A stretch of DNA of 64,000 nt from Oscillospiraceae bacterium (lineage in GTDB: Bacteria > Bacillota > Clostridia > Oscillospirales > Acutalibacteraceae). The notes beneath the pieces are model-generated. The model had not been told where the DNA came from. It saw only the letters and a program-made list of their open reading frames with translations, and did not search any database. Shown piece by piece: positions 1 through 64,000 of the stretch. The position numbers were made by a program, and so were the translations under genes. Within the stretch, counting starts at the first letter, position 1. Each line of letters opens with the position of its first letter. The DNA lies in contig SVPM01000003.1 of NCBI GenBank assembly GCA_015065865.1, positions 4,206 to 68,205 of the forward strand. Reading direction: 5' to 3'.

Positions 1-398
1 TCATACCACTGAGTGGGCATCAGACGGAAGTACTGCTCACCGGTCTTCACGGCAGAATCCACGTAGTACTCCACCAACAGGGTAGCACTTTCGAGATTAT
101 TGCCGAGAAGGGCATCGGTGCCGATCCAGAAGCCTTGCCAGTCACTGACACCTTCTTCATTCTGGAGTTTCAGGCCGTAGCCATTGCCACCGGGGATCTC
201 GGTGGACACATACGGGTCAATGCCGGAAAGCTGCGCTTGTCGGCTGGCAGTGACCTCACCCGTCGCCTGGTCAACCGTGAGCCAGATGTACGGGGTGGGG
301 AGCTCGGCTTCCTCTGCCAACGAGACCAGCGCAATACCGCTGAAGCAAGTCAAAAGCAGAGAGAGTGCGAGCACCCACGACAAAATTTTCTTTGCCAT
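1..398 (-). CDS. Secreted protein, N-terminal fragment (gene continues past the left window edge); paralog of the repeat modules of the next gene
   Basis: My own minus-strand translation from ATG 398..396 (AAGGAAAGGAAG ends 8 nt upstream) gives MAKKILSWVLALSLLLTCFSGIALVSLAEEAELPTPYIWLTVDQ...ESATLLVEYYVDSAVKTGEQYFRLMPTQWY. The N-terminus looks like a signal peptide. The frame stays open to position 1, so it is absent from the ORF track. LLVEYYVD resembles AVEYYIN/TVEYYLP/SVEYYVP in 727..5193. Confidence 0.6.
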   Translation of the reverse strand, partial: MAKKILSWVLALSLLLTCFSGIALVSLAEEAELPTPYIWLTVDQATGEVTASRQAQLSGIDPYVSTEIPGGNGYGLKLQNEEGVSDWQGFWIGTDALLGNNLESATLLVEYYVDSAVKTGEQYFRLMPTQWY

Positions 399-683
399 TT
401 GGGAATCTTCCTTTCCTTAAAATATTTTCCATAAGTGTCAACACGAGGCACTTACAGTTGTACACATTCTAACAGAAAGCACAGCAAAACGCAAGAAATA
501 TAAATGATTTTTCCCGTCCAACCCCCATTTTCAGCAAATGTGCTATATCAAGCAGGAGATTTTTGGAAGTTTTGACAAGAACCTGTGTGAGCATGTTACA
601 GGAATACAAAACGCAAAAAGGGGACCGCACGGCCGAAAAGGCCGGCGATCCCCTTCGTAACGAACGTCTGTTCCAAAGGCAAA

Positions 684-717
684 ACAAGCGGCAAGCGATC
701 GCTCGCTTGCCGCTTGT
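684..717 (-). terminator. Rho-independent terminator after the 727..5193 gene
   Basis: Perfect 34-nt palindrome ACAAGCGGCAAGCGATCGCTCGCTTGCCGCTTGT beginning 10 nt past the stop codon. On the minus strand it is followed by TTTGCCTTTGG. Confidence 0.6.
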
Positions 718-726
718 TAAAATCGT

Positions 727-3700
727 TTAGGATATCGGGAATTTGTCGATCTTCCGCACAGCGTATTGCAGAATCAAACGGGCATCGGTGGAGTTCACCG
801 CGCCGTTGCCGTCCACGTCCGCCATTTCCAAATCCACCTCAGCGGGGTCGATCTTTCTGACCGCAAACTGAAGGACCAAGCGGGCGTCGGTAGAATCGAT
901 CAACGCATCGCCGTTCACGTCGCCGAGTTCGGGGACGAACTCCAGACGGGTGACCAACTTTTCGCCGCAGACGGTACAGGTCTTGGTAAATTCGCCGTAT
1001 TCGTTCTTGGTGGCGATCTTGGTCACTTCGCCCTCATCCCACGTATGGGGAAGTTTGGTGATCACGTTACCGGGCTTGGCAATGTGTTCACATTCTTTGC
1101 ACCACAGATCGCCCGTGTTGCCCTCTTCTTCACAAGTGGGGGCTTTCACGTTGATGATCTCGGTTTCATGTTTGGGAATCGCCTCGCCGACACCTTCGGG
1201 TGCGACGTAGCCGCAGTCGATACACGCTTGATCGCCCGTGTAACCTGCCGCAAAACAGGTTGCCTCCACATTGCCGACCAGTGCGGTGCCGCAAGCGTGG
1301 TCGCAATCGACCAGCGCGAGTGCCGCTTCTTCCAGTTTCGCCACGGCGGCGGCAATTTCTTCTTCGGTTGCCCACGCGTCGGCAATAACCTCCTGCACTT
1401 CGGCGACAACGGCGTTGTACGTTTCGACCGAATCGGGAGTCTTAAACTTGGTGATCTCCGCACCCTGTGCCACCAAGTCTTGCAACGCCGATTTATCCTT
1501 AACAACAAACACTTCGATGCGGGCAATGTCGTCCACGATCGGGTCGGTCGGGTCGTTGGACAGACGGAAAGAGGCTTTGCCGTTCAAGCCGTTGGTGAAA
1601 GCCGCGTCGTCAAACACGCCTTCGGCCACACCGTCCACGATCTCCAACGTGGTGTAGGTCCACGGTGCGGCAGTCTGGTATGCAAAGGAGAACTCTTCAC
1701 GCTCCACGCCCTCTTTGAAGTAGAAGCGCATCGCGACCGCCTGTGTATCCTTATCGGCAGGTTTGAGCGCATCGGTCACGGTGTAGTAAACGTACACGAT
1801 CTCGGTGCCGTCGGGTCGGAACCCTTCGGAGATCTGGTTGCCCGTGATACCGTATGCCTGCCCCTTTTCCGCATACTGCGGATAGTAGACGGGGCTTGCC
1901 ACGAACTCGGTCGTATAGTCGATGAATTCCAAGGACGTATCGATTTCCTGCTTGCTGTAATCCTTCGCATCGTAGACGGTGATCGACTTGATGTAGACCA
2001 CCGATTCGGGCGCGGTTTCATCCACATCTTCGGTAGCGGGATCGTCCTCCGCCGCACGCTGGACCGACCAGCCGCGCAACAAAATGTTGCCGCCGTTGAC
2101 CAGATCCTTTGCAAATTCAAGGGTGTTTACCGTCTGCGGTTCTTCGAACTTATTGCCCGCGCCGAATTGGCCAACGGCACCGGTGACATAGTCAACATCA
2201 CGGCCGACGGTGAACGTCGCCACGTTCAGCTTATCGCGGGAGAGCGGGGAGCCGGCGTTGACCGCCACGGCATCCCACGTGCTACCGCTGTAGTTGGTGT
2301 ACAGTGCCATGATCTTATTGGCCCCGTTCTCGCCGTCAAAGACAATGCGGGTATCGGTGCGAGTGGCAGCGGGAACGTAGTATTCCACCGAGATCGCAAA
2401 CTCTTGACCGTCCAGCACGTTTTGCTCGGTGAAGCGGCCGAACTCGCTGAGATTCAGCACCAAGCCGGAGTTGTGATGATCGAGTTTCAGGCCGTAGGCA
2501 TCGGTGCCGGGGATCTGCACGGGAACGAGCGAAGTGTTGCCGTCGATAGGACGGATACCCGCAACCGACTGCTTCTTCAACGTACCGTCGGAGAAATCGA
2601 TCTGTGCGTAGTCGCCGAGCAACGCCAGTTCTTCGCCCTTTTTGAACAATTTGCCGCAGTGCGCGCAAACCAGATCGCCGGAATAACCGGCCTCATCGTA
2701 AGTCGATTCCACGCGGCCGACCCACACGAGGTTCTTGTTCGCTTCGGTAAACTGATCGTGATAAGCCTCGCACTCACCGCGCAGATCATACACACGAACA
2801 GTCGCAATCTCGCTCAGATCGTCCGTTTCTTTGAGCGTGTAGGTATAGCCCTCTTCCTCGCTGCCCGCTTGCTCATAGTGAATGTCGCGCAGACGAATGG
2901 AAGATTGTTCGTTCAAGGTGTTGAAGAACACCGCATCGAGCAAATCCTTCTCGTAGCGACCGTTTTCATCAAACGTAACGTCGTTGGCGGCGCTCCACGT
3001 TGCGGCGGGACCGCCGATCTGATACTGGTAATTCATGCCGGTGGCATCGCTGCCCTCTTTGCGCTCGATCACCAATTTCACGGGAGTGGGCTTGATATCG
3101 TCCGCCGAGGCCAGCAGTTCCGCAGGAACTTTCACATAGGTGTAATTGAAGCGGAGATATTCTTCCGCGGTATCCTCTTTATAGTATTCCAAAGTGTTGG
3201 CGGTAGCAGTAAGACCGTGTCCTGCCATCGTGAGATACGTGGGATAGTAGGGGTTGGTTGCCACACCTTCAAAATCGACGTAGTAGTGATCGGTTGCACC
3301 TTCAACCGTGCCCAGTTCCGCCGCGTTGAACACAGTGAGCGACTTGATGTAGATGGGGGCACCTTCCGATACTTTGTTACCCCAGCCGTACAGCGTAACT
3401 TCGCCGCCGTTCACCAACGTCTTGGCAAAGGTAAGGGTCTCCACATCCACCGGTTCGGTGATCTTGTCTTCCTCTTTGCCGCTCCACTGGCCGGCAGGGG
3501 CGTGATACGTGATGTCCTTACCCACCGTAAAAGTGGCAAGCGCATCTTTACCGGTCGTAAGGCCGACACCTTGGTTGACACAAACGGAATCCCAGCACGT
3601 GCCGCCCCACGATTTGTAGAATGCCATATTCTTCGAACCCGCCGAGGCAAACGCGATACGGGTCGCGGCTTCGTCTTGATGCACGGCAGGGAGATAATAC

Positions 3701-5193
3701 TCCACCGTCACGGCGAGGTTGATGTTATCGAGAAGGTGCGCCTCATCGATCGCAAACGCCGCCTCGTCCAGTGCAAACTTGAAACTGCCGTTGTGCTGGT
3801 AGATAGCCAGCGCATATTCGTCGCTGTTCGGCAACTGCTCGATCCTCGTAGAAGCCGACGAGGGGGCCAGCAACTTAACCGACGAGGTCTGTGCCGTGCC
3901 GCTCGTGAAGTCGATCTGTGCATAGACCTTACCCTGCGGGATAACTTGATCTTCTGCGATCGTCACACCGCAGGTGTTACAGACCATCGTACCGGTGTTA
4001 CCCTCGGATTCCAACGTGGGAGCCTGATACCCTTCGGTGGTCACTTCCCACGCCTTTTCCACACGCCACGCGTGCATAGCCGCCACCACTTCGGCGGTTG
4101 TCTCTTCCGTGCCGCAATAGGTGGCAAGATCGTACACTTCCACGCGGGCGATCTTTTGGGCATCCGTCATCCGCACGCGGAAAGATCCGTGACCGGCGCC
4201 GTTGCGGAGATATGCCGCGGGAATGACCGCGCCGCCCACGCCGTCGGTAACGGCGGCGGCAACAGAAGCCGCGTTCTTGATCAACGTATTGTGAGTAGCC
4301 GCCATTTGGCCGTCTTCTTTTTTCTCGCCGTAAATTTGATAGGAATCAATAGCGATCGTGGTACTCTCGTGCCCTTCTTTGGTGAAGAAACGCACGTACA
4401 CGGGTTTGTTCACGTTCTCTTCCTTGCCCCACGCCGGCGCATCGGCGGTCAGGCTGAAATAACGATACCCCTCAAAACCCTCCGGCACACCGACTTCATG
4501 ATCGGCGTAAGAAAGCTGATACGCATCCGCGCTCTGTGCCGAAGCATAATCGGGATAGTAGGGGCAGGAAACGGCGTTTTCAAAGTCATAGTAGGAGTAC
4601 GGGACTTCCTCCACGCCGCCGGTATAGGCGGAATTCAAGATCTTGACACCCGTGATGTACAACTTATTCACGGCCTCGCCCAAGACCTTCACGCGCAAGC
4701 GAGTATCCGAACCGCGGATCGCATCCACGCCCGCGGACGAGAGAGTGTAAAACACCACGCCGCGCTCGCCGACCGGCAGGTTGGCATACCGCATTTCGCC
4801 GTTCTTAGCATCGGTCACCAACAGCAGGTCACCCGCCAGCGCGGTTTCGCTGTTGATGTAATATTCCACCGCGTAGGTAACGCCGGTGTTTGCGGGAACG
4901 GCGTCCAAAAGATTGCCGCCGAAATACAAACCGCGACCGCTTTGATTGGTCGTGATACCGTAAAGTCCGGTGGAGCCGATGGTGTCACCTTTCGGAATAT
5001 TGGTGTTGGTTTCGGCCGCCAGAATGTAACGCACCACGCCGATATCTTTCCGCGTAGCACCGTTGTTGCCGCCGAAATCAAAATACCCGAACGGTGCGGG
5101 CAGTTCATCCGCTGCTGTAAACAACGTAATGCCGCTGATGCAAGACAGCAACAACGCGATGCTCAGCACCAGTGACAACAAGCGTTTGGTCAT
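727..5193 (-). CDS. Large secreted multi-repeat protein with C-terminal type I dockerin (1488 aa)
   Basis: AAGGAGG lies 7 nt upstream of the ATG. Signal peptide MTKRLLSLVLSIALLLSCISGITLFTAA. The C-terminus carries the duplicated dockerin segment DVNGDALIDSTDARLVLQFAVRKI / DVDGNGAVNSTDARLILQYAVRKI. The body is three copies of a two-part module of about 450 aa with recurring GxxGDxxCxxCG-type Cys knuckles. The 1469-aa plus-strand ORF 766..5175 is its antisense shadow. Confidence 0.85.
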   Translation of the reverse strand: MTKRLLSLVLSIALLLSCISGITLFTAADELPAPFGYFDFGGNNGATRKDIGVVRYILAAETNTNIPKGDTIGSTGLYGITTNQSGRGLYFGGNLLDAVPANTGVTYAVEYYINSETALAGDLLLVTDAKNGEMRYANLPVGERGVVFYTLSSAGVDAIRGSDTRLRVKVLGEAVNKLYITGVKILNSAYTGGVEEVPYSYYDFENAVSCPYYPDYASAQSADAYQLSYADHEVGVPEGFEGYRYFSLTADAPAWGKEENVNKPVYVRFFTKEGHESTTIAIDSYQIYGEKKEDGQMAATHNTLIKNAASVAAAVTDGVGGAVIPAAYLRNGAGHGSFRVRMTDAQKIARVEVYDLATYCGTEETTAEVVAAMHAWRVEKAWEVTTEGYQAPTLESEGNTGTMVCNTCGVTIAEDQVIPQGKVYAQIDFTSGTAQTSSVKLLAPSSASTRIEQLPNSDEYALAIYQHNGSFKFALDEAAFAIDEAHLLDNINLAVTVEYYLPAVHQDEAATRIAFASAGSKNMAFYKSWGGTCWDSVCVNQGVGLTTGKDALATFTVGKDITYHAPAGQWSGKEEDKITEPVDVETLTFAKTLVNGGEVTLYGWGNKVSEGAPIYIKSLTVFNAAELGTVEGATDHYYVDFEGVATNPYYPTYLTMAGHGLTATANTLEYYKEDTAEEYLRFNYTYVKVPAELLASADDIKPTPVKLVIERKEGSDATGMNYQYQIGGPAATWSAANDVTFDENGRYEKDLLDAVFFNTLNEQSSIRLRDIHYEQAGSEEEGYTYTLKETDDLSEIATVRVYDLRGECEAYHDQFTEANKNLVWVGRVESTYDEAGYSGDLVCAHCGKLFKKGEELALLGDYAQIDFSDGTLKKQSVAGIRPIDGNTSLVPVQIPGTDAYGLKLDHHNSGLVLNLSEFGRFTEQNVLDGQEFAISVEYYVPAATRTDTRIVFDGENGANKIMALYTNYSGSTWDAVAVNAGSPLSRDKLNVATFTVGRDVDYVTGAVGQFGAGNKFEEPQTVNTLEFAKDLVNGGNILLRGWSVQRAAEDDPATEDVDETAPESVVYIKSITVYDAKDYSKQEIDTSLEFIDYTTEFVASPVYYPQYAEKGQAYGITGNQISEGFRPDGTEIVYVYYTVTDALKPADKDTQAVAMRFYFKEGVEREEFSFAYQTAAPWTYTTLEIVDGVAEGVFDDAAFTNGLNGKASFRLSNDPTDPIVDDIARIEVFVVKDKSALQDLVAQGAEITKFKTPDSVETYNAVVAEVQEVIADAWATEEEIAAAVAKLEEAALALVDCDHACGTALVGNVEATCFAAGYTGDQACIDCGYVAPEGVGEAIPKHETEIINVKAPTCEEEGNTGDLWCKECEHIAKPGNVITKLPHTWDEGEVTKIATKNEYGEFTKTCTVCGEKLVTRLEFVPELGDVNGDALIDSTDARLVLQFAVRKIDPAEVDLEMADVDGNGAVNSTDARLILQYAVRKIDKFPIS

Positions 5194-5347
5194 AACTTCT
5201 CCTCCTTACAACAAGAGTCCTTCTCCTGCGCCTTATTAGTGGTAATATTATACCCCTTCTTGCGCGTGTTTGTCAATCGCATTTTTCTGCTTTTGTGCAA
5301 AATAATGTGCAGGTTTTTTTGATTTTGTGCATTTCGCGCACAAAATC

Positions 5348-5382
5348 AAAAAAGACCGTTACGGCGGTAACGGTCCTTTTTT
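5348..5382 (-). terminator. Rho-independent terminator after prs
   Basis: GACCGTTA-CGGCGG-TAACGGTC hairpin flanked by an A-run and a T-run. On the minus strand the stem is followed by TTTTTTG, 5 nt past the prs stop. Confidence 0.65.
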
Positions 5383-5386
5383 CGAT

Positions 5387-6532
5387 TTATTTGCGATCGG
5401 CCAACAGTTGACGGATCTTTTCGTGCGGATCGATGATCACACTGGCGGACATATCGTGGTTGAGCGCCGCAATGATGTACGCAATGTACTTGGACACGTC
5501 CACATCGTGGAACCACGGACGGGCCAGCAATTCGGGCGTGCGGTAGGTCAAGTTGGTGCCGAACACGCCGTCAATGATACCGTCGGCATACGCTTTATCG
5601 AACGTATCCAAGCCGTTGGTGAAGATGGCGTAGGTGGCATAGGTGAAGATGCGTTTTGCATTGCGCTTTTTCAGTTCATATGCAATATCCAACATCGATT
5701 CACCCGAAGAAATGATGTCGTCTGCAATAAAGACGTCCTTACCCTCCACCGAGTTGCCGAGATACTCATGGGCGACGATGGGGTTGCGGCCGTTGACGAT
5801 GCGGGAATAATCACGGCGTTTGTAGAACATACCGAGATCCACACCGAGCACCGAAGAATAGTACATATTGCGGTTCATTGCACCCTCATCGGGGCTGATG
5901 ATGGTGAGGTGGTCGCGATCCGCCTTCAGATCGGGGAACGCGCGGAACAGGCATTTCAGCACCTGATAGGTGGGCATCACGTTATCAAAACCCATCAGCG
6001 GCACCGCGTTTTGCACGCGGGGATCGTGTGCATCAAACGTGAGAATATTCTCCACACCCATCGCCTGCAACTCCTGCAACGCCCATGCACAGTCGAGCGA
6101 TTCACGATAACTGCGGCGGTGTTGACGGCCGCCGTACAACAGCGGCATCACCACGTTGATGCGGTGCGCCTTACCGCCCGCCGCTTGGATGATACGCTTG
6201 AGGTCTTGGAAATGATCGTCCGGCGACATCGCGTTTTTGCGGCCGAACAGTTTATAATCGCAATCGTAGTTGCCCACGTCAATGATGATATACAGGTCGT
6301 CGCCGCGGATACTGCTCTTGATGATACCCTTGCCGTCACCCGACGAGAAACGCGGACAATCCGACTCCACAATAAAGGTATCCTCCGAATAAAAACTGCC
6401 CGCCGCCCAGTTGGTGAGATAGTGGTTGATCTTTTCGGTCAACTCTTCCGTCCCGCGCATGGGAAGCAGACGAAGGGGGGCTACCCGACTTTCCGAATGA
6501 AAAATATTTTCGCTGGTGATGATCTCCGACAA
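5387..6532 (-). CDS. prs: Ribose-phosphate pyrophosphokinase (long-form PRPP synthetase)
   Basis: 381-aa ORF with the PRPP-binding loop KDVFIADDIISSGESMLD and overall Prs-like layout. Apparent TTG start at 6532 with GAGG 7 nt upstream (the next in-frame ATG is codon 25, inside conserved sequence). Confidence 0.8.
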   Translation of the reverse strand: MSEIITSENIFHSESRVAPLRLLPMRGTEELTEKINHYLTNWAAGSFYSEDTFIVESDCPRFSSGDGKGIIKSSIRGDDLYIIIDVGNYDCDYKLFGRKNAMSPDDHFQDLKRIIQAAGGKAHRINVVMPLLYGGRQHRRSYRESLDCAWALQELQAMGVENILTFDAHDPRVQNAVPLMGFDNVMPTYQVLKCLFRAFPDLKADRDHLTIISPDEGAMNRNMYYSSVLGVDLGMFYKRRDYSRIVNGRNPIVAHEYLGNSVEGKDVFIADDIISSGESMLDIAYELKKRNAKRIFTYATYAIFTNGLDTFDKAYADGIIDGVFGTNLTYRTPELLARPWFHDVDVSKYIAYIIAALNHDMSASVIIDPHEKIRQLLADRK

Positions 6533-6695
6533 AACGACCGCCTCATTTCTTATGTAATGCTTTCATTTCGCCTTTAGTGTACCACAAATCGACACGCTTG
6601 TAAAGGTAACAAATGCGAAAATTTTCAAAAAGGTATAGACAATTTTTACACGGATATTATATACTGTTACCATCACAACAAGAAGAGGTGTGAAA

Positions 6696-7937
6696 ATGCA
6701 GGAGCAGGAAATTATACGCGAACGGGTACTGCTGTGTGCAGTGGACACGGGCGCTTACGATATGGAGATCGCACTGGCGGAGCTGCGGGAACTGGTGAAC
6801 ACGGCGGGCGGTGACGTGGCGGCGATCGTCACGCAGAAACGCGAAAATCCCGATCGCGGCAGTTATCTCGGCAGCGGACGTATTGCCGAAACGGCGGAGA
6901 TCTGCGAAAACAGCGATATCGACTTGGTAGTGGTGGACGACGAACTCACCTCGATCCAACAGCGCAATTTGGAAGATGCGCTCCCCTGCCGCGTGATCGA
7001 CCGCACCATGCTGATACTGGATATTTTTGCCGCGCGCGCACGGTCGTCCGAAGGGCGATTGCAGGTGGAACTGGCCCAGTTGCAGTACCGCCTGCCCCGT
7101 CTGCTCGGACAGGGCGGTGCGCTCTCGCGACTGGGCGGCGGTATCGGCACACGCGGCCCCGGCGAAACCAAACTGGAAAGTGACCGCCGCCACATTCGCC
7201 GCCGTATCGGCGCTTTGAAGGCGGAACTCGAGGAAGTGGAACGCCGCCGCGAAGAACACCGCGCACGTCGCCGCAAAGACGGTTACTGTGCGGTTGCCAT
7301 CGTGGGGTACACCAACGCGGGGAAATCCACCCTGCTGAATGCGCTGACCGATGCGGACGTGTTGGCGGAAGACAAATTGTTTGCGACACTGGATCCTACG
7401 GTGCGCGCACTGCGCCTGCCGGACGGGCGGACGGTCATGCTGTCGGACACGGTCGGTTTCGTGCGCCGTCTGCCGCACCATTTGGTGCGTGCGTTCCGCT
7501 CGACGTTGGAAGAAGCGGTCGGCGCCGATGTCATTTTGAACGTATGTGACGCCTCGAGCGAAGAGGCGGAAGAACACTTGGCGGTCACCCGCTCGCTGCT
7601 TTCAGAACTCGGGTGCGGCGACACCCCGCAGATCACCGTGTTTAACAAGTGCGACCGTGTCAGCACCCTGCCCGAGACCGAGGGTGCTTCGGTGTGCATC
7701 AGTGCCAAGGAACGCATTGGTTTTGACCGCTTACTCGAAGCCATCATCGCGGCGTTGCCCCCCGACCGCCGCCGCGTTACCCTGTTGCTTCCTTTCTCAA
7801 AAGGCGCCTTGGCGGAGGAATGCCGCCGCGACGGCGCGGTGGAATCGGAAGAATGGGTGGCGGACGGCCTGCGTATGACCGTAACGCTGGGCGCACGCCT
7901 CTTAAATCTGACCGAGGTGTATCAAGTTGAAGAATGA
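6696..7937 (+). CDS. hflX: GTPase HflX
   Basis: G1 GYTNAGKSTLLNALT, G3 DTVGF, G4 NKCD, preceded by an HflX-type N-terminal domain. ATG 6696 has AGAAGAGG 7 nt upstream. The track ORF starts two codons earlier at GTG 6690. Confidence 0.9.
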   Translation: MQEQEIIRERVLLCAVDTGAYDMEIALAELRELVNTAGGDVAAIVTQKRENPDRGSYLGSGRIAETAEICENSDIDLVVVDDELTSIQQRNLEDALPCRVIDRTMLILDIFAARARSSEGRLQVELAQLQYRLPRLLGQGGALSRLGGGIGTRGPGETKLESDRRHIRRRIGALKAELEEVERRREEHRARRRKDGYCAVAIVGYTNAGKSTLLNALTDADVLAEDKLFATLDPTVRALRLPDGRTVMLSDTVGFVRRLPHHLVRAFRSTLEEAVGADVILNVCDASSEEAEEHLAVTRSLLSELGCGDTPQITVFNKCDRVSTLPETEGASVCISAKERIGFDRLLEAIIAALPPDRRRVTLLLPFSKGALAEECRRDGAVESEEWVADGLRMTVTLGARLLNLTEVYQVEE

Positions 7938-8685
7938 TGTAAAAAAAGAGCGCATCGCCCTATTGGACGAGGTGCGCGGTTTATGCGTAGTTTTAATGGT
8001 GATCTATCACGGGCTGTTCACGCTGGGGTGGTATAACGATATCGAGATCTGCCGCCAACTGTTCCGCTTTTTTATGCCGGTGGAACCGTTTTTTGCAGGT
8101 GTGTTCATTTTCCTGTGCGGGCTGTGTTGCACCCTTTCCCGCAGTAACGTAAAACGCGGTGCCCTGCTCGCCGTTGTGGCGGTGGGTGTTTCGGTGGTAA
8201 TGGCGGTCGGATTCCCCGAAAACGCCATCTGGTTCGGCGTGCTGCACCTGCTGGCTACCTGCATTCTGCTGTACGCTTTGCTTCACCGCGTCATTGCCCG
8301 CGTGCCGGGGTGGCTCGGTGCGGCAATATGTGCCGCACTGCTGTTTCTCTGTTGGAATCTGCCGGTACAATACGCCAACGGCTTTTTCGGCATCCGCGGC
8401 GTGTGGGAGATTGCCGTCCCCTACCGCGTGGTGCAGTGTGAGTGGTTGTATCCGCTCGGCCTCGGGCGCATCGGCGGCACCCAAGGGGATTACTTCCCGC
8501 TGTTGCCGTGGATCTTCTGTTTCTTTGGGGGCAGTTTTTTGGGGAGATACGTCCATCGGCTCCCTGCCGCTTTGAAACGTTCGCACCTGCCCCCGCTCGC
8601 GTTTGTCGGGCGGCACGCACTGATATTCTACGTCGTGCATCAGCCGATCATTTACGGTGTCGGAACGTTGGCAGCAATGATCTAA
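7927..8685 (+). CDS. Polytopic membrane protein, DUF1624 / heparan-alpha-glucosaminide N-acetyltransferase-like (tentative)
   Basis: 252 aa and strongly hydrophobic, with about 7-8 predicted TM segments. N-terminal LDEVRGLCVVLMVIYH motif. TTG start with GAGGTG 7 nt upstream, overlapping the hflX stop. The 3' end overlaps the convergent gene 8648..9010 by 38 nt. Confidence 0.5.
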   Translation: MKNDVKKERIALLDEVRGLCVVLMVIYHGLFTLGWYNDIEICRQLFRFFMPVEPFFAGVFIFLCGLCCTLSRSNVKRGALLAVVAVGVSVVMAVGFPENAIWFGVLHLLATCILLYALLHRVIARVPGWLGAAICAALLFLCWNLPVQYANGFFGIRGVWEIAVPYRVVQCEWLYPLGLGRIGGTQGDYFPLLPWIFCFFGGSFLGRYVHRLPAALKRSHLPPLAFVGRHALIFYVVHQPIIYGVGTLAAMI

Positions 8686-9010
8686 TGCCGATATAAATGA
8701 GCATCACGCCGAAACCGCGGCGAAGCCAATCGGTGGGCAGATACACCGTGCCCCACGCGGCAAGTGCGGCGGTGACCGCGCCGCCGAGTGCGGCAGGCCA
8801 CACCTGCCGCCATTTCACCGTGTGGTGGCGAAAATGCAAGAACAACGCCACGGGTGAGCACAGTATAAAATATAACAAATTTATTCCTGCCGCCGTGCGT
8901 TGGGCCACCCCGACCACGGCGGTCAAATATAACAGCAATAACGTGCCGCCGCCGACACCGCATCCGCTGATGAACCCTGCCGCCGCACCGACCAACAATT
9001 CTATGATCAC
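8648..9010 (-). CDS. TauE/SafE-family anion exporter, half-size subunit (second of a pair)
   Basis: C-terminal 120 codons of track ORF 8648..9262: (V)IIELLVGAAAGFISGCGVGGGTLLLLYL..., with 4 hydrophobic segments and the Gly-rich TauE signature. GTG 9010..9008 overlaps the TGA of the upstream gene (GTGA). The upstream part of the 204-aa track ORF is Arg/Gly-rich out-of-frame overlap with 9007..9390 and was rejected. Confidence 0.6.
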   Translation of the reverse strand: MIIELLVGAAAGFISGCGVGGGTLLLLYLTAVVGVAQRTAAGINLLYFILCSPVALFLHFRHHTVKWRQVWPAALGGAVTAALAAWGTVYLPTDWLRRGFGVMLIYIGIRSLLPTFRHRK

Positions 9011-9390
9011 AGTAACAACACCGCCTTTACCCCGCCGTACAGCAAGAAGCCGGCCATCGCCCAGCGCAGCCACTGCACGGGAATGCGGCGAAACAAGATT
9101 CCCGCCAACCCACCGCCGACCACACCGCCCAAAAGATACCAACCCATGTCCGCTACCACCAAACCGCCGCGCAAAAAATACACGGTGAGCGACACCATGG
9201 AGATCGGCACCATCACGGCGAGCGAGGTGGCATAGGCATTCTTTTCGGGCAATTTGAGCCATCCGATAAGCAACGGCACGGCGATCAACCCGCCGCCCGC
9301 ACCAAACAGGCCGTTTGCCGTTCCCGCAGCAGCTCCCACCACCAACAGCTTGCCGATATCACGGGCGGCTGTTTTTTTGTTTTCCACCAT
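9007..9390 (-). CDS. TauE/SafE-family anion exporter, half-size subunit (first of a pair)
   Basis: MVENKKTAARDIGKLLVVGAAAGTANGLFGAGGGLIAVPLL..., with 4 hydrophobic segments. ATG 9390 is preceded by AAAGGAG at 6 nt. The track start at 9408 is a TTG inside the RBS region. Confidence 0.65.
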   Translation of the reverse strand: MVENKKTAARDIGKLLVVGAAAGTANGLFGAGGGLIAVPLLIGWLKLPEKNAYATSLAVMVPISMVSLTVYFLRGGLVVADMGWYLLGGVVGGGLAGILFRRIPVQWLRWAMAGFLLYGGVKAVLLL

Positions 9391-9570
9391 ACACCACTCC
9401 TTTTTCAATGGTTAGTATGCGCGAAAAAACACCTTTAAAAAAAGGAAAAAGACAACGATTTTGGAAGAAATTTCGCAGAATGTTTGCTAAAGTGCAACAT
9501 ACACTATGCTTGCAAACACGGTTGTAAAACGAAACGGCAAAACGCCGTATCAAGATAGGAGAAAGTTATC

Positions 9571-9762
9571 ATGTCGAAGAACAAGTCTGTTGTTCCCGAG
9601 GCGCGCGAAGGCCTCAACCGTTTCAAGATGGAAGCCGCAAACGAAGTGGGCGTGAACCTGAAGCAGGGTTACAACGGTGACCTGACTGCGAAGCAGGCGG
9701 GCTCCATCGGCGGTCAGATGGTCAAGAAGATGATCGAGCAGTACGAAAACGGCCTGAAATAA
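9571..9762 (+). CDS. Alpha/beta-type small acid-soluble spore protein (SASP)
   Basis: 63 aa: MSKNKSVVPEAREGLNRFKMEAANEVGVNLKQGYNGDLTAKQAGSIGGQMVKKMIEQYE. This matches the two conserved SASP blocks (KxEhAxEhGV and GxhTxxxxGxVGGxMVKxhI). TAGGAGA lies 8 nt upstream. Confidence 0.9.
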   Translation: MSKNKSVVPEAREGLNRFKMEAANEVGVNLKQGYNGDLTAKQAGSIGGQMVKKMIEQYENGLK

Positions 9763-9780
9763 GTCGATTTTCAACTGCGA

Positions 9781-9812
9781 GCGGTCGGGGCGTTTTGCCC
9801 CGACCGCTTTTC
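9781..9812 (+). terminator. Rho-independent terminator after ssp
   Basis: GCGGTCGGGGC-GTTTT-GCCCCGACCGC followed by TTTTC. Confidence 0.8.
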
Positions 9813-9844
9813 AAAATTTTTCCAAAAAAATCTTGTATGACTAC

Positions 9845-9872
9845 TTGACAAACGGGAAAAATGTGTTATAAT
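9845..9872 (+). promoter_or_regulatory. Sigma-A-type promoter for tRNA-Gln
   Basis: TTGACA (9845..9850), 16-nt spacer ending in TGT (extended -10), then TATAAT (9867..9872). It ends 16 nt before the tRNA 5' end. Confidence 0.7.
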
Positions 9873-9888
9873 CACTTATGCTAAATAT

Positions 9889-9962
9889 TGCGGAATGGTG
9901 TAATGGTAGCACTACAGTCTCTGAATCTGTCTGTTGGGGTTCGAGTCCCTGTTCCGCAGCCA
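9889..9962 (+). tRNA. tRNA-Gln (anticodon CTG)
   Basis: Hand-folded cloverleaf. Acceptor TGCGGAA/TTCCGCA with the U1-A72 pair and G73 typical of bacterial tRNA-Gln. Anticodon arm ACAGT-CTCTGAA-TCTGT gives U33-CUG-A37. T-arm TGGGG-TTCGAGT-CCCTG. The CCA is encoded. Confidence 0.9.
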
Positions 9963-10000
9963 AAAGAAAAAGACTACCCTCTGGGTAGTCTTTTTCTTTT
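9962..10000 (+). terminator. Rho-independent terminator after tRNA-Gln
   Basis: About 18-bp stem AAAAGAAAAAGACTACCC / GGGTAGTCTTTTTCTTTT with loop TCT. Confidence 0.75.
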
Positions 10001-10198
10001 ATCTGCTTCACGGGACTCGAAACGAACTCCAAGGGTGAGCGGCACAGCCCGCGAAGCCTTGGGAGCAACAGTCCGGTGGACTGTTGCGTTCGTGAGAAGA
10101 GAGTCCCGTCCTATTGTTTGCTCTTTCTTCGCGGTAAATTCTATTACAGCGTGTCGGCGAACGCCTCTCGTCCAAGCGAGCGATAGCGAGTGCGATAA

Positions 10199-10215
10199 AG
10201 TCCCTGTTCCGCAGC
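10199..10215 (+). repeat. 17-nt duplicate of the 3' end of tRNA-Gln (att-like scar)
   Basis: AGTCCCTGTTCCGCAGC at 10199..10215 is identical to 9944..9960 (T-arm 3' half plus acceptor 3' strand of the tRNA). Confidence 0.7.
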
Positions 10216-10216
10216 G

Positions 10217-10876
10217 TCATTCCGCGTGTTTTTGCGGAACAAAACACAGCATCGTCAAAAGAAGATAATACGGTGCATCCAGCAAGGTTTCGCCGAGCAC
10301 GCCCTTGATGAAGTTGAACACAACCACGAACGGATATTGATGCAACTCCACCGCCGCCACACATTTTACCGCCTCAAACAATACAGTAACGATGAAACAC
10401 GCGATCAACAGGCGGGCGCAGTACAACGGATACCGCCGCGCGGCGCGGCCGTGCGGGTGTCCGAGCTTACCTGTAAACAACACGATCAAAAACAGGCCAA
10501 ACAATATACTCTCCACCGCCGTTTCCACCGCGGCGATCGTGTCGGTCGGTAACAACCCACCGTGCACCAACAACCAAATCGCCGTTGCCGCCGTATATAT
10601 CTTCACCAACAGCAACACGAAATCGGGAAGCAACAGATACCGATACCGCACACGCAAGGTGATGAGTATTGCCACAGCGGTGTATATCGCGATGCAGATA
10701 AGGTCGATCTCACCCAGCGAAAACGAAAAGTGCAATTGTCGGTTTTCATATACCGCGACAGCACCTGCCAGCGCCTTTTCCACCGCCAAAAACACAAACA
10801 TCCAACGGGTCCACTGCCACAGTAAGTGTTGCCGTTCTTTGCTGTGAAGCAATTCGGTCAATTTGGAACGGATCAT
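10217..10876 (-). CDS. Hypothetical polytopic membrane protein
   Basis: Track ORF 10217..10960 trimmed to ATG 10876 (MIRSKLTELL...), which has GAGGAGG 4-5 nt upstream. About 6 hydrophobic segments and no recognisable motif. Confidence 0.5.
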   Translation of the reverse strand: MIRSKLTELLHSKERQHLLWQWTRWMFVFLAVEKALAGAVAVYENRQLHFSFSLGEIDLICIAIYTAVAILITLRVRYRYLLLPDFVLLLVKIYTAATAIWLLVHGGLLPTDTIAAVETAVESILFGLFLIVLFTGKLGHPHGRAARRYPLYCARLLIACFIVTVLFEAVKCVAAVELHQYPFVVVFNFIKGVLGETLLDAPYYLLLTMLCFVPQKHAE

Positions 10877-10887
10877 ATGACCTCCTC

Positions 10888-13707
<2,820 letters not shown>

Positions 13708-13841
13708 TCATCAGCATTTGGGTTCAATATATCACTTTTTGCCGCTTTTTTCAAGTCATTTGCACAAATTTTACGGCTTTTCAATTGACTTTTCGTGTTA
13801 TATGTGAAATAATAGGTGCAGTACCGAGGGAGGTGCCTGCT

Positions 13842-15995
13842 ATGTATTCCCACCGCGAGGTTGCTTCGATTGCTCAAAACGTGTTTAAGGTGACGCTGTG
13901 CGGCACCGTGCACGAAGAACGCGCAAGTTATTTCGTGCAAGCCGAACGTCCCGACACGCATTTTACGGGTGAGTGCGCCTGTACCGCCGATGCGGCGGGG
14001 CTGTTGCGTTTTTCGCTGAACGGTCGGGAAGTGCTGCGCGAGATCGCAACGCCGTTCACGCTTGGCTTCGGCATTGCGGAAAACGATGCCGTATACGGTC
14101 TGGGGTTGCACCAACAAACGGCGTTCAACCGTCGCGGCACCGTGTGCCAAATGCTGCAAAACAACGGCGTTTCCACCGCCGTGCCGTTTATGACCTCCAA
14201 CGGGGGGTACGCCCTGCTGTTTGACACCTGCGCGTTTATGAGCGTGGGTATCGACAAGCCCTGCACCACCGAATACCACGATACGTTCGATACCGCGGAA
14301 CGCTGCCCGAACGAAATTCACGTTTTCGCGGATGATGCGGCCGTGTTCACCTATTATGTGATCTTGGACGAGCGCATTGACGGGCAGATCGCCGCCTACC
14401 GTGCGCTCACAGGGCACGCGCCGCTGTTCCCGAAATGGGCATACGGTTTCTTCCAAAGCCGCGAACATTACGGGACACAGGAGGAGATTCTTTCGGTGGC
14501 ACGCGAATTTCGCCGCCGTCACATTCCGCTGGATTGCATCGTGCAGGATTGGAACTACTGGGGCGAACACGGCTGGAACGCGATAAAGTGGGATGCCGAC
14601 CGCTATCCCAACCCGACCGCTATGACACAGGCTATCCACGATATGGATATGAAGATCATTATTTCGGTATGGCCGAGTGTAGGGCCGCAAACCAAGGTTT
14701 GCAAAGAACTGGAGGCGGTGGGCGGCATTTTGGAAAAGCCCGGCCGTTCGGGTGAAAATTGGGGGCGGGTGCACGACCCGTTCAATCCGAAAGCGGCGGC
14801 GATCGTATGGGACTATATGCGCCGCAACTTATGGGACAGCGGTGTGGACGGCTGGTGGTTGGATTCCACCGAACCGGATATCGACGGTTCCAACTCCAAA
14901 AATCTTCGCTTTTGCTGTGATACCGCACGAGGGCCGACACGGCGTTTTTTGAACGCTTACGCACTGGCGGCCGTCCGCAACACCTATTGCGCGCAACGGG
15001 CCGCGGCGCCCGACCGCCGCGTGTTTATTCTCACACGCAGCGGCTGGGCGGGACAACAGTGCCACGCCGCCGCCACTTGGACGGGCGACGTCACGGCCGA
15101 CTGGGACGTGTTCCGCAACCAACTGAACTCGCTTCTCAGTTTCAGTTTGTCGGGCGTGCCGTATTCCACCACCGATATCGGCGGTTTCTGGGTGCGGGAG
15201 GATTTCCCCGACGGCAACCAAAACCCCGCCTACCGTGAACTCTACACCCGTTGGTTCTGGTTCGGCGTGTTCAGCCCGCTGTTCCGTTCGCACGGCACCT
15301 CCACCCCGCGGGAAATGTGGTTCTTCGGCGACAAGGGAGATGAGCACTACGAAGCACAGTTGGCCGCCTCACGCCTGCGCTACACGCTGATGCCGTATAT
15401 CTACGCCACCGCGTTTCGCGTGTACGACGAGGGGTATTCCTTCCTGCGGCCGCTCGCGGCGGCCTTCAACGATACCGCCGTCACAAGCACGTTCGACACC
15501 TATATGTTTGGTGACAGTTTGCTGGTACATATCGTCACCGCACCAGCACAACGAGAAGCCGCGATATATCTTCCTCGCGGATGTGATTGGTACGATTACT
15601 TCACGGCACAGAAGTACGAGGGCGGCACCACCGTCACGACGGCAACGCCCCTTTCGACCACACCGCTGTTTGTAAAAAGCGGCTCGATCCTCCTCACCGC
15701 CGCCCCTGCCGAATGTACCGCACGACAGGACAATACCCGCCTTACCGTAAAGGTGTTCACGGGGCGCGATGCCGCCACATTCCACTACGTGGACGACGGT
15801 GACGGCTACGCCTATGAAAACGGCGTATATATGAAGATCCCTTTCACATGGGACGATGCCGACCGCACGTTGACGGTGGGAACACCCGCGGGCGACCCCC
15901 GCTTTGACCCCCGCCGCACGCTAACGGTGGAAGTAAACGGTGTCCCTTGCGGCAGGTTTGATTACAGCGGTGAAACATTGGAAATTCGGCTGTAA
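13842..15995 (+). CDS. Glycoside hydrolase family 31 (alpha-glucosidase/alpha-xylosidase type)
   Basis: GVDGWWLDSTEPD (nucleophile-Asp region), AATWTGDVTADW and RSHG blocks typical of GH31. ATG 13842 is preceded by GAGGGAGG. The track ORF begins 19 codons earlier without an RBS. Confidence 0.85.
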   Translation: MYSHREVASIAQNVFKVTLCGTVHEERASYFVQAERPDTHFTGECACTADAAGLLRFSLNGREVLREIATPFTLGFGIAENDAVYGLGLHQQTAFNRRGTVCQMLQNNGVSTAVPFMTSNGGYALLFDTCAFMSVGIDKPCTTEYHDTFDTAERCPNEIHVFADDAAVFTYYVILDERIDGQIAAYRALTGHAPLFPKWAYGFFQSREHYGTQEEILSVAREFRRRHIPLDCIVQDWNYWGEHGWNAIKWDADRYPNPTAMTQAIHDMDMKIIISVWPSVGPQTKVCKELEAVGGILEKPGRSGENWGRVHDPFNPKAAAIVWDYMRRNLWDSGVDGWWLDSTEPDIDGSNSKNLRFCCDTARGPTRRFLNAYALAAVRNTYCAQRAAAPDRRVFILTRSGWAGQQCHAAATWTGDVTADWDVFRNQLNSLLSFSLSGVPYSTTDIGGFWVREDFPDGNQNPAYRELYTRWFWFGVFSPLFRSHGTSTPREMWFFGDKGDEHYEAQLAASRLRYTLMPYIYATAFRVYDEGYSFLRPLAAAFNDTAVTSTFDTYMFGDSLLVHIVTAPAQREAAIYLPRGCDWYDYFTAQKYEGGTTVTTATPLSTTPLFVKSGSILLTAAPAECTARQDNTRLTVKVFTGRDAATFHYVDDGDGYAYENGVYMKIPFTWDDADRTLTVGTPAGDPRFDPRRTLTVEVNGVPCGRFDYSGETLEIRL

Positions 15996-16033
15996 AAGCA
16001 CGAAAACATAACAACAGTTAGGATGGGATTTTA

Positions 16034-16963
16034 ATGAACACAAATCAAAATCACGAGAATAACAATGACCGTCAGGGTTTACTAAAACGCTGCCACGACC
16101 TGCAAAAAGCGTTTCTCCTCCCCTTGCTGGGCCTCCTCTTGGGAATTGCGATTCTTGTACTCTGCTTACACACCAAAAGCAGTATCCTTATGGTTTTCGG
16201 ACTTGCGATCATTATATACGTTTTAAGGATTCACCCGACCGTTCGAAAAATATATCACACGGCGGACAGGGAGTTTTTGCAATCCACGTTCAAGACCGAT
16301 TTGTTCTACGGCGGATTGAGTGAAACAAACAAATTATTGGTAAAGACCACCAAAGCCGCTTTTGGGAATATTCGCGGCGAGAACATACACCATTGTTTTT
16401 CCATCTATTTGAACGTGTTTATTCGCAGCCACGGTGGACTTTCTCCGGAATATTCCACACCGCAATATATCTTGGAGAGAGTACTCAAGAAATTTTCCCA
16501 CCTCCCCCAAGCAGCCGTTAAACTTTGTGCCACGGTGTCTTTGGAATACATTTATCACCACGAACCTCAGCTGAAGAAAAAGCACGCGCAACAAAGCGAA
16601 CTCGCACAACTCTTGCACACCACCCAAAAGTACGTTGCGGACATGGCACCGAAAAACGCTCACCTTTGTGACTTGCATCTGCAGGACGAGGATTACGGGC
16701 TGGTTTCCGACAAACCGATCTTTGTTGCCGGTTTTGATGAAGCAAAGAAATACCTGTCACGACTGACCAACGCCGACAATGTAGCACCGAATATTCGGCG
16801 TTTGGGATCTATGACAGAAGACGGCATCAGTGCCCCCGTCGATATATACTCTCTCACTTTCGACAACGGCGAAGAGTTGCGGATCTACGTTTCTAATTAC
16901 GGAACTAAGACCTCTACCGTCGCCCCCCGTGGCTTAGTATTACGAAGTGAACGTACAAAATGA
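16034..16963 (+). CDS. Hypothetical membrane-anchored protein (orphan, lower GC)
   Basis: 309 aa with two N-terminal hydrophobic helices (LLPLLGLLLGIAILVLCL, ILMVFGLAIIIYVL) and then a soluble region with no motif I recognise. Spot GC is about 40% (24/60 at 16201..16260) against about 57% in the flanks. Confidence 0.5.
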   Translation: MNTNQNHENNNDRQGLLKRCHDLQKAFLLPLLGLLLGIAILVLCLHTKSSILMVFGLAIIIYVLRIHPTVRKIYHTADREFLQSTFKTDLFYGGLSETNKLLVKTTKAAFGNIRGENIHHCFSIYLNVFIRSHGGLSPEYSTPQYILERVLKKFSHLPQAAVKLCATVSLEYIYHHEPQLKKKHAQQSELAQLLHTTQKYVADMAPKNAHLCDLHLQDEDYGLVSDKPIFVAGFDEAKKYLSRLTNADNVAPNIRRLGSMTEDGISAPVDIYSLTFDNGEELRIYVSNYGTKTSTVAPRGLVLRSERTK

Positions 16964-16975
16964 ATTCTAGTAAAT

Positions 16976-17002
16976 ATCCACCGGTATCGCCGGTGGATTT
17001 TC
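16976..17002 (+). terminator. Rho-independent terminator after 16034..16963
   Basis: ATCCACCGG-TATCG-CCGGTGGAT followed by TTTTC. A second hairpin AGCGCCTGCAGGCGCT plus TTTTTG follows at about 17030..17051. Confidence 0.65.
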
Positions 17003-17115
17003 AAAAACGCCTGTAAGGCTCTGTTATTAGCAGCGCCTGCAGGCGCTTTTTGCGGCCTAACACCTGCGAGGGGATTGTTACTTGGTACCCGTAAACGGAC
17101 GCTCCTTTGCCAAAG

Positions 17116-17251
17116 CTCCCCTTGTCAGAGGAGCCGACGAGCGTAGCAAGACTGAGGGGTAGTGAAACATCGCAGAAACGAGTTTCTCCTACTACCCCTC
17201 CGATTTTTGGTCGCTCTCACGGCCAAAAATCACCTCCCCTGACAAGGGGAG
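17116..17251. repeat. Composite nested-palindrome element (REP/MITE-like or structured RNA)
   Basis: Outer 13-bp inverted repeat CTCCCCTTGTCAG (17116..17128) / CTGACAAGGGGAG (17239..17251). It encloses GAGGGGTAGT (17154..17163) / ACTACCCCTC (17191..17200) and GATTTTTGG (17202..17210) / CCAAAAATC (17223..17231). Confidence 0.4.
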
Positions 17252-17360
17252 GCAAGGCTTCTTTGATCGTTTCATTGTCCATCTTTTGAAGATATATCTT
17301 TTCCCACTCACCGCTAAAGCTTTTTTGAACCACCGGCACAGCCGGGGGGCGCTCACAAAA

Positions 17361-17396
17361 TAACAGCGGAGTGGAAATCCACTCCGCTGTTGTGTT
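17361..17396 (-). terminator. Terminator after the M20 peptidase gene (bidirectional hairpin)
   Basis: AACAGCGGAGTGG-AAAT-CCACTCCGCTGTT immediately downstream of the stop at 17397, with T-rich sequence on both sides. Confidence 0.6.
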
Positions 17397-18851
17397 TTAT
17401 CGTTTTTCCTGCAAACGGATCACGGTTTTGTAGTAATCCACCGCGGCAGGCAAGCAACCCGCTTCGATGTTTTCGTTCAGACCGTGCATCCCCTTCATCT
17501 GTTCGGGGCCGTAATTCACAGGCGCAAACCGCACGCAACTGTCGCACACCTCGCCGTAAAAACGGGCATCGGTCGCCCCCGTGACCACATAGGGCAACAC
17601 CCCCACGTCGGGGAAGCACGCGGTGATCGCCTCTTGTGTTACGGCAAACGCCTCCCCTTTCAGGTCCAATGAGGCGGAGGGCATACCGCGATATATCACC
17701 TCGGTCTCCACGCCGTATTTTTCGGCAAGGGCGGTGATGATCGCCAAACTTTCCTCGGTGCCTTGATGCGGGATAAAACGCATATTGGCGCACACCGTGG
17801 CCTCGGTCGGCAACACGTTATACCCTTCCGACCCGCTTTGCATGGTAAAGGCAATGGTGGTCGCTAGCATGGCCGCCGCCTGTGCGCTGATAAGCGGCAT
17901 CACTTTTTTAAGCAGCGGGCGGAACAGCCACAAATTCGCCATCACGAGCCGCAAGCCGAAATTCCCGCAATAGGGCGCAATGCGCCCGAACATCGCATTC
18001 ACCGCAGGTGAAAACGCCGCTTTAAACGGCGAGCGTTTTTCCACCCGTGCCACAAACTTGGCAAGACGCGGAATGGGGGTGTTGCGGGCGGGTGCGCTGG
18101 CGTGCCCGCCGACCGAACGGGCGGTAAATTTCACGTCGCCATACCCTTTTTCAAAAATGCCCACAGCGGCAAAATGCCCTTTCACGCCCACCACGGGGTC
18201 TTGCACGATGCTACCGCCCTCATCACACAACATAAACAGGCGCACACCATGTTCTTTTAACCACGCGGCCAGTTTGGGCGCGCCGTCACCGCCGACCTCT
18301 TCGGTGCAACTGCTGGCAAGATACACGTCACACGCGGGGGTATATCCTTCGGCAAGCAGCTCTTCCGTCGCTTGGAAGAACGCCATCAAACTGGCTTTGG
18401 TATCGGCCGCACCGCGCCCCCACACCTTATCTTCCGCGATCATTCCCGAAAACGGCGGATATTTCCACGCCGTTTCATCCCCTGCTTCCACCACGTCCAT
18501 GTGGCTCATCAGCAAAATGGGGGCTTTGTTGCTCTGCCCTTTCCATTTGAGCATCAAGTTGCCGTCGATCTCGATCTTTTCGGCGGCGGCAAAGGTGCGG
18601 GGAAACAGCTCTTCCATCAAACCGTGAAATGCGCGGAATTTTTCCACCTCCGCCACGCCGCGGCGGGAGACGGTTTCCACCTGCACCATACGGGAAAGTT
18701 TACCCGCGTATTCCTCCACGCGGGCGGTATCGTCCGACAGCGTGTACACGGTACTTTTGCGCGGAAGCCGCAACGTGCGTGCCAGTGCGGCAAGCAACAG
18801 CAAAAGCAGTATACCGCCCACGGCGGCAAGGGCCCACCAAACAAACGCCAT
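17397..18851 (-). CDS. M20-family metallopeptidase with N-terminal membrane anchor
   Basis: 484 aa with N-terminal TM MAFVWWALAAVGGILLLLLLAALA. Metal-ligand blocks LLMSHMDVVEAG and SSCTEEVGGDG. AGGAGGAGG lies 8 nt upstream of the ATG. Confidence 0.8.
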   Translation of the reverse strand: MAFVWWALAAVGGILLLLLLAALARTLRLPRKSTVYTLSDDTARVEEYAGKLSRMVQVETVSRRGVAEVEKFRAFHGLMEELFPRTFAAAEKIEIDGNLMLKWKGQSNKAPILLMSHMDVVEAGDETAWKYPPFSGMIAEDKVWGRGAADTKASLMAFFQATEELLAEGYTPACDVYLASSCTEEVGGDGAPKLAAWLKEHGVRLFMLCDEGGSIVQDPVVGVKGHFAAVGIFEKGYGDVKFTARSVGGHASAPARNTPIPRLAKFVARVEKRSPFKAAFSPAVNAMFGRIAPYCGNFGLRLVMANLWLFRPLLKKVMPLISAQAAAMLATTIAFTMQSGSEGYNVLPTEATVCANMRFIPHQGTEESLAIITALAEKYGVETEVIYRGMPSASLDLKGEAFAVTQEAITACFPDVGVLPYVVTGATDARFYGEVCDSCVRFAPVNYGPEQMKGMHGLNENIEAGCLPAAVDYYKTVIRLQEKR

Positions 18852-18854
18852 CGG

Positions 18855-19553
18855 TTATTCCTCCTCCTGCGGGGCTTCAGCCTTGGCCCGACGGAACAGC
18901 ATCCACGCATGGGCGATCGCGATCGCACCGCTGAGCAACATCAAGAATCCAACGCTGGAAATGAGCGACGGCACGCACACGAACAGCACCGACATCACGA
19001 TAAGCGGGATCGCCACGATCTGTTTGCCGCGGCGGAAATACTTATACGCCATCGCACCGAACAGTGCGGGCACCACGTTGTTAAACGCCGGTTGCAGCAC
19101 GGGCGCACTCAAAATGGGCTGCAACGGAATGAGCAGCAACACACCCAGTGCAATAACGGCGGTGGTGACCAACGAAGACGTGGCGATCGAAAGGGTGGAC
19201 ACGATCTCGTTTTCGGTGGTGCCTGCCTCAGTACCCACGATGTCCCGCGCGTTAAGCGCACAGGGAATCTTCATATTGATAAGGTTGCCCGTTAAAAACG
19301 CGAGGTAACTGCCGCCCGCACCCAGCATCGGGGTATACACCAAAAACTCTACGATACAACTCGGGATATAGATGATACCGATCTGAAGCAGGCCTTTCGC
19401 AAAGGCGGAAAGATTCGGCAACGCACCGAGCGACAACCCCATGGCAAACGGCGCCGCAAGCATCAGCACAATGCCGATAAGCGCACCGATTCGCCCGAAC
19501 AGGTGGGTGCGCGCCATATATTTCGAAAGATACTTTTCATGGTTCTCTGTCAA
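18855..19553 (-). CDS. Polytopic membrane protein (uncharacterised, likely transporter subunit)
   Basis: The body of track ORF 18855..19646 is highly hydrophobic. The best start is TTG 19553 (AAGGAGG 9 nt upstream, just after the upstream stop), with ATG 19517 as an alternative. It ends 4 nt before the M20 gene. Confidence 0.55.
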   Translation of the reverse strand: MTENHEKYLSKYMARTHLFGRIGALIGIVLMLAAPFAMGLSLGALPNLSAFAKGLLQIGIIYIPSCIVEFLVYTPMLGAGGSYLAFLTGNLINMKIPCALNARDIVGTEAGTTENEIVSTLSIATSSLVTTAVIALGVLLLIPLQPILSAPVLQPAFNNVVPALFGAMAYKYFRRGKQIVAIPLIVMSVLFVCVPSLISSVGFLMLLSGAIAIAHAWMLFRRAKAEAPQEEE

Positions 19554-19567
19554 CGTGCTCACCCTCC

Positions 19568-20317
19568 TTACCATATGATACCAACGATCACAGCCGCCGT
19601 CATACCGACGAGCATACTGCCGGCGATCGAGAAATTGTCGAGCCACGCCACTTTCTTCTTTTCGGAGAAGAAGGTGAACACCGCCATGGCAAGGGCGGCA
19701 AACGCCAACGTAACGAGCGGCAGATAGTTACCCGTGACCACCAGTGTACCGCTCTTTAACTGCAACAGCGTGCCGACATAACTGCCGAGATAGGCAGTGA
19801 TAAGGCCGATAAACATTGCGGTCATCGCGCTGTCACCGAAACTCTTGCCACCGGATTTTTTGGTGGAACTGCGTTGCAGACGATTGCAATACGTCTTGCC
19901 AAACAGCGCCATACACAGCACACCCCAGATGATACCCACGGCCATCAACAGGCCGATGGTGGCAAACACTTCGGCGGTCATATTGCCGTCGAGCCCCGAA
20001 AGTCCCGCGCTTTTGGCGGCGATATCCGCCACACTGGTTTCATAGTGCAACGCACCCACTACCGACAAACGCAGCCACGGCAACGGCACGCCGAGCGACC
20101 CTGCAAGCGCAATCACGCCGAGCAGGATGCTGATGCTCGGCAACAGTGAAAAGGTCGCGCTGGCGGTAACGGCACGACGCAGTTTTTGCTTATCCATACC
20201 AATGGCAACACCCGCGCGCCACGCCCGCACCATAAAAAAGATGCTGAATGCGATCACAAACAGAATGATCACACCGCTGATAAGATACAGCGGCCAACTG
20301 TTCAGTTGTGCTAACAT
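19568..20317 (-). CDS. Polytopic membrane protein (uncharacterised, likely transporter subunit)
   Basis: 249 aa, MLAQLNSWPLYLISGVIILFVIAFSIFFMV..., with about 6 hydrophobic segments. AAAGGGG lies 8 nt upstream of the ATG. Confidence 0.6.
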   Translation of the reverse strand: MLAQLNSWPLYLISGVIILFVIAFSIFFMVRAWRAGVAIGMDKQKLRRAVTASATFSLLPSISILLGVIALAGSLGVPLPWLRLSVVGALHYETSVADIAAKSAGLSGLDGNMTAEVFATIGLLMAVGIIWGVLCMALFGKTYCNRLQRSSTKKSGGKSFGDSAMTAMFIGLITAYLGSYVGTLLQLKSGTLVVTGNYLPLVTLAFAALAMAVFTFFSEKKKVAWLDNFSIAGSMLVGMTAAVIVGIIW

Positions 20318-20345
20318 ATGTTCTACCCCTTTATGTTATTTCACC

Positions 20346-20885
20346 CTACAACGTCACCAAACGGGGGTTGCGTTTCAGCGCGGGGAGCACCGTGCGAAGC
20401 AACACGTCGGTGGGAAACGCGATGCTGGCAGTGGTCACGCACGGGTGACAACCAAACGTGGCTTCTTCCAGCAGATCGCGGTCGATCAACAACTGCACCT
20501 TTCCTACCGTATCGTGAAGCAACCCCATCACGCTGGCGCAACCGGGGGTGACCCCCAACAGTTCTTCCATTCGTTCGGGTGACGCAAACGAAAGACGGGC
20601 CGAGCCGATCTGTGCCGAGAGATCTTTGGTGCGAAACGGCTTTTCGCCCGGCATCAGCAAAAGATAAAAGGCCGTTTCCTGCCGATTGCACAGCACCAAG
20701 TTTTTACAAAGCGGTGCACCGAGCGCCGCTTTGGGCGCAACGCAATCCTCCATCGTGGCAACCGCGGGGTGATCCACACGGCGGTACGCCACCTCCAGAG
20801 AATCCAAAAAGTCATACACCCGCATTTCACGGGGCGAACGCCCCTCTGTCACAGAGGGGCGTCCGTTTTCTACACGTAACTCCAT
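20346..20885 (-). CDS. YbaK/ProX-type aminoacyl-tRNA editing domain protein (prolyl-tRNA synthetase-associated domain)
   Basis: 179 aa: RVYDFLDSLEVAYRRVDHPAVATMEDC...KNLVLCNRQETAFYLLLMPGEKPFRTKDLS...GCASVMGL, typical of stand-alone YbaK-like deacylases. The ATG overlaps the fhs stop (TGATG). Confidence 0.7.
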   Translation of the reverse strand: MELRVENGRPSVTEGRSPREMRVYDFLDSLEVAYRRVDHPAVATMEDCVAPKAALGAPLCKNLVLCNRQETAFYLLLMPGEKPFRTKDLSAQIGSARLSFASPERMEELLGVTPGCASVMGLLHDTVGKVQLLIDRDLLEEATFGCHPCVTTASIAFPTDVLLRTVLPALKRNPRLVTL

Positions 20886-22561
20886 CAGAACAACCCAATG
20901 ATCTTGCCGTCTTCATCCACGTCGATGCGCTCTGCGGCAGGTACTTTGGGCAAACCGGGCATCGTGAGGATGTCGCCGGTCAACACCACGACAAAGCCCG
21001 CACCCGCCGAAACTTTCACGTTTTTCACCGTCACGGTGAAATCGGTCGGGGCACCAAGTTTTGTCGGATCATCCGAAAAACTGTACTGCGTTTTGGCGAT
21101 ACAGACGGGGCAGTTGCCGAAACCGAGCTGTTCCAGCCGCTCGATCTGCTTCTTTGCGGCGGGCATCACGGTCACGCCGTCGCCGCCGTACACCTTCTTG
21201 ACCACCGCCTCGATCTTTTCCGTAAGCGAGAGATCATCGGCATAGGAGAAGGTGAAATCGCCTTTTTCTTCTTCACACAAACGTACCACTTCGCGGGCGA
21301 GGTCCTCGCCGCCGCGGCCGCCGTCTGCCCACACGGTGGACAACACGGTATTCACACCGAGTTCTTTGCACTTTTTGATGATAAAGTCGATCTCGGCATC
21401 GGTATCGGTCGGGAAACGGTTGACCGCCACCACACACGGCAGTTTGTATACGTTTTTGATGTTCGCCACGTGGCGAAGCAGGTTGGGAATACCCTTTTCA
21501 AGTGCCGTCAGATCTTCGCTTGCCAGTTCGGTCTTTGCGAGGCCGCCGTGCATCTTCAGCGCACGCACGGTAGCCACCATCACCACCGCATCGGGGGTAA
21601 GGCCCGCCATACGGCACTTAATGTCGAGGAACTTTTCCGCACCGAGATCGGCACCGAAGCCGGCTTCGGTCACGGTGTAATCCCCCATCTTGAGCGCCAT
21701 TTTCGTGGCCATCACCGAGTTGCAACCGTGTGCGATATTGGCAAACGGACCGCCGTGCACAAAAGCAGGCGTGCCTTCCAGCGTCTGCACCAAGTTCGGC
21801 TTCAGCGCATCTTTAAGCAACGCCGTCATCGCACCCGCCGCTTTCAACTGGCCGCAGGTCACAGGCTCATCGTTATAATTATAGCCTACGATGATGCGGG
21901 AAAGCCGTTCTTTCAGATCGGTGATCGAAGAGGAAAGGCACAGCACCGCCATGATCTCACTCGCCACCGTGATATCGAACCCATCTTCGCGCGGAACGCC
22001 GTTGGCTTTGCCACCCATACCGTTCACGATGAAACGGAGTTGGCGGTCGTTCATATCCACACAGCGTTTCCACGTGATGCGGCGCACGTCGATACCGAGC
22101 GCGTTCCCCTGCTGAATGTGGTTATCCAACATAGCGGCGAGCAGGTTGTTTGCCGCACCGATGGCATGGAAATCGCCCGTAAAATGCAGGTTGATATCCT
22201 CCATCGGCACCACCTGCGCGTAACCGCCGCCGGCGGCACCGCCCTTGACACCGAACACAGGGCCGAGCGACGGCTCGCGCAGAGCCACCGTCACGTCCTT
22301 GCCGATGCGGCGCAGACCGTCCGCCAAACCGATGGTGGTGGTGGTCTTACCCTCACCCGCGGGGGTGGGGGTGATCGCCGTCACCAAGATCAGTTTACCG
22401 TCGGCACGGTCGGTTTCGCGGAGCAGCGAAAGATCCACCTTCGCCTTATACTTGCCGTAACGTTCCACGTACTTTTCATCCACGTGAGCACGCGCGGCGA
22501 TCGCCGCGATATCTTCCATTTCGCACGCCTGTGCGATTTCAATATCGGTTTTGTACTGCAT
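20885..22561 (-). CDS. fhs: Formate--tetrahydrofolate ligase
   Basis: 558 aa with [11 protein letters not shown]... and the P-loop [16 protein letters not shown]. Full-length Fhs layout. AAGGGG lies 8 nt upstream. Confidence 0.95.
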
Positions 22562-22566
22562 ATTCT

Positions 22567-25500
22567 TTACCCCTTAAAATAGCGAACTGCCGCTTCGAAC
22601 ATACGAATATCGAAGTTACCGTCCACGTTCTTGTAAAGCCCCTTGCCGATACGCTCACTGTGACCCATCTTACCGAACACACGGCCGTCGGGCGACGTGA
22701 TGCCTTCAATGGCGTACATCGAATCGTTCGGGTTGAAGTGCACGTCGTCGGTCGCGTTGCCTGTGAGATCCACGTACTGCGTTGCGATCTGGCCGTTTTC
22801 CGCGAGTTTCTTGATCAACGCCTCGTCCGCGAGGAAACGACCCTCACCGTGCGAGATCGGCACCGAGTAAACGTCGCCCACGTTGGTGAGCGCCAACCAC
22901 GGCGACTTATTGGAAGCCACGCGGGTGCGAACCATACGCGACTGGTGACGCGCAATGGTATTGAAGGTCAAGGTCGGGCAGGTTTCATCGGTGTCGATGA
23001 TGCGGCCGTAGGGCACCAAACCGAGTTTGATAAGTGCTTGGAAACCGTTACAGATACCGCAGATCAAACCGTCGCGACGGTCGAGCAGGTCGGTCACGCC
23101 CTCTTTGATAGCGGCGTTGCGGAAGAACGCGGTAATAAACTTGCCGCTGCCGTCCGGCTCGTCACCGCCGGAGAAGCCGCCGGGAATAAACACCATCTGC
23201 GACTCTTTCAATGCGGCGGCAAAGTTTTCCTCACTTGCCTGAATGCCCGCGGCAGACAGGTTGTTGATCACCATGATCTGCGGTTCGGCACCCGCATCGC
23301 GCACCGCTTTCGCGGAATCGTATTCACAGTTGGTGCCGGGGAAAGCGGGGATCAACACCTTCGGACGGGCCGTTTTCAACGCGGGAGCACGGCGCTCGCC
23401 CGCTTCATAGGTAAAGTTCGGGATCTCCTTGCCCGCCGCAGGAATGTTGCAGGAATACACGCTCTCGAGTTTGTCCTCATATGCGCCGAGCAGGTCGCTG
23501 AGCAGGACCGTCTCGCCGCAGCCGCGGATCGTACCGTCATCGGTGGTAACGCCGATCTCTACGGCATCCGCCACCTCTTCGGTCACTTCCAGCACGAAAC
23601 CGCCGTAGCAATAGTTGAACAGCGCAGACACGCCCACACCGTCGTTAAACTTTACACCGATACCGTTACCGAACGCCATCTTCATCACGGCTTCCGCCAC
23701 ACCGCCGATACCGGGGGTATACGCCGCAACCGCGATACCCGCACGCATCAGTTCGGTCACGCGGGCGAAAGTGGACAGCAAGGACGCCGTTTCGGGCAGA
23801 CCGTTTTCGTCATACAGAGGCTTCAAACACACCACGCGATGACCCGCCGCCTTGAATTCAGGCGACACGACGTCGTCCGTTTTACCCGTGGTCACCGCAA
23901 AGGAGACCAAGGTGGGCGGAACGTCCAGATCTTCGAACGAGCCGCTCATCGAGTCCTTACCGCCGATGGAGCCGATACCCAGTTCTTTTTGCGCCTTGAA
24001 CGCGCCGAGCAGCGCCGCCAGCGGCTTGCCCCAACGCTTGCCGTCACGGCGAGGATGCTCAAAATATTCTTGGAAAGTGAGATACACGTCTTCGAAAGAA
24101 GCACCGGTCGCGATCAACTTGCTGACCGATTCCACCACCGCCATATAGGCACCGTGATACGGGCTGTCGGAGGTGAGATAGGGGTTGTAACCCCACGACA
24201 TAAACGAACAGGTATCGGTGTGTTTCTTTTCCACCGACACTTTCTGCACCATCGCCTGAATGGGGGTGAGCTGATATTTGCCGCCGAACGGCATCAGCAC
24301 CGTGCCGGCACCGATGGTGGAGTCGAAACGCTCGGACAAACCGCGTTTGGAGCAGACGTTAAGATCTGCCGCCAACGCCTTGAAGTTTTCCGCAAAGCCG
24401 CCGCACACCGCGGTTTCCTGCAATGCGGGTTTCGCGGGAGTGATGGTGATGTGCTTGTCTGCACCGTTGGAATTCAAGAATTCACGGCTGATATCCACAA
24501 TGCGCTTGCCGTTCCAGTGCATCACCAGACGCGGCTCGGCTTGTACCTTGGCCACGGGGCAAGCCTGCAGGTTTTCCTCGGCCGCCAGTTCCAAGAAGCG
24601 CTCAATGTTTTCTTCCTCAATGACCACCGCCATACGCTCTTGCGATTCGCTGATGGCAAGTTCGGTGCCGTCGAGGCCTTCGTACTTCTTCGGCACGGCG
24701 TTCAGATCAATAACCAAGCCGTCCGCCAATTCACCGATAGCGACCGACACGCCGCCTGCACCGAAATCGTTACAGCGCTTGATCATACGGGTAGCTTCGG
24801 GGTTGCGGAACAGGCGCTGCAGTTTGCGCTCTTCGGGCGCGTTACCCTTTTGCACTTCCGCGCCGCAGGTTTCCACCGACTGGGCAGTGTGCGCTTTGGA
24901 AGAACCGGTGGCACCGCCGATACCGTCACGGCCGGTGCTGCCGCCGAGCAGGATGACCACGTCACCGGGGGCGGGCACTTCACGGCGCACGTTTTCTGCC
25001 GGCGCCGCCGCGATGACCGCACCGATCTCCATACGCTTTGCAGCATAGCCGGGGTGATACAATTCGTCCACAATGCCGGTGGCAAGACCGATCTGGTTGC
25101 CGTAAGAGGAGTAACCTGCCGCCGCCGTGGTAACGATCGTGCGCTGGGGCAGTTTGCCCTTGATAGTCTCGCTGACAGGCACCAGCGGATCCGCCGCACC
25201 CGTCACACGCATCGCACCGTAAACGTAGGAACGGCCGGACAGCGGATCGCGGATCGCGCCACCGATACAAGTGGCCGCACCGCCGAACGGTTCAATCTCG
25301 GTCGGGTGGTTGTGGGTCTCATTCTTAAAGAGCAAAAGCCACGGCTCTTTTTCGCCGTCCACTTCCACCTCGATCTTCACGGTGCAAGCGTTGATCTCTT
25401 CACTCTCGTCCAGTTTATCCAGTTTGCCGTGTTTTCTTAAGTATTTCACCGCCACGGTGGCGATATCCATCAAGCAGATCGGCTTTTCGGTGCGACCGAG

Positions 25501-26262
25501 TTCTTCGCGCACCGCCAGATATTCCTCATAGGTCGCCTGCAGCAGGTCGTCCTCAAACTTCACGTCGTCAATGACGGTGAGGAAGGTGGTGTGACGGCAG
25601 TGATCCGACCAATAGGTATCGATCATACGAATTTCGGTAATGGTGGGGTCGCGCTGCTCGGTTGCAAAATACTGCTGGCAGAAAGCGATATCGTCTGCAT
25701 CCATTGCCAAACCGTATTCCTTCACAAACGCTTCCAGACCCGCGCGATCGAGTTTCAAGAACCCATCCAACGTTTTCACTTCGGTAGGGATCTCATACTG
25801 CATCTGCAGCGTGGTCGGTTTCTCCAGCGAAGCCTCACGCGCTTCCACGGGGTTGATGACGTACTTTTTGATCTCCGCCACCTCATCCGCCGACAGAGCG
25901 CCGTACAGTGCGTACACCTTAGCGGTACGCACGAGCGGACGGTCACCCTGCGAGATGATCTGAATGCACTGTGCGGCAGAATCGGCGCGCTGGTCAAACT
26001 GACCGGGCAGGAATTCCACGGCAAACACCGTGGCACCGTCAAACTGCGGCTCGTCGCACACCGTGTCGAGTTGCGGCTCGGAAAACACGGTGGTCTTTGC
26101 ATAGTCAAACAACTCTTCGCTTATGTTCTCTGCATCGTAACGGTTCAAAACACGCACGTCCGACAGCGCTTCAATGCCCAGCAGGGTGCGTACATCCGAC
26201 AACAGAGCTTTCGCTTCGTTGGCGAGTTCTTTTTTCTTCTCAACAAATATACGATATACCAT
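22567..26262 (-). CDS. purL: Phosphoribosylformylglycinamidine synthase, single-chain large form
   Basis: 1231 aa with an FGAM synthetase core and a C-terminal glutaminase carrying the nucleophile motif [16 protein letters not shown] lies 7 nt upstream. Confidence 0.95.
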
Positions 26263-26265
26263 TTG

Positions 26266-27534
26266 TTAACCCTCCCAAGCTTTCAGCGCACGTGCGCCGA
26301 TATCGTGACGGTAATAGGCGTTTTCAAACTGTACGTCCGCCACCTTACGGTAAGCGTCTTCAATGGCGGCAGGCAACGTATCCGCCACCGCGGTGACACC
26401 CAGCACACGGCCGCCCGCCGTGACCAGTGCGCCGTCTTTGAGTGCCGCACCCGCCACGTACACGCTGTCGCGCACCGTGTCCGCAATGCACAGCGGCTTG
26501 CCCTTTTCATACGCTTCGGGATACCCCTTGGACGCCATGATCACACAGCACGCGTGTGCGTTGCAAAACTTCACTTCCGTTTCGGCAAGCGTGCCGTTGG
26601 TGGTCGCCTGCATCACGGTGAGCAGATCGCTTTCGAGCAACGGCAACACCACCTGCGTTTCGGGATCGCCGAAACGGCAGTTGTATTCGATCACCTTCGG
26701 GCCGTTCGGGGTGAGCATCAACCCGAAATACAAACAGCCTTTGAAGGTGCGGCCCTCCGCCTTCATCGCACGGACGGTCGGCAGGAAGATGGTATTCATA
26801 CACTCCTCGGCCACCGCGTCGGTGTAATACGGATTGGGGGCAACCGTGCCCATGCCGCCGGTGTTGAGTCCGGTGTCGTTATCCCCCGCACGTTTGTGAT
26901 CCATCGAGGAGATCATCGGTACCACCGTTTCGCCGTCGGTGAACGAGAGCACCGACACTTCGGGGCCGGTCAAAAACTCTTCAATCACCACGCGGTCGCC
27001 GCTCTTGCCGAACTGCTTGTCCTGCATCATCGCACGCACCGCGGCCTTCGCATCCTCGCGCGTTTCGGCAATGATAACGCCTTTACCGAGTGCCAGACCG
27101 TCCGCTTTGATGACGGTGGGGATCGGCGCACTCTCCAAATAGGCGAGTGCCGCCTCCATATCCTCAAACACTTCGTATGCCGCGGTGGGGATGTTGTACT
27201 TCTTCATCAGATTTTTGGAAAACACCTTGCTGCCTTCGATGATCGCCGCAGCCGCGGTGGGACCGAAACAAGGAATTCCCTTTTCGGTCAATGCATCCAC
27301 CGCACCGAGCACCAACGGATCATCCGGTGCGACCACCGCATAGTCGATCGCGTGGGAAACGGCAAATTCCGTCACCGCGGCAATATCTTTCGCATCGCCG
27401 CCCACACACACGGCATCCGCCGCTATACCTCCGTTACCGGGGAGGGCGTACACCGTTTCGACGGTGGGGTTTTCACGCAATTTTTTTATGATAGCGTGCT
27501 CGCGGCCGCCGCCGCCCACTACTAAAATCTTCAT
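26266..27534 (-). CDS. purD: Phosphoribosylamine--glycine ligase
   Basis: MKILVVGGGGREHAI... with an ATP-grasp body. ATG 27534 was chosen because the track start 8 codons upstream lies inside the purH-purD junction. Confidence 0.9.
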   Translation of the reverse strand: MKILVVGGGGREHAIIKKLRENPTVETVYALPGNGGIAADAVCVGGDAKDIAAVTEFAVSHAIDYAVVAPDDPLVLGAVDALTEKGIPCFGPTAAAAIIEGSKVFSKNLMKKYNIPTAAYEVFEDMEAALAYLESAPIPTVIKADGLALGKGVIIAETREDAKAAVRAMMQDKQFGKSGDRVVIEEFLTGPEVSVLSFTDGETVVPMISSMDHKRAGDNDTGLNTGGMGTVAPNPYYTDAVAEECMNTIFLPTVRAMKAEGRTFKGCLYFGLMLTPNGPKVIEYNCRFGDPETQVVLPLLESDLLTVMQATTNGTLAETEVKFCNAHACCVIMASKGYPEAYEKGKPLCIADTVRDSVYVAGAALKDGALVTAGGRVLGVTAVADTLPAAIEDAYRKVADVQFENAYYRHDIGARALKAWEG

Positions 27535-27554
27535 TGTCCGTTTTCCTTTCGCGA

Positions 27555-28739
27555 TCAATGGTGGAACAAACGCATCCCCGTAAACGCCATGGTCATATCG
27601 TACTTGTCACAGCATTCGATCACCACGTCGTCACGAATGGAACCGCCGGGTTCGGCAATGTATTTCACGCCGCTGCGGTATGCACGTTCGATGTTGTCGC
27701 TGAACGGGAAGAACGCATCCGAACCGAGCGCCACACCGTCGCGACTGTCGAGGAACGCGCGTGCCTCTTCATCGGTCAGCGGTTCGGGCTGACGGGTGAA
27801 GTACTTCTGCCAATTACCGTCCGCACAGACGTCTTCTTCATTCTTGTTGATATAGCCGTCAATAACGTTGTCGCGATCGGGACGACCGAGCGTATCTTTA
27901 AACGGCAGCGCAAGCACCTTTTCGTGCTGGCGCAGGAACCACGTATCCGCCTTGGTGCCCGCCAAACGGGTGCAGTGAATACGCGACTGCTGACCCGCAC
28001 CCACGCCGATGGCCTGTCCGTCCACCGCGTAGCACACCGAATTGGACTGGGTATACTTCAAGGTGATGAGCGCCACGATCAGATCACGCACCGCGCTTTC
28101 GGGCAGATCCTTGTTCGCCGTGACGATATTGGAAAGCAGTTCGCGGTTGATCTCAAAGTTGTTGCGCCCCTGTTCAAAGGTGATGCCGAACACCTGCTTG
28201 TGTTCGATCTCTTCGGGAACATAGTCAGGGTCGATCTGCACGATGTTGTAGTTGCCGCCGCGCTTGGATTTCAAGATCTCCAGCGCTTCGGGTTCATAAC
28301 CGGGGGCAATGATACCGTCGGACACTTCGCGCTTGATCATTTTGGCGGTGGTCACGTCACACACATCCGAAAGCGCCACCCAATCACCGAACGAGCACAT
28401 GCGGTCGGTGCCGCGGGCACGGGCATACGCACACGCGAGGGGGGATTCGTCCAAGCCTTCGATATCGTCCACAAAGCAGGCCTTCTTCAGCGTATCCGAC
28501 AGCGGAATTCCCACCGCCGCCGACGTGGGGCTGACGTGTTTGAAGGAGGTGACGGCAGGCAGACCGAGCGCCTCTTTCAGTTCCTTCACCAACTGCCAGC
28601 TGTTAAAGGCATCCAAGAAGTTGATAAAGCCGGGACGACCGCACAAAATGGTGATCGGCAACTCGGTGCCGTTGTTCATAAAGATCTTTGCCGGTTTTTG
28701 GTTCGGGTTGCACCCGTATTTCAATTCGAACTCTTTCAC
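27555..28739 (-). CDS. purH: AICAR formyltransferase (PurH transformylase domain only, no IMP cyclohydrolase domain)
   Basis: 394 aa: (V)KEFELKYGCNPNQKPA...SFKHVSPTSAAVG...AFTGMRLFHH. The MGS-like cyclohydrolase N-domain of bifunctional PurH is absent. GTG start with AAGGAG 8 nt upstream. Confidence 0.85.
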   Translation of the reverse strand: MKEFELKYGCNPNQKPAKIFMNNGTELPITILCGRPGFINFLDAFNSWQLVKELKEALGLPAVTSFKHVSPTSAAVGIPLSDTLKKACFVDDIEGLDESPLACAYARARGTDRMCSFGDWVALSDVCDVTTAKMIKREVSDGIIAPGYEPEALEILKSKRGGNYNIVQIDPDYVPEEIEHKQVFGITFEQGRNNFEINRELLSNIVTANKDLPESAVRDLIVALITLKYTQSNSVCYAVDGQAIGVGAGQQSRIHCTRLAGTKADTWFLRQHEKVLALPFKDTLGRPDRDNVIDGYINKNEEDVCADGNWQKYFTRQPEPLTDEEARAFLDSRDGVALGSDAFFPFSDNIERAYRSGVKYIAEPGGSIRDDVVIECCDKYDMTMAFTGMRLFHH

Positions 28740-28751
28740 TGCCGTTTCTCC

Positions 28752-29471
28752 TTACTTGTTTTTATTGATCAAGCGGTCGTCCGTCTCGCCGGTGGCAAGG
28801 TCGGTATACCGCACAAAGAGCGATATCTTGTTATCCTCATCCAAAGCATCCCACAACTCCGCCGTGAAAGCATCAATGTCGTTCGGCACTGCCACGCGTT
28901 CCGGCTCGCCTTGGAAGGTGGGAATGGGGTTGCCGTCGCACACGTAGGTGTGGATGAAGTGGCCGAGACCCGCAAGAGCGGGGTAACTGAAGGTGTAGCG
29001 GTTGCAGGCTGTGCCCGCGGCATCCGCACTCTTCAAAATGCTCATATCGTAAGTGAAATCCCCATCCGCAAAGGTCAGCATACCGCTGATACGGGGGGTG
29101 AGATTCGGGGCATCGGGCTCAAACTCACGGGTGGTGAGTGCGCCGGCAAAGGTGTTGCCCGCTTTCAAGCCTTCATAGATGGTGTCGGTCTGGTCGCCGT
29201 TGGTGACGATCAGTTTGTTTTCGTATTCACGGACAGCCGCATAGATGATAAGGCTCGGGTCCTCCACCTTGGAAGCATCGAACGGTTCGGTAAACACCGC
29301 ACCGTCACGCTGGGTAAACACACGATTGCGGCTGTTGGCACTGCGGCCCATAATGAAGTAGGCGGAAACCGCTTTTTTGCCGTCCGCACTCTTGCCGATG
29401 ATGATACCGCGACCTACATACGAATTGCCCTGAATGCGCGAGGCGGCGGCGGGGATCTCATAAATGTTCAT
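28752..29471 (-). CDS. IMP cyclohydrolase, archaeal PurO-like type
   Basis: MNIYEIP...SYVGRGIIIGKSADGKKAVSAYFIMGRSANSRNRVF...LIVTNGDQTDTIYEGL...NLTPRISG follows the PurO block order as I recall it. ATG 29471 overlaps the purN stop (ATGA) and has AAAGGAG upstream. Confidence 0.75.
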   Translation of the reverse strand: MNIYEIPAAASRIQGNSYVGRGIIIGKSADGKKAVSAYFIMGRSANSRNRVFTQRDGAVFTEPFDASKVEDPSLIIYAAVREYENKLIVTNGDQTDTIYEGLKAGNTFAGALTTREFEPDAPNLTPRISGMLTFADGDFTYDMSILKSADAAGTACNRYTFSYPALAGLGHFIHTYVCDGNPIPTFQGEPERVAVPNDIDAFTAELWDALDEDNKISLFVRYTDLATGETDDRLINKNK

Positions 29472-30064
29472 TTCACATACTCCTTTGACACTTTTTCCAC
29501 TGCGGCAGGCAGGATCTTCCATTCCGCCAAACGCATCACGCGCTTTTGCAGGGTTTCGGGGGTATCCTCTTCTCGGATCGCCACCGCTTTTTGCATAATG
29601 ATCTCGCCACCGTCGGGAATCTCATTCACAAAATGCACCGTGGCACCCGTCACTTTCACACCGTAAGCCAGCGCCGCTTCGTGCACGCGCAAACCGTAAA
29701 ACCCTTCGCCGCAAAACGAGGGGATCAGCGAGGGGTGCACGTTGATGATACGGCGAGGATACCGTGCGGTAAACTTCTCGCTCAAAATGACCATAAACCC
29801 TGCCAGCACGATAATGTCGATACCGTGGCTGTCGAGCAGGTCACAGATCTTTTCTTCAAACGCTTCGGCACTGCCGCACTCCTTTTTGAGTACGACCGCC
29901 GTTTCGATACCCGCGTTTTTCGCACGGGTAAGCGCATAGGCATCCGCCTTGTTGGCGATAACCAGCGAAATGCGACCGCTTTGGATCACACCGCTTGCTT
30001 GGGCGTCAATCAGCGCTTGCAGATTGGTGCCGCCGCCCGAGACCAATACGGCGATCTTTGTCAT
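29468..30064 (-). CDS. purN: Phosphoribosylglycinamide formyltransferase
   Basis: [20 protein letters not shown] and [12 protein letters not shown] blocks. The ATG overlaps the purM stop (ATGA). Confidence 0.9.
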
Positions 30065-31101
30065 AAGATCACCTTGTCGTCCGACTTCACGATCTCGCCG
30101 ATGATGTACGCATCCTCGCCGTTGGCACGCAGGATCTCCAACGCACGGTCGGCGTTTTCGGGCGCCACCGTAATGCTCATGCCGACACCCATGTTGAAGG
30201 TGTTGAACATATCGCGCTCGCTGATGCCGCCGGTCGCCGCCAGCAGGTCGAAAATGGGGAGAACACGCACCGCACTCTTGTCGATGCGAGCACCCAGACC
30301 GTCCGGAATGCTGCGCGGAATGTTTTCATAGAAGCCGCCGCCGGTGATATGGGAGATCCCCTTGACCGGCACTGCCTCCAACAACGCGAGAACAGGCTTC
30401 ACATAGATCTTCGTGGGGGTCAACAACACTTCGCCGATAGAGCGACCGTCCAGCGAATCCACCGGACGGGTGATGTCCTTGTGGTCCACGTCGAACACCT
30501 TGCGAACCAGCGAGAAACCGTTGGAGTGCACACCCGTGGAGGGCAGTGCGATCACCACGTCGCCCGCTTTCATCGTCTTGTTGTTGATGATCTTATCCTT
30601 ATCCACCACACCGGTGCAATACCCCGCCAGATCGTATTCGTCCACGGGATAGAAACCGGGCATCTCCGCCGTTTCGCCGCCGATGAGCGCCGCACCCGAC
30701 TGCACGCAACCCTCGGCCACGCCCTTCACAATGTCGGCAATGCGCTCCGGCACGTTCTTGCCGCAGGCAATGTAATCGAGGAAGAAAAGCGGCTTCGCAC
30801 CGGCACAGATAATGTCGTTCACGCACATTGCTACGCAGTCGATACCGACCGTGTCGTGTTTATCCATCAAAAAGGCGATCTTCAACTTGGTGCCGACACC
30901 GTCGGTACCGCTCACCAGCACGGGGCGGGTGATTCCCGTAAGATCCAGTTCAAACAAACCGCCGAAACCGCCGACGTCCGAGCAAACGCCCGCCGTCATG
31001 GTTCTGGCAATGTGCTGTTTCATCAATTCAACCGCGCGATACCCTGCGGTAATATCCACGCCGGCCGCGGCGTAGCTGTCGGATTTGGACTGCATATTCA
31101 T
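30061..31101 (-). CDS. purM: Phosphoribosylformylglycinamidine cyclo-ligase (AIR synthetase)
   Basis: 346 aa with [15 protein letters not shown] and SGTDGVGTK blocks. GAGGAGG lies 8 nt upstream. Confidence 0.95.
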
Positions 31102-31176
31102 AGTGATATCCTCCTCAATTTGGCTTCAAAGGAATTTTATTTTTAAGTTCGCCCGAAGGTGAAATGCGGGTGTGCG

Positions 31177-32598
31177 TTATTCTTCGCCGGACCAACAATA
31201 GGTGCAAAGTTCGCATTCCGGCAGACCGATGGCCTCCACAATGCCTTCCAACGACTGGAATTCCAGCGAAGCAAAGTGCAACTTTTCACAGATCGCACGG
31301 CGCAGATTCTGCCCCCGTTCGGTGGCGGAATCGCTGTACTCCGCGAGATGGGCAAAGCCCTCCTCACCTTCCAGTTCCATAATGATGCGGCGAGCGATCA
31401 AGTCCATCTCACTGGTGGAACGCGAGAAATTCAAGTATTTACACCCATACATGATCGGCGGACAAGCCGAACGCATATGTACTTCTTTCGCACCGTGCTC
31501 ATACAGAAAATCCACCGTTTCCTTCAACTGAGTGCCCCGCACGATGGAATCGTCCACAAACAACAGGCTCTTGCCCTGTATCAGTTCGTGTACGGGGATC
31601 TGCTTCATCTTTGCCACGCGCGAACGTTCCATCGGGCTGGAGGACATAAAACTGCGCGGCCACGTGGGAGTATACTTGATAAACGGACGGGCAAACGGGA
31701 TGCCGCTCTGATTCGCGTAACCGATCGCGTGGGGCGTACCCGAATCCGGCACGCCGCACACGTAGTCGATCCCGTCGGTCAGCCCTTTTTCTTTATCGTC
31801 TCGCGCCATAACGCTACCGTTGCGACAACGCATCACTTCCACGTTCACGCCCTCGTATTTCGAGGTGGAATAGCCGTAATACGACCACAAGAACGCACAA
31901 ACGCGTTTTTTCTTCCCCGCAGGGACCAACACCTTCACCTCGTCGGCGGTGATACTCACGACCTCACCGGGGCCGAGCTCACGCAAAGGCGTATAGTCCA
32001 GTTTTTCGCAGGCAAACGACTCGAACGAAACGCAATAGCCGTCGGCACTCTGTCCCAATACCACGGGAATGCGCCCCAAACGGTCGCGTGCGGCAACCAA
32101 CGTGCCGTCATCCCGCAGAATAAGAATGGACATCGTCCCTTCGATGGATTCCTGCGCGAAGCGCACACCCTCCACCAGATCGCTCTTGCGATTGATGAGC
32201 GCCGCCACCAACTCGGTCGAGTTGGTGACGCCGCCGGTCATCGCGTTAAAGTGGCTTCCCGCCGCCAAGCAATCGTTTTGCAATTCTTCGGCATTGTTGA
32301 TAATACCGACGGTGCAAAGTGCATAAGCGCCCCACTGCGAACGAATAAGCAACGGCTGCGGATCGGTATCACTGATGCAACCGATGGCCGCCGTACCGCG
32401 CATATCGTCGAACACGTGCTCAAACTTCGTGCGGAAAGGGGAATTTTGAATGTTGTGGATCTGCCGTTGCAGACCCATCTCTTTATCGTATGCCGCAAGA
32501 CCGCCGCGGCGCGTGCCCAAGTGGGAGTGGTAATCCACCCCGAAGAACACGTCCGCCAAACATTCGCCATGCGACACCGCGCCGAAAAAGCCCCCCAT
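31177..32598 (-). CDS. purF: Amidophosphoribosyltransferase homolog with a non-canonical N-terminus (no Cys nucleophile)
   Basis: 473 aa with the PRTase loop LLFVDDSIVRGTQ and a GATase-II-like fold. The N-terminus reads MGGFFGAVS instead of M(propeptide)CG(I/V)FG. The C-terminus has CxxCxxC (CELCTYCW). Confidence 0.8.
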   Translation of the reverse strand: MGGFFGAVSHGECLADVFFGVDYHSHLGTRRGGLAAYDKEMGLQRQIHNIQNSPFRTKFEHVFDDMRGTAAIGCISDTDPQPLLIRSQWGAYALCTVGIINNAEELQNDCLAAGSHFNAMTGGVTNSTELVAALINRKSDLVEGVRFAQESIEGTMSILILRDDGTLVAARDRLGRIPVVLGQSADGYCVSFESFACEKLDYTPLRELGPGEVVSITADEVKVLVPAGKKKRVCAFLWSYYGYSTSKYEGVNVEVMRCRNGSVMARDDKEKGLTDGIDYVCGVPDSGTPHAIGYANQSGIPFARPFIKYTPTWPRSFMSSSPMERSRVAKMKQIPVHELIQGKSLLFVDDSIVRGTQLKETVDFLYEHGAKEVHMRSACPPIMYGCKYLNFSRSTSEMDLIARRIIMELEGEEGFAHLAEYSDSATERGQNLRRAICEKLHFASLEFQSLEGIVEAIGLPECELCTYCWSGEE

Positions 32599-32602
32599 GG
32601 CT

Positions 32603-33289
32603 TTAGGCGAAGAACAGTTCGGACAAGGTCATCGGATCGATGTACTCGCCGTTCTTGTACACACGCATATTGCCGGACGCGATCTCGTCGATCAGCATCA
32701 CACGGCCTTCCGCATCATAACCGAACTCAAACTTGATGTCGTACAGCACGAGGCCTTTCTCCTTGAGGTCGTCTGCCACGATCTGAGTGATCTTCTGGGT
32801 CATTTCCTTCATGTCGTCATACTGCTCGGCAGTCATCACGCCGAGATCCACCAAACCGTCTTTGGTCACCAGCGGATCGCCCTTTTCGTCGTTCTTGAAG
32901 GTCATTTCCACGTATGCGGGCAGATCGGCACCCTCTTCGATGTAATCGCTGTAACGACGATAGAAGCTGCCCACCGCTTTGTGACGGCAGATAACCTCAA
33001 GACCCTTACCGAACACCTTGGCGGGGAGAACCTCCATCGTGGTGTCTTCCAGCGAAGCGTTCACGTAGTGAGTCAAAATGCCGGCGGCATTCACTTTCTC
33101 AAAGAAGTAGATGGACATACGCAGGTTGACGTCGCCCACACCGTCGATGGTCAGGCCCACCGCGTTCTCACCGGGATCAAACACGCCGTCCTTGCCGGTG
33201 CAATCGTCCTTAAACTTCAGCAAGTAGTTGCCGTTATCCAGTGCGTATACGTCCTTCGTTTTGCCTTTGTAAACCAGTTTCTTTTCCAT
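32603..33289 (-). CDS. purC: SAICAR synthetase
   Basis: [18 protein letters not shown]... begins at ATG 33289 (AAGGAG 9 nt upstream). The 92 upstream codons of track ORF 32603..33565 are Arg/Gly-rich overlap with purE and were rejected. Confidence 0.9.
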
Positions 33290-33333
33290 TGTTGACGACT
33301 CCTTTTTTATGATTAAAATTTTGTTAAACGAAA

Positions 33334-33822
33334 TTACAGGCGGGAGGCGATGTCCGCATCCTTTTGAAGCACCGCCGCGGCATCCGCCGCGCGCTTCGCA
33401 TTTAAGCGATCTGCCAGTGCCGCATCCTCTACCGCGAGGATCTGTGCCGCAAGCAGTGCCGCGTTGCCGCCGCCGTTCACCGCCACGGTTGCCACGGGAA
33501 TACCCGTGGGCATCTGCACGGTGGAAAGCAGGGCATCCAACCCATCCATCTGCGGGCCTTGGCACGGAATGCCGATCACGGGCAGGGTGGTGTTCGCCGC
33601 CACGGCACCCGCCAAATGCGCGGCCATACCCGCCGCCGCGATCATCACGCCGAAACCGTTCTCACGGGCACCGCGCGCAAAGTCGCGCGCTTCGTCGGGT
33701 GTGCGGTGTGCGGAATACACGTGCACCTCAAACGGAATGTCCAGCGACTTCAACATATCGGTTGCTTTTTTGACGATGGGCAAGTCGCTGTCGCTTCCCA
33801 TCACGATACCAACTTTTTTCAC
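33334..33822 (-). CDS. purE: N5-carboxyaminoimidazole ribonucleotide mutase
   Basis: (V)[18 protein letters not shown]...[13 protein letters not shown] 33822 has TAAGGAGGG 7 nt upstream. The upstream track codons overlap the leader RNA. Confidence 0.9.
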
Positions 33823-33843
33823 GGTTGAACCCTCCTTAGAACT

Positions 33844-33884
33844 AAAAAAGGGCGCACTCAACTTACGGTAAGTCAAATGCGCCC
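33844..33884 (-). terminator. Leader attenuator (expression platform of the ZTP riboswitch)
   Basis: Minus-strand RNA GGGCGCA-UUUGACUUACCGUAAGUUGAG-UGCGCCC followed by UUUUUU. Its 5' arm overlaps the aptamer 3' element CCGUCUGGGCG, so the two folds are mutually exclusive. Confidence 0.7.
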
Positions 33885-33950
33885 AGACGGTCGGCTTTCC
33901 CATTCTTTGTTCCATGTGGTGCTCCACTGATCCGTCAGTCGCAAAGAATG
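33879..33950 (-). promoter_or_regulatory. ZTP (pfl-motif) riboswitch aptamer upstream of purE
   Basis: Minus-strand RNA CAUUCUUUG-CGACUGACGG-AUCA-GUGGAGCACCAC-AUGGAA-CAAAGAAUG-GGAAA-GCCGACCGUCUGGGCG. It has a 9-bp P1 and a GUGG/CCAC P2. The conserved GACUGGCG...CCGCCUGGGC signature is present as GACUGACG...CCGUCUGGGC, a compensatory G-C to A-U change in the pseudoknot. Confidence 0.7.
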
Positions 33951-33977
33951 CTGTAGTAATAATAAATTACATTAGAG

Positions 33978-34007
33978 AGTATACCATATTTTGTCGCTTG
34001 GTGTCAA
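33978..34007 (-). promoter_or_regulatory. Sigma-A-type promoter of the pur operon
   Basis: Minus strand: TTGACA (34007..34002), 18-nt spacer ending in TGG (extended -10-like), then TATACT (33983..33978). It lies about 30 nt upstream of the riboswitch P1. Confidence 0.6.
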
Positions 34008-34055
34008 GAAAAAAGCGTGTGTTTTTCGGTGCGAAAATTTGTATAAAACGCAACA

Positions 34056-34085
34056 AAAGGACACGGCGAAAACGCCGTGTCCTTT
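34056..34085 (-). terminator. Rho-independent terminator after fba
   Basis: AAAGGACACGGCG-AAAA-CGCCGTGTCCTTT. On the minus strand it is followed by TTGTTGCG. Confidence 0.7.
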
Positions 34086-34092
34086 ACTGCAA

Positions 34093-34956
34093 TTATGCCT
34101 TGTTGACCGAACCGAACAGTTCCATCTTCTCCTTGACGGTCGCTTTGATCGCTTTGGTGCCGTCCGCAAGCAGTTTGCGGGGGTCGAAGCCCTTGCCCTC
34201 GAGGTCTTTACCCGCTTCCACGTACGCACGGGTAGCCGCCGCAAACGCAAGCTGGCATTCGGTGTTCACGTTGACCTTGCACACGCCGAGGTCGATCGCT
34301 TTCTTCACCTGCTCTTCGGGGATACCGGTACCGCCGTGCAGCACGAGCGGCATATCACCCACTGCGTTCTTGATCTGTTCGAGCACGTCGAAGCGCAGAC
34401 CGGGCCAGTTCTCGGGATACTTGCCGTGGATGTTGCCGATACCCGCCGCGAGGATATCCACGCCGAGATCCGCGATCTGCTTGCATTCTGCGGGATCCGC
34501 ACATTCGCCCAGACCCACAACGCCGTCTTCCTCACCGCCGATGGAACCGACTTCCGCTTCGATGGAAAGGCCCAGTTGATGTGCCACGTGCACGAGTTCG
34601 GTAGTCTTCGCGAGGTTTTCTTCGATCGGGTAGTGCGAGCCATCGAACATGATGGAGGAGAAGCCCGCCTGCACGCACTGATAGCACTGATCGTAGGTGC
34701 CGTGATCGAGGTGCAACGCCACCGGCACGGTGATACCGAGGGTCTCGATCATCGCTTTCACCATGGCGGACACCACCTTGAAGCCCCCCATATATTTACC
34801 CGCACCCGCAGACACGCCGAGGATAACGGGGGAGTTGCACTCCTGCGCGGTTTCGAGCACCGCACGGGTCCACTCCAGATTGTTAATGTTGAACTGACCG
34901 ACGGCATAGTGACCGTCACGCGCTTTTTGCATCATTTCAGCAGCAGAAACCAACAT
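34093..34956 (-). CDS. fba: Fructose-bisphosphate aldolase, class II
   Basis: MLVSAAEMMQKARDGHYAVGQFNINN..., with LHLDHG and GIGNIHGKY metal/active-site blocks. ATG 34956 has GGAGG 9 nt upstream. The track start at 34974 is a TTG. Confidence 0.9.
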   Translation of the reverse strand: MLVSAAEMMQKARDGHYAVGQFNINNLEWTRAVLETAQECNSPVILGVSAGAGKYMGGFKVVSAMVKAMIETLGITVPVALHLDHGTYDQCYQCVQAGFSSIMFDGSHYPIEENLAKTTELVHVAHQLGLSIEAEVGSIGGEEDGVVGLGECADPAECKQIADLGVDILAAGIGNIHGKYPENWPGLRFDVLEQIKNAVGDMPLVLHGGTGIPEEQVKKAIDLGVCKVNVNTECQLAFAAATRAYVEAGKDLEGKGFDPRKLLADGTKAIKATVKEKMELFGSVNKA

Positions 34957-35054
34957 AATACTAACCTCCGACAATTTTGATTAAAATCACGCCTCTTATT
35001 ATACTCACATTTCAAAAAAAAGCAAGGGCTCTGACATAATTTTCACTTTATAAC

Positions 35055-35085
35055 AAAAACAGCCGCGGCAACCCGCCGCGGCTGT
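35055..35085 (-). terminator. Rho-independent terminator after the dCMP deaminase gene
   Basis: CAGCCGCGG-CAACCCG-CCGCGGCTG. On the minus strand it is followed by TTTTTGTT. Confidence 0.7.
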
Positions 35086-35096
35086 GCAAAATTACA

Positions 35097-35600
35097 TTAT
35101 TCCGCAATGTACTCCAACGCGATCTTGCGGTCACTCTTGAATTGACGCAGGGTCACACCCGCCGCCGTCAGCATACGCCGCGAGGCACGTGTCGCATCCG
35201 TTTCGGCATACTTATCCGAAAGATACACCACTTCACGAATGCCTGCTTGAATGATCGCTTTGGCACATTCGTTGCAGGGGAACAACGCCACGTACAAACG
35301 CGCACCGCGCAGCGACTTGCCGCGCGCGTTCAAAATGGCATTCAACTCCGCGTGCACCACAAATGGATATTTGGTTTCGGAAAAACCGCCTTCCCGCTCC
35401 CACGGAAACTCATCGTCCGAACAACCGGCAGGGAAACCGTTGTACCCCGTTGAAAGGATCACGTTGCCGCCCGCAGGGTCATCGTCCCCGCTCACGATGC
35501 AGGCACCCACCTGCGTGCTCGGGTCCTTACTGCGCTGTGCCGCTAGCATCGCGACCCCCATAAAGAACTCGTCCCAACTGATATATCCTTCGCGTTTCAT
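35097..35600 (-). CDS. Deoxycytidylate (dCMP) deaminase, ComEB-like
   Basis: MKREGYISWDEFFMGVAMLAAQRSKDPSTQVGACIV with zinc motifs HAELNA and PCNECAK. ATG 35600 was chosen. Confidence 0.85.
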   Translation of the reverse strand: MKREGYISWDEFFMGVAMLAAQRSKDPSTQVGACIVSGDDDPAGGNVILSTGYNGFPAGCSDDEFPWEREGGFSETKYPFVVHAELNAILNARGKSLRGARLYVALFPCNECAKAIIQAGIREVVYLSDKYAETDATRASRRMLTAAGVTLRQFKSDRKIALEYIAE

Positions 35601-35722
35601 AAAAACACCCTTTCCGCATGCTTGAATGCACACCACACTCACTCATTATATACGAAAAGTCGAATCTTGACAAGCCCGTATTTTTGTTTTATAATGAGAA
35701 AAACGTTTGTTCGGAGGGAGCT

Positions 35723-36880
35723 ATGGAATTCTATATCACGTGGGGACTGCTGGCGGTGGTGATCGGCCTGCTTGCGGCGGTGCTGTTGCGCCGCCCGCAG
35801 GACAACGGCAGCGAGGCGCGCCTGCGGGAGGAAATGCGTGCTCTGCGGCGTGAACACGCGGAATCCCGCGCGGCGGAACAAGATCGGTTGTATCAAACGC
35901 TGAACGCGCAATCCGACCGTTTGAACCGCACGCTTTCCGAAGCGGTGGCCCGCCTGCAGGAAAGCAACGAACAAAAACTCGAGCAGATGCGCGCCACGGT
36001 GGATGAAAAACTCACCTCCACCCTGCAAAAGCGACTGGATTCGGGCTTTCAGACGGTGGGCGAGCAGTTACAAAACGTCTACCGTTCACTGGGCGAGATG
36101 CGGGAACTGGCCTCCGGCGTATCCGACCTGCAGCGGGTGCTGACCAACGTGAAAGCACGCGGCACGTGGGCGGAGGTGCAGCTCGGCAATTTGCTGGAAC
36201 AAACGCTGACGGCAGACCAGTTTGAACGCAACGTTTCGGTGAAGAACAACGCCGAACGGGTGGAGTTTGCGGTGAAGATCCCCTCCCGCGAGGAAGAAGG
36301 TGCGTTCGTGTGGTTGCCGATCGACTCAAAGTTCCCGCAGGAGGATTATCTGCGACTTTCGGAAGCGGCCGACCGTGCCGACCGCCAAGCGGTGGAGGAA
36401 GCCGCCAAAGCACTTGAACACATCATCAAAAAAGAGGCGGCGGACATTGCACGGTTGTACATCAACGTACCTGCCACCACCGATTTCGCGATCTTGTTTT
36501 TGCCCACCGAGGGGTTGTACGCCGAGGTGTTGCGCCGTCCGGGGCTGGCAGAGGAATTGCAACAGAAATACCGCGTGATGGTGTGCGGCCCCACCACCAT
36601 CACCGCCTTTTTGAACACCCTTCGCATGGGCTTTCGCACCATCGCGCTCGATCGCCGCGCCGCCGAGGTGTGGAAGGTGCTCGGTGCCGCCAAAGCGCAG
36701 TATGACAAATTCGGTGTGGCGCTGGACAAGATTCAACGCAAAATCGAAGAAGCGGGCAACACGTTGGAAGATGCCCGCACCCGCAACCGTATTATCCAAA
36801 AAAATCTGCGGGGTGTGGAAGAACTCGCCCCCGCCGAAGCGGAAGACGTATTGGAATTGCCGACAAGCGAGGAAGAATGA
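35723..36880 (+). CDS. rmuC: DNA recombination protein RmuC
   Basis: N-terminal TM MEFYITWGLLAVVIGLLAAVLL, a coiled-coil region, then an RmuC nuclease-like C-domain (FAILFLPTEGLY). ATG 35723 follows GGAGGGAG. Confidence 0.85.
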   Translation: MEFYITWGLLAVVIGLLAAVLLRRPQDNGSEARLREEMRALRREHAESRAAEQDRLYQTLNAQSDRLNRTLSEAVARLQESNEQKLEQMRATVDEKLTSTLQKRLDSGFQTVGEQLQNVYRSLGEMRELASGVSDLQRVLTNVKARGTWAEVQLGNLLEQTLTADQFERNVSVKNNAERVEFAVKIPSREEEGAFVWLPIDSKFPQEDYLRLSEAADRADRQAVEEAAKALEHIIKKEAADIARLYINVPATTDFAILFLPTEGLYAEVLRRPGLAEELQQKYRVMVCGPTTITAFLNTLRMGFRTIALDRRAAEVWKVLGAAKAQYDKFGVALDKIQRKIEEAGNTLEDARTRNRIIQKNLRGVEELAPAEAEDVLELPTSEEE

Positions 36881-36926
36881 GAACACAAAAACCGCACGGC
36901 CGATGGAGATCATCGGCCGTTTTTCG

Positions 36927-37781
36927 TTACTCGATTATCACTGCATCGGCTATTGCGGCGAATTGGGCGAGGGACAATTCCTCCGCGCGGGCGGTGGGGG
37001 ACACCCCCGCCGTTTCCAACGCCGCACGCAAACGCTCACGGTCGGCCACCGCCGAACCGAGCGAGTTTGACACCGTCTTGCGACGTTGACCGAAGCCCGC
37101 CCGAATGAGGCGAAACATCATTTTTTCATCCTTCACCGCAACCGGCGGGGTTTTGCGAACGGTCAAACGGATCACCGCGCTGTCCACGTTCGGTGCGGGC
37201 ATAAAGCTCCCGCGGGAAACGTCGAACAGTTTTTCCGCTTCGGCATAATACGCCACCGCCAACGTCACCGCCCCCGCGGCACGCGTGCCCACAGCGGCGC
37301 ACAAACGGTCGGCCGCTTCCCGCTGAACCATCACGGTGAGCGAGTCGATGGGCAGGCGGCTTTCCAGCAACGCCATAATAAGCGGCGAGGTGATGTAATA
37401 CGGCAGATTGGCGCACACCGACACACGCCGATCGCCGAAATTTTCACGGATCAGCGCGTGCAGATCGAGTTTTAAAGCATCGCCGTGCACCACCGTCACG
37501 TTGTCGCATTCCGAAAGCGTTTCATCGAGAACGGGCAACAAGCGATCGTCCAATTCAACGGCGACCACCTGCCCTGCCACCGCGGCAAGTTCCTTGGTGA
37601 GAACGCCCACACCGGGGCCGATCTCGAGCGCCCCGCCCTCTTTATCCGAACCACAGGAAGCCGCCATACGCGGGCAGACCGACGGATTTATCAAAAAATT
37701 TTGCCCGAGTTTTTTGGAAAAGGAAAAGCCGTGGCGCGAAAGCAGATCGCGCAAGTAGGCAATATCGGTCAGTTGCGGCAT
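36927..37781 (-). CDS. rsmA: 16S rRNA (adenine1518/1519-N6)-dimethyltransferase
   Basis: KKLGQNFLINP and SAM motif LEIGPGVGVLT. The ATG overlaps the upstream stop (TAATG), with GGGAGGG 8 nt upstream. Confidence 0.9.
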   Translation of the reverse strand: MPQLTDIAYLRDLLSRHGFSFSKKLGQNFLINPSVCPRMAASCGSDKEGGALEIGPGVGVLTKELAAVAGQVVAVELDDRLLPVLDETLSECDNVTVVHGDALKLDLHALIRENFGDRRVSVCANLPYYITSPLIMALLESRLPIDSLTVMVQREAADRLCAAVGTRAAGAVTLAVAYYAEAEKLFDVSRGSFMPAPNVDSAVIRLTVRKTPPVAVKDEKMMFRLIRAGFGQRRKTVSNSLGSAVADRERLRAALETAGVSPTARAEELSLAQFAAIADAVIIE

Positions 37782-39130
37782 TACTTACGCCCTCCCTTTC
37801 TGCGGCGACGGCGACGGCGATTGTGCACCACGCTGAGCGCCACGTATCCCGCCACCAGCAGGAGGAACAAGCCGATGCCGATGTACAGCCACACCGACGT
37901 GAACACCCGTTGGACATACCGCCACACTAACAGCACGTTACTGCGTTCCACCGAAGAGCCCGCGATCATCGGCACTTCCCCGATCTTTTGGTCCAATTGA
38001 ATGTAGAGTTCCACACGGCCGTAGTCGCCACCCTTTTGAATCGGTGCATCCACCGCCTTATCGCTGTTCAACACGGGCTTTAATATCACGGTGGAGGCAT
38101 CCAATTCGTTGGGCACTACCGTGCCGAACGAACCACCCGTCACCAACACCACCGTATCCTGCGACCACGCAAGATCCACCGGCAACTGCGATACGGGCTG
38201 TCCTTCGGACAGCAAGATCTTATACGAAAAGTTTTTAAACGCCCACTCATACAGATTTTGCGTATCTTCAAAATGTGCGATCGCGCGGTCGGTCCCGTCG
38301 GCCGCGGCACTGCCGAGCACCACCGCCATATAGCGATACCCGCCGTCCTTCGCCACCGACACCATACACCGCCCCGCTTCTTCTGCGTAGCCGGTGCGCC
38401 CGCATTCCAGTTTGGAATAATAACTGTCGGTGATGGGGCGAAGCATCGAATTCACCGTGGCGCGCTGTTGTTTCGCACCCACGATAGGCGTGACCTCATA
38501 ATTGCGTACCCCCATCATCGCGGTCAATTCGGGATACTCCATCGCTTCCCGCATGATCTTCGCAAGATCCCGCGCGGTGGTGTACTGACCGAGCGCATCC
38601 AACCCCGTCACGTTGGCGAAGGCGGTATCGTGACAACCCAACTCCTTTGCAAGATGGTTCATGCCGTCCAAGAAAGCCGTCACACTGCCCGAAACGGCCG
38701 TGCACAGCGCCACACACGCATCCGCCGCCGTTTCCGCCATCGTTGCGGTTAGGAGGTCGCGCAAGGTCCACGTATCCCCTATCTGCATACCCACCACGCC
38801 GAGACCGGTACCGGTAATTTGCAAGTAGCACGAACGGTCATACACACCCGTGGCGGTGTCAATATCCAAATTGCGGGCGCGTATCTCGCGAATAGCATAC
38901 AGCCCCACCATCACCCGCACGGTGGCGGAGGGGGAACGACGCACGTCCGCCTCCCGCTCAAACAACACCGCATCCTGCGTGGGGTCACTGCCGACGTACA
39001 TCAAAAGCGCCGAACGGGCGTTCACCGCCACATCCTCGGGCAGGAGATAGGAAGCCCCTGCCGTTATCGGCACCGCCAGCATCACAGCCAACAGCACAAC
39101 CGCCGTCAGGATCGCCGTTACTCGTTTCAT
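37781..39130 (-). CDS. PBP5/D-alanyl-D-alanine carboxypeptidase (S11)-like protein with degenerate catalytic motifs and a C-terminal membrane anchor
   Basis: Signal peptide MKRVTAILTAVVLLAVMLAVPITAGA and an S11-like order of blocks. SxxK reads SATV, the SxN region reads ETAADA, and KTG reads RTG. C-terminal TM plus poly-Arg tail HNRRRRRRRKGGRK. Confidence 0.65.
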   Translation of the reverse strand: MKRVTAILTAVVLLAVMLAVPITAGASYLLPEDVAVNARSALLMYVGSDPTQDAVLFEREADVRRSPSATVRVMVGLYAIREIRARNLDIDTATGVYDRSCYLQITGTGLGVVGMQIGDTWTLRDLLTATMAETAADACVALCTAVSGSVTAFLDGMNHLAKELGCHDTAFANVTGLDALGQYTTARDLAKIMREAMEYPELTAMMGVRNYEVTPIVGAKQQRATVNSMLRPITDSYYSKLECGRTGYAEEAGRCMVSVAKDGGYRYMAVVLGSAAADGTDRAIAHFEDTQNLYEWAFKNFSYKILLSEGQPVSQLPVDLAWSQDTVVLVTGGSFGTVVPNELDASTVILKPVLNSDKAVDAPIQKGGDYGRVELYIQLDQKIGEVPMIAGSSVERSNVLLVWRYVQRVFTSVWLYIGIGLFLLLVAGYVALSVVHNRRRRRRRKGGRK

Positions 39131-39160
39131 ACCGTTCTTTCCATCCTTCTACTCTCGTCT

Positions 39161-39670
39161 TTACTCAGCTTTCTTCAACACTTTTACGATCTCGCCGAGA
39201 TACATGCGGTGATAATCCCCGCCGTTATAGTGGGTTTCGATGGTGCTGTCCAGAAAATTTTGCGGTTCCAGATCGGAGGTGTAGAGTTTGCGGCAGACCA
39301 ACACCAACTGTGCCTCGTCAAAATACGGTGCCGGCGCATCAAAACGCGGGGTCAGTCCGGCCTCCGCCACCTTGTCGGTATCCCGACCGGACACGCTGCC
39401 GCAAATCTGCATCGCGTGGCGGAACTGCGTGCCGAGGAAGGAGAGGGTGTAATATTTTTCCCGCTCCATAAAGCCGTATGTATGGCGCGAGGGGCGCACC
39501 ACCGCCGCCGCGACCGGCGCATTCCACATGCAACCCACGCCGCCCCAACTGGCGGTCATGGTGTTAAAGTCGGTCGGTTGCCCCGCCGTGATCAGCATCC
39601 ATTCCCGCCCGATCATACGAAACAGGTTGCCTTCGATCTCCTGCGGAGTGATCTCGATAAATTTGCTCAT
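39161..39670 (-). CDS. Flavin reductase-like (flavoredoxin) domain protein
   Basis: 169 aa: LITAG...FNTMTASWGGVG...YTLSF, typical of the FMN-binding split-barrel family. AGGAG lies 10 nt upstream. Confidence 0.7.
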   Translation of the reverse strand: MSKFIEITPQEIEGNLFRMIGREWMLITAGQPTDFNTMTASWGGVGCMWNAPVAAAVVRPSRHTYGFMEREKYYTLSFLGTQFRHAMQICGSVSGRDTDKVAEAGLTPRFDAPAPYFDEAQLVLVCRKLYTSDLEPQNFLDSTIETHYNGGDYHRMYLGEIVKVLKKAE

Positions 39671-39802
39671 ATTGTAACAACTCCTACCGGTTTTTATTTA
39701 TAAGTATGTCTTGGTTAACAATATATCACTTTTCTTTCCTTTTTTCAAGTGGTCACACCATTTTTTATGTGGCATAGATTGGTAAGGAAGGAGGAGATTT
39801 CT

Positions 39803-40180
39803 ATGATATGGTACACCGTCAAAAGCGGCGACACCGTGTGGTCGTTGGCTCAGCGCTGCAACGTTGACCCCGTAGTTATCGTGCGCTTAAACGGGCTTGC
39901 AGACCCCAACGTTTTGCAGATCGGGCAACGTCTGCGCCTACCCTGCAATCCGCGCCCGCCGATGCCCCCTGCACCGCCCGCGCCGCCGGAAAGGCCGCCG
40001 CGTCCGCCGCGTCCACCGATGCCCGCACCTTGCGAAGATACCTATGTCGTGCAGGCGGGCGACACCCTCTTTTCCATCGCCGCCGCCAACGGCACCACAG
40101 TGGAAGAACTCGTGCGCCTGAATCGCCTTCGCCGCCCGAACCTTATCTTCCCCGGCGACCGTTTGTGCCTGCCGCGATAA
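39803..40180 (+). CDS. Double LysM-domain protein with a proline-rich linker
   Basis: MIWYTVKSGDTVWSLAQRCNVDPVVIVRLNGL...IGQRLRLP, then PRPPMPPAPPAPPERPPRPPRPPMP, then YVVQAGDTLFSIAAANGTTVEELVRLNRL...PGDRLCLP. GGAGGAG lies upstream of ATG 39803. Confidence 0.8.
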   Translation: MIWYTVKSGDTVWSLAQRCNVDPVVIVRLNGLADPNVLQIGQRLRLPCNPRPPMPPAPPAPPERPPRPPRPPMPAPCEDTYVVQAGDTLFSIAAANGTTVEELVRLNRLRRPNLIFPGDRLCLPR

Positions 40181-40218
40181 CGCAGGCATAGGGTGAGCAG
40201 TTAAATCCGAACACGCCG

Positions 40219-40256
40219 AAAAAAGCGACAGAAGCAATCTGCTTCTGTCGCTTTTC
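40219..40256. terminator. Bidirectional terminator between convergent genes
   Basis: AAAAGCGACAGAAGC-AATCT-GCTTCTGTCGCTTTT, with A/T runs on both sides. Confidence 0.75.
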
Positions 40257-40269
40257 GTATACGCTTACT

Positions 40270-42900
40270 TTACAGACCCGTAATGAATGCGTCCAGTTTT
40301 GCGGCGGTGCGCGCAAAGTACGCATTCAAGCGCGCCACTTCCGCCTCAAACGTTTGGGCATCTTTTTGTGACAACGCCACCGCATTCCATTCTTCATCGC
40401 CGTTCGGGGCGCCGATCACGGTGGTGAGGATCGGCCAACGCTCAAAATTATACTGCTGAGAAGCGTAGATCGTATCCGCCATCGATTCCACGTAGGCAGG
40501 CAACGTTTCCACCCGCTCGCGGAAGAAAGTCCGATACTCCTGCTGCAGTATCGTGCGGCATTCCTCCACCGCAAACAACATATAAAACCACGCCGAGTGG
40601 CTGTCGTATAAGAAGTCGATCTTCTCTTCGCCGTTCCAATAGTGGCAGTTTTCGGAAGAACGGTCGAAATCCCAGATGGGTCCCATGGTAAATTTGCCGC
40701 CGGCATCCAACGTCATGTAACACGAGGAGTGGAACGCACTGTCGGTGTTATTCATAAACTCCTCCACCAAATACCACTGGGAGAACGAGCGCACGTCAAA
40801 ATAGTCGGTGATCTGTGCGTAATCCCCGCTTTGCAGGGCTTCCACGCCCTTCTTCACCTGCTGATAGATATACAAAATGTGCATGGTGTGATCTTGCAGA
40901 TCCTCATAATCGGGATCTTTCAGTGTCAGCCACTTGTGACTGTACGGCACCTGCATAAACAGTTCTTCGGTGGCAGGGTCATAGAAAACTTCGTATCCGT
41001 CGCCGAGCGGACGGATCCACTCAGCCCGCTGTGCGTCACTCACCTCGCCCACGTGGCCGTCGAATTCTAGCAGATACCCGCTCTGCCCCATCGACATCCC
41101 TTGCTCATACTCGGTGATATCCACGCGGTCTCCTTCAATTTCGATCTTCTCCGCAAGGTCATACGTGCCCCAGTAACGCCCGTTGTACCACAGGTCCACG
41201 GGGCGGCGTTTGGGCACCCACGCTTGTTCGGTCCCTTCCGCCAGATATTGTGCGGCAAGGTTGCGAAGCAGGGATTTATCCTCGTAATTGGCGACCAACG
41301 CCCAATCCTTGGATTCGGACATATCCAACAGCGTCGCCTTTTTATCCAACTTCACGGTGTAACTCTTTTTCGGGTGTCCCCACGTGCTGTTGCCGCGCCC
41401 CTTGGCACGGGAAGTGACCAGCATCGGCTCGACCGCATCCCCGCCGCCGAGGTAGAACGTAGTGGCTACGTAGTCGTTTTTAGACACGATATCCGTATGA
41501 TCCGTCGTGTTGAGCGCCACCGAAGGCAGACCGGTATCCAGCGTTTCCACCTGCAACGTGACGGTGCGCGCCTCCCCTTCCCACGGCACCAGTGTCAAGG
41601 TCAGCGGTGCCGTAAGATCCAGCACCGACAGTTCCGAAACCACCCGTGTACCGTCCAGCAATACGTTCTCGCCGTAATAACGGAAGGTCGGGATCATCGC
41701 CGAAAGGTCGACACCTGCGGGCACCATCGCCGAGAGGGTATCCCCGCCGTCGTAACAAGCGAAGGAGAAGGGCAGTTGCTCGTTATCCCGCATCAGAAAG
41801 GCAAAATAACCGAATTCCGCCGCGCCGTCCTCCGCCTCTTTCGGGGTCAGATCGGCCAGAGAAAGCAACGGTACGCCTGCACGCTCGTCGGTCGGAGCAA
41901 AGGTGTTGGAGGAGGAGGCGCGGGTATCGCCTTTTATCTCGCCCGTCATCACCGTGACCGTATCTCCCGCAGGGAGTGCCCCTATCTTCTGCACCGCATA
42001 TTGCAAGATCAGCCGTGCATCGGTGGAGTCGGTCTTCCCGTCGCCGTCCGCATCCGCCGTGCGGGAATCCACATCGTCCTCGCCGATCTTTTGCACCGCA
42101 TATTGCAGCACCAAGCGCGCATCGGTGGAATCCACACGGCCGTCGTCGTTCACGTCGCCGTTGCGTAAGGTTTCGGTCACTGCCGCACTCATCGCTTTGT
42201 CACCGCCGAGTGTCAGCGTGGCGGCCTTTTCGATGTTCTTTTCCCGCACGATGCCGCCGCACCACTCGTAGTAGTATCCGTTGTGCATATGTACGGCGTA
42301 GGAAAACCGCAGGTCGTCCCCCTCTTTCCATGCCGTGCCGCCGAAGCGGGAGAGCGGCAACGCGATCTCATACGTCGTGGTGGCGGACTCCTCATCGCGC
42401 CGCACGTAAAACTCGCCGCCCGTTTGGTCGGCAACGTAGGTCTCCTTGCCGGAACAGTAGCCGCGCACGACACCGTCGCTCCCCGCCGCGAAGCCAAAAG
42501 CATACCGTTTACCGCTCGGCGCTGCTATCTGCATCTGCAACGCATCGCCGCGCCAAATAGTCGCTCCGTCCTCTTCGTTTCGGTGTTCCTCATACCGCGC
42601 GACCGCACCGAAGTAAAAATGCGTATCGTCCCAACCGAGATACACCTCACCGTCCAGCGCCACCTTTTCCGCCTCGCCGGGAAGGGTAAAGGTCTGGTAA
42701 TTCACCAGCGGCATATCCGACACGCCCCACTCGGCTTCGGTGATGACACCGTCCGCCGTGGGCGGCGTCGCAAGCCGTCCGATGGTGCGGTCGGCCGTGG
42801 TGGCAACCGCCGTGATCCCGATATCTTGAAGTCGGCAGGCGCCAAACAGTAAGGTGATCGCCGTTATCAGTGCCGCCGTGCGTAAAAGTTTCAAACGCAT
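40270..42900 (-). CDS. Secreted CotH-family protein with an internal dockerin and an N-terminal carbohydrate-binding-like region
   Basis: 876 aa with signal/lipobox-like MRLKLLRTAALITAITLLFGAC. Internal dockerin duplication GDVNDDGRVDSTDARLVLQYAVQKI / DADGDGKTDSTDARLILQYAVQKI. The C-terminal half has CotH-like blocks (GNSTWGHPKKSYTVKLDKK, DKSLLRNLAAQYL, FHSSCYMTLD). Confidence 0.75.
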   Translation of the reverse strand: MRLKLLRTAALITAITLLFGACRLQDIGITAVATTADRTIGRLATPPTADGVITEAEWGVSDMPLVNYQTFTLPGEAEKVALDGEVYLGWDDTHFYFGAVARYEEHRNEEDGATIWRGDALQMQIAAPSGKRYAFGFAAGSDGVVRGYCSGKETYVADQTGGEFYVRRDEESATTTYEIALPLSRFGGTAWKEGDDLRFSYAVHMHNGYYYEWCGGIVREKNIEKAATLTLGGDKAMSAAVTETLRNGDVNDDGRVDSTDARLVLQYAVQKIGEDDVDSRTADADGDGKTDSTDARLILQYAVQKIGALPAGDTVTVMTGEIKGDTRASSSNTFAPTDERAGVPLLSLADLTPKEAEDGAAEFGYFAFLMRDNEQLPFSFACYDGGDTLSAMVPAGVDLSAMIPTFRYYGENVLLDGTRVVSELSVLDLTAPLTLTLVPWEGEARTVTLQVETLDTGLPSVALNTTDHTDIVSKNDYVATTFYLGGGDAVEPMLVTSRAKGRGNSTWGHPKKSYTVKLDKKATLLDMSESKDWALVANYEDKSLLRNLAAQYLAEGTEQAWVPKRRPVDLWYNGRYWGTYDLAEKIEIEGDRVDITEYEQGMSMGQSGYLLEFDGHVGEVSDAQRAEWIRPLGDGYEVFYDPATEELFMQVPYSHKWLTLKDPDYEDLQDHTMHILYIYQQVKKGVEALQSGDYAQITDYFDVRSFSQWYLVEEFMNNTDSAFHSSCYMTLDAGGKFTMGPIWDFDRSSENCHYWNGEEKIDFLYDSHSAWFYMLFAVEECRTILQQEYRTFFRERVETLPAYVESMADTIYASQQYNFERWPILTTVIGAPNGDEEWNAVALSQKDAQTFEAEVARLNAYFARTAAKLDAFITGL

Positions 42901-43110
42901 AGGTGTCCCTCCCTCGTCTTACTAACAGTATGATACAGGAAATCCACCCACTTTGTCAACGACTTTTGATAAGATTAAGTAATTTAATATGCAATATGCC
43001 GAAAATATCGGTAAGGGGTTGCATTTTTTAAAAGAGGGTGGTATACTGTGTACAGATACAGGATGATGAAAGAGTGGGGCGACCCGCTCTTTTGTGTTAG
43101 GAGGATGCGT

Positions 43111-43620
43111 ATGGCAGAAAAGACCGGTGGCGTGGCGGCCGTGTGCCGCCGTTTGGCACAGCCTGTGGCAGACGAGTTGGGGCTCACGTTGTGGGACGTC
43201 CGCTTTGTAAAGGAGGGCGCTTCGTGGTATCTGCGTTACTGGATCGACAAGGACGGCGGCGCCGACTTGAACGATTGCGTGGCGCTTTCAAGGCGGCTGA
43301 ACCCGCTGTTGGACGAAGCCGACCCCATTCCCCAATCCTATTCACTGGAGGTCAGCACCCCCGGTGTGGAACGGGAACTCACCCGCACGGAACACTTTTC
43401 GTATTGCGAAGGTTGGGCCGTGGTGGTGCGGCTGTACCACGCGGTGGACGGCGAACGCGAGTTCGCAGGTATTTTGCTGCCGCTCGGTGAAGACGGCACC
43501 GTACGCATTGAGACCGAGGAGGGCGAGGAACTCACCTTTGCCAAAAAGGATGTCGCCCGTGTGAACGTGTTGGACGATGAAGACGCTTACGGTATCGACG
43601 AAGAGGACGATGCCGAGTAA
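43111..43620 (+). CDS. rimP: Ribosome maturation factor RimP
   Basis: LGLTLWDVRFVKEGASWYLRYWIDKDGG...SLEVSTPGVEREL. ATG 43111 has AGGAGG 6 nt upstream. Confidence 0.85.
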   Translation: MAEKTGGVAAVCRRLAQPVADELGLTLWDVRFVKEGASWYLRYWIDKDGGADLNDCVALSRRLNPLLDEADPIPQSYSLEVSTPGVERELTRTEHFSYCEGWAVVVRLYHAVDGEREFAGILLPLGEDGTVRIETEEGEELTFAKKDVARVNVLDDEDAYGIDEEDDAE

Positions 43621-43645
43621 TACGAGAAAGGATGACTGTCAAAAA

Positions 43646-44719
43646 ATGGCTACTAAGAAACAGAACAATTCCAACGCCGAATTCTTTGAAGCGGTACGTT
43701 TGTTGGAAAAGGAAAAGGGTATCCCCGCAGAATATTTGATCGAGAAGATCCGCACCGCGATCGTGCTCGCCGTGCGCCGCGATTTCGGCGCAAAAGAGAA
43801 CGTCCTCGTGGTGATGGATCCCGTGACCAACGAGTTCCGCGTGACCGTGCAAAAGACGGTGGTGGAAGAATTGAGCGACCCCGATCTGGAATTGCTTCCC
43901 GAGCAGGCGGTAAAATATAAGAAAAACGCCAAGGTCGGCGACGTGGTGGAGATCGCGCTTGAAACCAAGCAGTTCGGCCGTATTGCCGCCCAATCGGCAA
44001 AACACGTGATCCGTCAAGGCATCCGTGAGGCGGAAAAGGGACAGCAGTTCGAAGAGTTCCAGCGCCGCAATCAGGAATTGGTTACCGCACTGGTCACCCG
44101 CGTAGATCCCACCACCGGTTCCGCCAGTGTGGAGATCGGCAAATCCGAAGCGCTTCTGCCGAAAGCCGAAATGATCGGCGACGAAGAGATCCGCGAGGGT
44201 ATGCACATTAAGGTGTTCGTGGTGGATGTGAAAGAAACCGAAAAAGGTCCTCGCATTTACATCTCCCGCACCCACGCCGGATTGGTCAAGCGCTTGTTTG
44301 AAAACGAAGTGCCCGAGATCTTTAACGGCACCATCGAAGTGAAGGCCATTGCCCGCGAAGCGGGTTCTCGCACCAAAATGGCGGTGCTGGCACACGAGGA
44401 AAACGTGGATGCGGTCGGTTCGTGCATCGGTCCGCGCGGCGCCCGTGTGGCGAAGATCGTGGAAGAACTCGGCGGCGAAAAGATCGACATTGTGGATTAC
44501 AGTGACGATGCAGAGAAATTCATCGCGGCGGCGCTGTTGCCCGCCAAAGTCGTTTCGGTGGAACTGGATCCCGACGGCGCCAAAGCCTGCCGTGTGACCG
44601 TTCCCGAATCGCAGTTGTCGCTCGCGATTGGTAACAAAGGACAAAACGCCCGTCTGGCAGCGCGCCTGACCGGCTGGAAGATCGATATCCGCCCCGAAAG
44701 CGGATTCTTCGGAGAGTAA
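43646..44719 (+). CDS. nusA: Transcription termination/antitermination factor NusA
   Basis: MATKKQNNSNAEFFEAVRLLEKEKGIPAEYL..., with S1 and two KH domains (CIGPRGARV, AIGNKGQNARLA). Confidence 0.95.
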   Translation: MATKKQNNSNAEFFEAVRLLEKEKGIPAEYLIEKIRTAIVLAVRRDFGAKENVLVVMDPVTNEFRVTVQKTVVEELSDPDLELLPEQAVKYKKNAKVGDVVEIALETKQFGRIAAQSAKHVIRQGIREAEKGQQFEEFQRRNQELVTALVTRVDPTTGSASVEIGKSEALLPKAEMIGDEEIREGMHIKVFVVDVKETEKGPRIYISRTHAGLVKRLFENEVPEIFNGTIEVKAIAREAGSRTKMAVLAHEENVDAVGSCIGPRGARVAKIVEELGGEKIDIVDYSDDAEKFIAAALLPAKVVSVELDPDGAKACRVTVPESQLSLAIGNKGQNARLAARLTGWKIDIRPESGFFGE

Positions 44720-44732
44720 GGGAGATTGAGAA

Positions 44733-45017
44733 ATGGCACAAAAGCAAACTGCGCCGCGGCGGGTGCCGTTGCGTAAATGCACCGGTTGCGGCGAAATGAA
44801 GCCGAAAAAAGAACTGGTGCGTGTGGTGAAAAGCCCCGAAGGGGAAATTGCACTGGACCTGACGGGCCGCCGTGCCGGTCGCGGGGCGTACGTCTGCCCC
44901 ACGCGCGCGTGCTTGGCGGCGGCGCGAAAAGCGCACCGTTTGGAACGTGCGTTTGCCTGTGCCATTCCCGATACGCTTTACGACCGTATGGAGGAGGAAT
45001 TGGCGGCGAATGAATGA
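44733..45017 (+). CDS. ylxR: YlxR/RnpM family RNA-binding protein (DUF448)
   Basis: PLRKCTGCGEMKPKKELVRVV...GRGAYVC hallmark. Canonical position after nusA. Confidence 0.85.
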   Translation: MAQKQTAPRRVPLRKCTGCGEMKPKKELVRVVKSPEGEIALDLTGRRAGRGAYVCPTRACLAAARKAHRLERAFACAIPDTLYDRMEEELAANE

Positions 45018-45336
45018 CCGTTTGAACGGAATTTTGGGGATGGCACGACGTGCCGGTCGGCTGATTGCGGGCTTTGATGCCACGGTCGATGCGGTCAAAG
45101 CCGGTCGGGCACAACTGGTGTTGCTGGCCGCTGACCTGTCACCCAAAACCGAAAAAGAATTGCGGTTTGCGGCAGAAGATGCCGTGCCGCTTCTCTCCGT
45201 CGGGTTGACCAAAGAGGAGATCGGACACGCCGCGGGATTCGGAAAGCCCGTAGGTGTTGTTACTACCGAAGATAAAGGCTTTGCGGCCGCTATCATCAAG
45301 GCCGCTGACTGTCGCAATAAGGAGGATGCCGTATGA
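45010..45336 (+). CDS. ylxQ: L7Ae-family RNA-binding protein (YlxQ-like)
   Basis: [47 protein letters not shown]... Overlaps ylxR by 8 nt. Canonical position before infB. Confidence 0.75.
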
Positions 45337-47873
45337 CCGTTAAATACCGTGTCGGCGATGTTGCCAAAGATCTGGGGGTTGCCAGCAAGGACGTTATTGC
45401 TCTGCTGGCAGAGTATGTGGATACCCCGAAAAAGAGTGTGACCACTCTGACCGAAGAGGAATTGAACCTCGTTTTTGAATATTACACGCAGAAAACGGCG
45501 GTAAAGAGTTTGGATGCGTATTTTGCCGCGGCGGAAAAACGCCGTGAGCAGTCTGCTGCCGCCGCAAAGAAGGCGAAGGAAGAAGCGGCCGCCGAACTGC
45601 GCCGTCAGCAGGAAGAAGCCGCGGCCGAACTGCGCCGTTTGGCAGAAGAAGCGGCCGCCGCCGAAAAAGCGAAGGCGGAAGCCGAAAAAGCCAAAGCCGA
45701 TGCCGAAAAAGCCAAGGAAGCGGCGAAGAAGGCCGCCGAAAAGCAGGAGATCGAGCGCAAAGCCGCCGAAAAACGTGCGGCAGAAGAAAAGAAGGCCGCT
45801 GAAAAGAAAGCGGCGGCACCCGCGGTGGTCATTCCGCCGCAGCAGCCGAAGAAAAAGAAAGACAAAACCGAAAACGCGGCACCCATCAACCGCGAGATCG
45901 AGCGCCGCACGGTAGATACGCGTGCGCCGCAGCAGATGTCTGCCAACAAGTACGACGAGAAGTACGACGTGATGGCACAATCTTCCAACCGCGTGCGCGG
46001 CGAAGGTGTGGCACAAAAGCAGAAGATCAACCAGAAATCTCAGCAGTACAGAAAACCGCAACGCCGCCGCGAAACCGAAGCGGAGCGTATGCGCCGCATT
46101 CAGTTGGAACGCCAGAAGAAACCGGTCGTCGCACAGGTGGGTGAAACCATCACGGTGGGCGAATTTGCCTCCCGCTTGAAGGTCACTTCGGGCGAAGTTA
46201 TTAAGAAACTTATGTTGATGGGCGTGATGGCTTCGGTCAACGAAGAGATCGATTTCGACACCGCCTTCTTAGTAGCAGAAGAACTGGGCGCAAAGGTGGA
46301 GCGCGAGGTGGTGGTCACCATCGAAGAGCGCATCATCGACGACAGCGAAGACGCCGCACAGGATCTGCAACCGCGTGATCCCGTCGTGGTGGTTATGGGC
46401 CACGTTGACCACGGTAAGACCTCCATTTTGGATGCGATCCGCAAGACCAACGTCACCGCCGGTGAAGCGGGCGGCATCACCCAGCACATCGGCGCATACC
46501 GCGTGGATATCGGCGACGGCAGTATGCTGACCTTCCTCGACACCCCCGGTCACGCCGCGTTTACCTCCATGCGTGCCCGCGGTGCACAGGCAACCGATAT
46601 CGCCATTCTGGTGGTCGCGGCGGACGACGGCATTATGCCGCAGACCATTGAAGCGATCAACCACGCGAAAGCAGCCGGTATCGACATCGTGGTGGCGGTG
46701 AACAAGATGGATAAGCCCACCGCTAACCCCGACCGCGTGTTGCAACAGTTGACCGAGCACGAACTGGTTCCCGAAGAGTGGGGCGGCGACGTGATCTGCG
46801 TACCCGTGTCGGCACTGACCGGTATGGGTATCGACCGTCTGCTCGAATCGGTGCAGTTGGTGGCGGAAATGAAAGAACTGCGCGCCAACCCCGACCGTGC
46901 CGCCAAAGGTGTGGTCATTGAGGCACGCTTGGATAAAGGCCGCGGCCCCATCGCTACCGTGCTGGTGCAAAACGGCACCTTGCACAGCGGCGACATTCTG
47001 GTGGCGGGCACCGCTGTCGGCCGTGTGCGTAGCATGAGCAACGAACGCGGCGACAAGATCCGCGAAGCAGGCCCCTCCGTTCCCGTGGAGATCATGGGTC
47101 TTGACTCGGTTCCCACCGCAGGCGACGTGTTTAACGCCGTAACCGACGAGCGCTTGGCGCGCGAATTGGTGGAACAGCGCCGCGATGCCGCGAAGGAAGA
47201 ACAGTTCAAGCAGTATCAAAAAGTCACACTGGATAATCTGTTTGACCAGATGCAGCAGGGCGAAATGAAAGAACTGGGTATCATCGTGAAGGCGGACGTG
47301 CAAGGTTCGGTGGAAGCGGTGCGTCAGTCGCTCGAAAAACTTTCCAATGCCGAAGTACGCGTGCGCGTGATCCACGGTGCCGTGGGTGCGGTGAGCGAAA
47401 GCGACGTTATGCTTGCCAACGCCTCCAACGCCATCATCGTGGGCTTCAACGTGCGCCCCGAACCGCTGGCGATCGCCGCAGCGGAAGCCGCTTCGGTGGA
47501 TATGCGTATGTATCGCATCATTTACGATTGCATTGAAGAGATCGAATCCGCTATGAAGGGTATGTTGGCGCCCAAGACCCGTGAAGTGCTGCACGGCCGC
47601 GCCGAAGTGCGTGAGGTCTACAAGATCTCGGGTGTCGGCACGGTGGCCGGTTGCTATATCACCGACGGCAAGGTATACCGTAACGACCTTCTGCGCGTGG
47701 TGCGCGAAGGTATCATCATTGCGGATGATAAGATGATCTCGCTCAAACGCTTTAAGGACGACCAGCGCGAAGTGGCAGAAGGCTACGAGTGCGGTATCGG
47801 CCTTGAGAAGTTCAACGATATTCACGTAGGTGACGTGTTCGAAACCTACATTATTGAGGAATATCGCGACTAA
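45333..47873 (+). CDS. infB: Translation initiation factor IF-2
   Basis: G-domain motifs [21 protein letters not shown] and NKMD. Low-complexity Ala/Glu/Lys N-terminal region. The ATG overlaps the ylxQ stop (ATGA), with AAGGAGG 7 nt upstream. Confidence 0.95.
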
Positions 47874-47895
47874 AGAACAGGAAAGGAAGACGCTT

Positions 47896-48267
47896 ATGCC
47901 AAGTTATCGTTCCGGTCGGCAAAGCGAAGATATTCGGCGGGAACTCACCGCCATTCTCCGCACGGTCAAGGATCCGCGTGTCACGGGCCTTATCAGCATC
48001 GTGCGGGTGGAAGTATCGGGTGATATGAGTCACGCACAAGTATACGTCAGTTCCATGGACGGTATCGAAAGTGCAAAAAATGCCGTAAAAGGGCTTTGCT
48101 CGGCGGCAGGGTATATGCGCCGTGAACTCGGTATGGCCCTACGCCTGCGTTGCGTGCCCGAACTGCATTTTATTGCGGATGATTCCATTGAATACAGTGC
48201 GGGTATTGCCAAGACGCTTGCCGAATTGAAAAAGGAACGGGAAGCACGCGGCGAGGTGGAGGAATGA
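47896..48267 (+). CDS. rbfA: Ribosome-binding factor A
   Basis: MPSYRSGRQSEDIRRELTAILRTVKDPRV...VEVSGDMSHAQVYVS. AGGAAAGGAAG upstream. Confidence 0.9.
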   Translation: MPSYRSGRQSEDIRRELTAILRTVKDPRVTGLISIVRVEVSGDMSHAQVYVSSMDGIESAKNAVKGLCSAAGYMRRELGMALRLRCVPELHFIADDSIEYSAGIAKTLAELKKEREARGEVEE

Positions 48268-49226
48268 GCCGCCGCGTTACGGTAGAGGAAGCCGCCGCCC
48301 TGCTCCGCGAGGCGGACGATATCCTTCTGCTTCTCCACCAATATCCCGACGGAGATACCATCGGCAGCGGCTATGCGCTGGCGATGGCGCTCACCGCACT
48401 CGGCAAGCGCGTGCGCCCCGTGTGCAGTGACCCCATTCCGCACAAATACGATTTTTTGACCGAAGGGACGGAATTCCCCGTGTTCACCCCTGCTTTTATC
48501 TGCGCGATGGATGTGGCGGATACCAAACTGCTCGGCAAATTGGCCGAACAGGGTGCCGCGGCCAACCTCTGCATCGACCACCACGCTACCAACGTGGAAT
48601 ACGCTGAAAACCTGTTGTTGGATGCCTCCTGCGGCGCGGCGGCAATGGTGGTATATCGGGTGATCCGTGCACTCGGCGTGCCGCTTGACCGCCGCATGGC
48701 GGAGTGTTTGTACACCGGTCTTGCCACCGATACGGGTTGTTTCAAATATCCGAACACCACCCCCGAAGCACACCGCATTGCGGCGGAGTTGATGGAGGAA
48801 GGCGCACGGTACGCGATGATCAACGAGAGTATGTTCGATCGCAAGACCCGCGCACGTATGGATCTGGAGCGTCTGGCGCTCGCCGGTATGCAATACCACT
48901 TCAACGGACGTTGCGCGGTGATGGTCATCACCAACCGCATGGTGGAAGAAACCGGTGCCGCGGAAGACGATATGGAAGGACTGGCCCCTCTGCCCCGCCA
49001 AATTGAAGGGGTGTGGGTAGGTGTCACCCTGCGCGAAAAAGCAGACGGTACGTTTAAAGCCAGCATCCGCACGGGCGACAAAGTCAACGCCGCCGATATT
49101 GCCGCCTATTTGGGCGGCGGCGGTCACCGCGGTGCGGCGGGTTGTGCCGTCAACCGCCCGTTAAACGAAGCGGTAGCCCGCGTGCTGGAAGCGGTCGCCG
49201 CCCGTGTTGACAATATAAACGCCTAA
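48264..49226 (+). CDS. nrnA: DHH/DHHA1 phosphoesterase (NrnA-type oligoribonuclease/pAp phosphatase)
   Basis: HQYPDGDTIGS, CIDHH and GGGGHRGAAG motifs. The ATG overlaps the rbfA stop (ATGA). Confidence 0.8.
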   Translation: MSRRVTVEEAAALLREADDILLLLHQYPDGDTIGSGYALAMALTALGKRVRPVCSDPIPHKYDFLTEGTEFPVFTPAFICAMDVADTKLLGKLAEQGAAANLCIDHHATNVEYAENLLLDASCGAAAMVVYRVIRALGVPLDRRMAECLYTGLATDTGCFKYPNTTPEAHRIAAELMEEGARYAMINESMFDRKTRARMDLERLALAGMQYHFNGRCAVMVITNRMVEETGAAEDDMEGLAPLPRQIEGVWVGVTLREKADGTFKASIRTGDKVNAADIAAYLGGGGHRGAAGCAVNRPLNEAVARVLEAVAARVDNINA

Positions 49227-49244
49227 CAAAAGGAGGTCTTGAAG

Positions 49245-50138
49245 ATGAGTGTGAACGGCATTTTATGCTTGGATAAACCATCGGATATGACCTCTTTTTC
49301 GTGTTGTGCGGTCGTGCGCCGTCTGCTCGGCACGAAAAAGGTAGGACACGGCGGCACGCTGGACCCGCAAGCAACGGGTGTTCTTCCCATTTTGGTGGGC
49401 AACGCCACCCGTGCGCTGGATTTTCTGCCCGACCACACCAAACGCTACGTTGCCACCCTGCGTTTCGGCGCAGTAAGCAACACGCTGGATGTGTGGGGGC
49501 AGGTTTTTGAAACCCACAAACCCCTCCCCACCCAAGCGGCGGTGGAGGCGGCATTGCCCGCTTTTCGCGGTCATATTATGCAGGTGCCGCCGATGGTATC
49601 CGCGCTCAAAAAAGACGGCAAACGGTTGTACGATCTCGCCCGTCAAGGCATTGAGGTGGAACGCGAAGCACGGCCGGTGACGGTGCATGCGCTCACACTG
49701 CTCGCTTTCGACGAAGCGGAAGGGACCGCCGTGCTGGATTGTACCTGCTCAAAAGGCACCTACATTCGCACCATCTGCGACGATCTGGGACGTGTGCTCG
49801 GTTGCGGCGCGGTGATGACGGCACTCCGCCGCACGGCGGCCATCGGCCTTTCGGAAGAACAGGCACTCACGCTTGATACCGCACGCGCATTGGCCGAAGA
49901 CGGCACGCTGGCCGCGCGGCTCATCCCCATCGAGCAAGCCTTGTCGGAATATCCCGCCCACACCGTCAGCGAAGCACAAGCCGTGCGGTTTCGAAACGGC
50001 GGCGCTTTGGCATTAAACCGCTTAAAAGGGAACCCGCCTGTGGGTTTGACGCGCGTATACGCACCCGACGACACCTTTTTGGGCCTCGGTCGTCCCGAAG
50101 CGGATGAATTGCGGATCGCTCGCCTGTTTTTTGAATAA
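49245..50138 (+). CDS. truB: tRNA pseudouridine(55) synthase
   Basis: GILCLDKPSDMTS and the catalytic block GHGGTLDPQATGVL. ATG 49245 has AGGAGG 8 nt upstream. The track start at 49239 is a TTG. Confidence 0.9.
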   Translation: MSVNGILCLDKPSDMTSFSCCAVVRRLLGTKKVGHGGTLDPQATGVLPILVGNATRALDFLPDHTKRYVATLRFGAVSNTLDVWGQVFETHKPLPTQAAVEAALPAFRGHIMQVPPMVSALKKDGKRLYDLARQGIEVEREARPVTVHALTLLAFDEAEGTAVLDCTCSKGTYIRTICDDLGRVLGCGAVMTALRRTAAIGLSEEQALTLDTARALAEDGTLAARLIPIEQALSEYPAHTVSEAQAVRFRNGGALALNRLKGNPPVGLTRVYAPDDTFLGLGRPEADELRIARLFFE

Positions 50139-50150
50139 GGGGGGGGCCGT

Positions 50151-51719
50151 ATGAAACGCCTATCGTTGCTTGACGCGTTAGACACCACTCCTCGTGCCGT
50201 TGCGCTCGGCTTTTTTGACGGGGTACATCTGGGTCATCGCGCCGTTTTGCGCCACACCCTGACCGCGGCCGAAGCCTATGCTCTCACGCCCGCGGTGTTC
50301 ACGTTCGATACGCTGCCGAAACTCGCCGACAGCGGCTTGTTACTCTCCCGCGAGGAGACCGACCGCCGTTTGGAACAACTCGGGTTTTCCGAACGTATTG
50401 CCGCCCCTTTTTCGGCACTGCACGACTTAACGCCTAAAGCCTTTGCACAAAACGTGTTGGTCGACACCCTGCACGCCGCCGTCGTTTGTTGCGGCAGGAA
50501 TTTCCGTTTCGGGAAGAACGGCGAAGGCGACGTTTCCGCCTTAGAACATTGGGGGCAGGTTTTTGGATTTGATGTGCGCGTGCTGGATCTGGTTACGGCC
50601 GACACCGAGCCGATCAGTTCTACCCGCATTCGCCGTGCGCTTGCGGCGGGGGATATGCCCACCGTCAATCGGCTGTTGGGACATCCCTACGAAGTGACCG
50701 CCACCGTGGTGAGCGGTGCACATTTGGGGCGCACACTCGGCACGCCGACAATCAACCAAAAGCTCCCCCCCGAAACCGTAAAACCACCGTTCGGCGTGTA
50801 CGCCTCGGTGGTAGAGGTGGAAGGGCGCGTACACCACGCGGTCACCAATCTCGGCGTTAAGCCGACAGTGGGCGGTTGTGAACCGCTTGCGGAAACCTGC
50901 ATTTTGGACTACAACGGCGATTTGTACGACCGCACCGTTACGGTGCGCCCCGTGCGGTTTTTGCGCGCGGAGAAAACCTTCGATTCGGTGGAATCGTTGC
51001 GCGTTCAGATTCAAAAAGACAGCGAAACGGCCCGCGCTTGTTTTGCTCCTACGGGACACACGCGCGCCGTCTTGTTCGACTTTGATGATACGCTGCAAAA
51101 TCGGCGGGAGGCGTTTTTGAACTATGCCCGCGGTTTTGTCCGCCGCCATTTCCCCGCGTTGCCCGCCGATACGCAAGAACTTCGCGCCCACGATATGGCA
51201 GAGTTTTGCGCTTCGGGGAACGAATTCCCGAATTACGACGCTTTTTATACCGCGCTGATCGAACACTGGCAATGGCAAGGCGCCCCTCCTATCGAACGAC
51301 TGGTGAACGAGGCACGTTGTTTCTTCCCCAACTACACCACCCTTTTACCGAACGTAGACCAAGGTCTGACCGCTCTTCGAGCAAGGGGGTATCTTTTGGG
51401 TATCGTCACCAACGGTGATATTTTCATACAAAACAAGAAACTGGACGTCAGCGCGTTACGCCCCCTTTTCGACACGGTCGTGATCGCAGGGGAAGAAGGT
51501 GTTTCCAAACCCGACCCCGAGATTTTTTACCGTGCGGCCGCGCGGCTCGGCGTTTCTCCCGCCGATTGTATTTTTGTGGGCGATCATCCCGAAAAAGATA
51601 TTGAAGGTGCCGTTTCGGCAGGGATGCAGACACGATTTATGTGCGCTTGCGGTTGGTTTGACCCACCGGCCGGTGTAACGGTAGTCCACTCGATGGACGA
51701 ATTGATTGAGAGTATATAA
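50151..51719 (+). CDS. ribF: Bifunctional riboflavin kinase/FAD synthetase fused to a C-terminal HAD-superfamily hydrolase domain
   Basis: FAD synthetase block ALGFFDGVHLGHRAVL. Riboflavin kinase block GAHLGRTLGTPTINQ...GVYASVVEV. From about residue 305, HAD motifs FDFDDTL (I), GIVTNG (II), KPDPEIF (III) and VGDHPEKDIEGA (IV). Confidence 0.85.
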   Translation: MKRLSLLDALDTTPRAVALGFFDGVHLGHRAVLRHTLTAAEAYALTPAVFTFDTLPKLADSGLLLSREETDRRLEQLGFSERIAAPFSALHDLTPKAFAQNVLVDTLHAAVVCCGRNFRFGKNGEGDVSALEHWGQVFGFDVRVLDLVTADTEPISSTRIRRALAAGDMPTVNRLLGHPYEVTATVVSGAHLGRTLGTPTINQKLPPETVKPPFGVYASVVEVEGRVHHAVTNLGVKPTVGGCEPLAETCILDYNGDLYDRTVTVRPVRFLRAEKTFDSVESLRVQIQKDSETARACFAPTGHTRAVLFDFDDTLQNRREAFLNYARGFVRRHFPALPADTQELRAHDMAEFCASGNEFPNYDAFYTALIEHWQWQGAPPIERLVNEARCFFPNYTTLLPNVDQGLTALRARGYLLGIVTNGDIFIQNKKLDVSALRPLFDTVVIAGEEGVSKPDPEIFYRAAARLGVSPADCIFVGDHPEKDIEGAVSAGMQTRFMCACGWFDPPAGVTVVHSMDELIESI

Positions 51720-51721
51720 AA

Positions 51722-51757
51722 CGCGCCGTGGCCAAAGCCGCGGCGCGCGATTTTTTA
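51722..51757 (+). terminator. Rho-independent terminator after ribF
   Basis: CGCGCCGTGGC-CAAA-GCCGCGGCGCG (one G-U pair) followed by CGATTTTTTAT. Confidence 0.7.
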
Positions 51758-51807
51758 TCCTTTTTCGACAAAACCCGTATTATGTGATTTGCATTATGCA
51801 AACCGTT

Positions 51808-51987
51808 TCAGAACATTCCCAGCACGCTGTCGGTAAGGTCTCCCACCGTTCGCAGTGCGTGTCCGACGTTGCGTTTCAGCCCGCGGCGATTTTTATGCAT
51901 ATAACACGCCGCCAAAGCACCCAGTGTTCCGCCTGCCAACAGGCCGACGACCATTCCTTTCATAAATCCGCAAAGTGCACGCCCCAT
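51808..51987 (-). CDS. Small hypothetical membrane protein (59 aa)
   Basis: MGRALCGFMKGMVVGLLAGGTLGALAACYMHKNRRGLKRN... ATG 51987 has AAGGAG 9 nt upstream. One hydrophobic helix and no known motif. Confidence 0.35.
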   Translation of the reverse strand: MGRALCGFMKGMVVGLLAGGTLGALAACYMHKNRRGLKRNVGHALRTVGDLTDSVLGMF

Positions 51988-52074
51988 TTTGGCTATCTCC
52001 TTTCGTTTTTTAGGCAGGGTTTGACTGCTCACCCTAGTATGGCCGAAACAAATGAAAAATATGTGCCGTTGGGG

Positions 52075-52103
52075 TTGCCAAATCGCGGTTTTTGCGCTAC
52101 AAT
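52075..52103 (+). promoter_or_regulatory. Sigma-A-type promoter upstream of manA
   Basis: TTGCCA (52075..52080), 17-nt spacer, TACAAT (52098..52103). Confidence 0.5.
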
Positions 52104-52139
52104 GTAAGAAATAATATTTTAAAAAAGGAAGATGCTGTT

Positions 52140-53102
52140 ATGACAATGTATCCCTTATTGCTCACTCCCCACGTAACCGATTATCTGTGGGGCGGCACCC
52201 GTTTAAAGACGGAATACGGCTATCCCACCGATAAGGATATTGCGGCGGAGGCGTGGGTGCTCTCTTGCCATAAGGACGGCGCTTCGGTCGTTCAAAACGG
52301 CGAACTCGCAGGCCGATCCCTGCCCGAAGTGCTGGCCCTGTGGGGCGACGACGCCATCGGTACCAAAGCGGCGGCGTTCCCGTATTTCCCCTTGCTTATC
52401 AAACTCATCGATGCAAAAGATCGCCTGTCGGTGCAGGTGCACCCCGACAACGAATACGCCCTGCGTGTGGAAGGCGAGTTCGGCAAGACCGAAATGTGGT
52501 ACGTCGTGGATTGCGACGAGGGCGCCGAGTTGATCTACGGTTTTAACACCACCCTCACCCAAGAGGAACTGCGCGCACAGATCGAAGCGGATACCCTGCC
52601 CGACGTGTGCAACTTCGTGCCGGTGAAAAAGGGGGACGTGTTCTTCATTGAAGCCGGCACCCTGCACGCCATCGGCAAGGGCATTCTCATTGCCGAAGTG
52701 CAGCAGAATTCCAACACCACCTATCGCGTGTCCGATTACGGCCGCCTCGGCGCCGACGGCAAACCCCGTCCGTTGCACGTGGACAAGGCGGTAGACGTGA
52801 CCGTTCCCACGCCGCCCTCTATCCCCTACGGCCAAACGGGTGAGATCACCAACGTGGAAGGCGGCACGGTGCGCGCACTCGCCGCCTGTGAGTTCTTCAC
52901 GGCGGATCTCGTAAACGTGGACGGCACCGCTGCCTTCGGCAAAGAAGACACCTTCGTTTCCCTGCTGTGTCTGGACGGCGAGGCTACACTGACCGACGGC
53001 GAAACCACTCTCACCCTCACAAAGGGCGCTTCCGCCTTTGTGCCTGCCGGTATGACCGTGAAGGTGACGGGCAAAGCACAGTTGCTCCAAAGCCATGTGT
53101 AA
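52140..53102 (+). CDS. manA: Mannose-6-phosphate isomerase, class I
   Basis: MTMYPLLLTPHVTDYLWGGTRL..., with cupin metal blocks LSVQVHPD, KTEMWYVVD and AGTLHAIG. AAGGAAG lies 8 nt upstream of ATG 52140. Confidence 0.8.
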   Translation: MTMYPLLLTPHVTDYLWGGTRLKTEYGYPTDKDIAAEAWVLSCHKDGASVVQNGELAGRSLPEVLALWGDDAIGTKAAAFPYFPLLIKLIDAKDRLSVQVHPDNEYALRVEGEFGKTEMWYVVDCDEGAELIYGFNTTLTQEELRAQIEADTLPDVCNFVPVKKGDVFFIEAGTLHAIGKGILIAEVQQNSNTTYRVSDYGRLGADGKPRPLHVDKAVDVTVPTPPSIPYGQTGEITNVEGGTVRALAACEFFTADLVNVDGTAAFGKEDTFVSLLCLDGEATLTDGETTLTLTKGASAFVPAGMTVKVTGKAQLLQSHV

Positions 53103-53595
53103 ACCGACACTGAACATCGTGCTGGTGGAACCCGAGATTCCGCAGAACACGGGCAACATTGCCCGTACCTGCGCGGCAACGGGCGCACGCCTGCACTTGG
53201 TGGAACCGCTGGGTTTTCGCATTGACGATCGCAAATTAAAACGTGCCGGATTGGACTATTGGCACCTGCTGGATATCACCTATTACAAAGATCTGAACGA
53301 TTTCTTGCAAAAGAACAGCGGCCCTTACTTCTTTTTCACCACCAAGGGTACGCATATCCACTCGGATATGACCTATCCCGACGGTGCGTATCTGGTGTTC
53401 GGCAAAGAAACGGCGGGGCTACCCGAATGGTTACTGCACGACCACCCCGATTCCTGCGTGCGGTTGCCGATGATCGCCAACGATGCCGCGCGCTCGCTCA
53501 ACCTGTCCAACACGGTAGCGGTAGGGGTATATGAAGTACTCCGCCAGTGGGGTTATCCCGCGCTACGCACCGAAGGCCATCTCACACAATATTAA
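53095..53595 (+). CDS. trmL: tRNA (cytidine/uridine-2'-O-)-methyltransferase TrmL (SpoU family)
   Basis: LNIVLVEPEIPQNTGNIARTCAATGARLHLVEPLGF and SLNLSNTVAVGVYE. Overlaps manA by 8 nt. Confidence 0.85.
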   Translation: MCKPTLNIVLVEPEIPQNTGNIARTCAATGARLHLVEPLGFRIDDRKLKRAGLDYWHLLDITYYKDLNDFLQKNSGPYFFFTTKGTHIHSDMTYPDGAYLVFGKETAGLPEWLLHDHPDSCVRLPMIANDAARSLNLSNTVAVGVYEVLRQWGYPALRTEGHLTQY

Positions 53596-53607
53596 GGGGA
53601 GAAAAGA

Positions 53608-54147
53608 ATGGCACATCCCATCCGCCATTTTCGAACGGTGTTTCGTCACCGTCGCCGCGTGATCGCCCACTGTGCCAAGGCGGGGATCCTGTGGCGAGGA
53701 CTTGTACACGACCTGTCCAAATACTCGCCCACCGAGTTTTTGCCCGGCGCAAAATATTTTGTGGGCGAGCGCAGCCCCAACGAGATCGAACGGCAAAAAC
53801 ACGGATATTCCTCCGCGTGGATCCACCACAAAGGGCGCAACCGCCATCATTTTGAGTATTGGACGGATTACGATCCCACGACCCACGTAATGACCCCCGT
53901 GAAGATGCCGCTTATATTTGTTGCCGAAATGTTTTGTGATCGTGTGGCAGCCAGCAAGGTGTATCAAGGGGAACGCTACACCGATGCACATCCGCTGGCG
54001 TATTTCGAAAAAGGAAAACCCACCCGCGCCATTCACCCCGCCACTTCCGATCTGTTGGAATCGTGGCTTGTGATGCTGAAAGAACAGGGCGAGGAGGCGA
54101 CGTTTCGCTATATTCGCGAAATGCTGAAAACCAAACAAGCGTATTAA
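53608..54147 (+). CDS. Conserved hypothetical protein (family I recall as DUF5662; unverified)
   Basis: 179 aa: HFRTVFRHRRRVIAHC...GLVHDLSKYSPTEFLPGAKYF...WIHHKGRNRHHFEYW. GGGGAGAAAAG lies upstream of the ATG. Confidence 0.55.
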   Translation: MAHPIRHFRTVFRHRRRVIAHCAKAGILWRGLVHDLSKYSPTEFLPGAKYFVGERSPNEIERQKHGYSSAWIHHKGRNRHHFEYWTDYDPTTHVMTPVKMPLIFVAEMFCDRVAASKVYQGERYTDAHPLAYFEKGKPTRAIHPATSDLLESWLVMLKEQGEEATFRYIREMLKTKQAY

Positions 54148-54183
54148 AAGATGACCGAATGCTGTGCATTCGGTCATCTTTTA
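54146..54183. terminator. Bidirectional terminator between convergent genes
   Basis: AAAAGATGACCGAATGC-TGT-GCATTCGGTCATCTTTT, a 17-bp stem. Confidence 0.8.
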
Positions 54184-54714
54184 TCACTTGCAGTAGTTCT
54201 CCACGTAACCGTCAATGGCGTTCGCAATAATCTCACGTGCCGCTTCGGCGCCCAGCACTTCGTTCACCGCCGTTTCCTTGTCTTCCAGTTCCTTATACAC
54301 GCGGAAGAAGTGGGTCATTTCGTCAAAGATGTGGGCGGGTATTTCGGAAATATCCTTGTAACTGTTGTAGGTCGGGTCGTGGAACGGAATGGCAATGATC
54401 TTTTCGTCATACCGTCCGTTATCGATCATCGTGATCACTCCGATTGGATAACAACGTACCGACGTCATCGGATGCAGCGGCTCGGAGCACAGCACCAACA
54501 CGTCCAACGGGTCCAGATCATCCGCATAGGTGCGGGGAATAAACCCGTAGTTCGCAGGGTAGTGTGTCGAGGTATACAGAATACGGTCCAACATCAAAAT
54601 GCCGGTCTCTTTATCCAGTTCGTATTTACACTTGCTTCCTTTTTCAATCTCAATCACGGCCACAAAATCCTGCTTAGTGATGCGTTTCGGGTTGATGTTA
54701 TGCCAGATATTCAT
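54184..54714 (-). CDS. ppa: Inorganic pyrophosphatase, family I
   Basis: [30 protein letters not shown] and DPLDVLVL blocks. ATG 54714 has AAGGAGG 9 nt upstream. Confidence 0.9.
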
Positions 54715-54769
54715 AACGCGCCGCCTCCTTTGATACTCATAGTATCGCACGAAACGGCGCGTTTGTCAA

Positions 54770-55312
54770 TCATTCTTCCATTTGTTTGCCCAAAAATGCC
54801 GCCGCCACCTGCATCATCTTCACGTCCCCCTCGCCGGGGATCGCACCGCTTTCGGGCAACAGCAAACACACACTGCCGATAACATCGCCCGCCGCAATAA
54901 TGGGTACCGCCACCGCGGCAAAGCGGTCCACCCCTTCCGCGATCAACATACGTTCGCTCTCCCCCGCGCGCGCCAGATGGGTGCGCCGCTGCTCCATCGC
55001 GGCCTCCAACATCGAGGAAACCTCGCGGTCCTGCAGTTCCTTTTTGGAAACGCCCGCCACTGCGATAATGCGGTCACGGTCGCTCACCACTACCGCCTGC
55101 CCCAACGCACGCGCCATCACCTCGGCATACTGCACCGCAAATTCACCGAGCTCCCCCATCGGCGAATACTTCTTGAACACGACCTCCCCATCGTTGTTAG
55201 TGAAAATTTCAAGCGGGTCTCCCTCGCGTATCCTCATTGTTCTTCTAATTTCTTTCGGTATAACCACACGACCAAGGTCGTCTATGCGTCTTACAATACC
55301 TGTTGCTTTCAT
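54770..55312 (-). CDS. spoVT: Stage V sporulation protein T (AbrB-type regulator with GAF-like C-domain)
   Basis: MKATGIVRRIDDLGRVVIPKEIRRTMRIREGDPLEIF (swapped-hairpin AbrB fold) plus a C-terminal half of about 125 aa. Total 180 aa, as expected for SpoVT. AAAGGAG lies 9 nt upstream of ATG 55312. The track ORF continues in frame upstream to 55702. Confidence 0.85.
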   Translation of the reverse strand: MKATGIVRRIDDLGRVVIPKEIRRTMRIREGDPLEIFTNNDGEVVFKKYSPMGELGEFAVQYAEVMARALGQAVVVSDRDRIIAVAGVSKKELQDREVSSMLEAAMEQRRTHLARAGESERMLIAEGVDRFAAVAVPIIAAGDVIGSVCLLLPESGAIPGEGDVKMMQVAAAFLGKQMEE

Positions 55313-55317
55313 ATATA
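55293..55317. repeat. Left copy of the 25-nt direct repeat bounding the island (att-like)
   Basis: ACAATACCTGTTGCTTTCATATATA, identical to 62163..62187. It covers 6 nt upstream, the ATG and codons 2-7 of spoVT (minus strand). Confidence 0.85.
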
Positions 55318-55702
55318 AAAACTCCTTTTCACTATTTAATGGTGTGGAGTTAGTATGTGGAAAGTTGCCATTATTATACTCATTTGACACAATTCTCAGT
55401 ATTTCTTTGAAGATTTGTGCGGTCTCTTCTTCACGCTCCATCCTGTTTAAAGTACATCCTAATTGCTTGATGCCGAAATCACCTCGTCGCTTTTCAACTT
55501 GATACTGAGGAACATCATACATGCGAGCAATAAACGCATCAGAAGCGCGCTCAAATAACTTCTCTAATTGACTCTTGCTCATCCGAAAGAAGTCTGCCGG
55601 CAAGCTCGAAATTGTCAAATGATGAAGACCCAAACTTTTCAAGTCATTCTTAATCATTTTGCCTTCTTTACTTGAATAATCGTAATATTCCTCTTTATAC
55701 AT
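55313..55702 (-). CDS. Island-encoded 130-codon ORF reading in frame into spoVT (no stop codon of its own)
   Basis: MYKEEYYDYSSKEGKMIKNDLKSL...SDAFIARMYDVPQYQVEKRRGDFGIKQL...NSEKEFLY, followed directly by the spoVT ATG. AT-rich island DNA. It is uncertain whether it is translated or what it does. Confidence 0.3.
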
Positions 55703-55994
55703 AATCTATTCCTGCTTTTTTGTTACTTCATAATATAAACACGTATAAAAAATCGAAAATATAATCACTTTCAAAAATTTTCTTTAATTATATTTTCTCA
55801 CAATAACAATTATATATGATTCATATCCCAATGTCATCGGCAAAACTCTGCCAATTTTGTGCCAAATTACTGCCACGTATATATAATTAAAGGTGCCGCT
55901 TATTGTTTCATCGTAATTTGCATTGTTTCATCCTCGATGAAATAAGAAAAGTGATATGAAACAATACAAAAATTACATATTAAAAAAACTCTTC

Positions 55995-56031
55995 AAAAAA
56001 GCAAAGCGCCGCATTTCTGCGACGCTTTTTA
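55995..56031 (-). terminator. Terminator after the XRE-ImmA gene
   Basis: Minus strand: AAAAAGCGTCGCAGAAATGCGGCGCTTTGCTTTTTTG, a stem with one mismatch followed by a T-run, 13 nt past the stop. Confidence 0.6.
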
Positions 56032-56043
56032 AAACAATTTTCA

Positions 56044-57201
56044 TTAATTATTACTTGATTTTTTGAGCATAACGATTTTTGTCGGTTCGGAATTTTGATA
56101 AACCAGAGTGTTTTCGTTCAAATTCATCAACACTTCCAACTCGTTTGCATGCATCGCCAATCCCATTTCGCTTAACTCCGTCACGAGTTCTTTTGGGGTG
56201 AATACATTATTCGTCAACAAAACATCAACAGCATCAGCGAACATAGTCGGAACGGGGGATAGCAAAACATTATCAAGTGGCTCGGATTTTCTCCAACCTT
56301 TATTTTGCATAATTCTAATTAAATATTGATATTGGTTCTGCGATATAACTTTTAAATCACAACTTCTATACAGCATAGCACCAATAGATACTTTCCACTT
56401 CTTTTTGAGCTGTACATAATAGTTTAGATTTTGAGGATCCAACGAAACGTCTTTAGTAAAAGAACTTTCAGGCATCAAGAAGGCTGCTGCAAATTCATTT
56501 GCTTCTTTTTCCTTCGCTTTAAACTCTTCCCTAGAAAGCGCTTCTTCGTCCTCACTCCATTCATGTAGGAGAATATGTCCCAATTCATGTGCTATATCGA
56601 AATTTATTCTTACCGCAGAATCTTTATTTTTAGATAAAGCGATTAAATAAACATCTCCCTCCGGCATTTCGATATACTGACTAAATGCATCAATGTCATC
56701 CGTATCGGTAGGGAATGTTGTCACAATTATTCCGTTTTCTTCGGCTACACGCATAATATCAGATATTGGCTTATCTCCAAGCCCCCAATATTCACGCAAA
56801 GCATCAGCAGCTTCTTTAGGTGAGGTAATTGAACCTATCCATGCCGGTAAATTCAATTCTGGGAATGTAACATATTCATTAAGAAAAGAATATATCTGAG
56901 CTAAATGCTTCATTTTAACTATTTGTGCTGCTCTATACTTTTTATTCGTTTTCATCAAAGAACGAAAATAGGTTGTGCCTGTTTTTACGGACAAATCACT
57001 ATCTTGAATAAAGTATTGATATGGGAAGCCTAAAGTTGCAGACAATGCCGCAATTCGGTCAAACGGCACATTTTCAATTTTTCCTGTTTCATATTGAGAA
57101 ATGGTTTGTTTGCTCACTTCTATTTTTTGAGATAATTCTTCAACTGTTAATCCTCTGTATTGTCGTGCTAATTTTAATCTATTTCCATTAAATGCTTTCA
57201 T
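56044..57201 (-). CDS. XRE-family HTH fused to an ImmA/IrrE (M78-type) zinc metallopeptidase domain
   Basis: 385 aa. N-terminal HTH NRLKLARQYRGLTVEELSQKIEVSKQTISQYETGK. Central HExxH in FDIAHELGHILLHEW, with the surrounding DUF955/COG2856-like context. Confidence 0.8.
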   Translation of the reverse strand: MKAFNGNRLKLARQYRGLTVEELSQKIEVSKQTISQYETGKIENVPFDRIAALSATLGFPYQYFIQDSDLSVKTGTTYFRSLMKTNKKYRAAQIVKMKHLAQIYSFLNEYVTFPELNLPAWIGSITSPKEAADALREYWGLGDKPISDIMRVAEENGIIVTTFPTDTDDIDAFSQYIEMPEGDVYLIALSKNKDSAVRINFDIAHELGHILLHEWSEDEEALSREEFKAKEKEANEFAAAFLMPESSFTKDVSLDPQNLNYYVQLKKKWKVSIGAMLYRSCDLKVISQNQYQYLIRIMQNKGWRKSEPLDNVLLSPVPTMFADAVDVLLTNNVFTPKELVTELSEMGLAMHANELEVLMNLNENTLVYQNSEPTKIVMLKKSSNN

Positions 57202-57225
57202 AATGCATAACTCTCTTTCAATTGA

Positions 57226-57969
57226 TTATGCCTGTTTCTCGAGTTCCTTTTCTTTTAATGCAACCAACTCTTTTCTGTGCAGGCGATCCAACGATTTCTG
57301 TTTAAGGGCATGTCTAGGTTCACTCTTTTCTTGAACCATGTCGACTTCATTGCTCATAATTGGGCTGCTGCTTTCCAACCAATCTTGTTCGCAAACAACA
57401 TCCAAATCTTTATCCAGCACATATGCCTTAAGAGAACCTATGCGACCATATTGATTCGAAAAAACAACCAGTGTATGGTTTACAGTTTCCTTATTTACAT
57501 GATCTTCAAAACCCACGCACATTTCATCAAGGATACGCTCTATCTGTGTTTCGTCTGCAGGCTCACCAACCTCAAACAAAGATTGTTGTTTATGAGGTGC
57601 TTGCAATTCTGCATTCAGGGAAACCAAGGAACGGATATATTGCGGTTGTTTGTTCACCTTTGATTTTTTTACAGTTTCAAATCTAGTATCACGCATAAAA
57701 GACAATACTAGCCCACTATTTTTATCGAGAAGTAACAGCACTTCCCACATTCCGCGTTTGCTGGTAGAATACAAAACATTGCTATCAGAAAAAGCATTTA
57801 TTAAATTACGATATATAAGGTCCCAATTAAGAAACGGACCGGATACATGGGTTTTTAATTCTAAAACCGCATCCGCTTCTTGACGGTCTTCCCCAATTGC
57901 CTGTGAAAGGCACTCGTAAATTTTTTGTTTGGTTTCCTGCTGAATACCATCCAGCAAAGTTTTTCGCAT
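57226..57969 (-). CDS. Hypothetical protein, upstream partner of the XRE-ImmA gene (candidate toxin/effector)
   Basis: 247 aa and soluble, with no motif I can assign. GGAGG lies 8 nt upstream of the ATG. The stop is 24 nt before the downstream ATG, so co-transcription is likely. Confidence 0.6.
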   Translation of the reverse strand: MRKTLLDGIQQETKQKIYECLSQAIGEDRQEADAVLELKTHVSGPFLNWDLIYRNLINAFSDSNVLYSTSKRGMWEVLLLLDKNSGLVLSFMRDTRFETVKKSKVNKQPQYIRSLVSLNAELQAPHKQQSLFEVGEPADETQIERILDEMCVGFEDHVNKETVNHTLVVFSNQYGRIGSLKAYVLDKDLDVVCEQDWLESSSPIMSNEVDMVQEKSEPRHALKQKSLDRLHRKELVALKEKELEKQA

Positions 57970-58003
57970 AAGCTAAACCTCCATTTTTTGTTATCTGTAA
58001 TAT

Positions 58004-58032
58004 ATTTTACAATAAAGCGTGATTTTTGTCAA
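58004..58032 (-). promoter_or_regulatory. Sigma-A-type promoter for the 57969..56044 two-gene unit
   Basis: Minus strand: TTGACA (58032..58027), 17-nt spacer, TAAAAT (58009..58004). Confidence 0.55.
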
Positions 58033-58084
58033 GTGAATTTTATGAAGATTTATTTTCTGTAATTTCAACTGCGATGACTTATAG

Positions 58085-58118
58085 AAAAGTGCGCCTGGCT
58101 ATTGCCAAGCGCACAAAA
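58085..58118 (-). terminator. Terminator after the TOPRIM-like gene
   Basis: Minus strand: GTGCGCTTGG-CAATAG-CCAGGCGCAC followed by TTTTCT, 6 nt past the stop. Confidence 0.6.
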
Positions 58119-58123
58119 GGTCA

Positions 58124-58861
58124 TTAGATATTAATCAATTCTTTAAAACAATCATTTAGAATTTGGGACCTTTCCCAATTTATCGATTTAAGTTGCTCAT
58201 CAATAAGACTGAACACTTTTTCTGGATACAAAACTGCCAGAGATACTCCTAATTTGGTTTTTAATTTCAATCTTTCCGATGTCATTATCTCAGCAGCGTC
58301 AGGAGATATTTCCTCAACAAAAGATTTGCTTTTATCGACCAAATTTCCTCTGTATGTATCTTCTGACAATGCATCCATCAGCAAATTTTCCAAAGCTCCC
58401 TGCTTTGAATGAGGAATTACGACCCCAAGCGTACAGCACTGCGCATCTTGGCCAAAACTGTTTTCAAAAGAATTCATCATCCATGTTCCATCAACCAAAC
58501 TTGTAATACACGGTAAAAGATTGTCCGAAAAATATTTTTCGATTTCTTCAATTTCTCTATTATCACGATCAATTACAAAAGCTATTTTGTATTCAGTTTC
58601 CTCGTTTTCTGATTCTAAAATATAGCTTTCAACATGTTCTTTATAGAATCCTAGAAAATTATCTTTTCCACCAACAGCACAAATAGAAAGTTCTTCCCCG
58701 TCCGCATTTTTGTAATGACCAATAAACTCGTTATCTGCATCAGGATGGGCAATCTTAAATTTAGTTGGTTTTTTATTATGAAGCCAACCTTTAGTCTTTC
58801 CCAAATAATAACTCAATAATATTGCATCCGTTTTTCCTTCACAAAAAATAATACGCGTCAT
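58124..58861 (-). CDS. TOPRIM-like (RloB/DUF4435/DUF3226-type) putative nuclease
   Basis: 245 aa. N-terminal MTRIIFCEGKTDAILL (conserved Glu8) and KIAFVIDRDN (D98-x-D100) give the TOPRIM E...DxD arrangement. The ATG overlaps the ATPase stop (ATGA). Confidence 0.6.
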   Translation of the reverse strand: MTRIIFCEGKTDAILLSYYLGKTKGWLHNKKPTKFKIAHPDADNEFIGHYKNADGEELSICAVGGKDNFLGFYKEHVESYILESENEETEYKIAFVIDRDNREIEEIEKYFSDNLLPCITSLVDGTWMMNSFENSFGQDAQCCTLGVVIPHSKQGALENLLMDALSEDTYRGNLVDKSKSFVEEISPDAAEIMTSERLKLKTKLGVSLAVLYPEKVFSLIDEQLKSINWERSQILNDCFKELINI

Positions 58862-59967
58862 AATCTCACCTCGAAATCATACTTTTCGCGATTTCGTAAA
58901 ACTTCGCTACCAAGCATAGTTCTAGACAAAGTTTCGTGAGATTCTTTATCGTTTCTAAAGGTAATTACATTTATTGGATCATTGCCCAGTGCTTTATGAC
59001 TATATCCTTGTGTTGTCAGCAATGCATCAATAGCTTCTTGGCTATGAGTAGTAATGAATAATTGAACATTATATTTTTCACAAGCCATAAACAAGAACGA
59101 AAAAATATCTTTATAATACTTGCTATGAATAGAAGTTTCAATTTCATCAATCATCAAAATACCATCTTTTGCCGCAGCAATACCATTAGTTAATGAAATC
59201 ACCTTTTTTATACCATCGCCATACGTAGACAAAGGCATTGTCCCTAATTTTTTGTGATATAAACATTCGATTGGGCGATTAGAAAATTCGTTTTTGATAT
59301 ACAAAATATCCATAATATCTTCATCAAACAGTTGTAACAAATAGACGCATAATTCCTTATATGATGATGATCTAACTATATTGGATATATTATTTCCTGA
59401 TAAGTGTTTTGCCGGTGAAAGATAAGAAATGTTTATATAATTTCTTCTTTCTCTTGGTAAATCATTAAATCTTGTAAATCCTGTAAATTCTATAGGAAAT
59501 GAATCAAAATTCGAATTGATCGCAAATTTATAAACACCATCAAAGCACATCGTTTCAACTTCTTGGGGTTCATAATTTTCTGTTCTGTCAAAACGAGTTT
59601 TTCTAAAATCGATAGAGTTCTTATCAATTAAAATATTTTTAGTTTCTCCAAGTAATTCTAAATCTATTTCCCCGATGGGACCATATGCTGAAACGCCCAT
59701 GTGAAAATCATCTTGAGGCAACATGTTTAGAAAACTATCAAATAATGATTGAGAATAAAACCCCGATGCGTCTTCTCTCATCCTCGAAGTCTTAAGCACA
59801 TTATATAAATACATTGGGTTTTTAAATAAAGAAATAGCTTCCAGTATGCTGGTTTTTCCGGAATTGTTGTCCCCTGCAATAATATTGAAATGATTTAAGT
59901 TGTCAAGCCTTAAACCACGTATACCTCTAAACGCATGTATATTTAATGAATTAATATAAATAGCCAC
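58858..59967 (-). CDS. ABC/SMC-like AAA ATPase (AAA_21/OLD-ATPase type)
   Basis: 369 aa. Walker A AGDNNSGKTS (K38), signature-like LSTYGDGIKK, Walker B GILMIDEIETSIH, H-loop FITTHS. GTG start one nt after the HTH stop, with GAGGAGG 9 nt upstream. Confidence 0.8.
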   Translation of the reverse strand: MAIYINSLNIHAFRGIRGLRLDNLNHFNIIAGDNNSGKTSILEAISLFKNPMYLYNVLKTSRMREDASGFYSQSLFDSFLNMLPQDDFHMGVSAYGPIGEIDLELLGETKNILIDKNSIDFRKTRFDRTENYEPQEVETMCFDGVYKFAINSNFDSFPIEFTGFTRFNDLPRERRNYINISYLSPAKHLSGNNISNIVRSSSYKELCVYLLQLFDEDIMDILYIKNEFSNRPIECLYHKKLGTMPLSTYGDGIKKVISLTNGIAAAKDGILMIDEIETSIHSKYYKDIFSFLFMACEKYNVQLFITTHSQEAIDALLTTQGYSHKALGNDPINVITFRNDKESHETLSRTMLGSEVLRNREKYDFEVRL

Positions 59968-59968
59968 T

Positions 59969-60271
59969 TTATATTTCCTCCTCTTCTAAAAATTCGATAG
60001 ACATTCGCATGTTTAACCCATCTGCTATTCTTTTTAATATGACGATACTCGGAATATATCTTCCGTTTTCGATCTTGCTTATATTTGCCTGTGAAATGCC
60101 AGTAATAATAGCCAAGTCCTTTTGAGATAAATCTTTTGATTTTCTAATTCTCACAATAGATTCTCTTACTTCTTTCAATATGTCATATTCTTCCACTTCA
60201 ACGGGGGATTCGTCTATTTGTATTTCTGCATTTTTTAATTTTTCTGCAAGAATTCTTTGAAAGTCACTCAT
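59969..60271 (-). CDS. XRE-family helix-turn-helix regulator (100 aa)
   Basis: IRKSKDLSQKDLAIITGISQANISKIENGRYIPSIVILKRIADGL. AAAGGGG lies 7 nt upstream of the ATG. First gene of the three-gene operon. Confidence 0.8.
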   Translation of the reverse strand: MSDFQRILAEKLKNAEIQIDESPVEVEEYDILKEVRESIVRIRKSKDLSQKDLAIITGISQANISKIENGRYIPSIVILKRIADGLNMRMSIEFLEEEEI

Positions 60272-60294
60272 AAAATTACCCCTTTCTATCCGGT

Positions 60295-60323
60295 ATTATA
60301 ACGCAACAGCTTTAAAAAATCAA
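60295..60323 (-). promoter_or_regulatory. Sigma-A-type promoter of the HTH-ATPase-TOPRIM operon
   Basis: Minus strand: TTGATT (60323..60318), 17-nt spacer, TATAAT (60300..60295). The -35 lies 3 nt from the 55-nt palindrome. Confidence 0.55.
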
Positions 60324-60326
60324 TAG

Positions 60327-60381
60327 AAAATATATCAAATATGCAATATTTTTAAAAAATATTGCATATTTGATATATTTT
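60327..60381. promoter_or_regulatory. 55-nt perfect palindrome (candidate operator) in the divergent intergenic region
   Basis: AAAATATATCAAATATGCAATATTTTT-A-AAAAATATTGCATATTTGATATATTTT. The 27-nt arms were checked base by base around the centre at 60354. Confidence 0.6.
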
Positions 60382-60554
60382 GTGCGTTTGAAGATAGAAA
60401 TCCATATACTATTTTAATTGTGTACTCACCAAATATATTATATGAATTGGCGTTACAAATTGTGTTGTTATTATCTGTATTTTGAGGAGATTTATACTGC
60501 ATGAATTTACTTTTGAAATGAAATATGACATAATAAATTAAGTGAGGTGATTTT

Positions 60555-61040
60555 ATGAAAGCTAAAGCACTTTTATCTGCAATTACAGGTTTCTTTTTTG
60601 GCTTAATTACATATTTCTTATTGCAATATTTAGAAAAGGATGGCGCTCTTTTAATTTCTGTTTTTGGAGGATTGTTGTTCTATATTTTGTTATTTGTATT
60701 TCTTCTTGTTTATGGGAAGATTATGGATAAAAAGTATGCAAAATTTGAAAAAGAAATAACCTCTCCTGTTTTTTATAAAACCAATGGTAATTTTAACTTG
60801 GGAAACGGCAAAGTTAAAAACGGCAATATATATTTTTGCGAAGCCGGCATTGTTTGCTTATGCCTTGATGAAAAACCATATACATTGGATGAAATATTAT
60901 TACAAGACATTGACCATTATCAATTTGATGATATTCACCTAAACATTTTTGCTAAAGACGGAAGGCTATTTGTTATTACACTTCCAGATGCCAAGAATGT
61001 TATAAAAACCTTAAATGAAAAAGATTGGATAGAGTTTTAA
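60555..61040 (+). CDS. Hypothetical membrane protein (2 TM + small beta-rich, PH/GRAM-like C-domain)
   Basis: 161 aa. TMs LLSAITGFFFGLITYFLL and LISVFGGLLFYILLFVFLLVY, then NGNIYFCEAGIVCLCLDEKPYTL...HLNIFAKDGRLFVITLPDAKNVIKTL. GAGGTG lies 5 nt upstream of the ATG. Confidence 0.55.
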   Translation: MKAKALLSAITGFFFGLITYFLLQYLEKDGALLISVFGGLLFYILLFVFLLVYGKIMDKKYAKFEKEITSPVFYKTNGNFNLGNGKVKNGNIYFCEAGIVCLCLDEKPYTLDEILLQDIDHYQFDDIHLNIFAKDGRLFVITLPDAKNVIKTLNEKDWIEF

Positions 61041-61059
61041 TTGCAAAGGCGGTGATTTT

Positions 61060-61998
61060 GTGGAAGGTATGTTTCTTCGCAAGAAATTTAACATTTGGCT
61101 TTTTCTATTGTTTGCTTGTGGCTTGTTTTTTATCGGTCTATATATTTTTCTAAATATAGTTGACCCGAAAGCAACCAGTGAATTATTAACCTTTTTGATT
61201 ATGGGCATTCTTATTATTTTGGTTGTAATTCCGTCTTGGCTGTTAAATTTCGGGGCGTTTATTCACATTGATGAAGATTCAATCAAAGCAAAGTACCATT
61301 GGTTTGGTAAAATTGATTGCAAACTTTCGGATGTGACTTTTGCCGTAGCACGAGTTAACACCTTAATTATTCAATTAAAAGACGGTAAAACCCACACCAT
61401 AATGGGTATTGAGAATTCTTGGCCACTCGCTTCAATTATTCGACGGAATATTCCATTTGAGGTAACTGAACAACCTGAAATACTGATGGAAAAGTTAAAC
61501 AACTTAAAAGCGACCAAAAAGAATGGGCTTATATATGTTTGTTCCGGTGTTGCATTAATGTTTGTCATTGTTTTTGTTACAGTATTCTTGACCGGCGAAA
61601 GAGAAATGCACGAATTCAGCAACATTGATTGGACAATATTCGCCATTATGGTTGCAACAGAAATTGCAACAGCTGTTGCTACATTCTATTTTGCAGGGAA
61701 AACAGGAAAGAATAATATTCCGATCGAAAAGTTGCAATATGAAATTCAACGAAGAATCATTGAAACCCAACCATTGTTGCCCGGTTTTGTTATAGCCGTT
61801 TATACGGATGAAAATTATACGGGACGCATTACTTTATTTGGATATCCACACGATAGTGCTGTTTATTATTCGGTGCAAGAATTCGATTCTGATTACACTC
61901 TTTTTAGAGCATACACATCTGATGTCTATGGTAGTCAAGAAGAGTTGCCGGCTGATTTCGAAACTTTGATTGACATAACAGATAAAGTATTACATTAA
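61060..61998 (+). CDS. Hypothetical membrane protein (2 TM + PH/GRAM-like module + 2 TM + C-terminal soluble domain)
   Basis: 312 aa. GTG start in the context GGCGGTGATTTTGTG, which mirrors GAGGTGATTTTATG of the previous gene. LIIQLKDGKTHTIMGIENSWPLASII parallels NIFAKDGRLFVITLPDAKNVIKTL. Confidence 0.5.
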   Translation: MEGMFLRKKFNIWLFLLFACGLFFIGLYIFLNIVDPKATSELLTFLIMGILIILVVIPSWLLNFGAFIHIDEDSIKAKYHWFGKIDCKLSDVTFAVARVNTLIIQLKDGKTHTIMGIENSWPLASIIRRNIPFEVTEQPEILMEKLNNLKATKKNGLIYVCSGVALMFVIVFVTVFLTGEREMHEFSNIDWTIFAIMVATEIATAVATFYFAGKTGKNNIPIEKLQYEIQRRIIETQPLLPGFVIAVYTDENYTGRITLFGYPHDSAVYYSVQEFDSDYTLFRAYTSDVYGSQEELPADFETLIDITDKVLH

Positions 61999-62002
61999 CT
62001 AC

Positions 62003-62031
62003 AAAAGCGGAGTGAAATCACTCCGCTTTTG
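62003..62031 (+). terminator. Rho-independent terminator after 61060..61998
   Basis: AAAAGCGGAGTG-AAAT-CACTCCGCTTTT followed by GC. Confidence 0.75.
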
Positions 62032-62119
62032 CTATGTATAAAAACCACCAAAAAAGCATTTTTGACACCAATGCGTTCAATGGGGCAAACCAGTGAAAAC
62101 CCTAGTGTTTATGCGGGTT

Positions 62120-62182
62120 TCAGGCGGTTTGCCCTAAAATAACGCATTCCTCTATACGACGAACAATACCTGTTGCTTTCAT
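62120..62182 (-). pseudogene. Orphaned 5' remnant of spoVT (20 codons) left next to the native upstream region
   Basis: The minus strand reads AAGGAG-N10-ATG AAA GCA ACA GGT ATT GTT CGT CGT ATA GAG GAA... = MKATGIVRRIEECVILGQTA*. The first 10 residues match SpoVT and the sequence then diverges into island DNA. Confidence 0.55.
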
Positions 62183-62187
62183 ATATA
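62163..62187. repeat. Right copy of the 25-nt direct repeat bounding the island (att-like)
   Basis: ACAATACCTGTTGCTTTCATATATA, identical to 55293..55317. Confidence 0.85.
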
Positions 62188-62275
62188 CATTTCTCCTTAA
62201 ATTACAAATTGTGTTATTATGGGAGAAATACGCCGTAAGAACTAATTTTTCGAATTTGCTAACATACGAAAAGCA

Positions 62276-63454
62276 TCAAAAGCGGGCAAACCACCGCACC
62301 ACCTTGTGCACTACGCGGTACACGGGTGTTTCTAAAACCTTCTTTGCATCCTTCAGTTTTTCTCGAATCTCTATGTTTTGCGGACAGTGTTTTTCACATT
62401 TCCCGCAGCCGATGCAGTTGGAGGCCGCGGTGGAGTTTTTGCGAAGAGCCGTGCATATAACGTAATCTACCATCGACCAGAATCTGCCCTCGGCATAGCG
62501 GCGATTATATGCTGCAAAGGTGCCCGGAATATCCACCCCTTTCGGACAGGGCATACAATACCCGCAACCGGTGCAACCCACCTTTAGTTCGGAGTTGATG
62601 GCGGCTATGACCTTTTTGAGCATCGCCTCTTCATCGGCGCCGATCTCACCAACCTTTACCGAAGATGCTGTGTCTATATTTTCACTGACCATCTCATCGG
62701 AATTCATGCCCGACAGCACCACCGTTACTTCGGGCTGATTCCACAACCAGCGAAAAGCCCATCCCGCAGGAGTGTGGGACGTTTTGTATTCCGAAAAGAT
62801 CTTTTTGGCCGCTTCGGGCAATCGGCTCACCAGCTTGCCGCCGCGAAGAGGTTCCATTATCATAACCGGCAGACCTTTGGCGTGGGCGTAATAAAGTCCT
62901 CGGCGTCCCGCTTGAGAATGCTCGTCCATATAGTTGTATTGTATAAGGCACATATCCCAATCGTATGCATCCACCAACGCACAAAACATATCCGCGTTTC
63001 CGTGATACGAAAATCCTACCTGTCGGATCGCGCCGACCGCCTTTTTTTGCTCTAACCATTCTTCCATACCAAGCGTTTTCAGGCGATTCCACGTATCGGT
63101 ATCGGTGAGCATATGCATAAGATAGTAATCTATATGATCTGTGCGTAAACGCTTCAATTCCTCCGAAAACACCTTTTCAACGTCGTCGATGCTCTTGATG
63201 AGGTAATGCGGCAATTTGGTGGCTATGTAGACCTGATCGCGGATACCGTTTTTTTCTAATATTTCGCCGAGCGCCGCCTCACTACCCGGATAAATATAGG
63301 CGGTATCAAAATAGTTGACACCACCGTTAAAGGCGGTCATAATTTGTTTTTCGGTTTGGACCATATCGATCATACCCAGTTTGTTTTTGAATCGCATACA
63401 GCCAAATCCCAAAATAGAGAGTTTATTACCGGATCTGTCTGTTCTGTAGTTCAT
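62276..63454 (-). CDS. Aldo/keto reductase with a C-terminal 4Fe-4S ferredoxin-type domain
   Basis: MNYRTDRSGNKLSILGFGCMRF...YIDTAYIYPGSE (AKR N-terminus). C-terminal CTGCGYCMPCP and CIGCGKCEKHCP cluster motifs. AAAGGAG lies 6 nt upstream. Confidence 0.8.
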   Translation of the reverse strand: MNYRTDRSGNKLSILGFGCMRFKNKLGMIDMVQTEKQIMTAFNGGVNYFDTAYIYPGSEAALGEILEKNGIRDQVYIATKLPHYLIKSIDDVEKVFSEELKRLRTDHIDYYLMHMLTDTDTWNRLKTLGMEEWLEQKKAVGAIRQVGFSYHGNADMFCALVDAYDWDMCLIQYNYMDEHSQAGRRGLYYAHAKGLPVMIMEPLRGGKLVSRLPEAAKKIFSEYKTSHTPAGWAFRWLWNQPEVTVVLSGMNSDEMVSENIDTASSVKVGEIGADEEAMLKKVIAAINSELKVGCTGCGYCMPCPKGVDIPGTFAAYNRRYAEGRFWSMVDYVICTALRKNSTAASNCIGCGKCEKHCPQNIEIREKLKDAKKVLETPVYRVVHKVVRWFARF

Positions 63455-63619
63455 AGTAACTCCTTTTCAAGATCTTGATCTATTATACCACACTATAAGC
63501 ATTCGTTCAACCGCCAAACCAAAAATGAGGTGAAAAACAATTTATGCCGTTCGGCCTTTACTTGTTGGTTTGAATGTGATAAAATGACAGTATTCAACAA
63601 CATCTGCGGAGGGTCAAAT

Positions 63620-64000
63620 ATGGCTAAGACACAACGAAATTACGGCATTGATCTCTTGCGTATTCTCTCCATCTTTATGGTGGCTGTCTTACACGTTTCG
63701 GGACACGGCGGGATCTTGGTGTCCGTTTCTTCGCCGTGGGATCGCGCAACCGCTTGGTTTTTGGAAACACTCGCCTTCCCTGCCGTGAACTGCTTTGTGC
63801 TGATCTCGGGATTTGTGGGATATCGCGGTGAAAAGTATACGCCGAAACTGCAAAACATCCTCTCCATCTTTTTCACCGTACTGTTTTACAGCGTCAGTAT
63901 GTGTGCGTTGGTGCAACTGCTCGCGCCGAACGCCGTCAGTTTGCAGGATATAAAAAACTCCTTTTTACCGCTGCTGCGCGGACAATACTGGTTTTACTCC
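63620..64000 (+). CDS. Acyltransferase family 3 membrane protein, N-terminal fragment (runs off the right edge)
   Basis: My own translation from ATG 63620 (GGAGGG 6 nt upstream): MAKTQRNYGIDLLRILSIFMVAVLHVSGHGGILVS...NCFVLISGFVGY... The frame is open to 64000, and the N-terminus is typical of O-acyltransferases. Confidence 0.7.
   Translation, partial: MAKTQRNYGIDLLRILSIFMVAVLHVSGHGGILVSVSSPWDRATAWFLETLAFPAVNCFVLISGFVGYRGEKYTPKLQNILSIFFTVLFYSVSMCALVQLLAPNAVSLQDIKNSFLPLLRGQYWFYS

Follow-up and report, generated by a model that had tools for sequence, protein, structure and literature searches.

Composite islands at rlmH (orfX) in staphylococci, known as SCC and psiSCC, are associated with the CcrAB/CcrC large serine recombinases (LSRs). 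A comparable 6.9-kb island lies upstream of intact spoVT in the 64,000-nucleotide stretch of Oscillospiraceae DNA analyzed here (the window). With a probability of about 0.7, we interpret it as a non-autonomous, SCC/psiSCC-like composite cassette island on the attachment site of LSR elements in the spoVT 5′ end. In this comparison, the SCC side is general background and the spoVT side is drawn from the present analysis. Both systems integrate in the end of a conserved housekeeping gene that an element-supplied end keeps whole, and both consist of units bounded by direct repeats containing the integration sequence. They also share tandem arrays that appear to grow at the gene-proximal site, many units without recombinase genes (as in psiSCC), accessory, resistance or defence cargo, and autonomous relatives using LSRs, often more than one per element. 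However, the spoVT island targets the 5′ end of a sporulation regulator, whereas SCC targets the 3′ end of rlmH. Unlike in SCC, the spoVT surrogate needs a promoter, a ribosome-binding site (RBS) and at least 10 codons, which amounts to replacement of a whole recombinase half-site; the autonomous relatives are conjugative elements of about 60 kb that split the gene and bring no surrogate; and recombinase action on the cassettes is putative. The spoVT hosts are Oscillospirales, and kinship with SCC is limited to the LSR superfamily.

Other described systems resemble the locus in part. Cis-mobilisable elements (CIMEs), known from accretion-mobilisation of ICESt1/ICESt3 at fda in Streptococcus thermophilus, are islands flanked by att sites that occupy the attachment site of an ICE and have no recombination or transfer genes of their own; their proposed mobilisation involves integration of an ICE alongside and excision of the composite. 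CIMEs retain attL and attR for a tyrosine integrase, whereas the window island has no attR, only an attL-type relic plus a site of attB type; unlike in CIME accretion, no composite with an ICE beside a cassette array was found among the spoVT loci examined. Intervening elements of sporulation genes, such as skin in sigK and SPbeta in spsM, are excised by LSRs, and ICEs at spoVT are similar in that a sporulation gene is interrupted with LSRs beside the junction. The known intervening elements lie in genes of the mother cell, where excision takes place as that cell terminally differentiates; since spoVT belongs to the forespore (sigma-G) genes, an excision event at this gene would cure the spore lineage. 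Unlike these elements, the window island leaves spoVT uninterrupted.

Integrons and CALINs (attC clusters without integrase) likewise form arrays of mostly single-gene cassettes at one site, some without an adjacent integrase, with new cassettes entering at one fixed end. Unlike integron cassettes, those at spoVT each carry a promoter and a terminator of their own, mostly run antisense to the anchoring gene and have junctions that appear to be descended from att sites of serine recombinases; the spoVT arrays yielded no IntI-type integrase, attI or attC. Core defence hotspots of E. coli and Pseudomonas hold variable, recombinase-free defence genes between core genes, and the spoVT site shares with them variable defence genes, a fixed chromosomal position and the lack of mobility genes. 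Each spoVT unit, in contrast, has a duplicated gene start and an att-derived tail as its limits, which points to site-specific integration rather than to exchange through flanking homology only. No published description of recombinase-free spoVT cassettes was found.

Boundaries, surrogate gene front and cargo of the island

The spoVT gene (54770–55312, minus strand; Pfam SpoVT_C 3e-40, MazE_antitoxin 2e-11) encodes an intact 180-aa protein whose closest counterpart in our genome collection is 72% identical. A pattern search of the window recovered two exact copies of ACAATACCTGTTGCTTTCATATATA, a proximal one at 55293–55317 (minus strand) and a distal one at 62163–62187, and no third site at up to three mismatches (0 expected in shuffles). 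As the initial annotation proposed, this 25-nt direct repeat comprises 6 nt of leader, the ATG and codons 2–7 of spoVT: both copies read TATAT-ATG-AAA-GCA-ACA-GGT-ATT-GT on the minus strand, and the proximal copy, spanning spoVT positions −6 to +19, is the start of intact spoVT. The imperfect similarity reported beyond the repeat amounts to 10 of 15 nt, with differing codons (GTA AGA CGC vs GTT CGT CGT), and AAGGAG precedes the ATG by 9 nt at the proximal copy (55327–55322) and by 10 nt at the distal copy (62198–62193), again as described.

The GC content in 500-nt windows is 0.26–0.39 within the island and 0.54–0.61 on the spoVT side, but the far flank (62.2–64 kb) has 42–52%, so the step described earlier holds, although not its value of 55–57% for both flanks. 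The repeats likewise mark both ends without being exact limits. Low-GC codon usage of foreign type reaches about 75–105 nt into spoVT (codons 1 to ~25–35), and module-like sequence continues past the distal copy to at least 62220 by BLAST and to about 62255 by eye. A change-point analysis placed the GC3 of spoVT at 0.24 up to codon 25 and at 0.74 afterwards. These low-GC codons mark a surrogate 5′ end, a feature already suspected in the initial annotation; uninvaded high-GC relatives have GC-rich first spoVT codons and different 5′ UTRs.

The gene front is preceded by ORF130 (55313–55702, minus strand), which encodes a small helical protein, identifies the spoVT-side end in one subtype of cassette and continues in frame, free of stops, into the spoVT ATG. 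Its 68 homologues are mostly annotated as fusions with truncated or full spoVT 5′ ends; it has no Pfam or PADLOC match, and its AlphaFold model (pLDDT 62) gave nothing significant in Foldseek. The 3′ part of ORF130 contains the RBS and a predicted promoter (GTATA 55379–55375, 17-nt spacer, CATACTA 55357–55351), which we take to be of sigma-G type as judged against the B. subtilis consensus. These comparisons show that the spoVT-side end is a full replacement of the gene front, comprising promoter, RBS and first codons, and not an attR. The replaced front joins the host gene body seamlessly, so that spoVT is whole and presents an attB-type site again.

Both island junctions were recovered in independent metagenome contigs from three samples (L001–L003), two 100% and one 99.97% identical to the window; the island is therefore no assembly chimera. 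The absence of a recombinase, noted earlier, was borne out: no island ORF matches Pfam recombinase, transposase, relaxase or replication families, and three LSR and four tyrosine recombinase queries gave zero tblastn matches in the window and about 125 array loci. The cargo, too, agrees with the earlier description of defence- or TA-like genes and membrane proteins. On the minus strand, PADLOC and Pfam identified a Rosmer defence system (56044–57969), comprising RmrT (57226–57969; DUF5986; PADLOC 1.2e-53) and RmrA (56044–57201; HTH and Peptidase_M78; PADLOC 4.6e-155), and a candidate defence system with an HTH regulator (58124–60271). The latter consists of the regulator (59969–60271; Pfam), PDC-M38A (58858–59967; AAA_15/AAA_21 ATPase; PADLOC 1.7e-110) and PDC-M38B (58124–58861; DUF3226/TOPRIM-like; PADLOC 1.8e-75), and resembles AbiL, PARIS or Gabija in type. 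We infer that, with Rosmer and PDC-M38, the island functions as a small defence island in its host and that its genes rely on promoters and terminators of their own.

A two-gene membrane cassette (60555–61998) lies on the plus strand, antisense to spoVT, with a 161-aa protein (60555–61040) and a 312-aa protein with a weak DUF6560 match (61060–61998). The 312-aa gene recurs as a stand-alone 1261-nt cassette in locus L074 (91% nucleotide and 94% amino acid identity), and the pair recurs as a 1748-nt cassette in L108 (84% nucleotide identity), which, unlike the window, retains both flanking spoVT copies. Next to this cassette, 60453–60554 (minus strand) holds an internal relic of a cassette end module, 80–98% identical to the module ahead of spoVT copies at more than 30 loci. 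The relic lacks the usual RBS, ATG and 5′ fragment past 60453. With a promoter-scan hit in the relic, the 161-aa gene has a predicted promoter of sigma-70-like type (TTTACT, 17 nt, TG-CATAAT; plus strand, 60506–60534), which stands back to back with a sigma-G-type one (GTATA 60497–60493, 17 nt, GATAATA 60475–60469). The position ~60452/60453 thus marks a joint of two units. The island is a composite of at least two units and not the one element that the initial annotation assumed.

ICEs and cassette arrays at spoVT

Recombinase-bearing relatives, which the initial annotation anticipated, exist as conjugative ICEs of about 60 kb with two or three tandem LSRs, inserted in spoVT codons 11–12 (core GACGAY) and splitting the gene. 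At their attL, the native GC-rich promoter and spoVT codons 1–12 are joined to TAGGTTATAATAGG, followed by T4SS genes. A single 64,246-nt isolate contig holds attL and attR about 62.7 kb apart, with three LSRs adjoining attR; further spoVT ICE or LSR cases are L315, L316, L322, L326, L363 and L391–L393.

Alignment with the ICE attL and attR junctions identified spoVT codons 11–12 of the window, GAC GAC (55282–55277), as an intact attB-type core. The distal truncated copy (62120–62182, minus strand) contains the distal repeat and encodes a 20-aa ORF (MKATGIVRRIEECVILGQTA, then a stop codon), in which spoVT codons 1–10 are followed by a degenerate core, GAG GAA (62152–62147). The proposed site-specific integration of foreign DNA in the first spoVT codons is upheld, but the crossover core lies in the imperfect stretch beside the 25-nt repeat, not in the repeat itself as previously supposed. 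Upstream of the distal copy are a decayed, module-type promoter and RBS (62183–62255, minus strand; extent past 62220 by eye), with a −35/−10 spacer about 10 nt shorter than in aligned module promoters. Module positions 84–288 align to window 62219–62016 (blastn). The adjacent "class A1 tail" (61999–62149, minus strand) shows homology to the spoVT-targeting ICEs, namely to their P′ arm and left end. It carries the P′-arm-like TGCGTTATTTTAGGGC, an imperfect hairpin (62134–62083) and a TATACATAG motif, then a bidirectional terminator-type hairpin (~62030–62003) that abuts the 312-aa gene at its stop codon. Fifty-nine class A copies share this conserved tail, which belongs to no Rfam family. The ICE left end matches window 62197–62087 with 73% identity over 112 nt (blastn, E 4e-9), which shows homology of the distal repeat and the next ~110 nt to ICE attL; the attL-like parts are the host-side arm, the degenerate core, the P′ arm and, from the left end of the ICE, about 55 nt. 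By this alignment, the distal copy is an attL-type relic and the proximal copy an intact attB-type site.

Truncated spoVT 5′ copies, one to three per locus, occur upstream of spoVT in 13 of 52 species-level Oscillospiraceae/Acutalibacteraceae MAGs or genomes with at least 3 kb upstream of the gene (about a quarter), and 43 more metagenome loci have the same arrangement. All are upstream of and co-oriented with spoVT, with 0 reverse-strand matches, in accordance with the proposed hotspot. The cassettes between copies measure 645 nt to 6.9 kb, have a GC content of 0.29–0.47 and mostly contain one gene each; cargo elsewhere includes TIR, Abi_2, NACHT, DUF4304 and, by eye only, a putative restriction-modification pair. 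Their layout is very regular: promoter and RBS are conserved as far as the start codon, the ORF varies, and conservation resumes at the stop codon with the terminator. The inter-cassette modules of 100–350 nt are conserved. Junctions fall into few, sharp classes, namely class A at codon 11/12, class B after codon 34 (34/35) and rarer ones; no recombinase was identified for class B or the rarer classes. Degenerate distal copies are found in L009, and the distal promoter of the window is likewise degenerate.

Cassettes are 91–95% identical across hosts whose spoVT bodies are only 51–73% identical, which indicates horizontal transfer between distantly related hosts, always at the spoVT site. The L013 cassette recurs in L026, where another cassette is inserted between it and spoVT, so that in this one informative pair the spoVT-proximal cassette is the addition.

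Explanations for the cassettes

The observations of the initial annotation were confirmed and its interpretation was partly supported. Its suggestion of a satellite mobilised in trans fails in the simplest form. An attR-type site is absent from the window and arrays, its motif being confined to eight LSR loci, and canonical serine-recombinase excision is therefore impossible. Moreover, the spoVT-side cassette end lacks a P arm, so an attP × attB/attL × attR scheme alone is insufficient for integration or excision of a free cassette. The inferred routes of cassette movement are in cis together with an ICE, in trans, and through homologous recombination. An ICE could integrate at the regenerated attB beside the cassettes, which would hitch-hike in cis; excision between the upstream attL and the ICE attR would yield a composite circle; and after transfer and integration, the ICE could depart alone, leaving the cassettes and a working spoVT. 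Non-canonical LSR reactions, or RecA-dependent recombination across the conserved modules, may act alternatively or additionally. With its mutated core and no attR, the window copy is probably now fixed.

Spread by RecA only, through Campbell-type single crossovers or double-crossover swaps with the LSR junction as an ancestral scar, is a possible but considerably less likely account. The homology would be provided by the ultra-conserved spoVT 5′ region (SpoVT residues 1–35 are invariant in 17 aligned species and nearly so in all 77 full genes) and by the inter-cassette modules, which are 90–98% identical between species. Campbell insertion of a circle with a promoter and a 5′ fragment would give the observed order of truncated copy, insert and intact copy. 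Direct repeats at several loci are long, variable in length and include the promoter; in L027, L074 and L078, the identity runs from −50 to a point between +29 and +100. Mosaicism is wide, with one gene bearing different tail types (L006 and L078 vs L009; window vs L108), and the window offers only an attB-type site and a mutated attL, which would leave homologous recombination as the sole remaining route. However, the codons of naive hosts are GC-rich and their promoters unrelated, which leaves by eye perfect matches of only ~8 nt, so first invasion by this route is implausible. The few, sharply set junction classes, the class A junction falling to the nucleotide on the LSR crossover region in the alignment, and the exact repeat of just 25 nt in the window also argue against it.

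A single ICE or prophage remnant, in which recombinase and transfer genes were deleted in place after one integration, is improbable. It would explain the attL-type relic homologous to the ICE left end, the island without a recombinase and the resemblance of the ~60452/60453 joint to a deletion scar, and spoVT ICEs also carry HTH and Peptidase_M78 regulator genes. Nevertheless, spoVT ICEs bring no surrogate 5′ end, and decay alone therefore cannot yield a promoter and codons 1–10 that restore spoVT; nor does simple ICE decay account for the regular cassette layout. Sub-units occur separately elsewhere (the 312-aa gene in L074, the 312- and 161-aa pair in L108, and the ORF130-type end module with other cargo in L088/L106 and L048), and tblastn with Rep-like, DUF3801-like, T4CP and 289-aa backbone proteins and one further ORF found no ICE backbone homology in the island. 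The recurrence of the same small cassettes in unrelated hosts likewise speaks against the "decayed element" of the initial annotation, understood as an ICE decayed in place.

Still more doubtful is an integron-like or hairpin-dependent system in which a tyrosine or HUH recombinase encoded elsewhere uses the tail or terminator hairpin in an attC-like or subterminal manner. Arrays of mostly single-gene cassettes would suit it, as would the conserved imperfect hairpin of each cassette with its conserved 12-nt loop (YATAAAYACTR), the apparent compensatory stem changes seen by eye (GGGCAAAC/GTTTGCCC vs GGACAAAA/TTTTGTCC; AAAGCC/GGCTTT vs AAACCC/GGGTTT), and L048 and L052, where a host terminator hairpin of this sequence type directly precedes the variable region. 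Yet no integrase adjoins any of the ~125 arrays, by eye the hairpins match neither the attC R″/R′ consensus nor IS200/IS605-type end pairs, and cassettes have their own promoters, unlike those of integrons. Since the hairpin is part of the sequence that shares homology with the ICE left end, it is more simply an ICE-end feature.

Finally, an unrelated abrB-family pseudogene or chance duplication as the distal copy, with low-GC DNA arriving by an unrelated route, is effectively refuted: although an identical 5′ end is common among AbrB-like genes (e.g., 75 viral contigs), the 25-nt identity covers 6 nt of 5′ UTR, the copy has a spoVT-type sigma-G promoter relic and RBS, its tail recurs in 59 further truncated copies, each lying upstream of spoVT and in the same orientation, and the ICE junctions align with it.

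Boundaries and gene content of the island

The perfect 25-nt direct repeat reported in the initial annotation was recovered: the window contains precisely two copies of ACAATACCTGTTGCTTTCATATATA, at 55293–55317 and 62163–62187, with a chance expectation of none. Read on the minus strand, both copies consist of TATAT, the ATG and codons 2–7 of spoVT. The proximal copy opens an intact 180-aa SpoVT (54770–55312, minus strand; Pfam SpoVT_C, 3e-40, and MazE_antitoxin, 2e-11), and the distal copy opens a 20-codon ORF, MKATGIVRRIEECVILGQTA followed by a stop (62182–62120, minus strand). The imperfect extension of the repeat amounts to 10 identical nucleotides among the next 15, with codons differing between the copies, and each ATG is preceded by AAGGAG, at a distance of 9 nt in the proximal copy and 10 nt in the distal one, as had been described. 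The GC step proposed for both flanks held on the spoVT side, where GC content is 0.54–0.61 versus 0.26–0.39 between the repeats; the far flank (62.2–64 kb) reaches just 0.42–0.52. Both junctions are spanned by three independent metagenome contigs from different samples, two 100% and one 99.97% identical to the window, so the layout is not an assembly artefact. The remainder of the window appears, from ORF translations alone, to carry ordinary housekeeping-type genes at 50–62% GC. Beyond the island (62276–64000, and positions 1–1567 of L002, a retrieved locus continuing past the window end), composition is also atypical at 42–52% GC; an aldo/keto reductase–4Fe-4S gene located there has a GC3 of 0.56 versus about 0.70 for the genome and is followed by Wzy_C and acyltransferase genes, and the variable region may extend past the window end.

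From its far side towards spoVT, the island begins with a decayed promoter and ribosome-binding site (RBS; 62183 to ~62255), a truncated spoVT copy (62120–62182) and a conserved 150-nt tail (61999–62149), whose terminal terminator-type hairpin abuts the neighboring gene. Two membrane-protein genes antisense to spoVT follow, encoding 312 aa (61060–61998) and 161 aa (60555–61040), and then a 100-nt divergent-promoter module (60453–60554). Next come an HTH gene and the genes for PDC-M38A, an ABC-type ATPase, and PDC-M38B, a TOPRIM-like protein (PADLOC, 1.7e-110 and 1.8e-75), which are adjacent with a 4-nt overlap (58858–58861), the arrangement expected of this candidate defense system. Upstream of the HTH gene lies a 47-nt AT-rich near-perfect palindrome (60331–60377), where Rfam gave chance-level miRNA matches and which is probably the operator of the HTH regulator. 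RmrT (57226–57969; PADLOC 1.2e-53) and RmrA (56044–57201; 4.6e-155) are neighbors in the same orientation, as expected of Rosmer, a system of predicted defense function. The last gene, ORF130 (130 codons, 55313–55702), is open in frame into the spoVT ATG.

The reported absence of a recombinase was upheld, as no island ORF matched a recombinase, transposase, relaxase or replication family in Pfam. Resolvase, Recombinase and Zn_ribbon_recom each returned zero matches among these ORFs, as did the conjugation and mobilization genes sought (T4CP, VirB4 and relaxase), and tblastn of the whole 64-kb window with three large serine recombinase (LSR1–3) and four tyrosine recombinase queries found nothing. 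ORF130 was considered as a recombinase or directionality factor and rejected, having no domain match (Pfam, PADLOC) and no significant structural match; its model is helical and of low confidence, and no Foldseek match had an E-value below 2.

The island appears to supply spoVT with a forespore-type promoter together with its first codons, given the sequence GTATA-N17-CATACTA (55379–55351) within the 3' part of ORF130 and the RBS downstream of it. The sigma-G consensus of Bacillus subtilis is GHATR-N17/18-CATXHTA; the ORF130-internal sequence fits it perfectly and, assigned by consensus, is presumably a sigma-G promoter. In spoVT itself, GC3 is 0.27 over codons 1–11, 0.38 over codons 12–35 and 0.74 over the remainder, and the gene is best divided into two segments after codon 25 (0.24 versus 0.74). 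Uninvaded-looking high-GC relatives have GC-rich first codons (GGC ATC GTT CGC CGC ATC) and 5' UTRs that are unrelated and GC-richer; this contrast, together with the GC3 shift, indicates that the front 75–105 nt of the window spoVT are element-derived. The surrogate 5' end postulated earlier is thus borne out, with an intact gene whose 5' segment of foreign composition follows an element-borne sigma-G-type promoter and RBS. Because no stop separates ORF130 from the spoVT ATG, a 310-aa ORF130–SpoVT fusion is formally encoded (54770–55702, minus strand). The open frame may have arisen by chance from the conserved promoter and RBS, or it may yield a genuine SpoVT isoform extended at its N terminus; gene callers mostly join the 68 homologues of ORF130 to a spoVT start, truncated or full, and some of the homologues stop earlier, a variability that makes a by-product of conserved promoter/RBS sequence the probable explanation.

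Cassette arrays at spoVT in related bacteria

We compared the window with 80 species-level genome loci encoding SpoVT relatives, which derive from Acutalibacteraceae, Oscillospiraceae or 'Ruminococcaceae' MAGs. The genome collection includes no close relative, its best SpoVT being 72% identical and flank synteny not being conserved; exact-protein look-ups with SpoVT and the flanking aldo/keto reductase returned only contigs 99.97–100% identical to the window, none with an empty site. The suggestion that spoVT is an integration hotspot gained support from 52 loci for which 3 kb or more of upstream sequence was available: 13 of them bear one to three extra truncated spoVT starts. In metagenomes, scanning for junctions of the type seen in the window yielded 43 further such loci. 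Among the genome loci, all extra copies lie upstream of spoVT and are co-oriented with it, reverse-strand matches numbering zero. Class A copies (n = 59, including the window) stop after codon 10–11 and continue as ...GA(G/T)G(A/C)(A/T)(T/C)G(C/T)GTTATAATA..., class B copies (n = 11) stop after codon 34 and continue into a conserved 26-residue extension, and four truncated copies belong to neither class. The DNA between copies measures 645 nt to 6.9 kb, has a GC content of 0.29–0.47 and usually contains a single gene in antisense orientation to spoVT. A conserved sigma-70-like promoter and RBS stand before this gene, and a conserved TAYACATAG motif and hairpin come after it. The standardized cassette is built of a conserved, presumably sigma-A promoter and RBS, a single variable ORF and a conserved terminator. 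Direct repeats of the integration sequence mark the unit boundaries, and the tandem arrays include recombinase-less units. Cargo at other loci comprises a TIR protein, Abi_2, a NACHT-SNaCT7 NTPase, DUF4304, DUF1835/DUF3658, LRR proteins, HTH proteins and glycosidases.

Full-text literature searches returned nothing on spoVT as an integration or attachment site, and the arrays define a hotspot not reported before, in gut and rumen Clostridia that are abundant yet little studied. Its signature, a truncated MKATGIVRRI... ORF upstream of spoVT, can be used to mine metagenomes for defense and accessory genes; metagenome contigs usually break at such array regions.

Cassettes appear to move between distant hosts and to enter next to spoVT. 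Cassette DNA is 91–95% identical in pairs of loci whose host spoVT bodies are only 51–73% identical (L013/L026, window/L074, L009/L078 and L036/L052). The cassette that adjoins spoVT in L013 is separated from it in L026 by a class B cassette, and distal copies are decayed, the first copy of L009 lacking its ATG and the distal promoter spacer of the window being short by about 10 nt. Between L048 and L052, the flanks are about 93% identical and the arrays (4.9 and 9 kb) are wholly different.

The window island itself is composite when set beside these arrays. Positions 60453–60554 are 80–98% identical to a module found directly upstream of a spoVT start in more than 30 other loci, and the RBS, ATG and spoVT 5' fragment expected after it are absent. 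The 312-aa gene alone forms a 1261-nt cassette in L074 (91% nucleotide identity), the pair of 312- and 161-aa genes forms a 1748-nt cassette in L108 with truncated copies on both sides, and the module at the ORF130 end stands beside other cargo in L088 and L106 (a restriction–modification-like pair, by eye) and recurs in L048. That the module might be a genome-wide repeat was discarded, since within the 64-kb window it was found upstream of spoVT only.

Several features of the truncated copies merit description. Class B copies (L025, 7943 and 9049; L026, 1673; L048, 9356; L052, 6332 and 7205; L074, 7602) encode ORFs of 57–60 aa with a conserved tail (consensus ...TLT.FD+FC.A+HSVV.RYK...), in which substitutions look conservative at the protein level. 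The class A tail (window 62134–62083; variants in L101, L122 and L115) folds into an imperfect ~55-nt hairpin whose 12-nt loop, YATAAAYACTR, is conserved; its subfamilies, judged by eye, seem to differ by compensatory stem changes, and in L085 (copy at 7031, spoVT orientation) the inner tail hairpin is inverted in place. Rfam detected no known RNA family in the tail or modules. An extended -10 box, TGTTATAAT, arises exactly at the class A junction, and could give rise to a small RNA of ~130–150 nt that stops at the shared terminator.

No viral contig contained an exact match to the class A junction, the class B junction or the terminator motif, and BLAST comparison of the island and its modules with plasmid and phage sequences matched only spoVT/abrB 5' ends or gave nothing. 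A match on a Vescimonas chromid proved to be a single, uninvaded spoVT.

Integrative conjugative elements at the same site

The recombinase-bearing relatives predicted by the initial annotation were found as integrative conjugative elements (ICEs) that split spoVT and carry two or three LSRs beside their right junction. When viral contigs were scanned for the spoVT start, matches were mostly phage AbrB-like genes; four contigs instead carry MKATGIVRRIDD followed by a stop, comprising the native GC-rich promoter and spoVT codons 1–12. Their left junction (marked by a slash) reads ...ATC GAC GAT / TAGGTTATAATAGGAGC... and leads into a conjugation module encoding a DUF6017 Rep-like protein, DUF3801, a VirD4-type coupling protein, a VirB4-like ATPase and ArdC (Pfam), along with topoisomerase-like and ArdA-like proteins named by eye. 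The far junction was located by searching the viral contigs for SpoVT itself. In an isolate-genome contig of 64,246 nt, spoVT resumes at codon 11 about 62.7 kb from the left junction, at ...CTTGACATAAAGG / GACGATCTGGGA..., and three tandem LSRs, each with Resolvase, Recombinase and Zn_ribbon_recom domains, stand directly upstream of this right junction (attR). Equivalent right junctions with two or three LSRs occur in L315, L316, L322, L326 and L363, and a look-up of LSR homologues added L391 (an NCBI Oscillospiraceae MAG), L392 and L393. The core GACGAT, corresponding to spoVT codons 11–12, is common to the left junction (attL) and attR. ICE backbone proteins used as tblastn queries matched only ICE loci and L122.

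Since the ICEs bring no surrogate start, they split spoVT and interrupt its frame, whereas the window spoVT is intact. The two kinds of element thereby represent two answers to the cost of entering an essential developmental gene: ICEs split it, and cassettes rebuild its promoter and start. The splitting of a forespore gene also raises the question of whether, and where, ICEs excise during sporulation.

The ICE left end aligns with window positions 62197–62087 (73% identity over 112 nt, E 4e-9, blastn) and, judged from the 45 rows listed of 151, also matches the class A copies in the large majority of array loci. Aligned at the distal copy, ICE and window have their junction at the same nucleotide, ...CGC ATC GAC GAT / TAG GTT ATA ATA GGA GC in the ICE versus ...CGT ATA GAG GAA / TGC GTT ATT TTA GGG C in the window, with the window core changed from GACGAT to GAGGAA; similarity runs about 55 nt onward, through the hairpin. 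The same junction position and the tail homology identify the distal repeat copy as an attL-type relic, comprising a host arm, a degenerate core and the P' arm of the element. At the opposite end, the attR-type motif CTTGACAYAA-NNN-GAYGAY is confined to eight LSR loci: no array has it, and the window gives only chance-level matches elsewhere, with three mismatches. Where the ICEs have attR, cassettes have a promoter, an RBS and codons 1–10, and the cassette end recreates a complete attB-type site (the uncut target) in a functional spoVT. On this sequence comparison, the cassette junction co-localizes with the att site of the LSR ICEs.

Further observations concern the ICEs and viral contigs. 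Three adjacent ORFs of 345, 322 and 633 aa within the spoVT ICE of the isolate contig (L310, 13647–17540) resemble, by eye, a tyrosine 'recombinase in trio' and are missing from the otherwise collinear ICE in L261. Inspection of the cargo of another ICE (L309, 19699–21810) revealed a Type I hsdS-like gene beside a 295-aa tyrosine recombinase, an association typical of phase-variable specificity subunits. In L391 (5417–6866), a 199-aa ORF with no Pfam match and an AbiEii gene separate the third serine recombinase from attR, which suggests, from this one MAG, that defense cargo also occurs at the spoVT-side end of the ICE. In L314 (9935–10000), ATTAAAGGCTTTTCGGATAGTTTGTAAAATT lies ~25–60 nt inside the ICE right end and matches spoVT codons 1–10 at about 65% by our own count; the similarity may be fortuitous, or may represent a surrogate start that has since degenerated. 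Among 75 viral contigs (L131–L205), many phages encode AbrB-like proteins of 80–157 aa whose first residues (at least 25) and nucleotides (at least 32; MKATGIVRRIDDLGRVVIPKEIRR...) are identical to those of spoVT. Through these genes, phages already carry sequence homologous to the spoVT att region, and the genes might themselves be integration targets.

Possible routes of cassette movement and relation to known systems

The most far-reaching interpretation, to which we assign a probability of roughly 0.3, is that the spoVT 5' end may serve as an integron-like gene-capture platform without a resident integrase, at which standardized cassettes accumulate at an LSR att site, each regenerating the target through a new sigma-G promoter and first codons, and are shuttled between distant species by gene-splitting ICEs. 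The proposed route of movement would begin with an ICE that inserts into the regenerated attB next to an array; its attR would then recombine with the upstream attL, and the excised DNA would form a composite circle closed by an ordinary attP-type joint. Once this circle had been transferred by conjugation and had integrated in another host, the ICE would leave by itself, and the cassettes would stay behind with a working spoVT. Such a scheme would explain why each unit ends in a promoter and 5' fragment, and it requires canonical serine-recombinase reactions only. No ICE–array composite was seen among the loci examined. If real, the gene-capture platform would represent a distinct class of cassette system, together with a mobile element that interrupts a forespore-expressed sporulation gene. 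The spoVT site links recombinase-less 'defense islands' to a specific serine-recombinase ICE family, providing a testable route of movement, and the multi-recombinase att system with a defined 40–50-bp target in a conserved gene may interest genome engineering. Given its mutated core and the absence of attR, the window island has most likely become fixed and, from its gene content, most likely acts as a small defense island.

Two alternative routes probably also contribute to cassette movement. RecA-dependent recombination across the conserved modules is one, and mosaicism is plain in the arrays, where the same gene occurs with different tails. The other consists of non-canonical reactions of the multi-recombinase system, and non-canonical recombination has been reported for CcrAB.

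Among known systems, the closest functional analogue, which does not imply homology, appears to be SCC/psiSCC at rlmH in staphylococci. Both systems target the end of a conserved gene that is left intact, are bounded by direct repeats, grow in tandem on the gene-proximal side, include recombinase-less members and have LSRs in their autonomous members. Unlike SCC, the spoVT system targets the 5' end of a forespore regulator and supplies a whole promoter and start, its autonomous relatives are ICEs of about 60 kb that split the gene, and its cassette layout is highly standardized. CIME accretion–mobilization and CALINs are more distant analogues. A CIME lies between an attL and an attR belonging to a resident ICE family and lacks int, xis and transfer genes, whereas the window retains an attL-type relic with attR replaced by an attB-type site. 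With regard to integrons and CALINs, no tyrosine recombinase stands beside any array, cassettes have their own promoters, and their hairpins deviate by eye from the attC consensus. The island is likewise not an autonomous LSR ICE, having an attL-type junction without an LSR, attR or conjugation genes, nor a skin/SPbeta-type intervening element, since the frame interruption seen in the ICE relatives is absent. Xer/dif integration (IMEX) was rejected on a poor match to Firmicute dif and junctions at codons 11 and 34 rather than at the ATG (by eye), and on the lack of a GC-skew switch at spoVT in the profiled 50–64 kb. IS200/IS605-PATE, bridge-RNA (IS110) and attC mechanisms were dismissed for want of a matching second end, a recombinase and consistent covariation; arm variants of the long palindrome occur in all four combinations, ~11 concordant versus 6 discordant by eye.

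Two recurrent elements were observed at array boundaries and promoters. The host gene upstream of the L048 and L052 arrays ends, as does every cassette, in a hairpin of the type AAAAGCGAGGTGA...TCACCTCGCTTTT (L048, ~4972–4994; L052, ~896–917), and the variable region begins directly after it; the shared hairpin may reflect a common terminator style or be the recombination point itself. In several truncated, non-functional spoVT copies, the sigma-G promoter is separated from the RBS by a GC-rich element of 65–150 nt with terminal inverted repeats GTAGGGCGG...CCGCCCTAC (L013, 8408–8475; L052, ~6250–6320; L070, ~5490–5640; L009, ~6130–6195); L026 (~1510–1650) and L048 (~9285–9340) have related yet different inserts. 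The location of the element is about constant and coincides with the internal unit junction of the window at 60452/60453, and the element may be a MITE or mark a second recombination-prone point.

Follow-up and report, generated by a model that had tools for sequence, protein, structure and literature searches.

We describe a real three-gene operon that codes, on the minus strand, for an XRE-family HTH protein (59969-60271), an ABC-type ATPase (58858-59967) and a 245-aa TOPRIM partner (58124-58861), and in which one predicted promoter and one terminator bracket coupled genes. The operon lies in a window (the whole stretch of DNA that was analysed) of 64,000 nucleotides from an Oscillospiraceae bacterium. 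Judged from sequence comparison, the three genes form a self-contained and horizontally mobile module, of the kind that joins an ABC ATPase to an OLD-type TOPRIM nuclease and matching the PADLOC phage-defence candidate PDC-M38. We consider it reasonably probable that, in this mobile PDC-M38 module, the ATPase restrains the TOPRIM nuclease, that the nuclease serves abortive infection and that the XRE protein autoregulates the operon. ABC ATPases combined with TOPRIM proteins, as in OLD, Gabija, PARIS and AbiL, figure prominently in bacterial immunity, and the locus offers a compact, well-delimited test case for the DUF3226 branch.

Operon layout

All three open reading frames were confirmed at these coordinates, and their junctions are as the first-pass annotation had described them: the TAA stop of the XRE gene is followed, after 1 nt, by the GTG start of the ATPase gene, and the TGA of the latter overlaps the ATG of the partner gene (ATGA, 58861-58858). 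Also borne out is the proposal that Glu codons of the XRE gene double as the Shine-Dalgarno sequence of the ATPase gene (GGAGG at 59977-59981, 9 nt upstream of the GTG). The ATGA overlap is found at 70 of 78 ATPase/partner junctions in related loci; of 67 loci with an XRE gene, 32 have a spacing of -1 nt between its stop and the ATPase start, and 24 one of 0 to +5 nt; and a Shine-Dalgarno-like motif occurs in 59 of 69 loci. On these counts, translational coupling is a trait of the family.

An intrinsic terminator on the minus strand (58089-58114; an 11-bp stem with 8 GC pairs, and a T run) begins 9 nt past the partner stop and is predicted to close the three-gene operon; RmrT, the gene that follows, has a promoter-like site of its own (58032-58004). 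At the other end, a sigma-70/SigA-type promoter is predicted on the minus strand at 60295-60323 (-35 TTGATT, a 17-nt spacer and -10 TATAAT; 10/12 in a consensus scan). This is a prediction only, because consensus matches in the region are no commoner than in shuffled sequence. Promoter, putative operator, three genes and terminator are all packed in about 2.3 kb.

The XRE protein and its putative operator

The XRE protein (100 aa) opens with a conserved MSDFQxYL segment; its HTH spans about residues 41-88, and the codons of its acidic tail hold the ATPase Shine-Dalgarno sequence. It matches HTH_3 of Pfam (3.5e-13) and, in PADLOC, HTH_VI (5e-14), capH (8.6e-9) and an R-M control protein (2.9e-7). 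Its gene is directly upstream of the ATPase gene in about 68 of 80 related genome loci, mostly overlapping it or a few nt away; the XRE gene noticed earlier as embedded in the operon is, by this distribution, a conserved component, kept with the pair across Bacillota. It is missing from the Proteobacterial, Thermoguttaceae and most distant Bacillota ATPase/partner pairs, and therefore the ATPase/partner core works without it.

A perfect palindrome of 27+1+27 nt, the putative XRE operator, occupies 60327-60381 and, on the upstream side, stops 3 nt short of the predicted -35. Within it are two 15-bp dyads (AAATAT-N3-ATATTT) with centres at 60364 and 60344, 20 bp apart. AT-rich long palindromes of other sequence are present in the related loci L002, L004, L006, L024, L030 and L043, among others, and a distance of about 52-56 nt separates the end of these palindromes from the XRE ATG downstream; the best inverted repeat beats all 30 shuffles in 24 of 70 loci. 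Like the XRE gene, a dyad-rich palindrome upstream is kept with the pair across Bacillota. The 55-nt palindrome thus probably belongs to the system as the XRE operator. An HTH gene placed first in the operon, with dyads at its own promoter, is the layout of XRE/C-protein-type control, and the placing of both dyads on the upstream side of the predicted -35 is as compatible with activation as with repression. The palindrome was flagged by a scan as a terminator; this was rejected, since it sits between divergent gene starts and directly upstream of the -35, and is also contradicted by the equivalent palindromes at a like distance from the XRE ATG in relatives. The first-pass annotation had set beside the palindrome a divergent membrane-protein pair, and here only the palindrome held up: homologues of the pair occur in none of 83 related loci and the pair falls outside the block shared with L087 (see below), so that we rejected it as a part of the system and regard it as unrelated cargo.

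The ATPase and its TOPRIM partner

The motifs named in the first-pass annotation for the two proteins are all present. The ATPase (369 aa, GTG start) has Walker A GDNNSGKT (K38), S247-x-Y-G-D-G-I-K-K, MIDEIE (272-277) and TTHS (306-309), and G37, K38, T39, Y249-K254, D274, E275 and H308 are invariant in 49 homologues. The TOPRIM core of the partner comprises CEGKTD (E8), D12, G64-G65-K66, D98-R-D100 and G155-A-L-E158; among 45 homologues C7, G9, T11, D12, G64, D98, D100 and E158 never vary, and conservation of E8 is 90% or more. Because they are invariant or nearly so across homologues, these motifs are not chance matches. By this conservation, the ATPase carries an intact ABC catalytic set and the partner an intact TOPRIM acidic set.

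That the larger protein is an ABC-type, Rad50/SMC-like ATPase was upheld by every comparison made. It matches AAA_15 and AAA_21 of Pfam; in PADLOC it matches PDC-M38A (PDLC04608) at 1.7e-110, with residues 1-368 on profile positions 1-366 of 367, AbiLi (PDLC02336) at 5.5e-39, with residues 5-343 on positions 2-318 of 340, and AriA at 5e-18, far below the PDC-M38A and AbiLi scores. The best Foldseek matches of its AF2 model (pLDDT 84.7, pTM 0.86) are PtuA, Rad50, SMC heads and Ts OLD, which points to an ABC-type fold; PtuA is the closest solved fold (1e-11) and AriA is not among the best 50 matches. Residues 89-162, which lie between Walker A and the signature motif, form an insert that is beta-rich in the model. 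The ATPase is presumed to be the sensor and scaffold of the system.

The partner, presumably a nuclease effector or toxin, matches PDC-M38B (PDLC04619) at 1.8e-75, with residues 1-245 on positions 1-240 of 240, as do all 45 of its relatives. It also matches DUF3226 of Pfam (PF11536; 28.4 bits, gathering threshold 27, residues 3-210), a family matched by 44 of the 45 relatives (best 4.9e-11). TOPRIM profile similarity of the 245-aa protein had been named beforehand as the test of the earlier reading, and it was found: OLD-like_TOPRIM (best 8.8e-8) and RT-Toprim_I-C (best 2.5e-9) are each matched by 44 of the 45 relatives, while the window partner itself scores 21.4 bits with OLD-like_TOPRIM, short of the Pfam threshold and over residues 3-25 only. 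The partner further matches the NCBIfam model of the retron Ec67 RT/endonuclease (1.9e-5, residues 4-110); of retron type I-C/Ec67, the TOPRIM part alone matches (residues 4-126). A retron, prompted by the RT-Toprim and HTH_VI matches, was rejected, as the island has no reverse-transcriptase ORF; an Rfam scan found no retron RNA, and on the palindrome it gave nothing but hairpin noise below threshold.

The AF2 model of the partner (pLDDT 84.3) combines an OLD-type TOPRIM core with a C-terminal half of five helices. The alpha-helical nature of this half had been predicted correctly; its supposed distinctiveness had not, as it is part of the DUF3226 family. Strands 2-7, 57-63 and 90-98 place E8, G64/G65 and D98xD100 at or just past their ends. 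The sole significant fold match of the model in the PDB (Foldseek) is PH0156 of Pyrococcus horikoshii (2p62; E 6.9e-5), the founder of DUF3226, and no OLD, AriB or GajA structure is among the best 50 full-length matches. A profile of the partner family searched against the PDB also placed PH0156 at the top, at E 0.21, aligning E-G-K-T-D, G-K and D-x-D. PH0156 shares these motifs and is similar in length (241 vs 245 aa), but the TM-score is only 0.43 and the identity 16%. Other searches were uninformative: the single partner sequence against the PDB returned design-protein noise only, the BFVD (viral) fold search gave nothing meaningful, and hhalign of the partner profile with P2 Old or a Citrobacter DUF3226 protein, single-sequence targets and too weak for the purpose, was not significant. 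A full-text literature search found no paper mentioning DUF3226.

Comparison with known systems

On the strength of these profile matches, the ATPase and its partner are members of PDC-M38; both proteins match end to end, in the same gene order and with the same 4-nt overlap. PDC-M38, however, is defined as a two-gene cassette, whereas in the present clade an XRE gene is conserved upstream of the pair and is accompanied by a palindromic putative operator. The family is already listed, and therefore what we report is a good annotation and no new kind of system; the suggestion that the locus could be a new subtype has been overtaken by the cataloguing of the pair as PDC-M38 and by the place of the partner in DUF3226. 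PDC-M38 is one of 145 PADLOC "phage defence candidates", with candidate status only, and BREX, DISARM and type I R-M systems are where such candidates were located, as embedded genes (Payne et al., bioRxiv 10.1101/2024.01.29.577857). [quoted passage not shown]

The likeness to PARIS, AbiL and RloAB drawn in the first-pass annotation holds for the architecture and for the AbiLi and AriA matches of the ATPase; the partner falls outside the families of the TOPRIM proteins of those systems. PARIS (AriA/AriB; OLD class 4) is likewise a coupled and mobile combination of a split ABC (AAA_15/21) ATPase with a stand-alone TOPRIM nuclease, with the acidic pattern E-x3-D ... D-x-D/E, and a published HHpred comparison has the DUF3226 structure PH0156/2P62 as the top match of AriB (PMC11381338). 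Unlike the present locus, PARIS is without an XRE gene, and AriA is larger (about 55 kDa, against 369 aa here) and has coiled-coil IS1/IS2 that build a hexamer (PMC11464382); the insert here is predicted to be beta-rich, and the assembly may therefore differ. In PARIS, anti-restriction proteins are the trigger, and the released AriB dimer cleaves tRNA-Lys. AbiL (AbiLi/AbiLii) of Lactococcus, itself with an abortive-infection phenotype, has an AbiLi-type ATPase, matched almost end to end, in a two-gene unit with a TOPRIM_OLD protein, but AbiLii and RloB-type partners are of a different TOPRIM family. DUF4435 (PF14491), the AriB family, is matched neither by the partner (at E<=0.1) nor by any of its 45 relatives (at E<=0.01), and the AriB model is not matched either; AbiLii is not matched by the window partner at E<=0.1 and by only one of the 45 relatives (0.0028); and RloB (PF13707) is matched by neither the partner nor its relatives. 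With no DUF4435 or RloB match and one weak AbiLii match, the likeness to PARIS and AbiL is one of architecture, not of membership. Septu/retron PtuA and HEC-01/HEC-04 share the logic of a sensor ATPase with a nuclease effector; unlike the partner here, however, the PtuB effector of Septu is HNH and the others are of other TOPRIM families, and the HEC-01B model found no match here.

Genomic setting and mobility

The operon lies inside a 6.8-kb low-GC island (32% GC at the locus vs about 57% in the host) at whose borders the 5' end of spoVT is repeated over 40 nt, and is adjoined by a RosmerTA system (PADLOC), whose RmrA matches capP (2.8e-22) and carries Peptidase_M78. The same five-gene block occurs at 98.7% identity, in a different context, in L087; beside the other roughly 70 triads RmrT was not found and RmrA-like genes are rare. 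The distribution of the locus is patchy. Pairs of the ATPase and a DUF3226 protein are also carried by small Citrobacter, Acinetobacter and Klebsiella plasmids, and are almost the sole cargo of 4.1-kb Klebsiella ColRNAI plasmids. The neighbours of about 40 related loci are mostly housekeeping genes, with defence genes or recombinases in the minority; hence, the association with defence islands is modest. When 50,697 phage records were searched with the partner by tblastn, no match came up, and there is therefore no sign that the partner is phage-borne.

Proposed function

By analogy, the system most likely acts in abortive infection, with a sensor ATPase that holds back a nuclease toxin. The precedents are the mechanism of PARIS (PMC11464382) and the AAA:TOPRIM_OLD pairs that behave as toxin-antitoxin systems, validated as antitoxin:toxin in neutralisation assays (PMC10440598). 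An ATPase oligomer would bind the TOPRIM protein and keep it inactive; a phage-derived trigger, possibly sensed by the variable, beta-rich insert, would release or activate the nuclease in an ATP-dependent manner; and the nuclease would then cut tRNA or another nucleic acid, arresting the infected cell. The XRE protein may bind, as two dimers, to the pair of 15-bp dyads that lie next to the -35 and so autoregulate the operon, which would keep the toxic effector low and in a fixed ratio to its partners.

The same pairing could serve chiefly for addiction, with a TOPRIM toxin, an ATPase antitoxin and an XRE autorepressor stabilising the carrier DNA without dedicated phage sensing. The near-exclusive cargo of the small Klebsiella plasmids, the other small plasmids, the neutralisation assays and an XRE-first, tightly coupled operon, the classic type II layout, all speak for this. 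Nevertheless, we judge it quite unlikely as the main role: the family owes its cataloguing to members that lie inside loci of BREX, DISARM and type I R-M, RosmerTA adjoins the operon here, and a simple antitoxin would hardly be expected to be as large as this ABC ATPase of 369 aa with its variable insert. Moreover, the addiction and defence readings are not exclusive, because PARIS is both a toxin-antitoxin pair and a defence system (PMC13064643). We find it similarly improbable that the XRE protein is a third functional subunit (a sensor, antitoxin or adaptor) that binds the ATPase or nuclease via MSDFQxYL and is possibly removed by a protease, in a CapP/CapH-like switch. Across 70 loci its first 8-12 residues match the HTH in conservation, its coupling to the ATPase gene at -1 to +5 nt is conserved, it matches capH as the adjacent RmrA matches capP, and the five-gene block travels together; yet that N-terminal conservation could reflect a mere dimerisation helix, whole lineages have the pair without XRE, and RmrT and RmrA are absent or rare beside the other triads.

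Somewhat unlikely, in our estimate, is a broader proposal, that the XRE-led triad is a distinct split OLD-like branch, with a DUF3226 nuclease and a short ABC ATPase bearing a beta-rich sensor insert, in which the XRE protein would be more than a repressor, coupling transcription to the complex through its conserved MSDFQxYL N-terminus or being removed, in a CapH/CapP-like switch, by an ImmA/IrrE-type protease such as RmrA, and in which target and trigger would be unlike those of PARIS. A housekeeping repair or recombination pair, or a decayed and functionless remnant, is very improbable. [quoted passage not shown]

If defence and a nuclease target were shown for the favoured reading, that of a restrained nuclease acting in abortive infection, a PADLOC candidate would become a validated system, PH0156 and DUF3226 would gain a function, and the wiring of a dedicated XRE regulator into a toxin-bearing module would be revealed; the general picture of such systems would stay unchanged even then. 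The DUF3226 family is of moderate size, with 683 clusters at 50% identity, and the range of the family takes in gut and rumen Bacillota as well as small enterobacterial plasmids.

RESULTS AND DISCUSSION

An XRE-containing variant of a catalogued candidate family

The XRE gene (59969-60271, 100 aa), the ABC-type ATPase gene (58858-59967, 369 aa, GTG start) and the partner gene (58124-58861, 245 aa) are minus-strand ORFs, exactly where the first-pass annotation had placed them. The tight junctions it described are both seen in the sequence: one base separates the XRE TAA stop from the ATPase GTG, and the ATPase TGA stop overlaps the partner ATG (ATGA). At related loci, the latter junction is an ATGA overlap in 70 of 78 pairs; at the former, 32 of 67 loci show a 1-nt overlap between XRE stop and ATPase start, and 24 of 67 have a gap of 0 to 5 nt. 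The terminal XRE Glu codons contain the ATPase Shine-Dalgarno sequence (GGAGG, 9 nt 5' of the GTG), bearing out the proposal that EEEE codons double as this signal; since in 59 of 69 loci a GGAG/GAGG Shine-Dalgarno falls where the acidic tail is encoded, the arrangement is a family feature. A promoter predicted on consensus match only (60323-60295, minus; TTGATT, 17 nt, TATAAT), placed 3 nt after the end of a palindrome, and a strong intrinsic terminator (58114-58089, minus), beginning 9 nt past the partner stop, bracket the genes, which makes the operon a well-delimited unit of ~2.3 kb.

Every ATPase motif named in the first-pass annotation is present (GDNNSGKT with K38, S247-x-YGDGIKK, MIDEIE and TTHS), as are the TOPRIM Glu (CEGKTD, E8) and DxD (D98-R-D100) of the partner. 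The ATPase is AAA_15/AAA_21 by Pfam. In PADLOC both proteins match, end to end, the models of PDC-M38, a two-gene phage defence candidate (ATPase, PDC-M38A, 1.7e-110; partner, PDC-M38B, 1.8e-75). For the ATPase the next-best models are AbiLi (5.5e-39) and then AriA (5e-18), with GajA, PtuA, NsnB and HEC-01A/02A at about 1e-13 to 1e-15. In its predicted structure (pLDDT 84.7, pTM 0.86), residues 89-162 form a beta-rich insert; among solved folds the protein comes closest to PtuA (Septu and retron systems), Rad50, SMC heads and Ts OLD, and AriA is not among the top 50 fold matches.

The partner scores above threshold for DUF3226 (28.4 bits; threshold 27), and its N-terminal OLD-like_TOPRIM match is below threshold; it also matches RT-Toprim_I-C (PADLOC, 1.6e-5, residues 4-126) and the retron Ec67 RT/endonuclease (NCBIfam, 1.9e-5, residues 4-110). 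The similarity to TOPRIM profiles on which the first reading hinged was found among diverse relatives, 44 of 45 of which match each of OLD-like_TOPRIM (best 8.8e-8), RT-Toprim_I-C (best 2.5e-9) and DUF3226, making the TOPRIM assignment firm at the family level, as judged from profiles. Invariant in the family are C7, G9, T11, D12, G64, D98, D100, G155-A-L-E158 and K201, and E8, G65 and K66 are conserved at 90% or more. In the AF2 model (pLDDT 84.3), strands 2-7, 57-63 and 90-98 are followed by five helices, and E8, G64-K66 and D98/D100 lie at or directly past the strand ends, a predicted placement that is as expected for a TOPRIM fold. The sole significant PDB fold match is PH0156 (2p62; E 6.9e-5, TM 0.43), the founder of DUF3226, whose E-G-K-T-D, G-K and D-x-D align with those of the partner in a profile search. 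For lactococcal AriB, too, HHpred is reported in an independent study to rank PH0156 (2P62) first (PMC11381338), a connection between DUF3226 and the fold of the PARIS effector.

The likeness to PARIS, AbiL and RloAB first proposed stands at the level of architecture. The ATPase matches AbiLi and AriA; of the 45 relatives of the partner, none matches the DUF4435, RloB, AriB or HEC-01B models, and a single one matches AbiLii (0.0028). AbiL and PARIS have been placed together in an ATPase + TOPRIM group in spite of the lack of sequence similarity between AbiLii and AriB (PMC13064643). By its defining partner family, as far as profiles tell, the operon is not PARIS, AbiL or RloAB. The suggested new subtype was already catalogued as PDC-M38/DUF3226, a two-gene cassette among 145 phage defence candidates, now in PADLOC, drawn from genes that sit inside BREX, DISARM and type I R-M loci (bioRxiv 10.1101/2024.01.29.577857). 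Our literature search found no main-text mention of DUF3226 or PDC-M38. The operon is a member of this candidate family with a regulatory variant, the XRE gene; the present analysis contributes the conserved layer of XRE and putative operator, the connection of DUF3226 with AriB and OLD, and the spoVT hotspot context.

The XRE regulator and its putative operator

The XRE protein belongs to HTH_3 (3.5e-13), and a homologue lies directly 5' of the ATPase gene in about 68 of 80 GTDB loci. The noted 55-nt palindrome (60327-60381) is indeed perfect (27+1+27 nt) and holds two 15-bp dyads, AAATAT-N3-ATATTT, centred at 60364 and 60344, 20 bp or about two helical turns apart. The best inverted repeat 5' of the XRE gene beats all 30 shuffles in 24 of 70 loci, with ~2 expected by chance; some of the 24 are GC-rich repeats >100 nt upstream, probably terminators of the preceding gene, and ~12 to 15 are AT-rich palindromes that lie no more than ~100 nt from the XRE start. 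In six loci (L002, L004, L006, L024, L030 and L043) palindromes of ~50 nt and differing sequence end 52-56 nt before the XRE ATG, the same distance as in the window. The pattern fits a putative operator co-evolving with its regulator, not a terminator. Both dyads lie 5' of the predicted -35, which is compatible with repression or activation and cannot tell the two apart; by analogy with C-proteins and CapH, autorepression is assumed. In PADLOC, XRE matches capH (8.6e-9) and the neighbouring RmrA (56044-57201) matches capP (2.8e-22), and one idea is that the RmrA M78 peptidase could act on XRE as CapP does on CapH.

Proposed mechanism and alternatives

In PARIS, an AriA6:AriB3 complex releases AriB in response to Ocr, and AriB dimerises and cleaves tRNA-Lys (PMC11464382), with an acidic set of E26, D30, D88, E90 and E122 (PMC11464382). 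By likeness, an ATPase oligomer would sequester the TOPRIM nuclease; the variable ATPase insert would read a phage cue, whereupon the nuclease would be freed or activated in an ATP-dependent manner and would cut tRNA or other nucleic acid, aborting infection, with XRE setting the expression level. We infer this overall picture with somewhat better than even confidence. Target, trigger and stoichiometry are held far more loosely, since PARIS has a different ATPase insert and a different effector family. As an account of the operon, the first-pass annotation was essentially right, and the finding is real.

A less likely rival is a pure addiction module; two AAA:TOPRIM_OLD pairs have been validated as antitoxin:toxin (PMC10440598). 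HEC-01, also an ATPase + TOPRIM pair, gave no protection against any phage tried (bioRxiv 10.1101/2024.01.29.577857). Another rival, about as likely as the addiction module, is that XRE is a true third subunit: its N-terminal MSDFQxYL motif, as strongly conserved as the HTH among homologues in L001-L083, may point to a further interface used to dimerise or to bind a partner. Against this, XRE is absent from the most distant loci (L073, L074, L076, L077, L080, L081, L083), from tandem duplicates in Thermoguttaceae (L062/L063) and from proteobacterial plasmid pairs. A repair function or a decayed remnant is very unlikely. Operon structure, intact conserved ABC and TOPRIM catalytic sets, the conserved XRE with its putative dyad operator, and mobility are established.

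A cassette island at spoVT

The triad locus has 32% GC, against 53.6% for the window and 50-62% for its host-like part. It lies in a 6.8-kb low-GC island bounded by 40-nt direct repeats (55278-55317 and 62148-62187; 88% identical) and containing RosmerTA, the triad and two membrane-protein genes; no recombinase gene is encoded in it. The repeat is the spoVT 5' end (MKATGIVRRID...), its distal copy a truncated pseudo-start (MKATGIVRRIEECVILGQTA*) behind the native RBS, and this places the island in a hotspot of integration or cassette exchange where spoVT begins. The complete RosmerTA defence/TA pair (56044-57969, minus) directly 3' of the operon comprises RmrT (DUF5986; 57226-57969, minus; PADLOC 1.2e-53) and RmrA (HTH + Peptidase_M78; 56044-57201, minus; 4.6e-155), and has a promoter-like site (58032-58004) and a terminator (56028-56003) to itself. 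Window positions 55289-60455 (XRE-ATPase-DUF3226-RmrT-RmrA) recur at 98.7% identity on another metagenomic contig (L087, 1-5700), where spoVT 5' fragments and a ~70-nt conserved end sequence again bound the five-gene block, which is followed by different cargo (Fic, MauJ-like, Cap4_nuclease and other genes); this recurrence marks the start of spoVT as a hotspot of cassette exchange, and the arrangement suggests tandem accretion of cassettes at one site. The divergent membrane-protein pair (60555-61998, plus; 161 aa, no family match, and 312 aa, weak DUF6560 match) is absent from every related locus and is separate cargo. A 19-nt repeat (60453-60471 and 62202-62220) delimits this sub-block, and in another locus (L088 23-791) an Imm32 immunity-protein gene replaces the second membrane-protein gene. 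The SpoVT ORF itself (54770-55702, minus; 310 aa) is a normal SpoVT (MazE/AbrB N-domain + SpoVT_C) that probably starts at M131 (ATG 55312-55310), a putative extension of ~130 island-derived codons being fused in frame; gene callers give the same 310-aa form in L088 and L089.

Distribution of the family

A full HMMER scan of 1.84 billion representatives returned 683 partner clusters at E<=1e-3, of which 224 reach E<=1e-30, a family of moderate size; none of the best 150 clusters is a fusion, all being stand-alone proteins no longer than ~270 aa. The 80 GTDB loci are mostly from Clostridia (Oscillospiraceae, Lachnospiraceae), and a few belong to other groups. Neighbours of ~40 other triads are mostly housekeeping genes, and a minority are defence genes (PDC-S01, MADS, RmrA, GajA, pAgo-SIR2) or serine recombinases. 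On 4.1-kb Klebsiella ColRNAI plasmids the main cargo is an ATPase + canonical DUF3226 pair, and pairs of this kind occur also on small Citrobacter (L084) and Acinetobacter (L085) plasmids; these pairs (L091, L084, L085) have overlapping genes, DUF3226 matches of E 7e-27 to 9e-44 and no XRE. The ATPase matches 132 Klebsiella plasmid records, most only over residues ~245-316, and the DUF3226 partner is confirmed on one of the 132 (L091, OW849468.1). In the Thermoguttaceae MAGs (L062 1861-5732, L063 3856-7722), two ATPase-DUF3226 pairs stand in tandem, without XRE.
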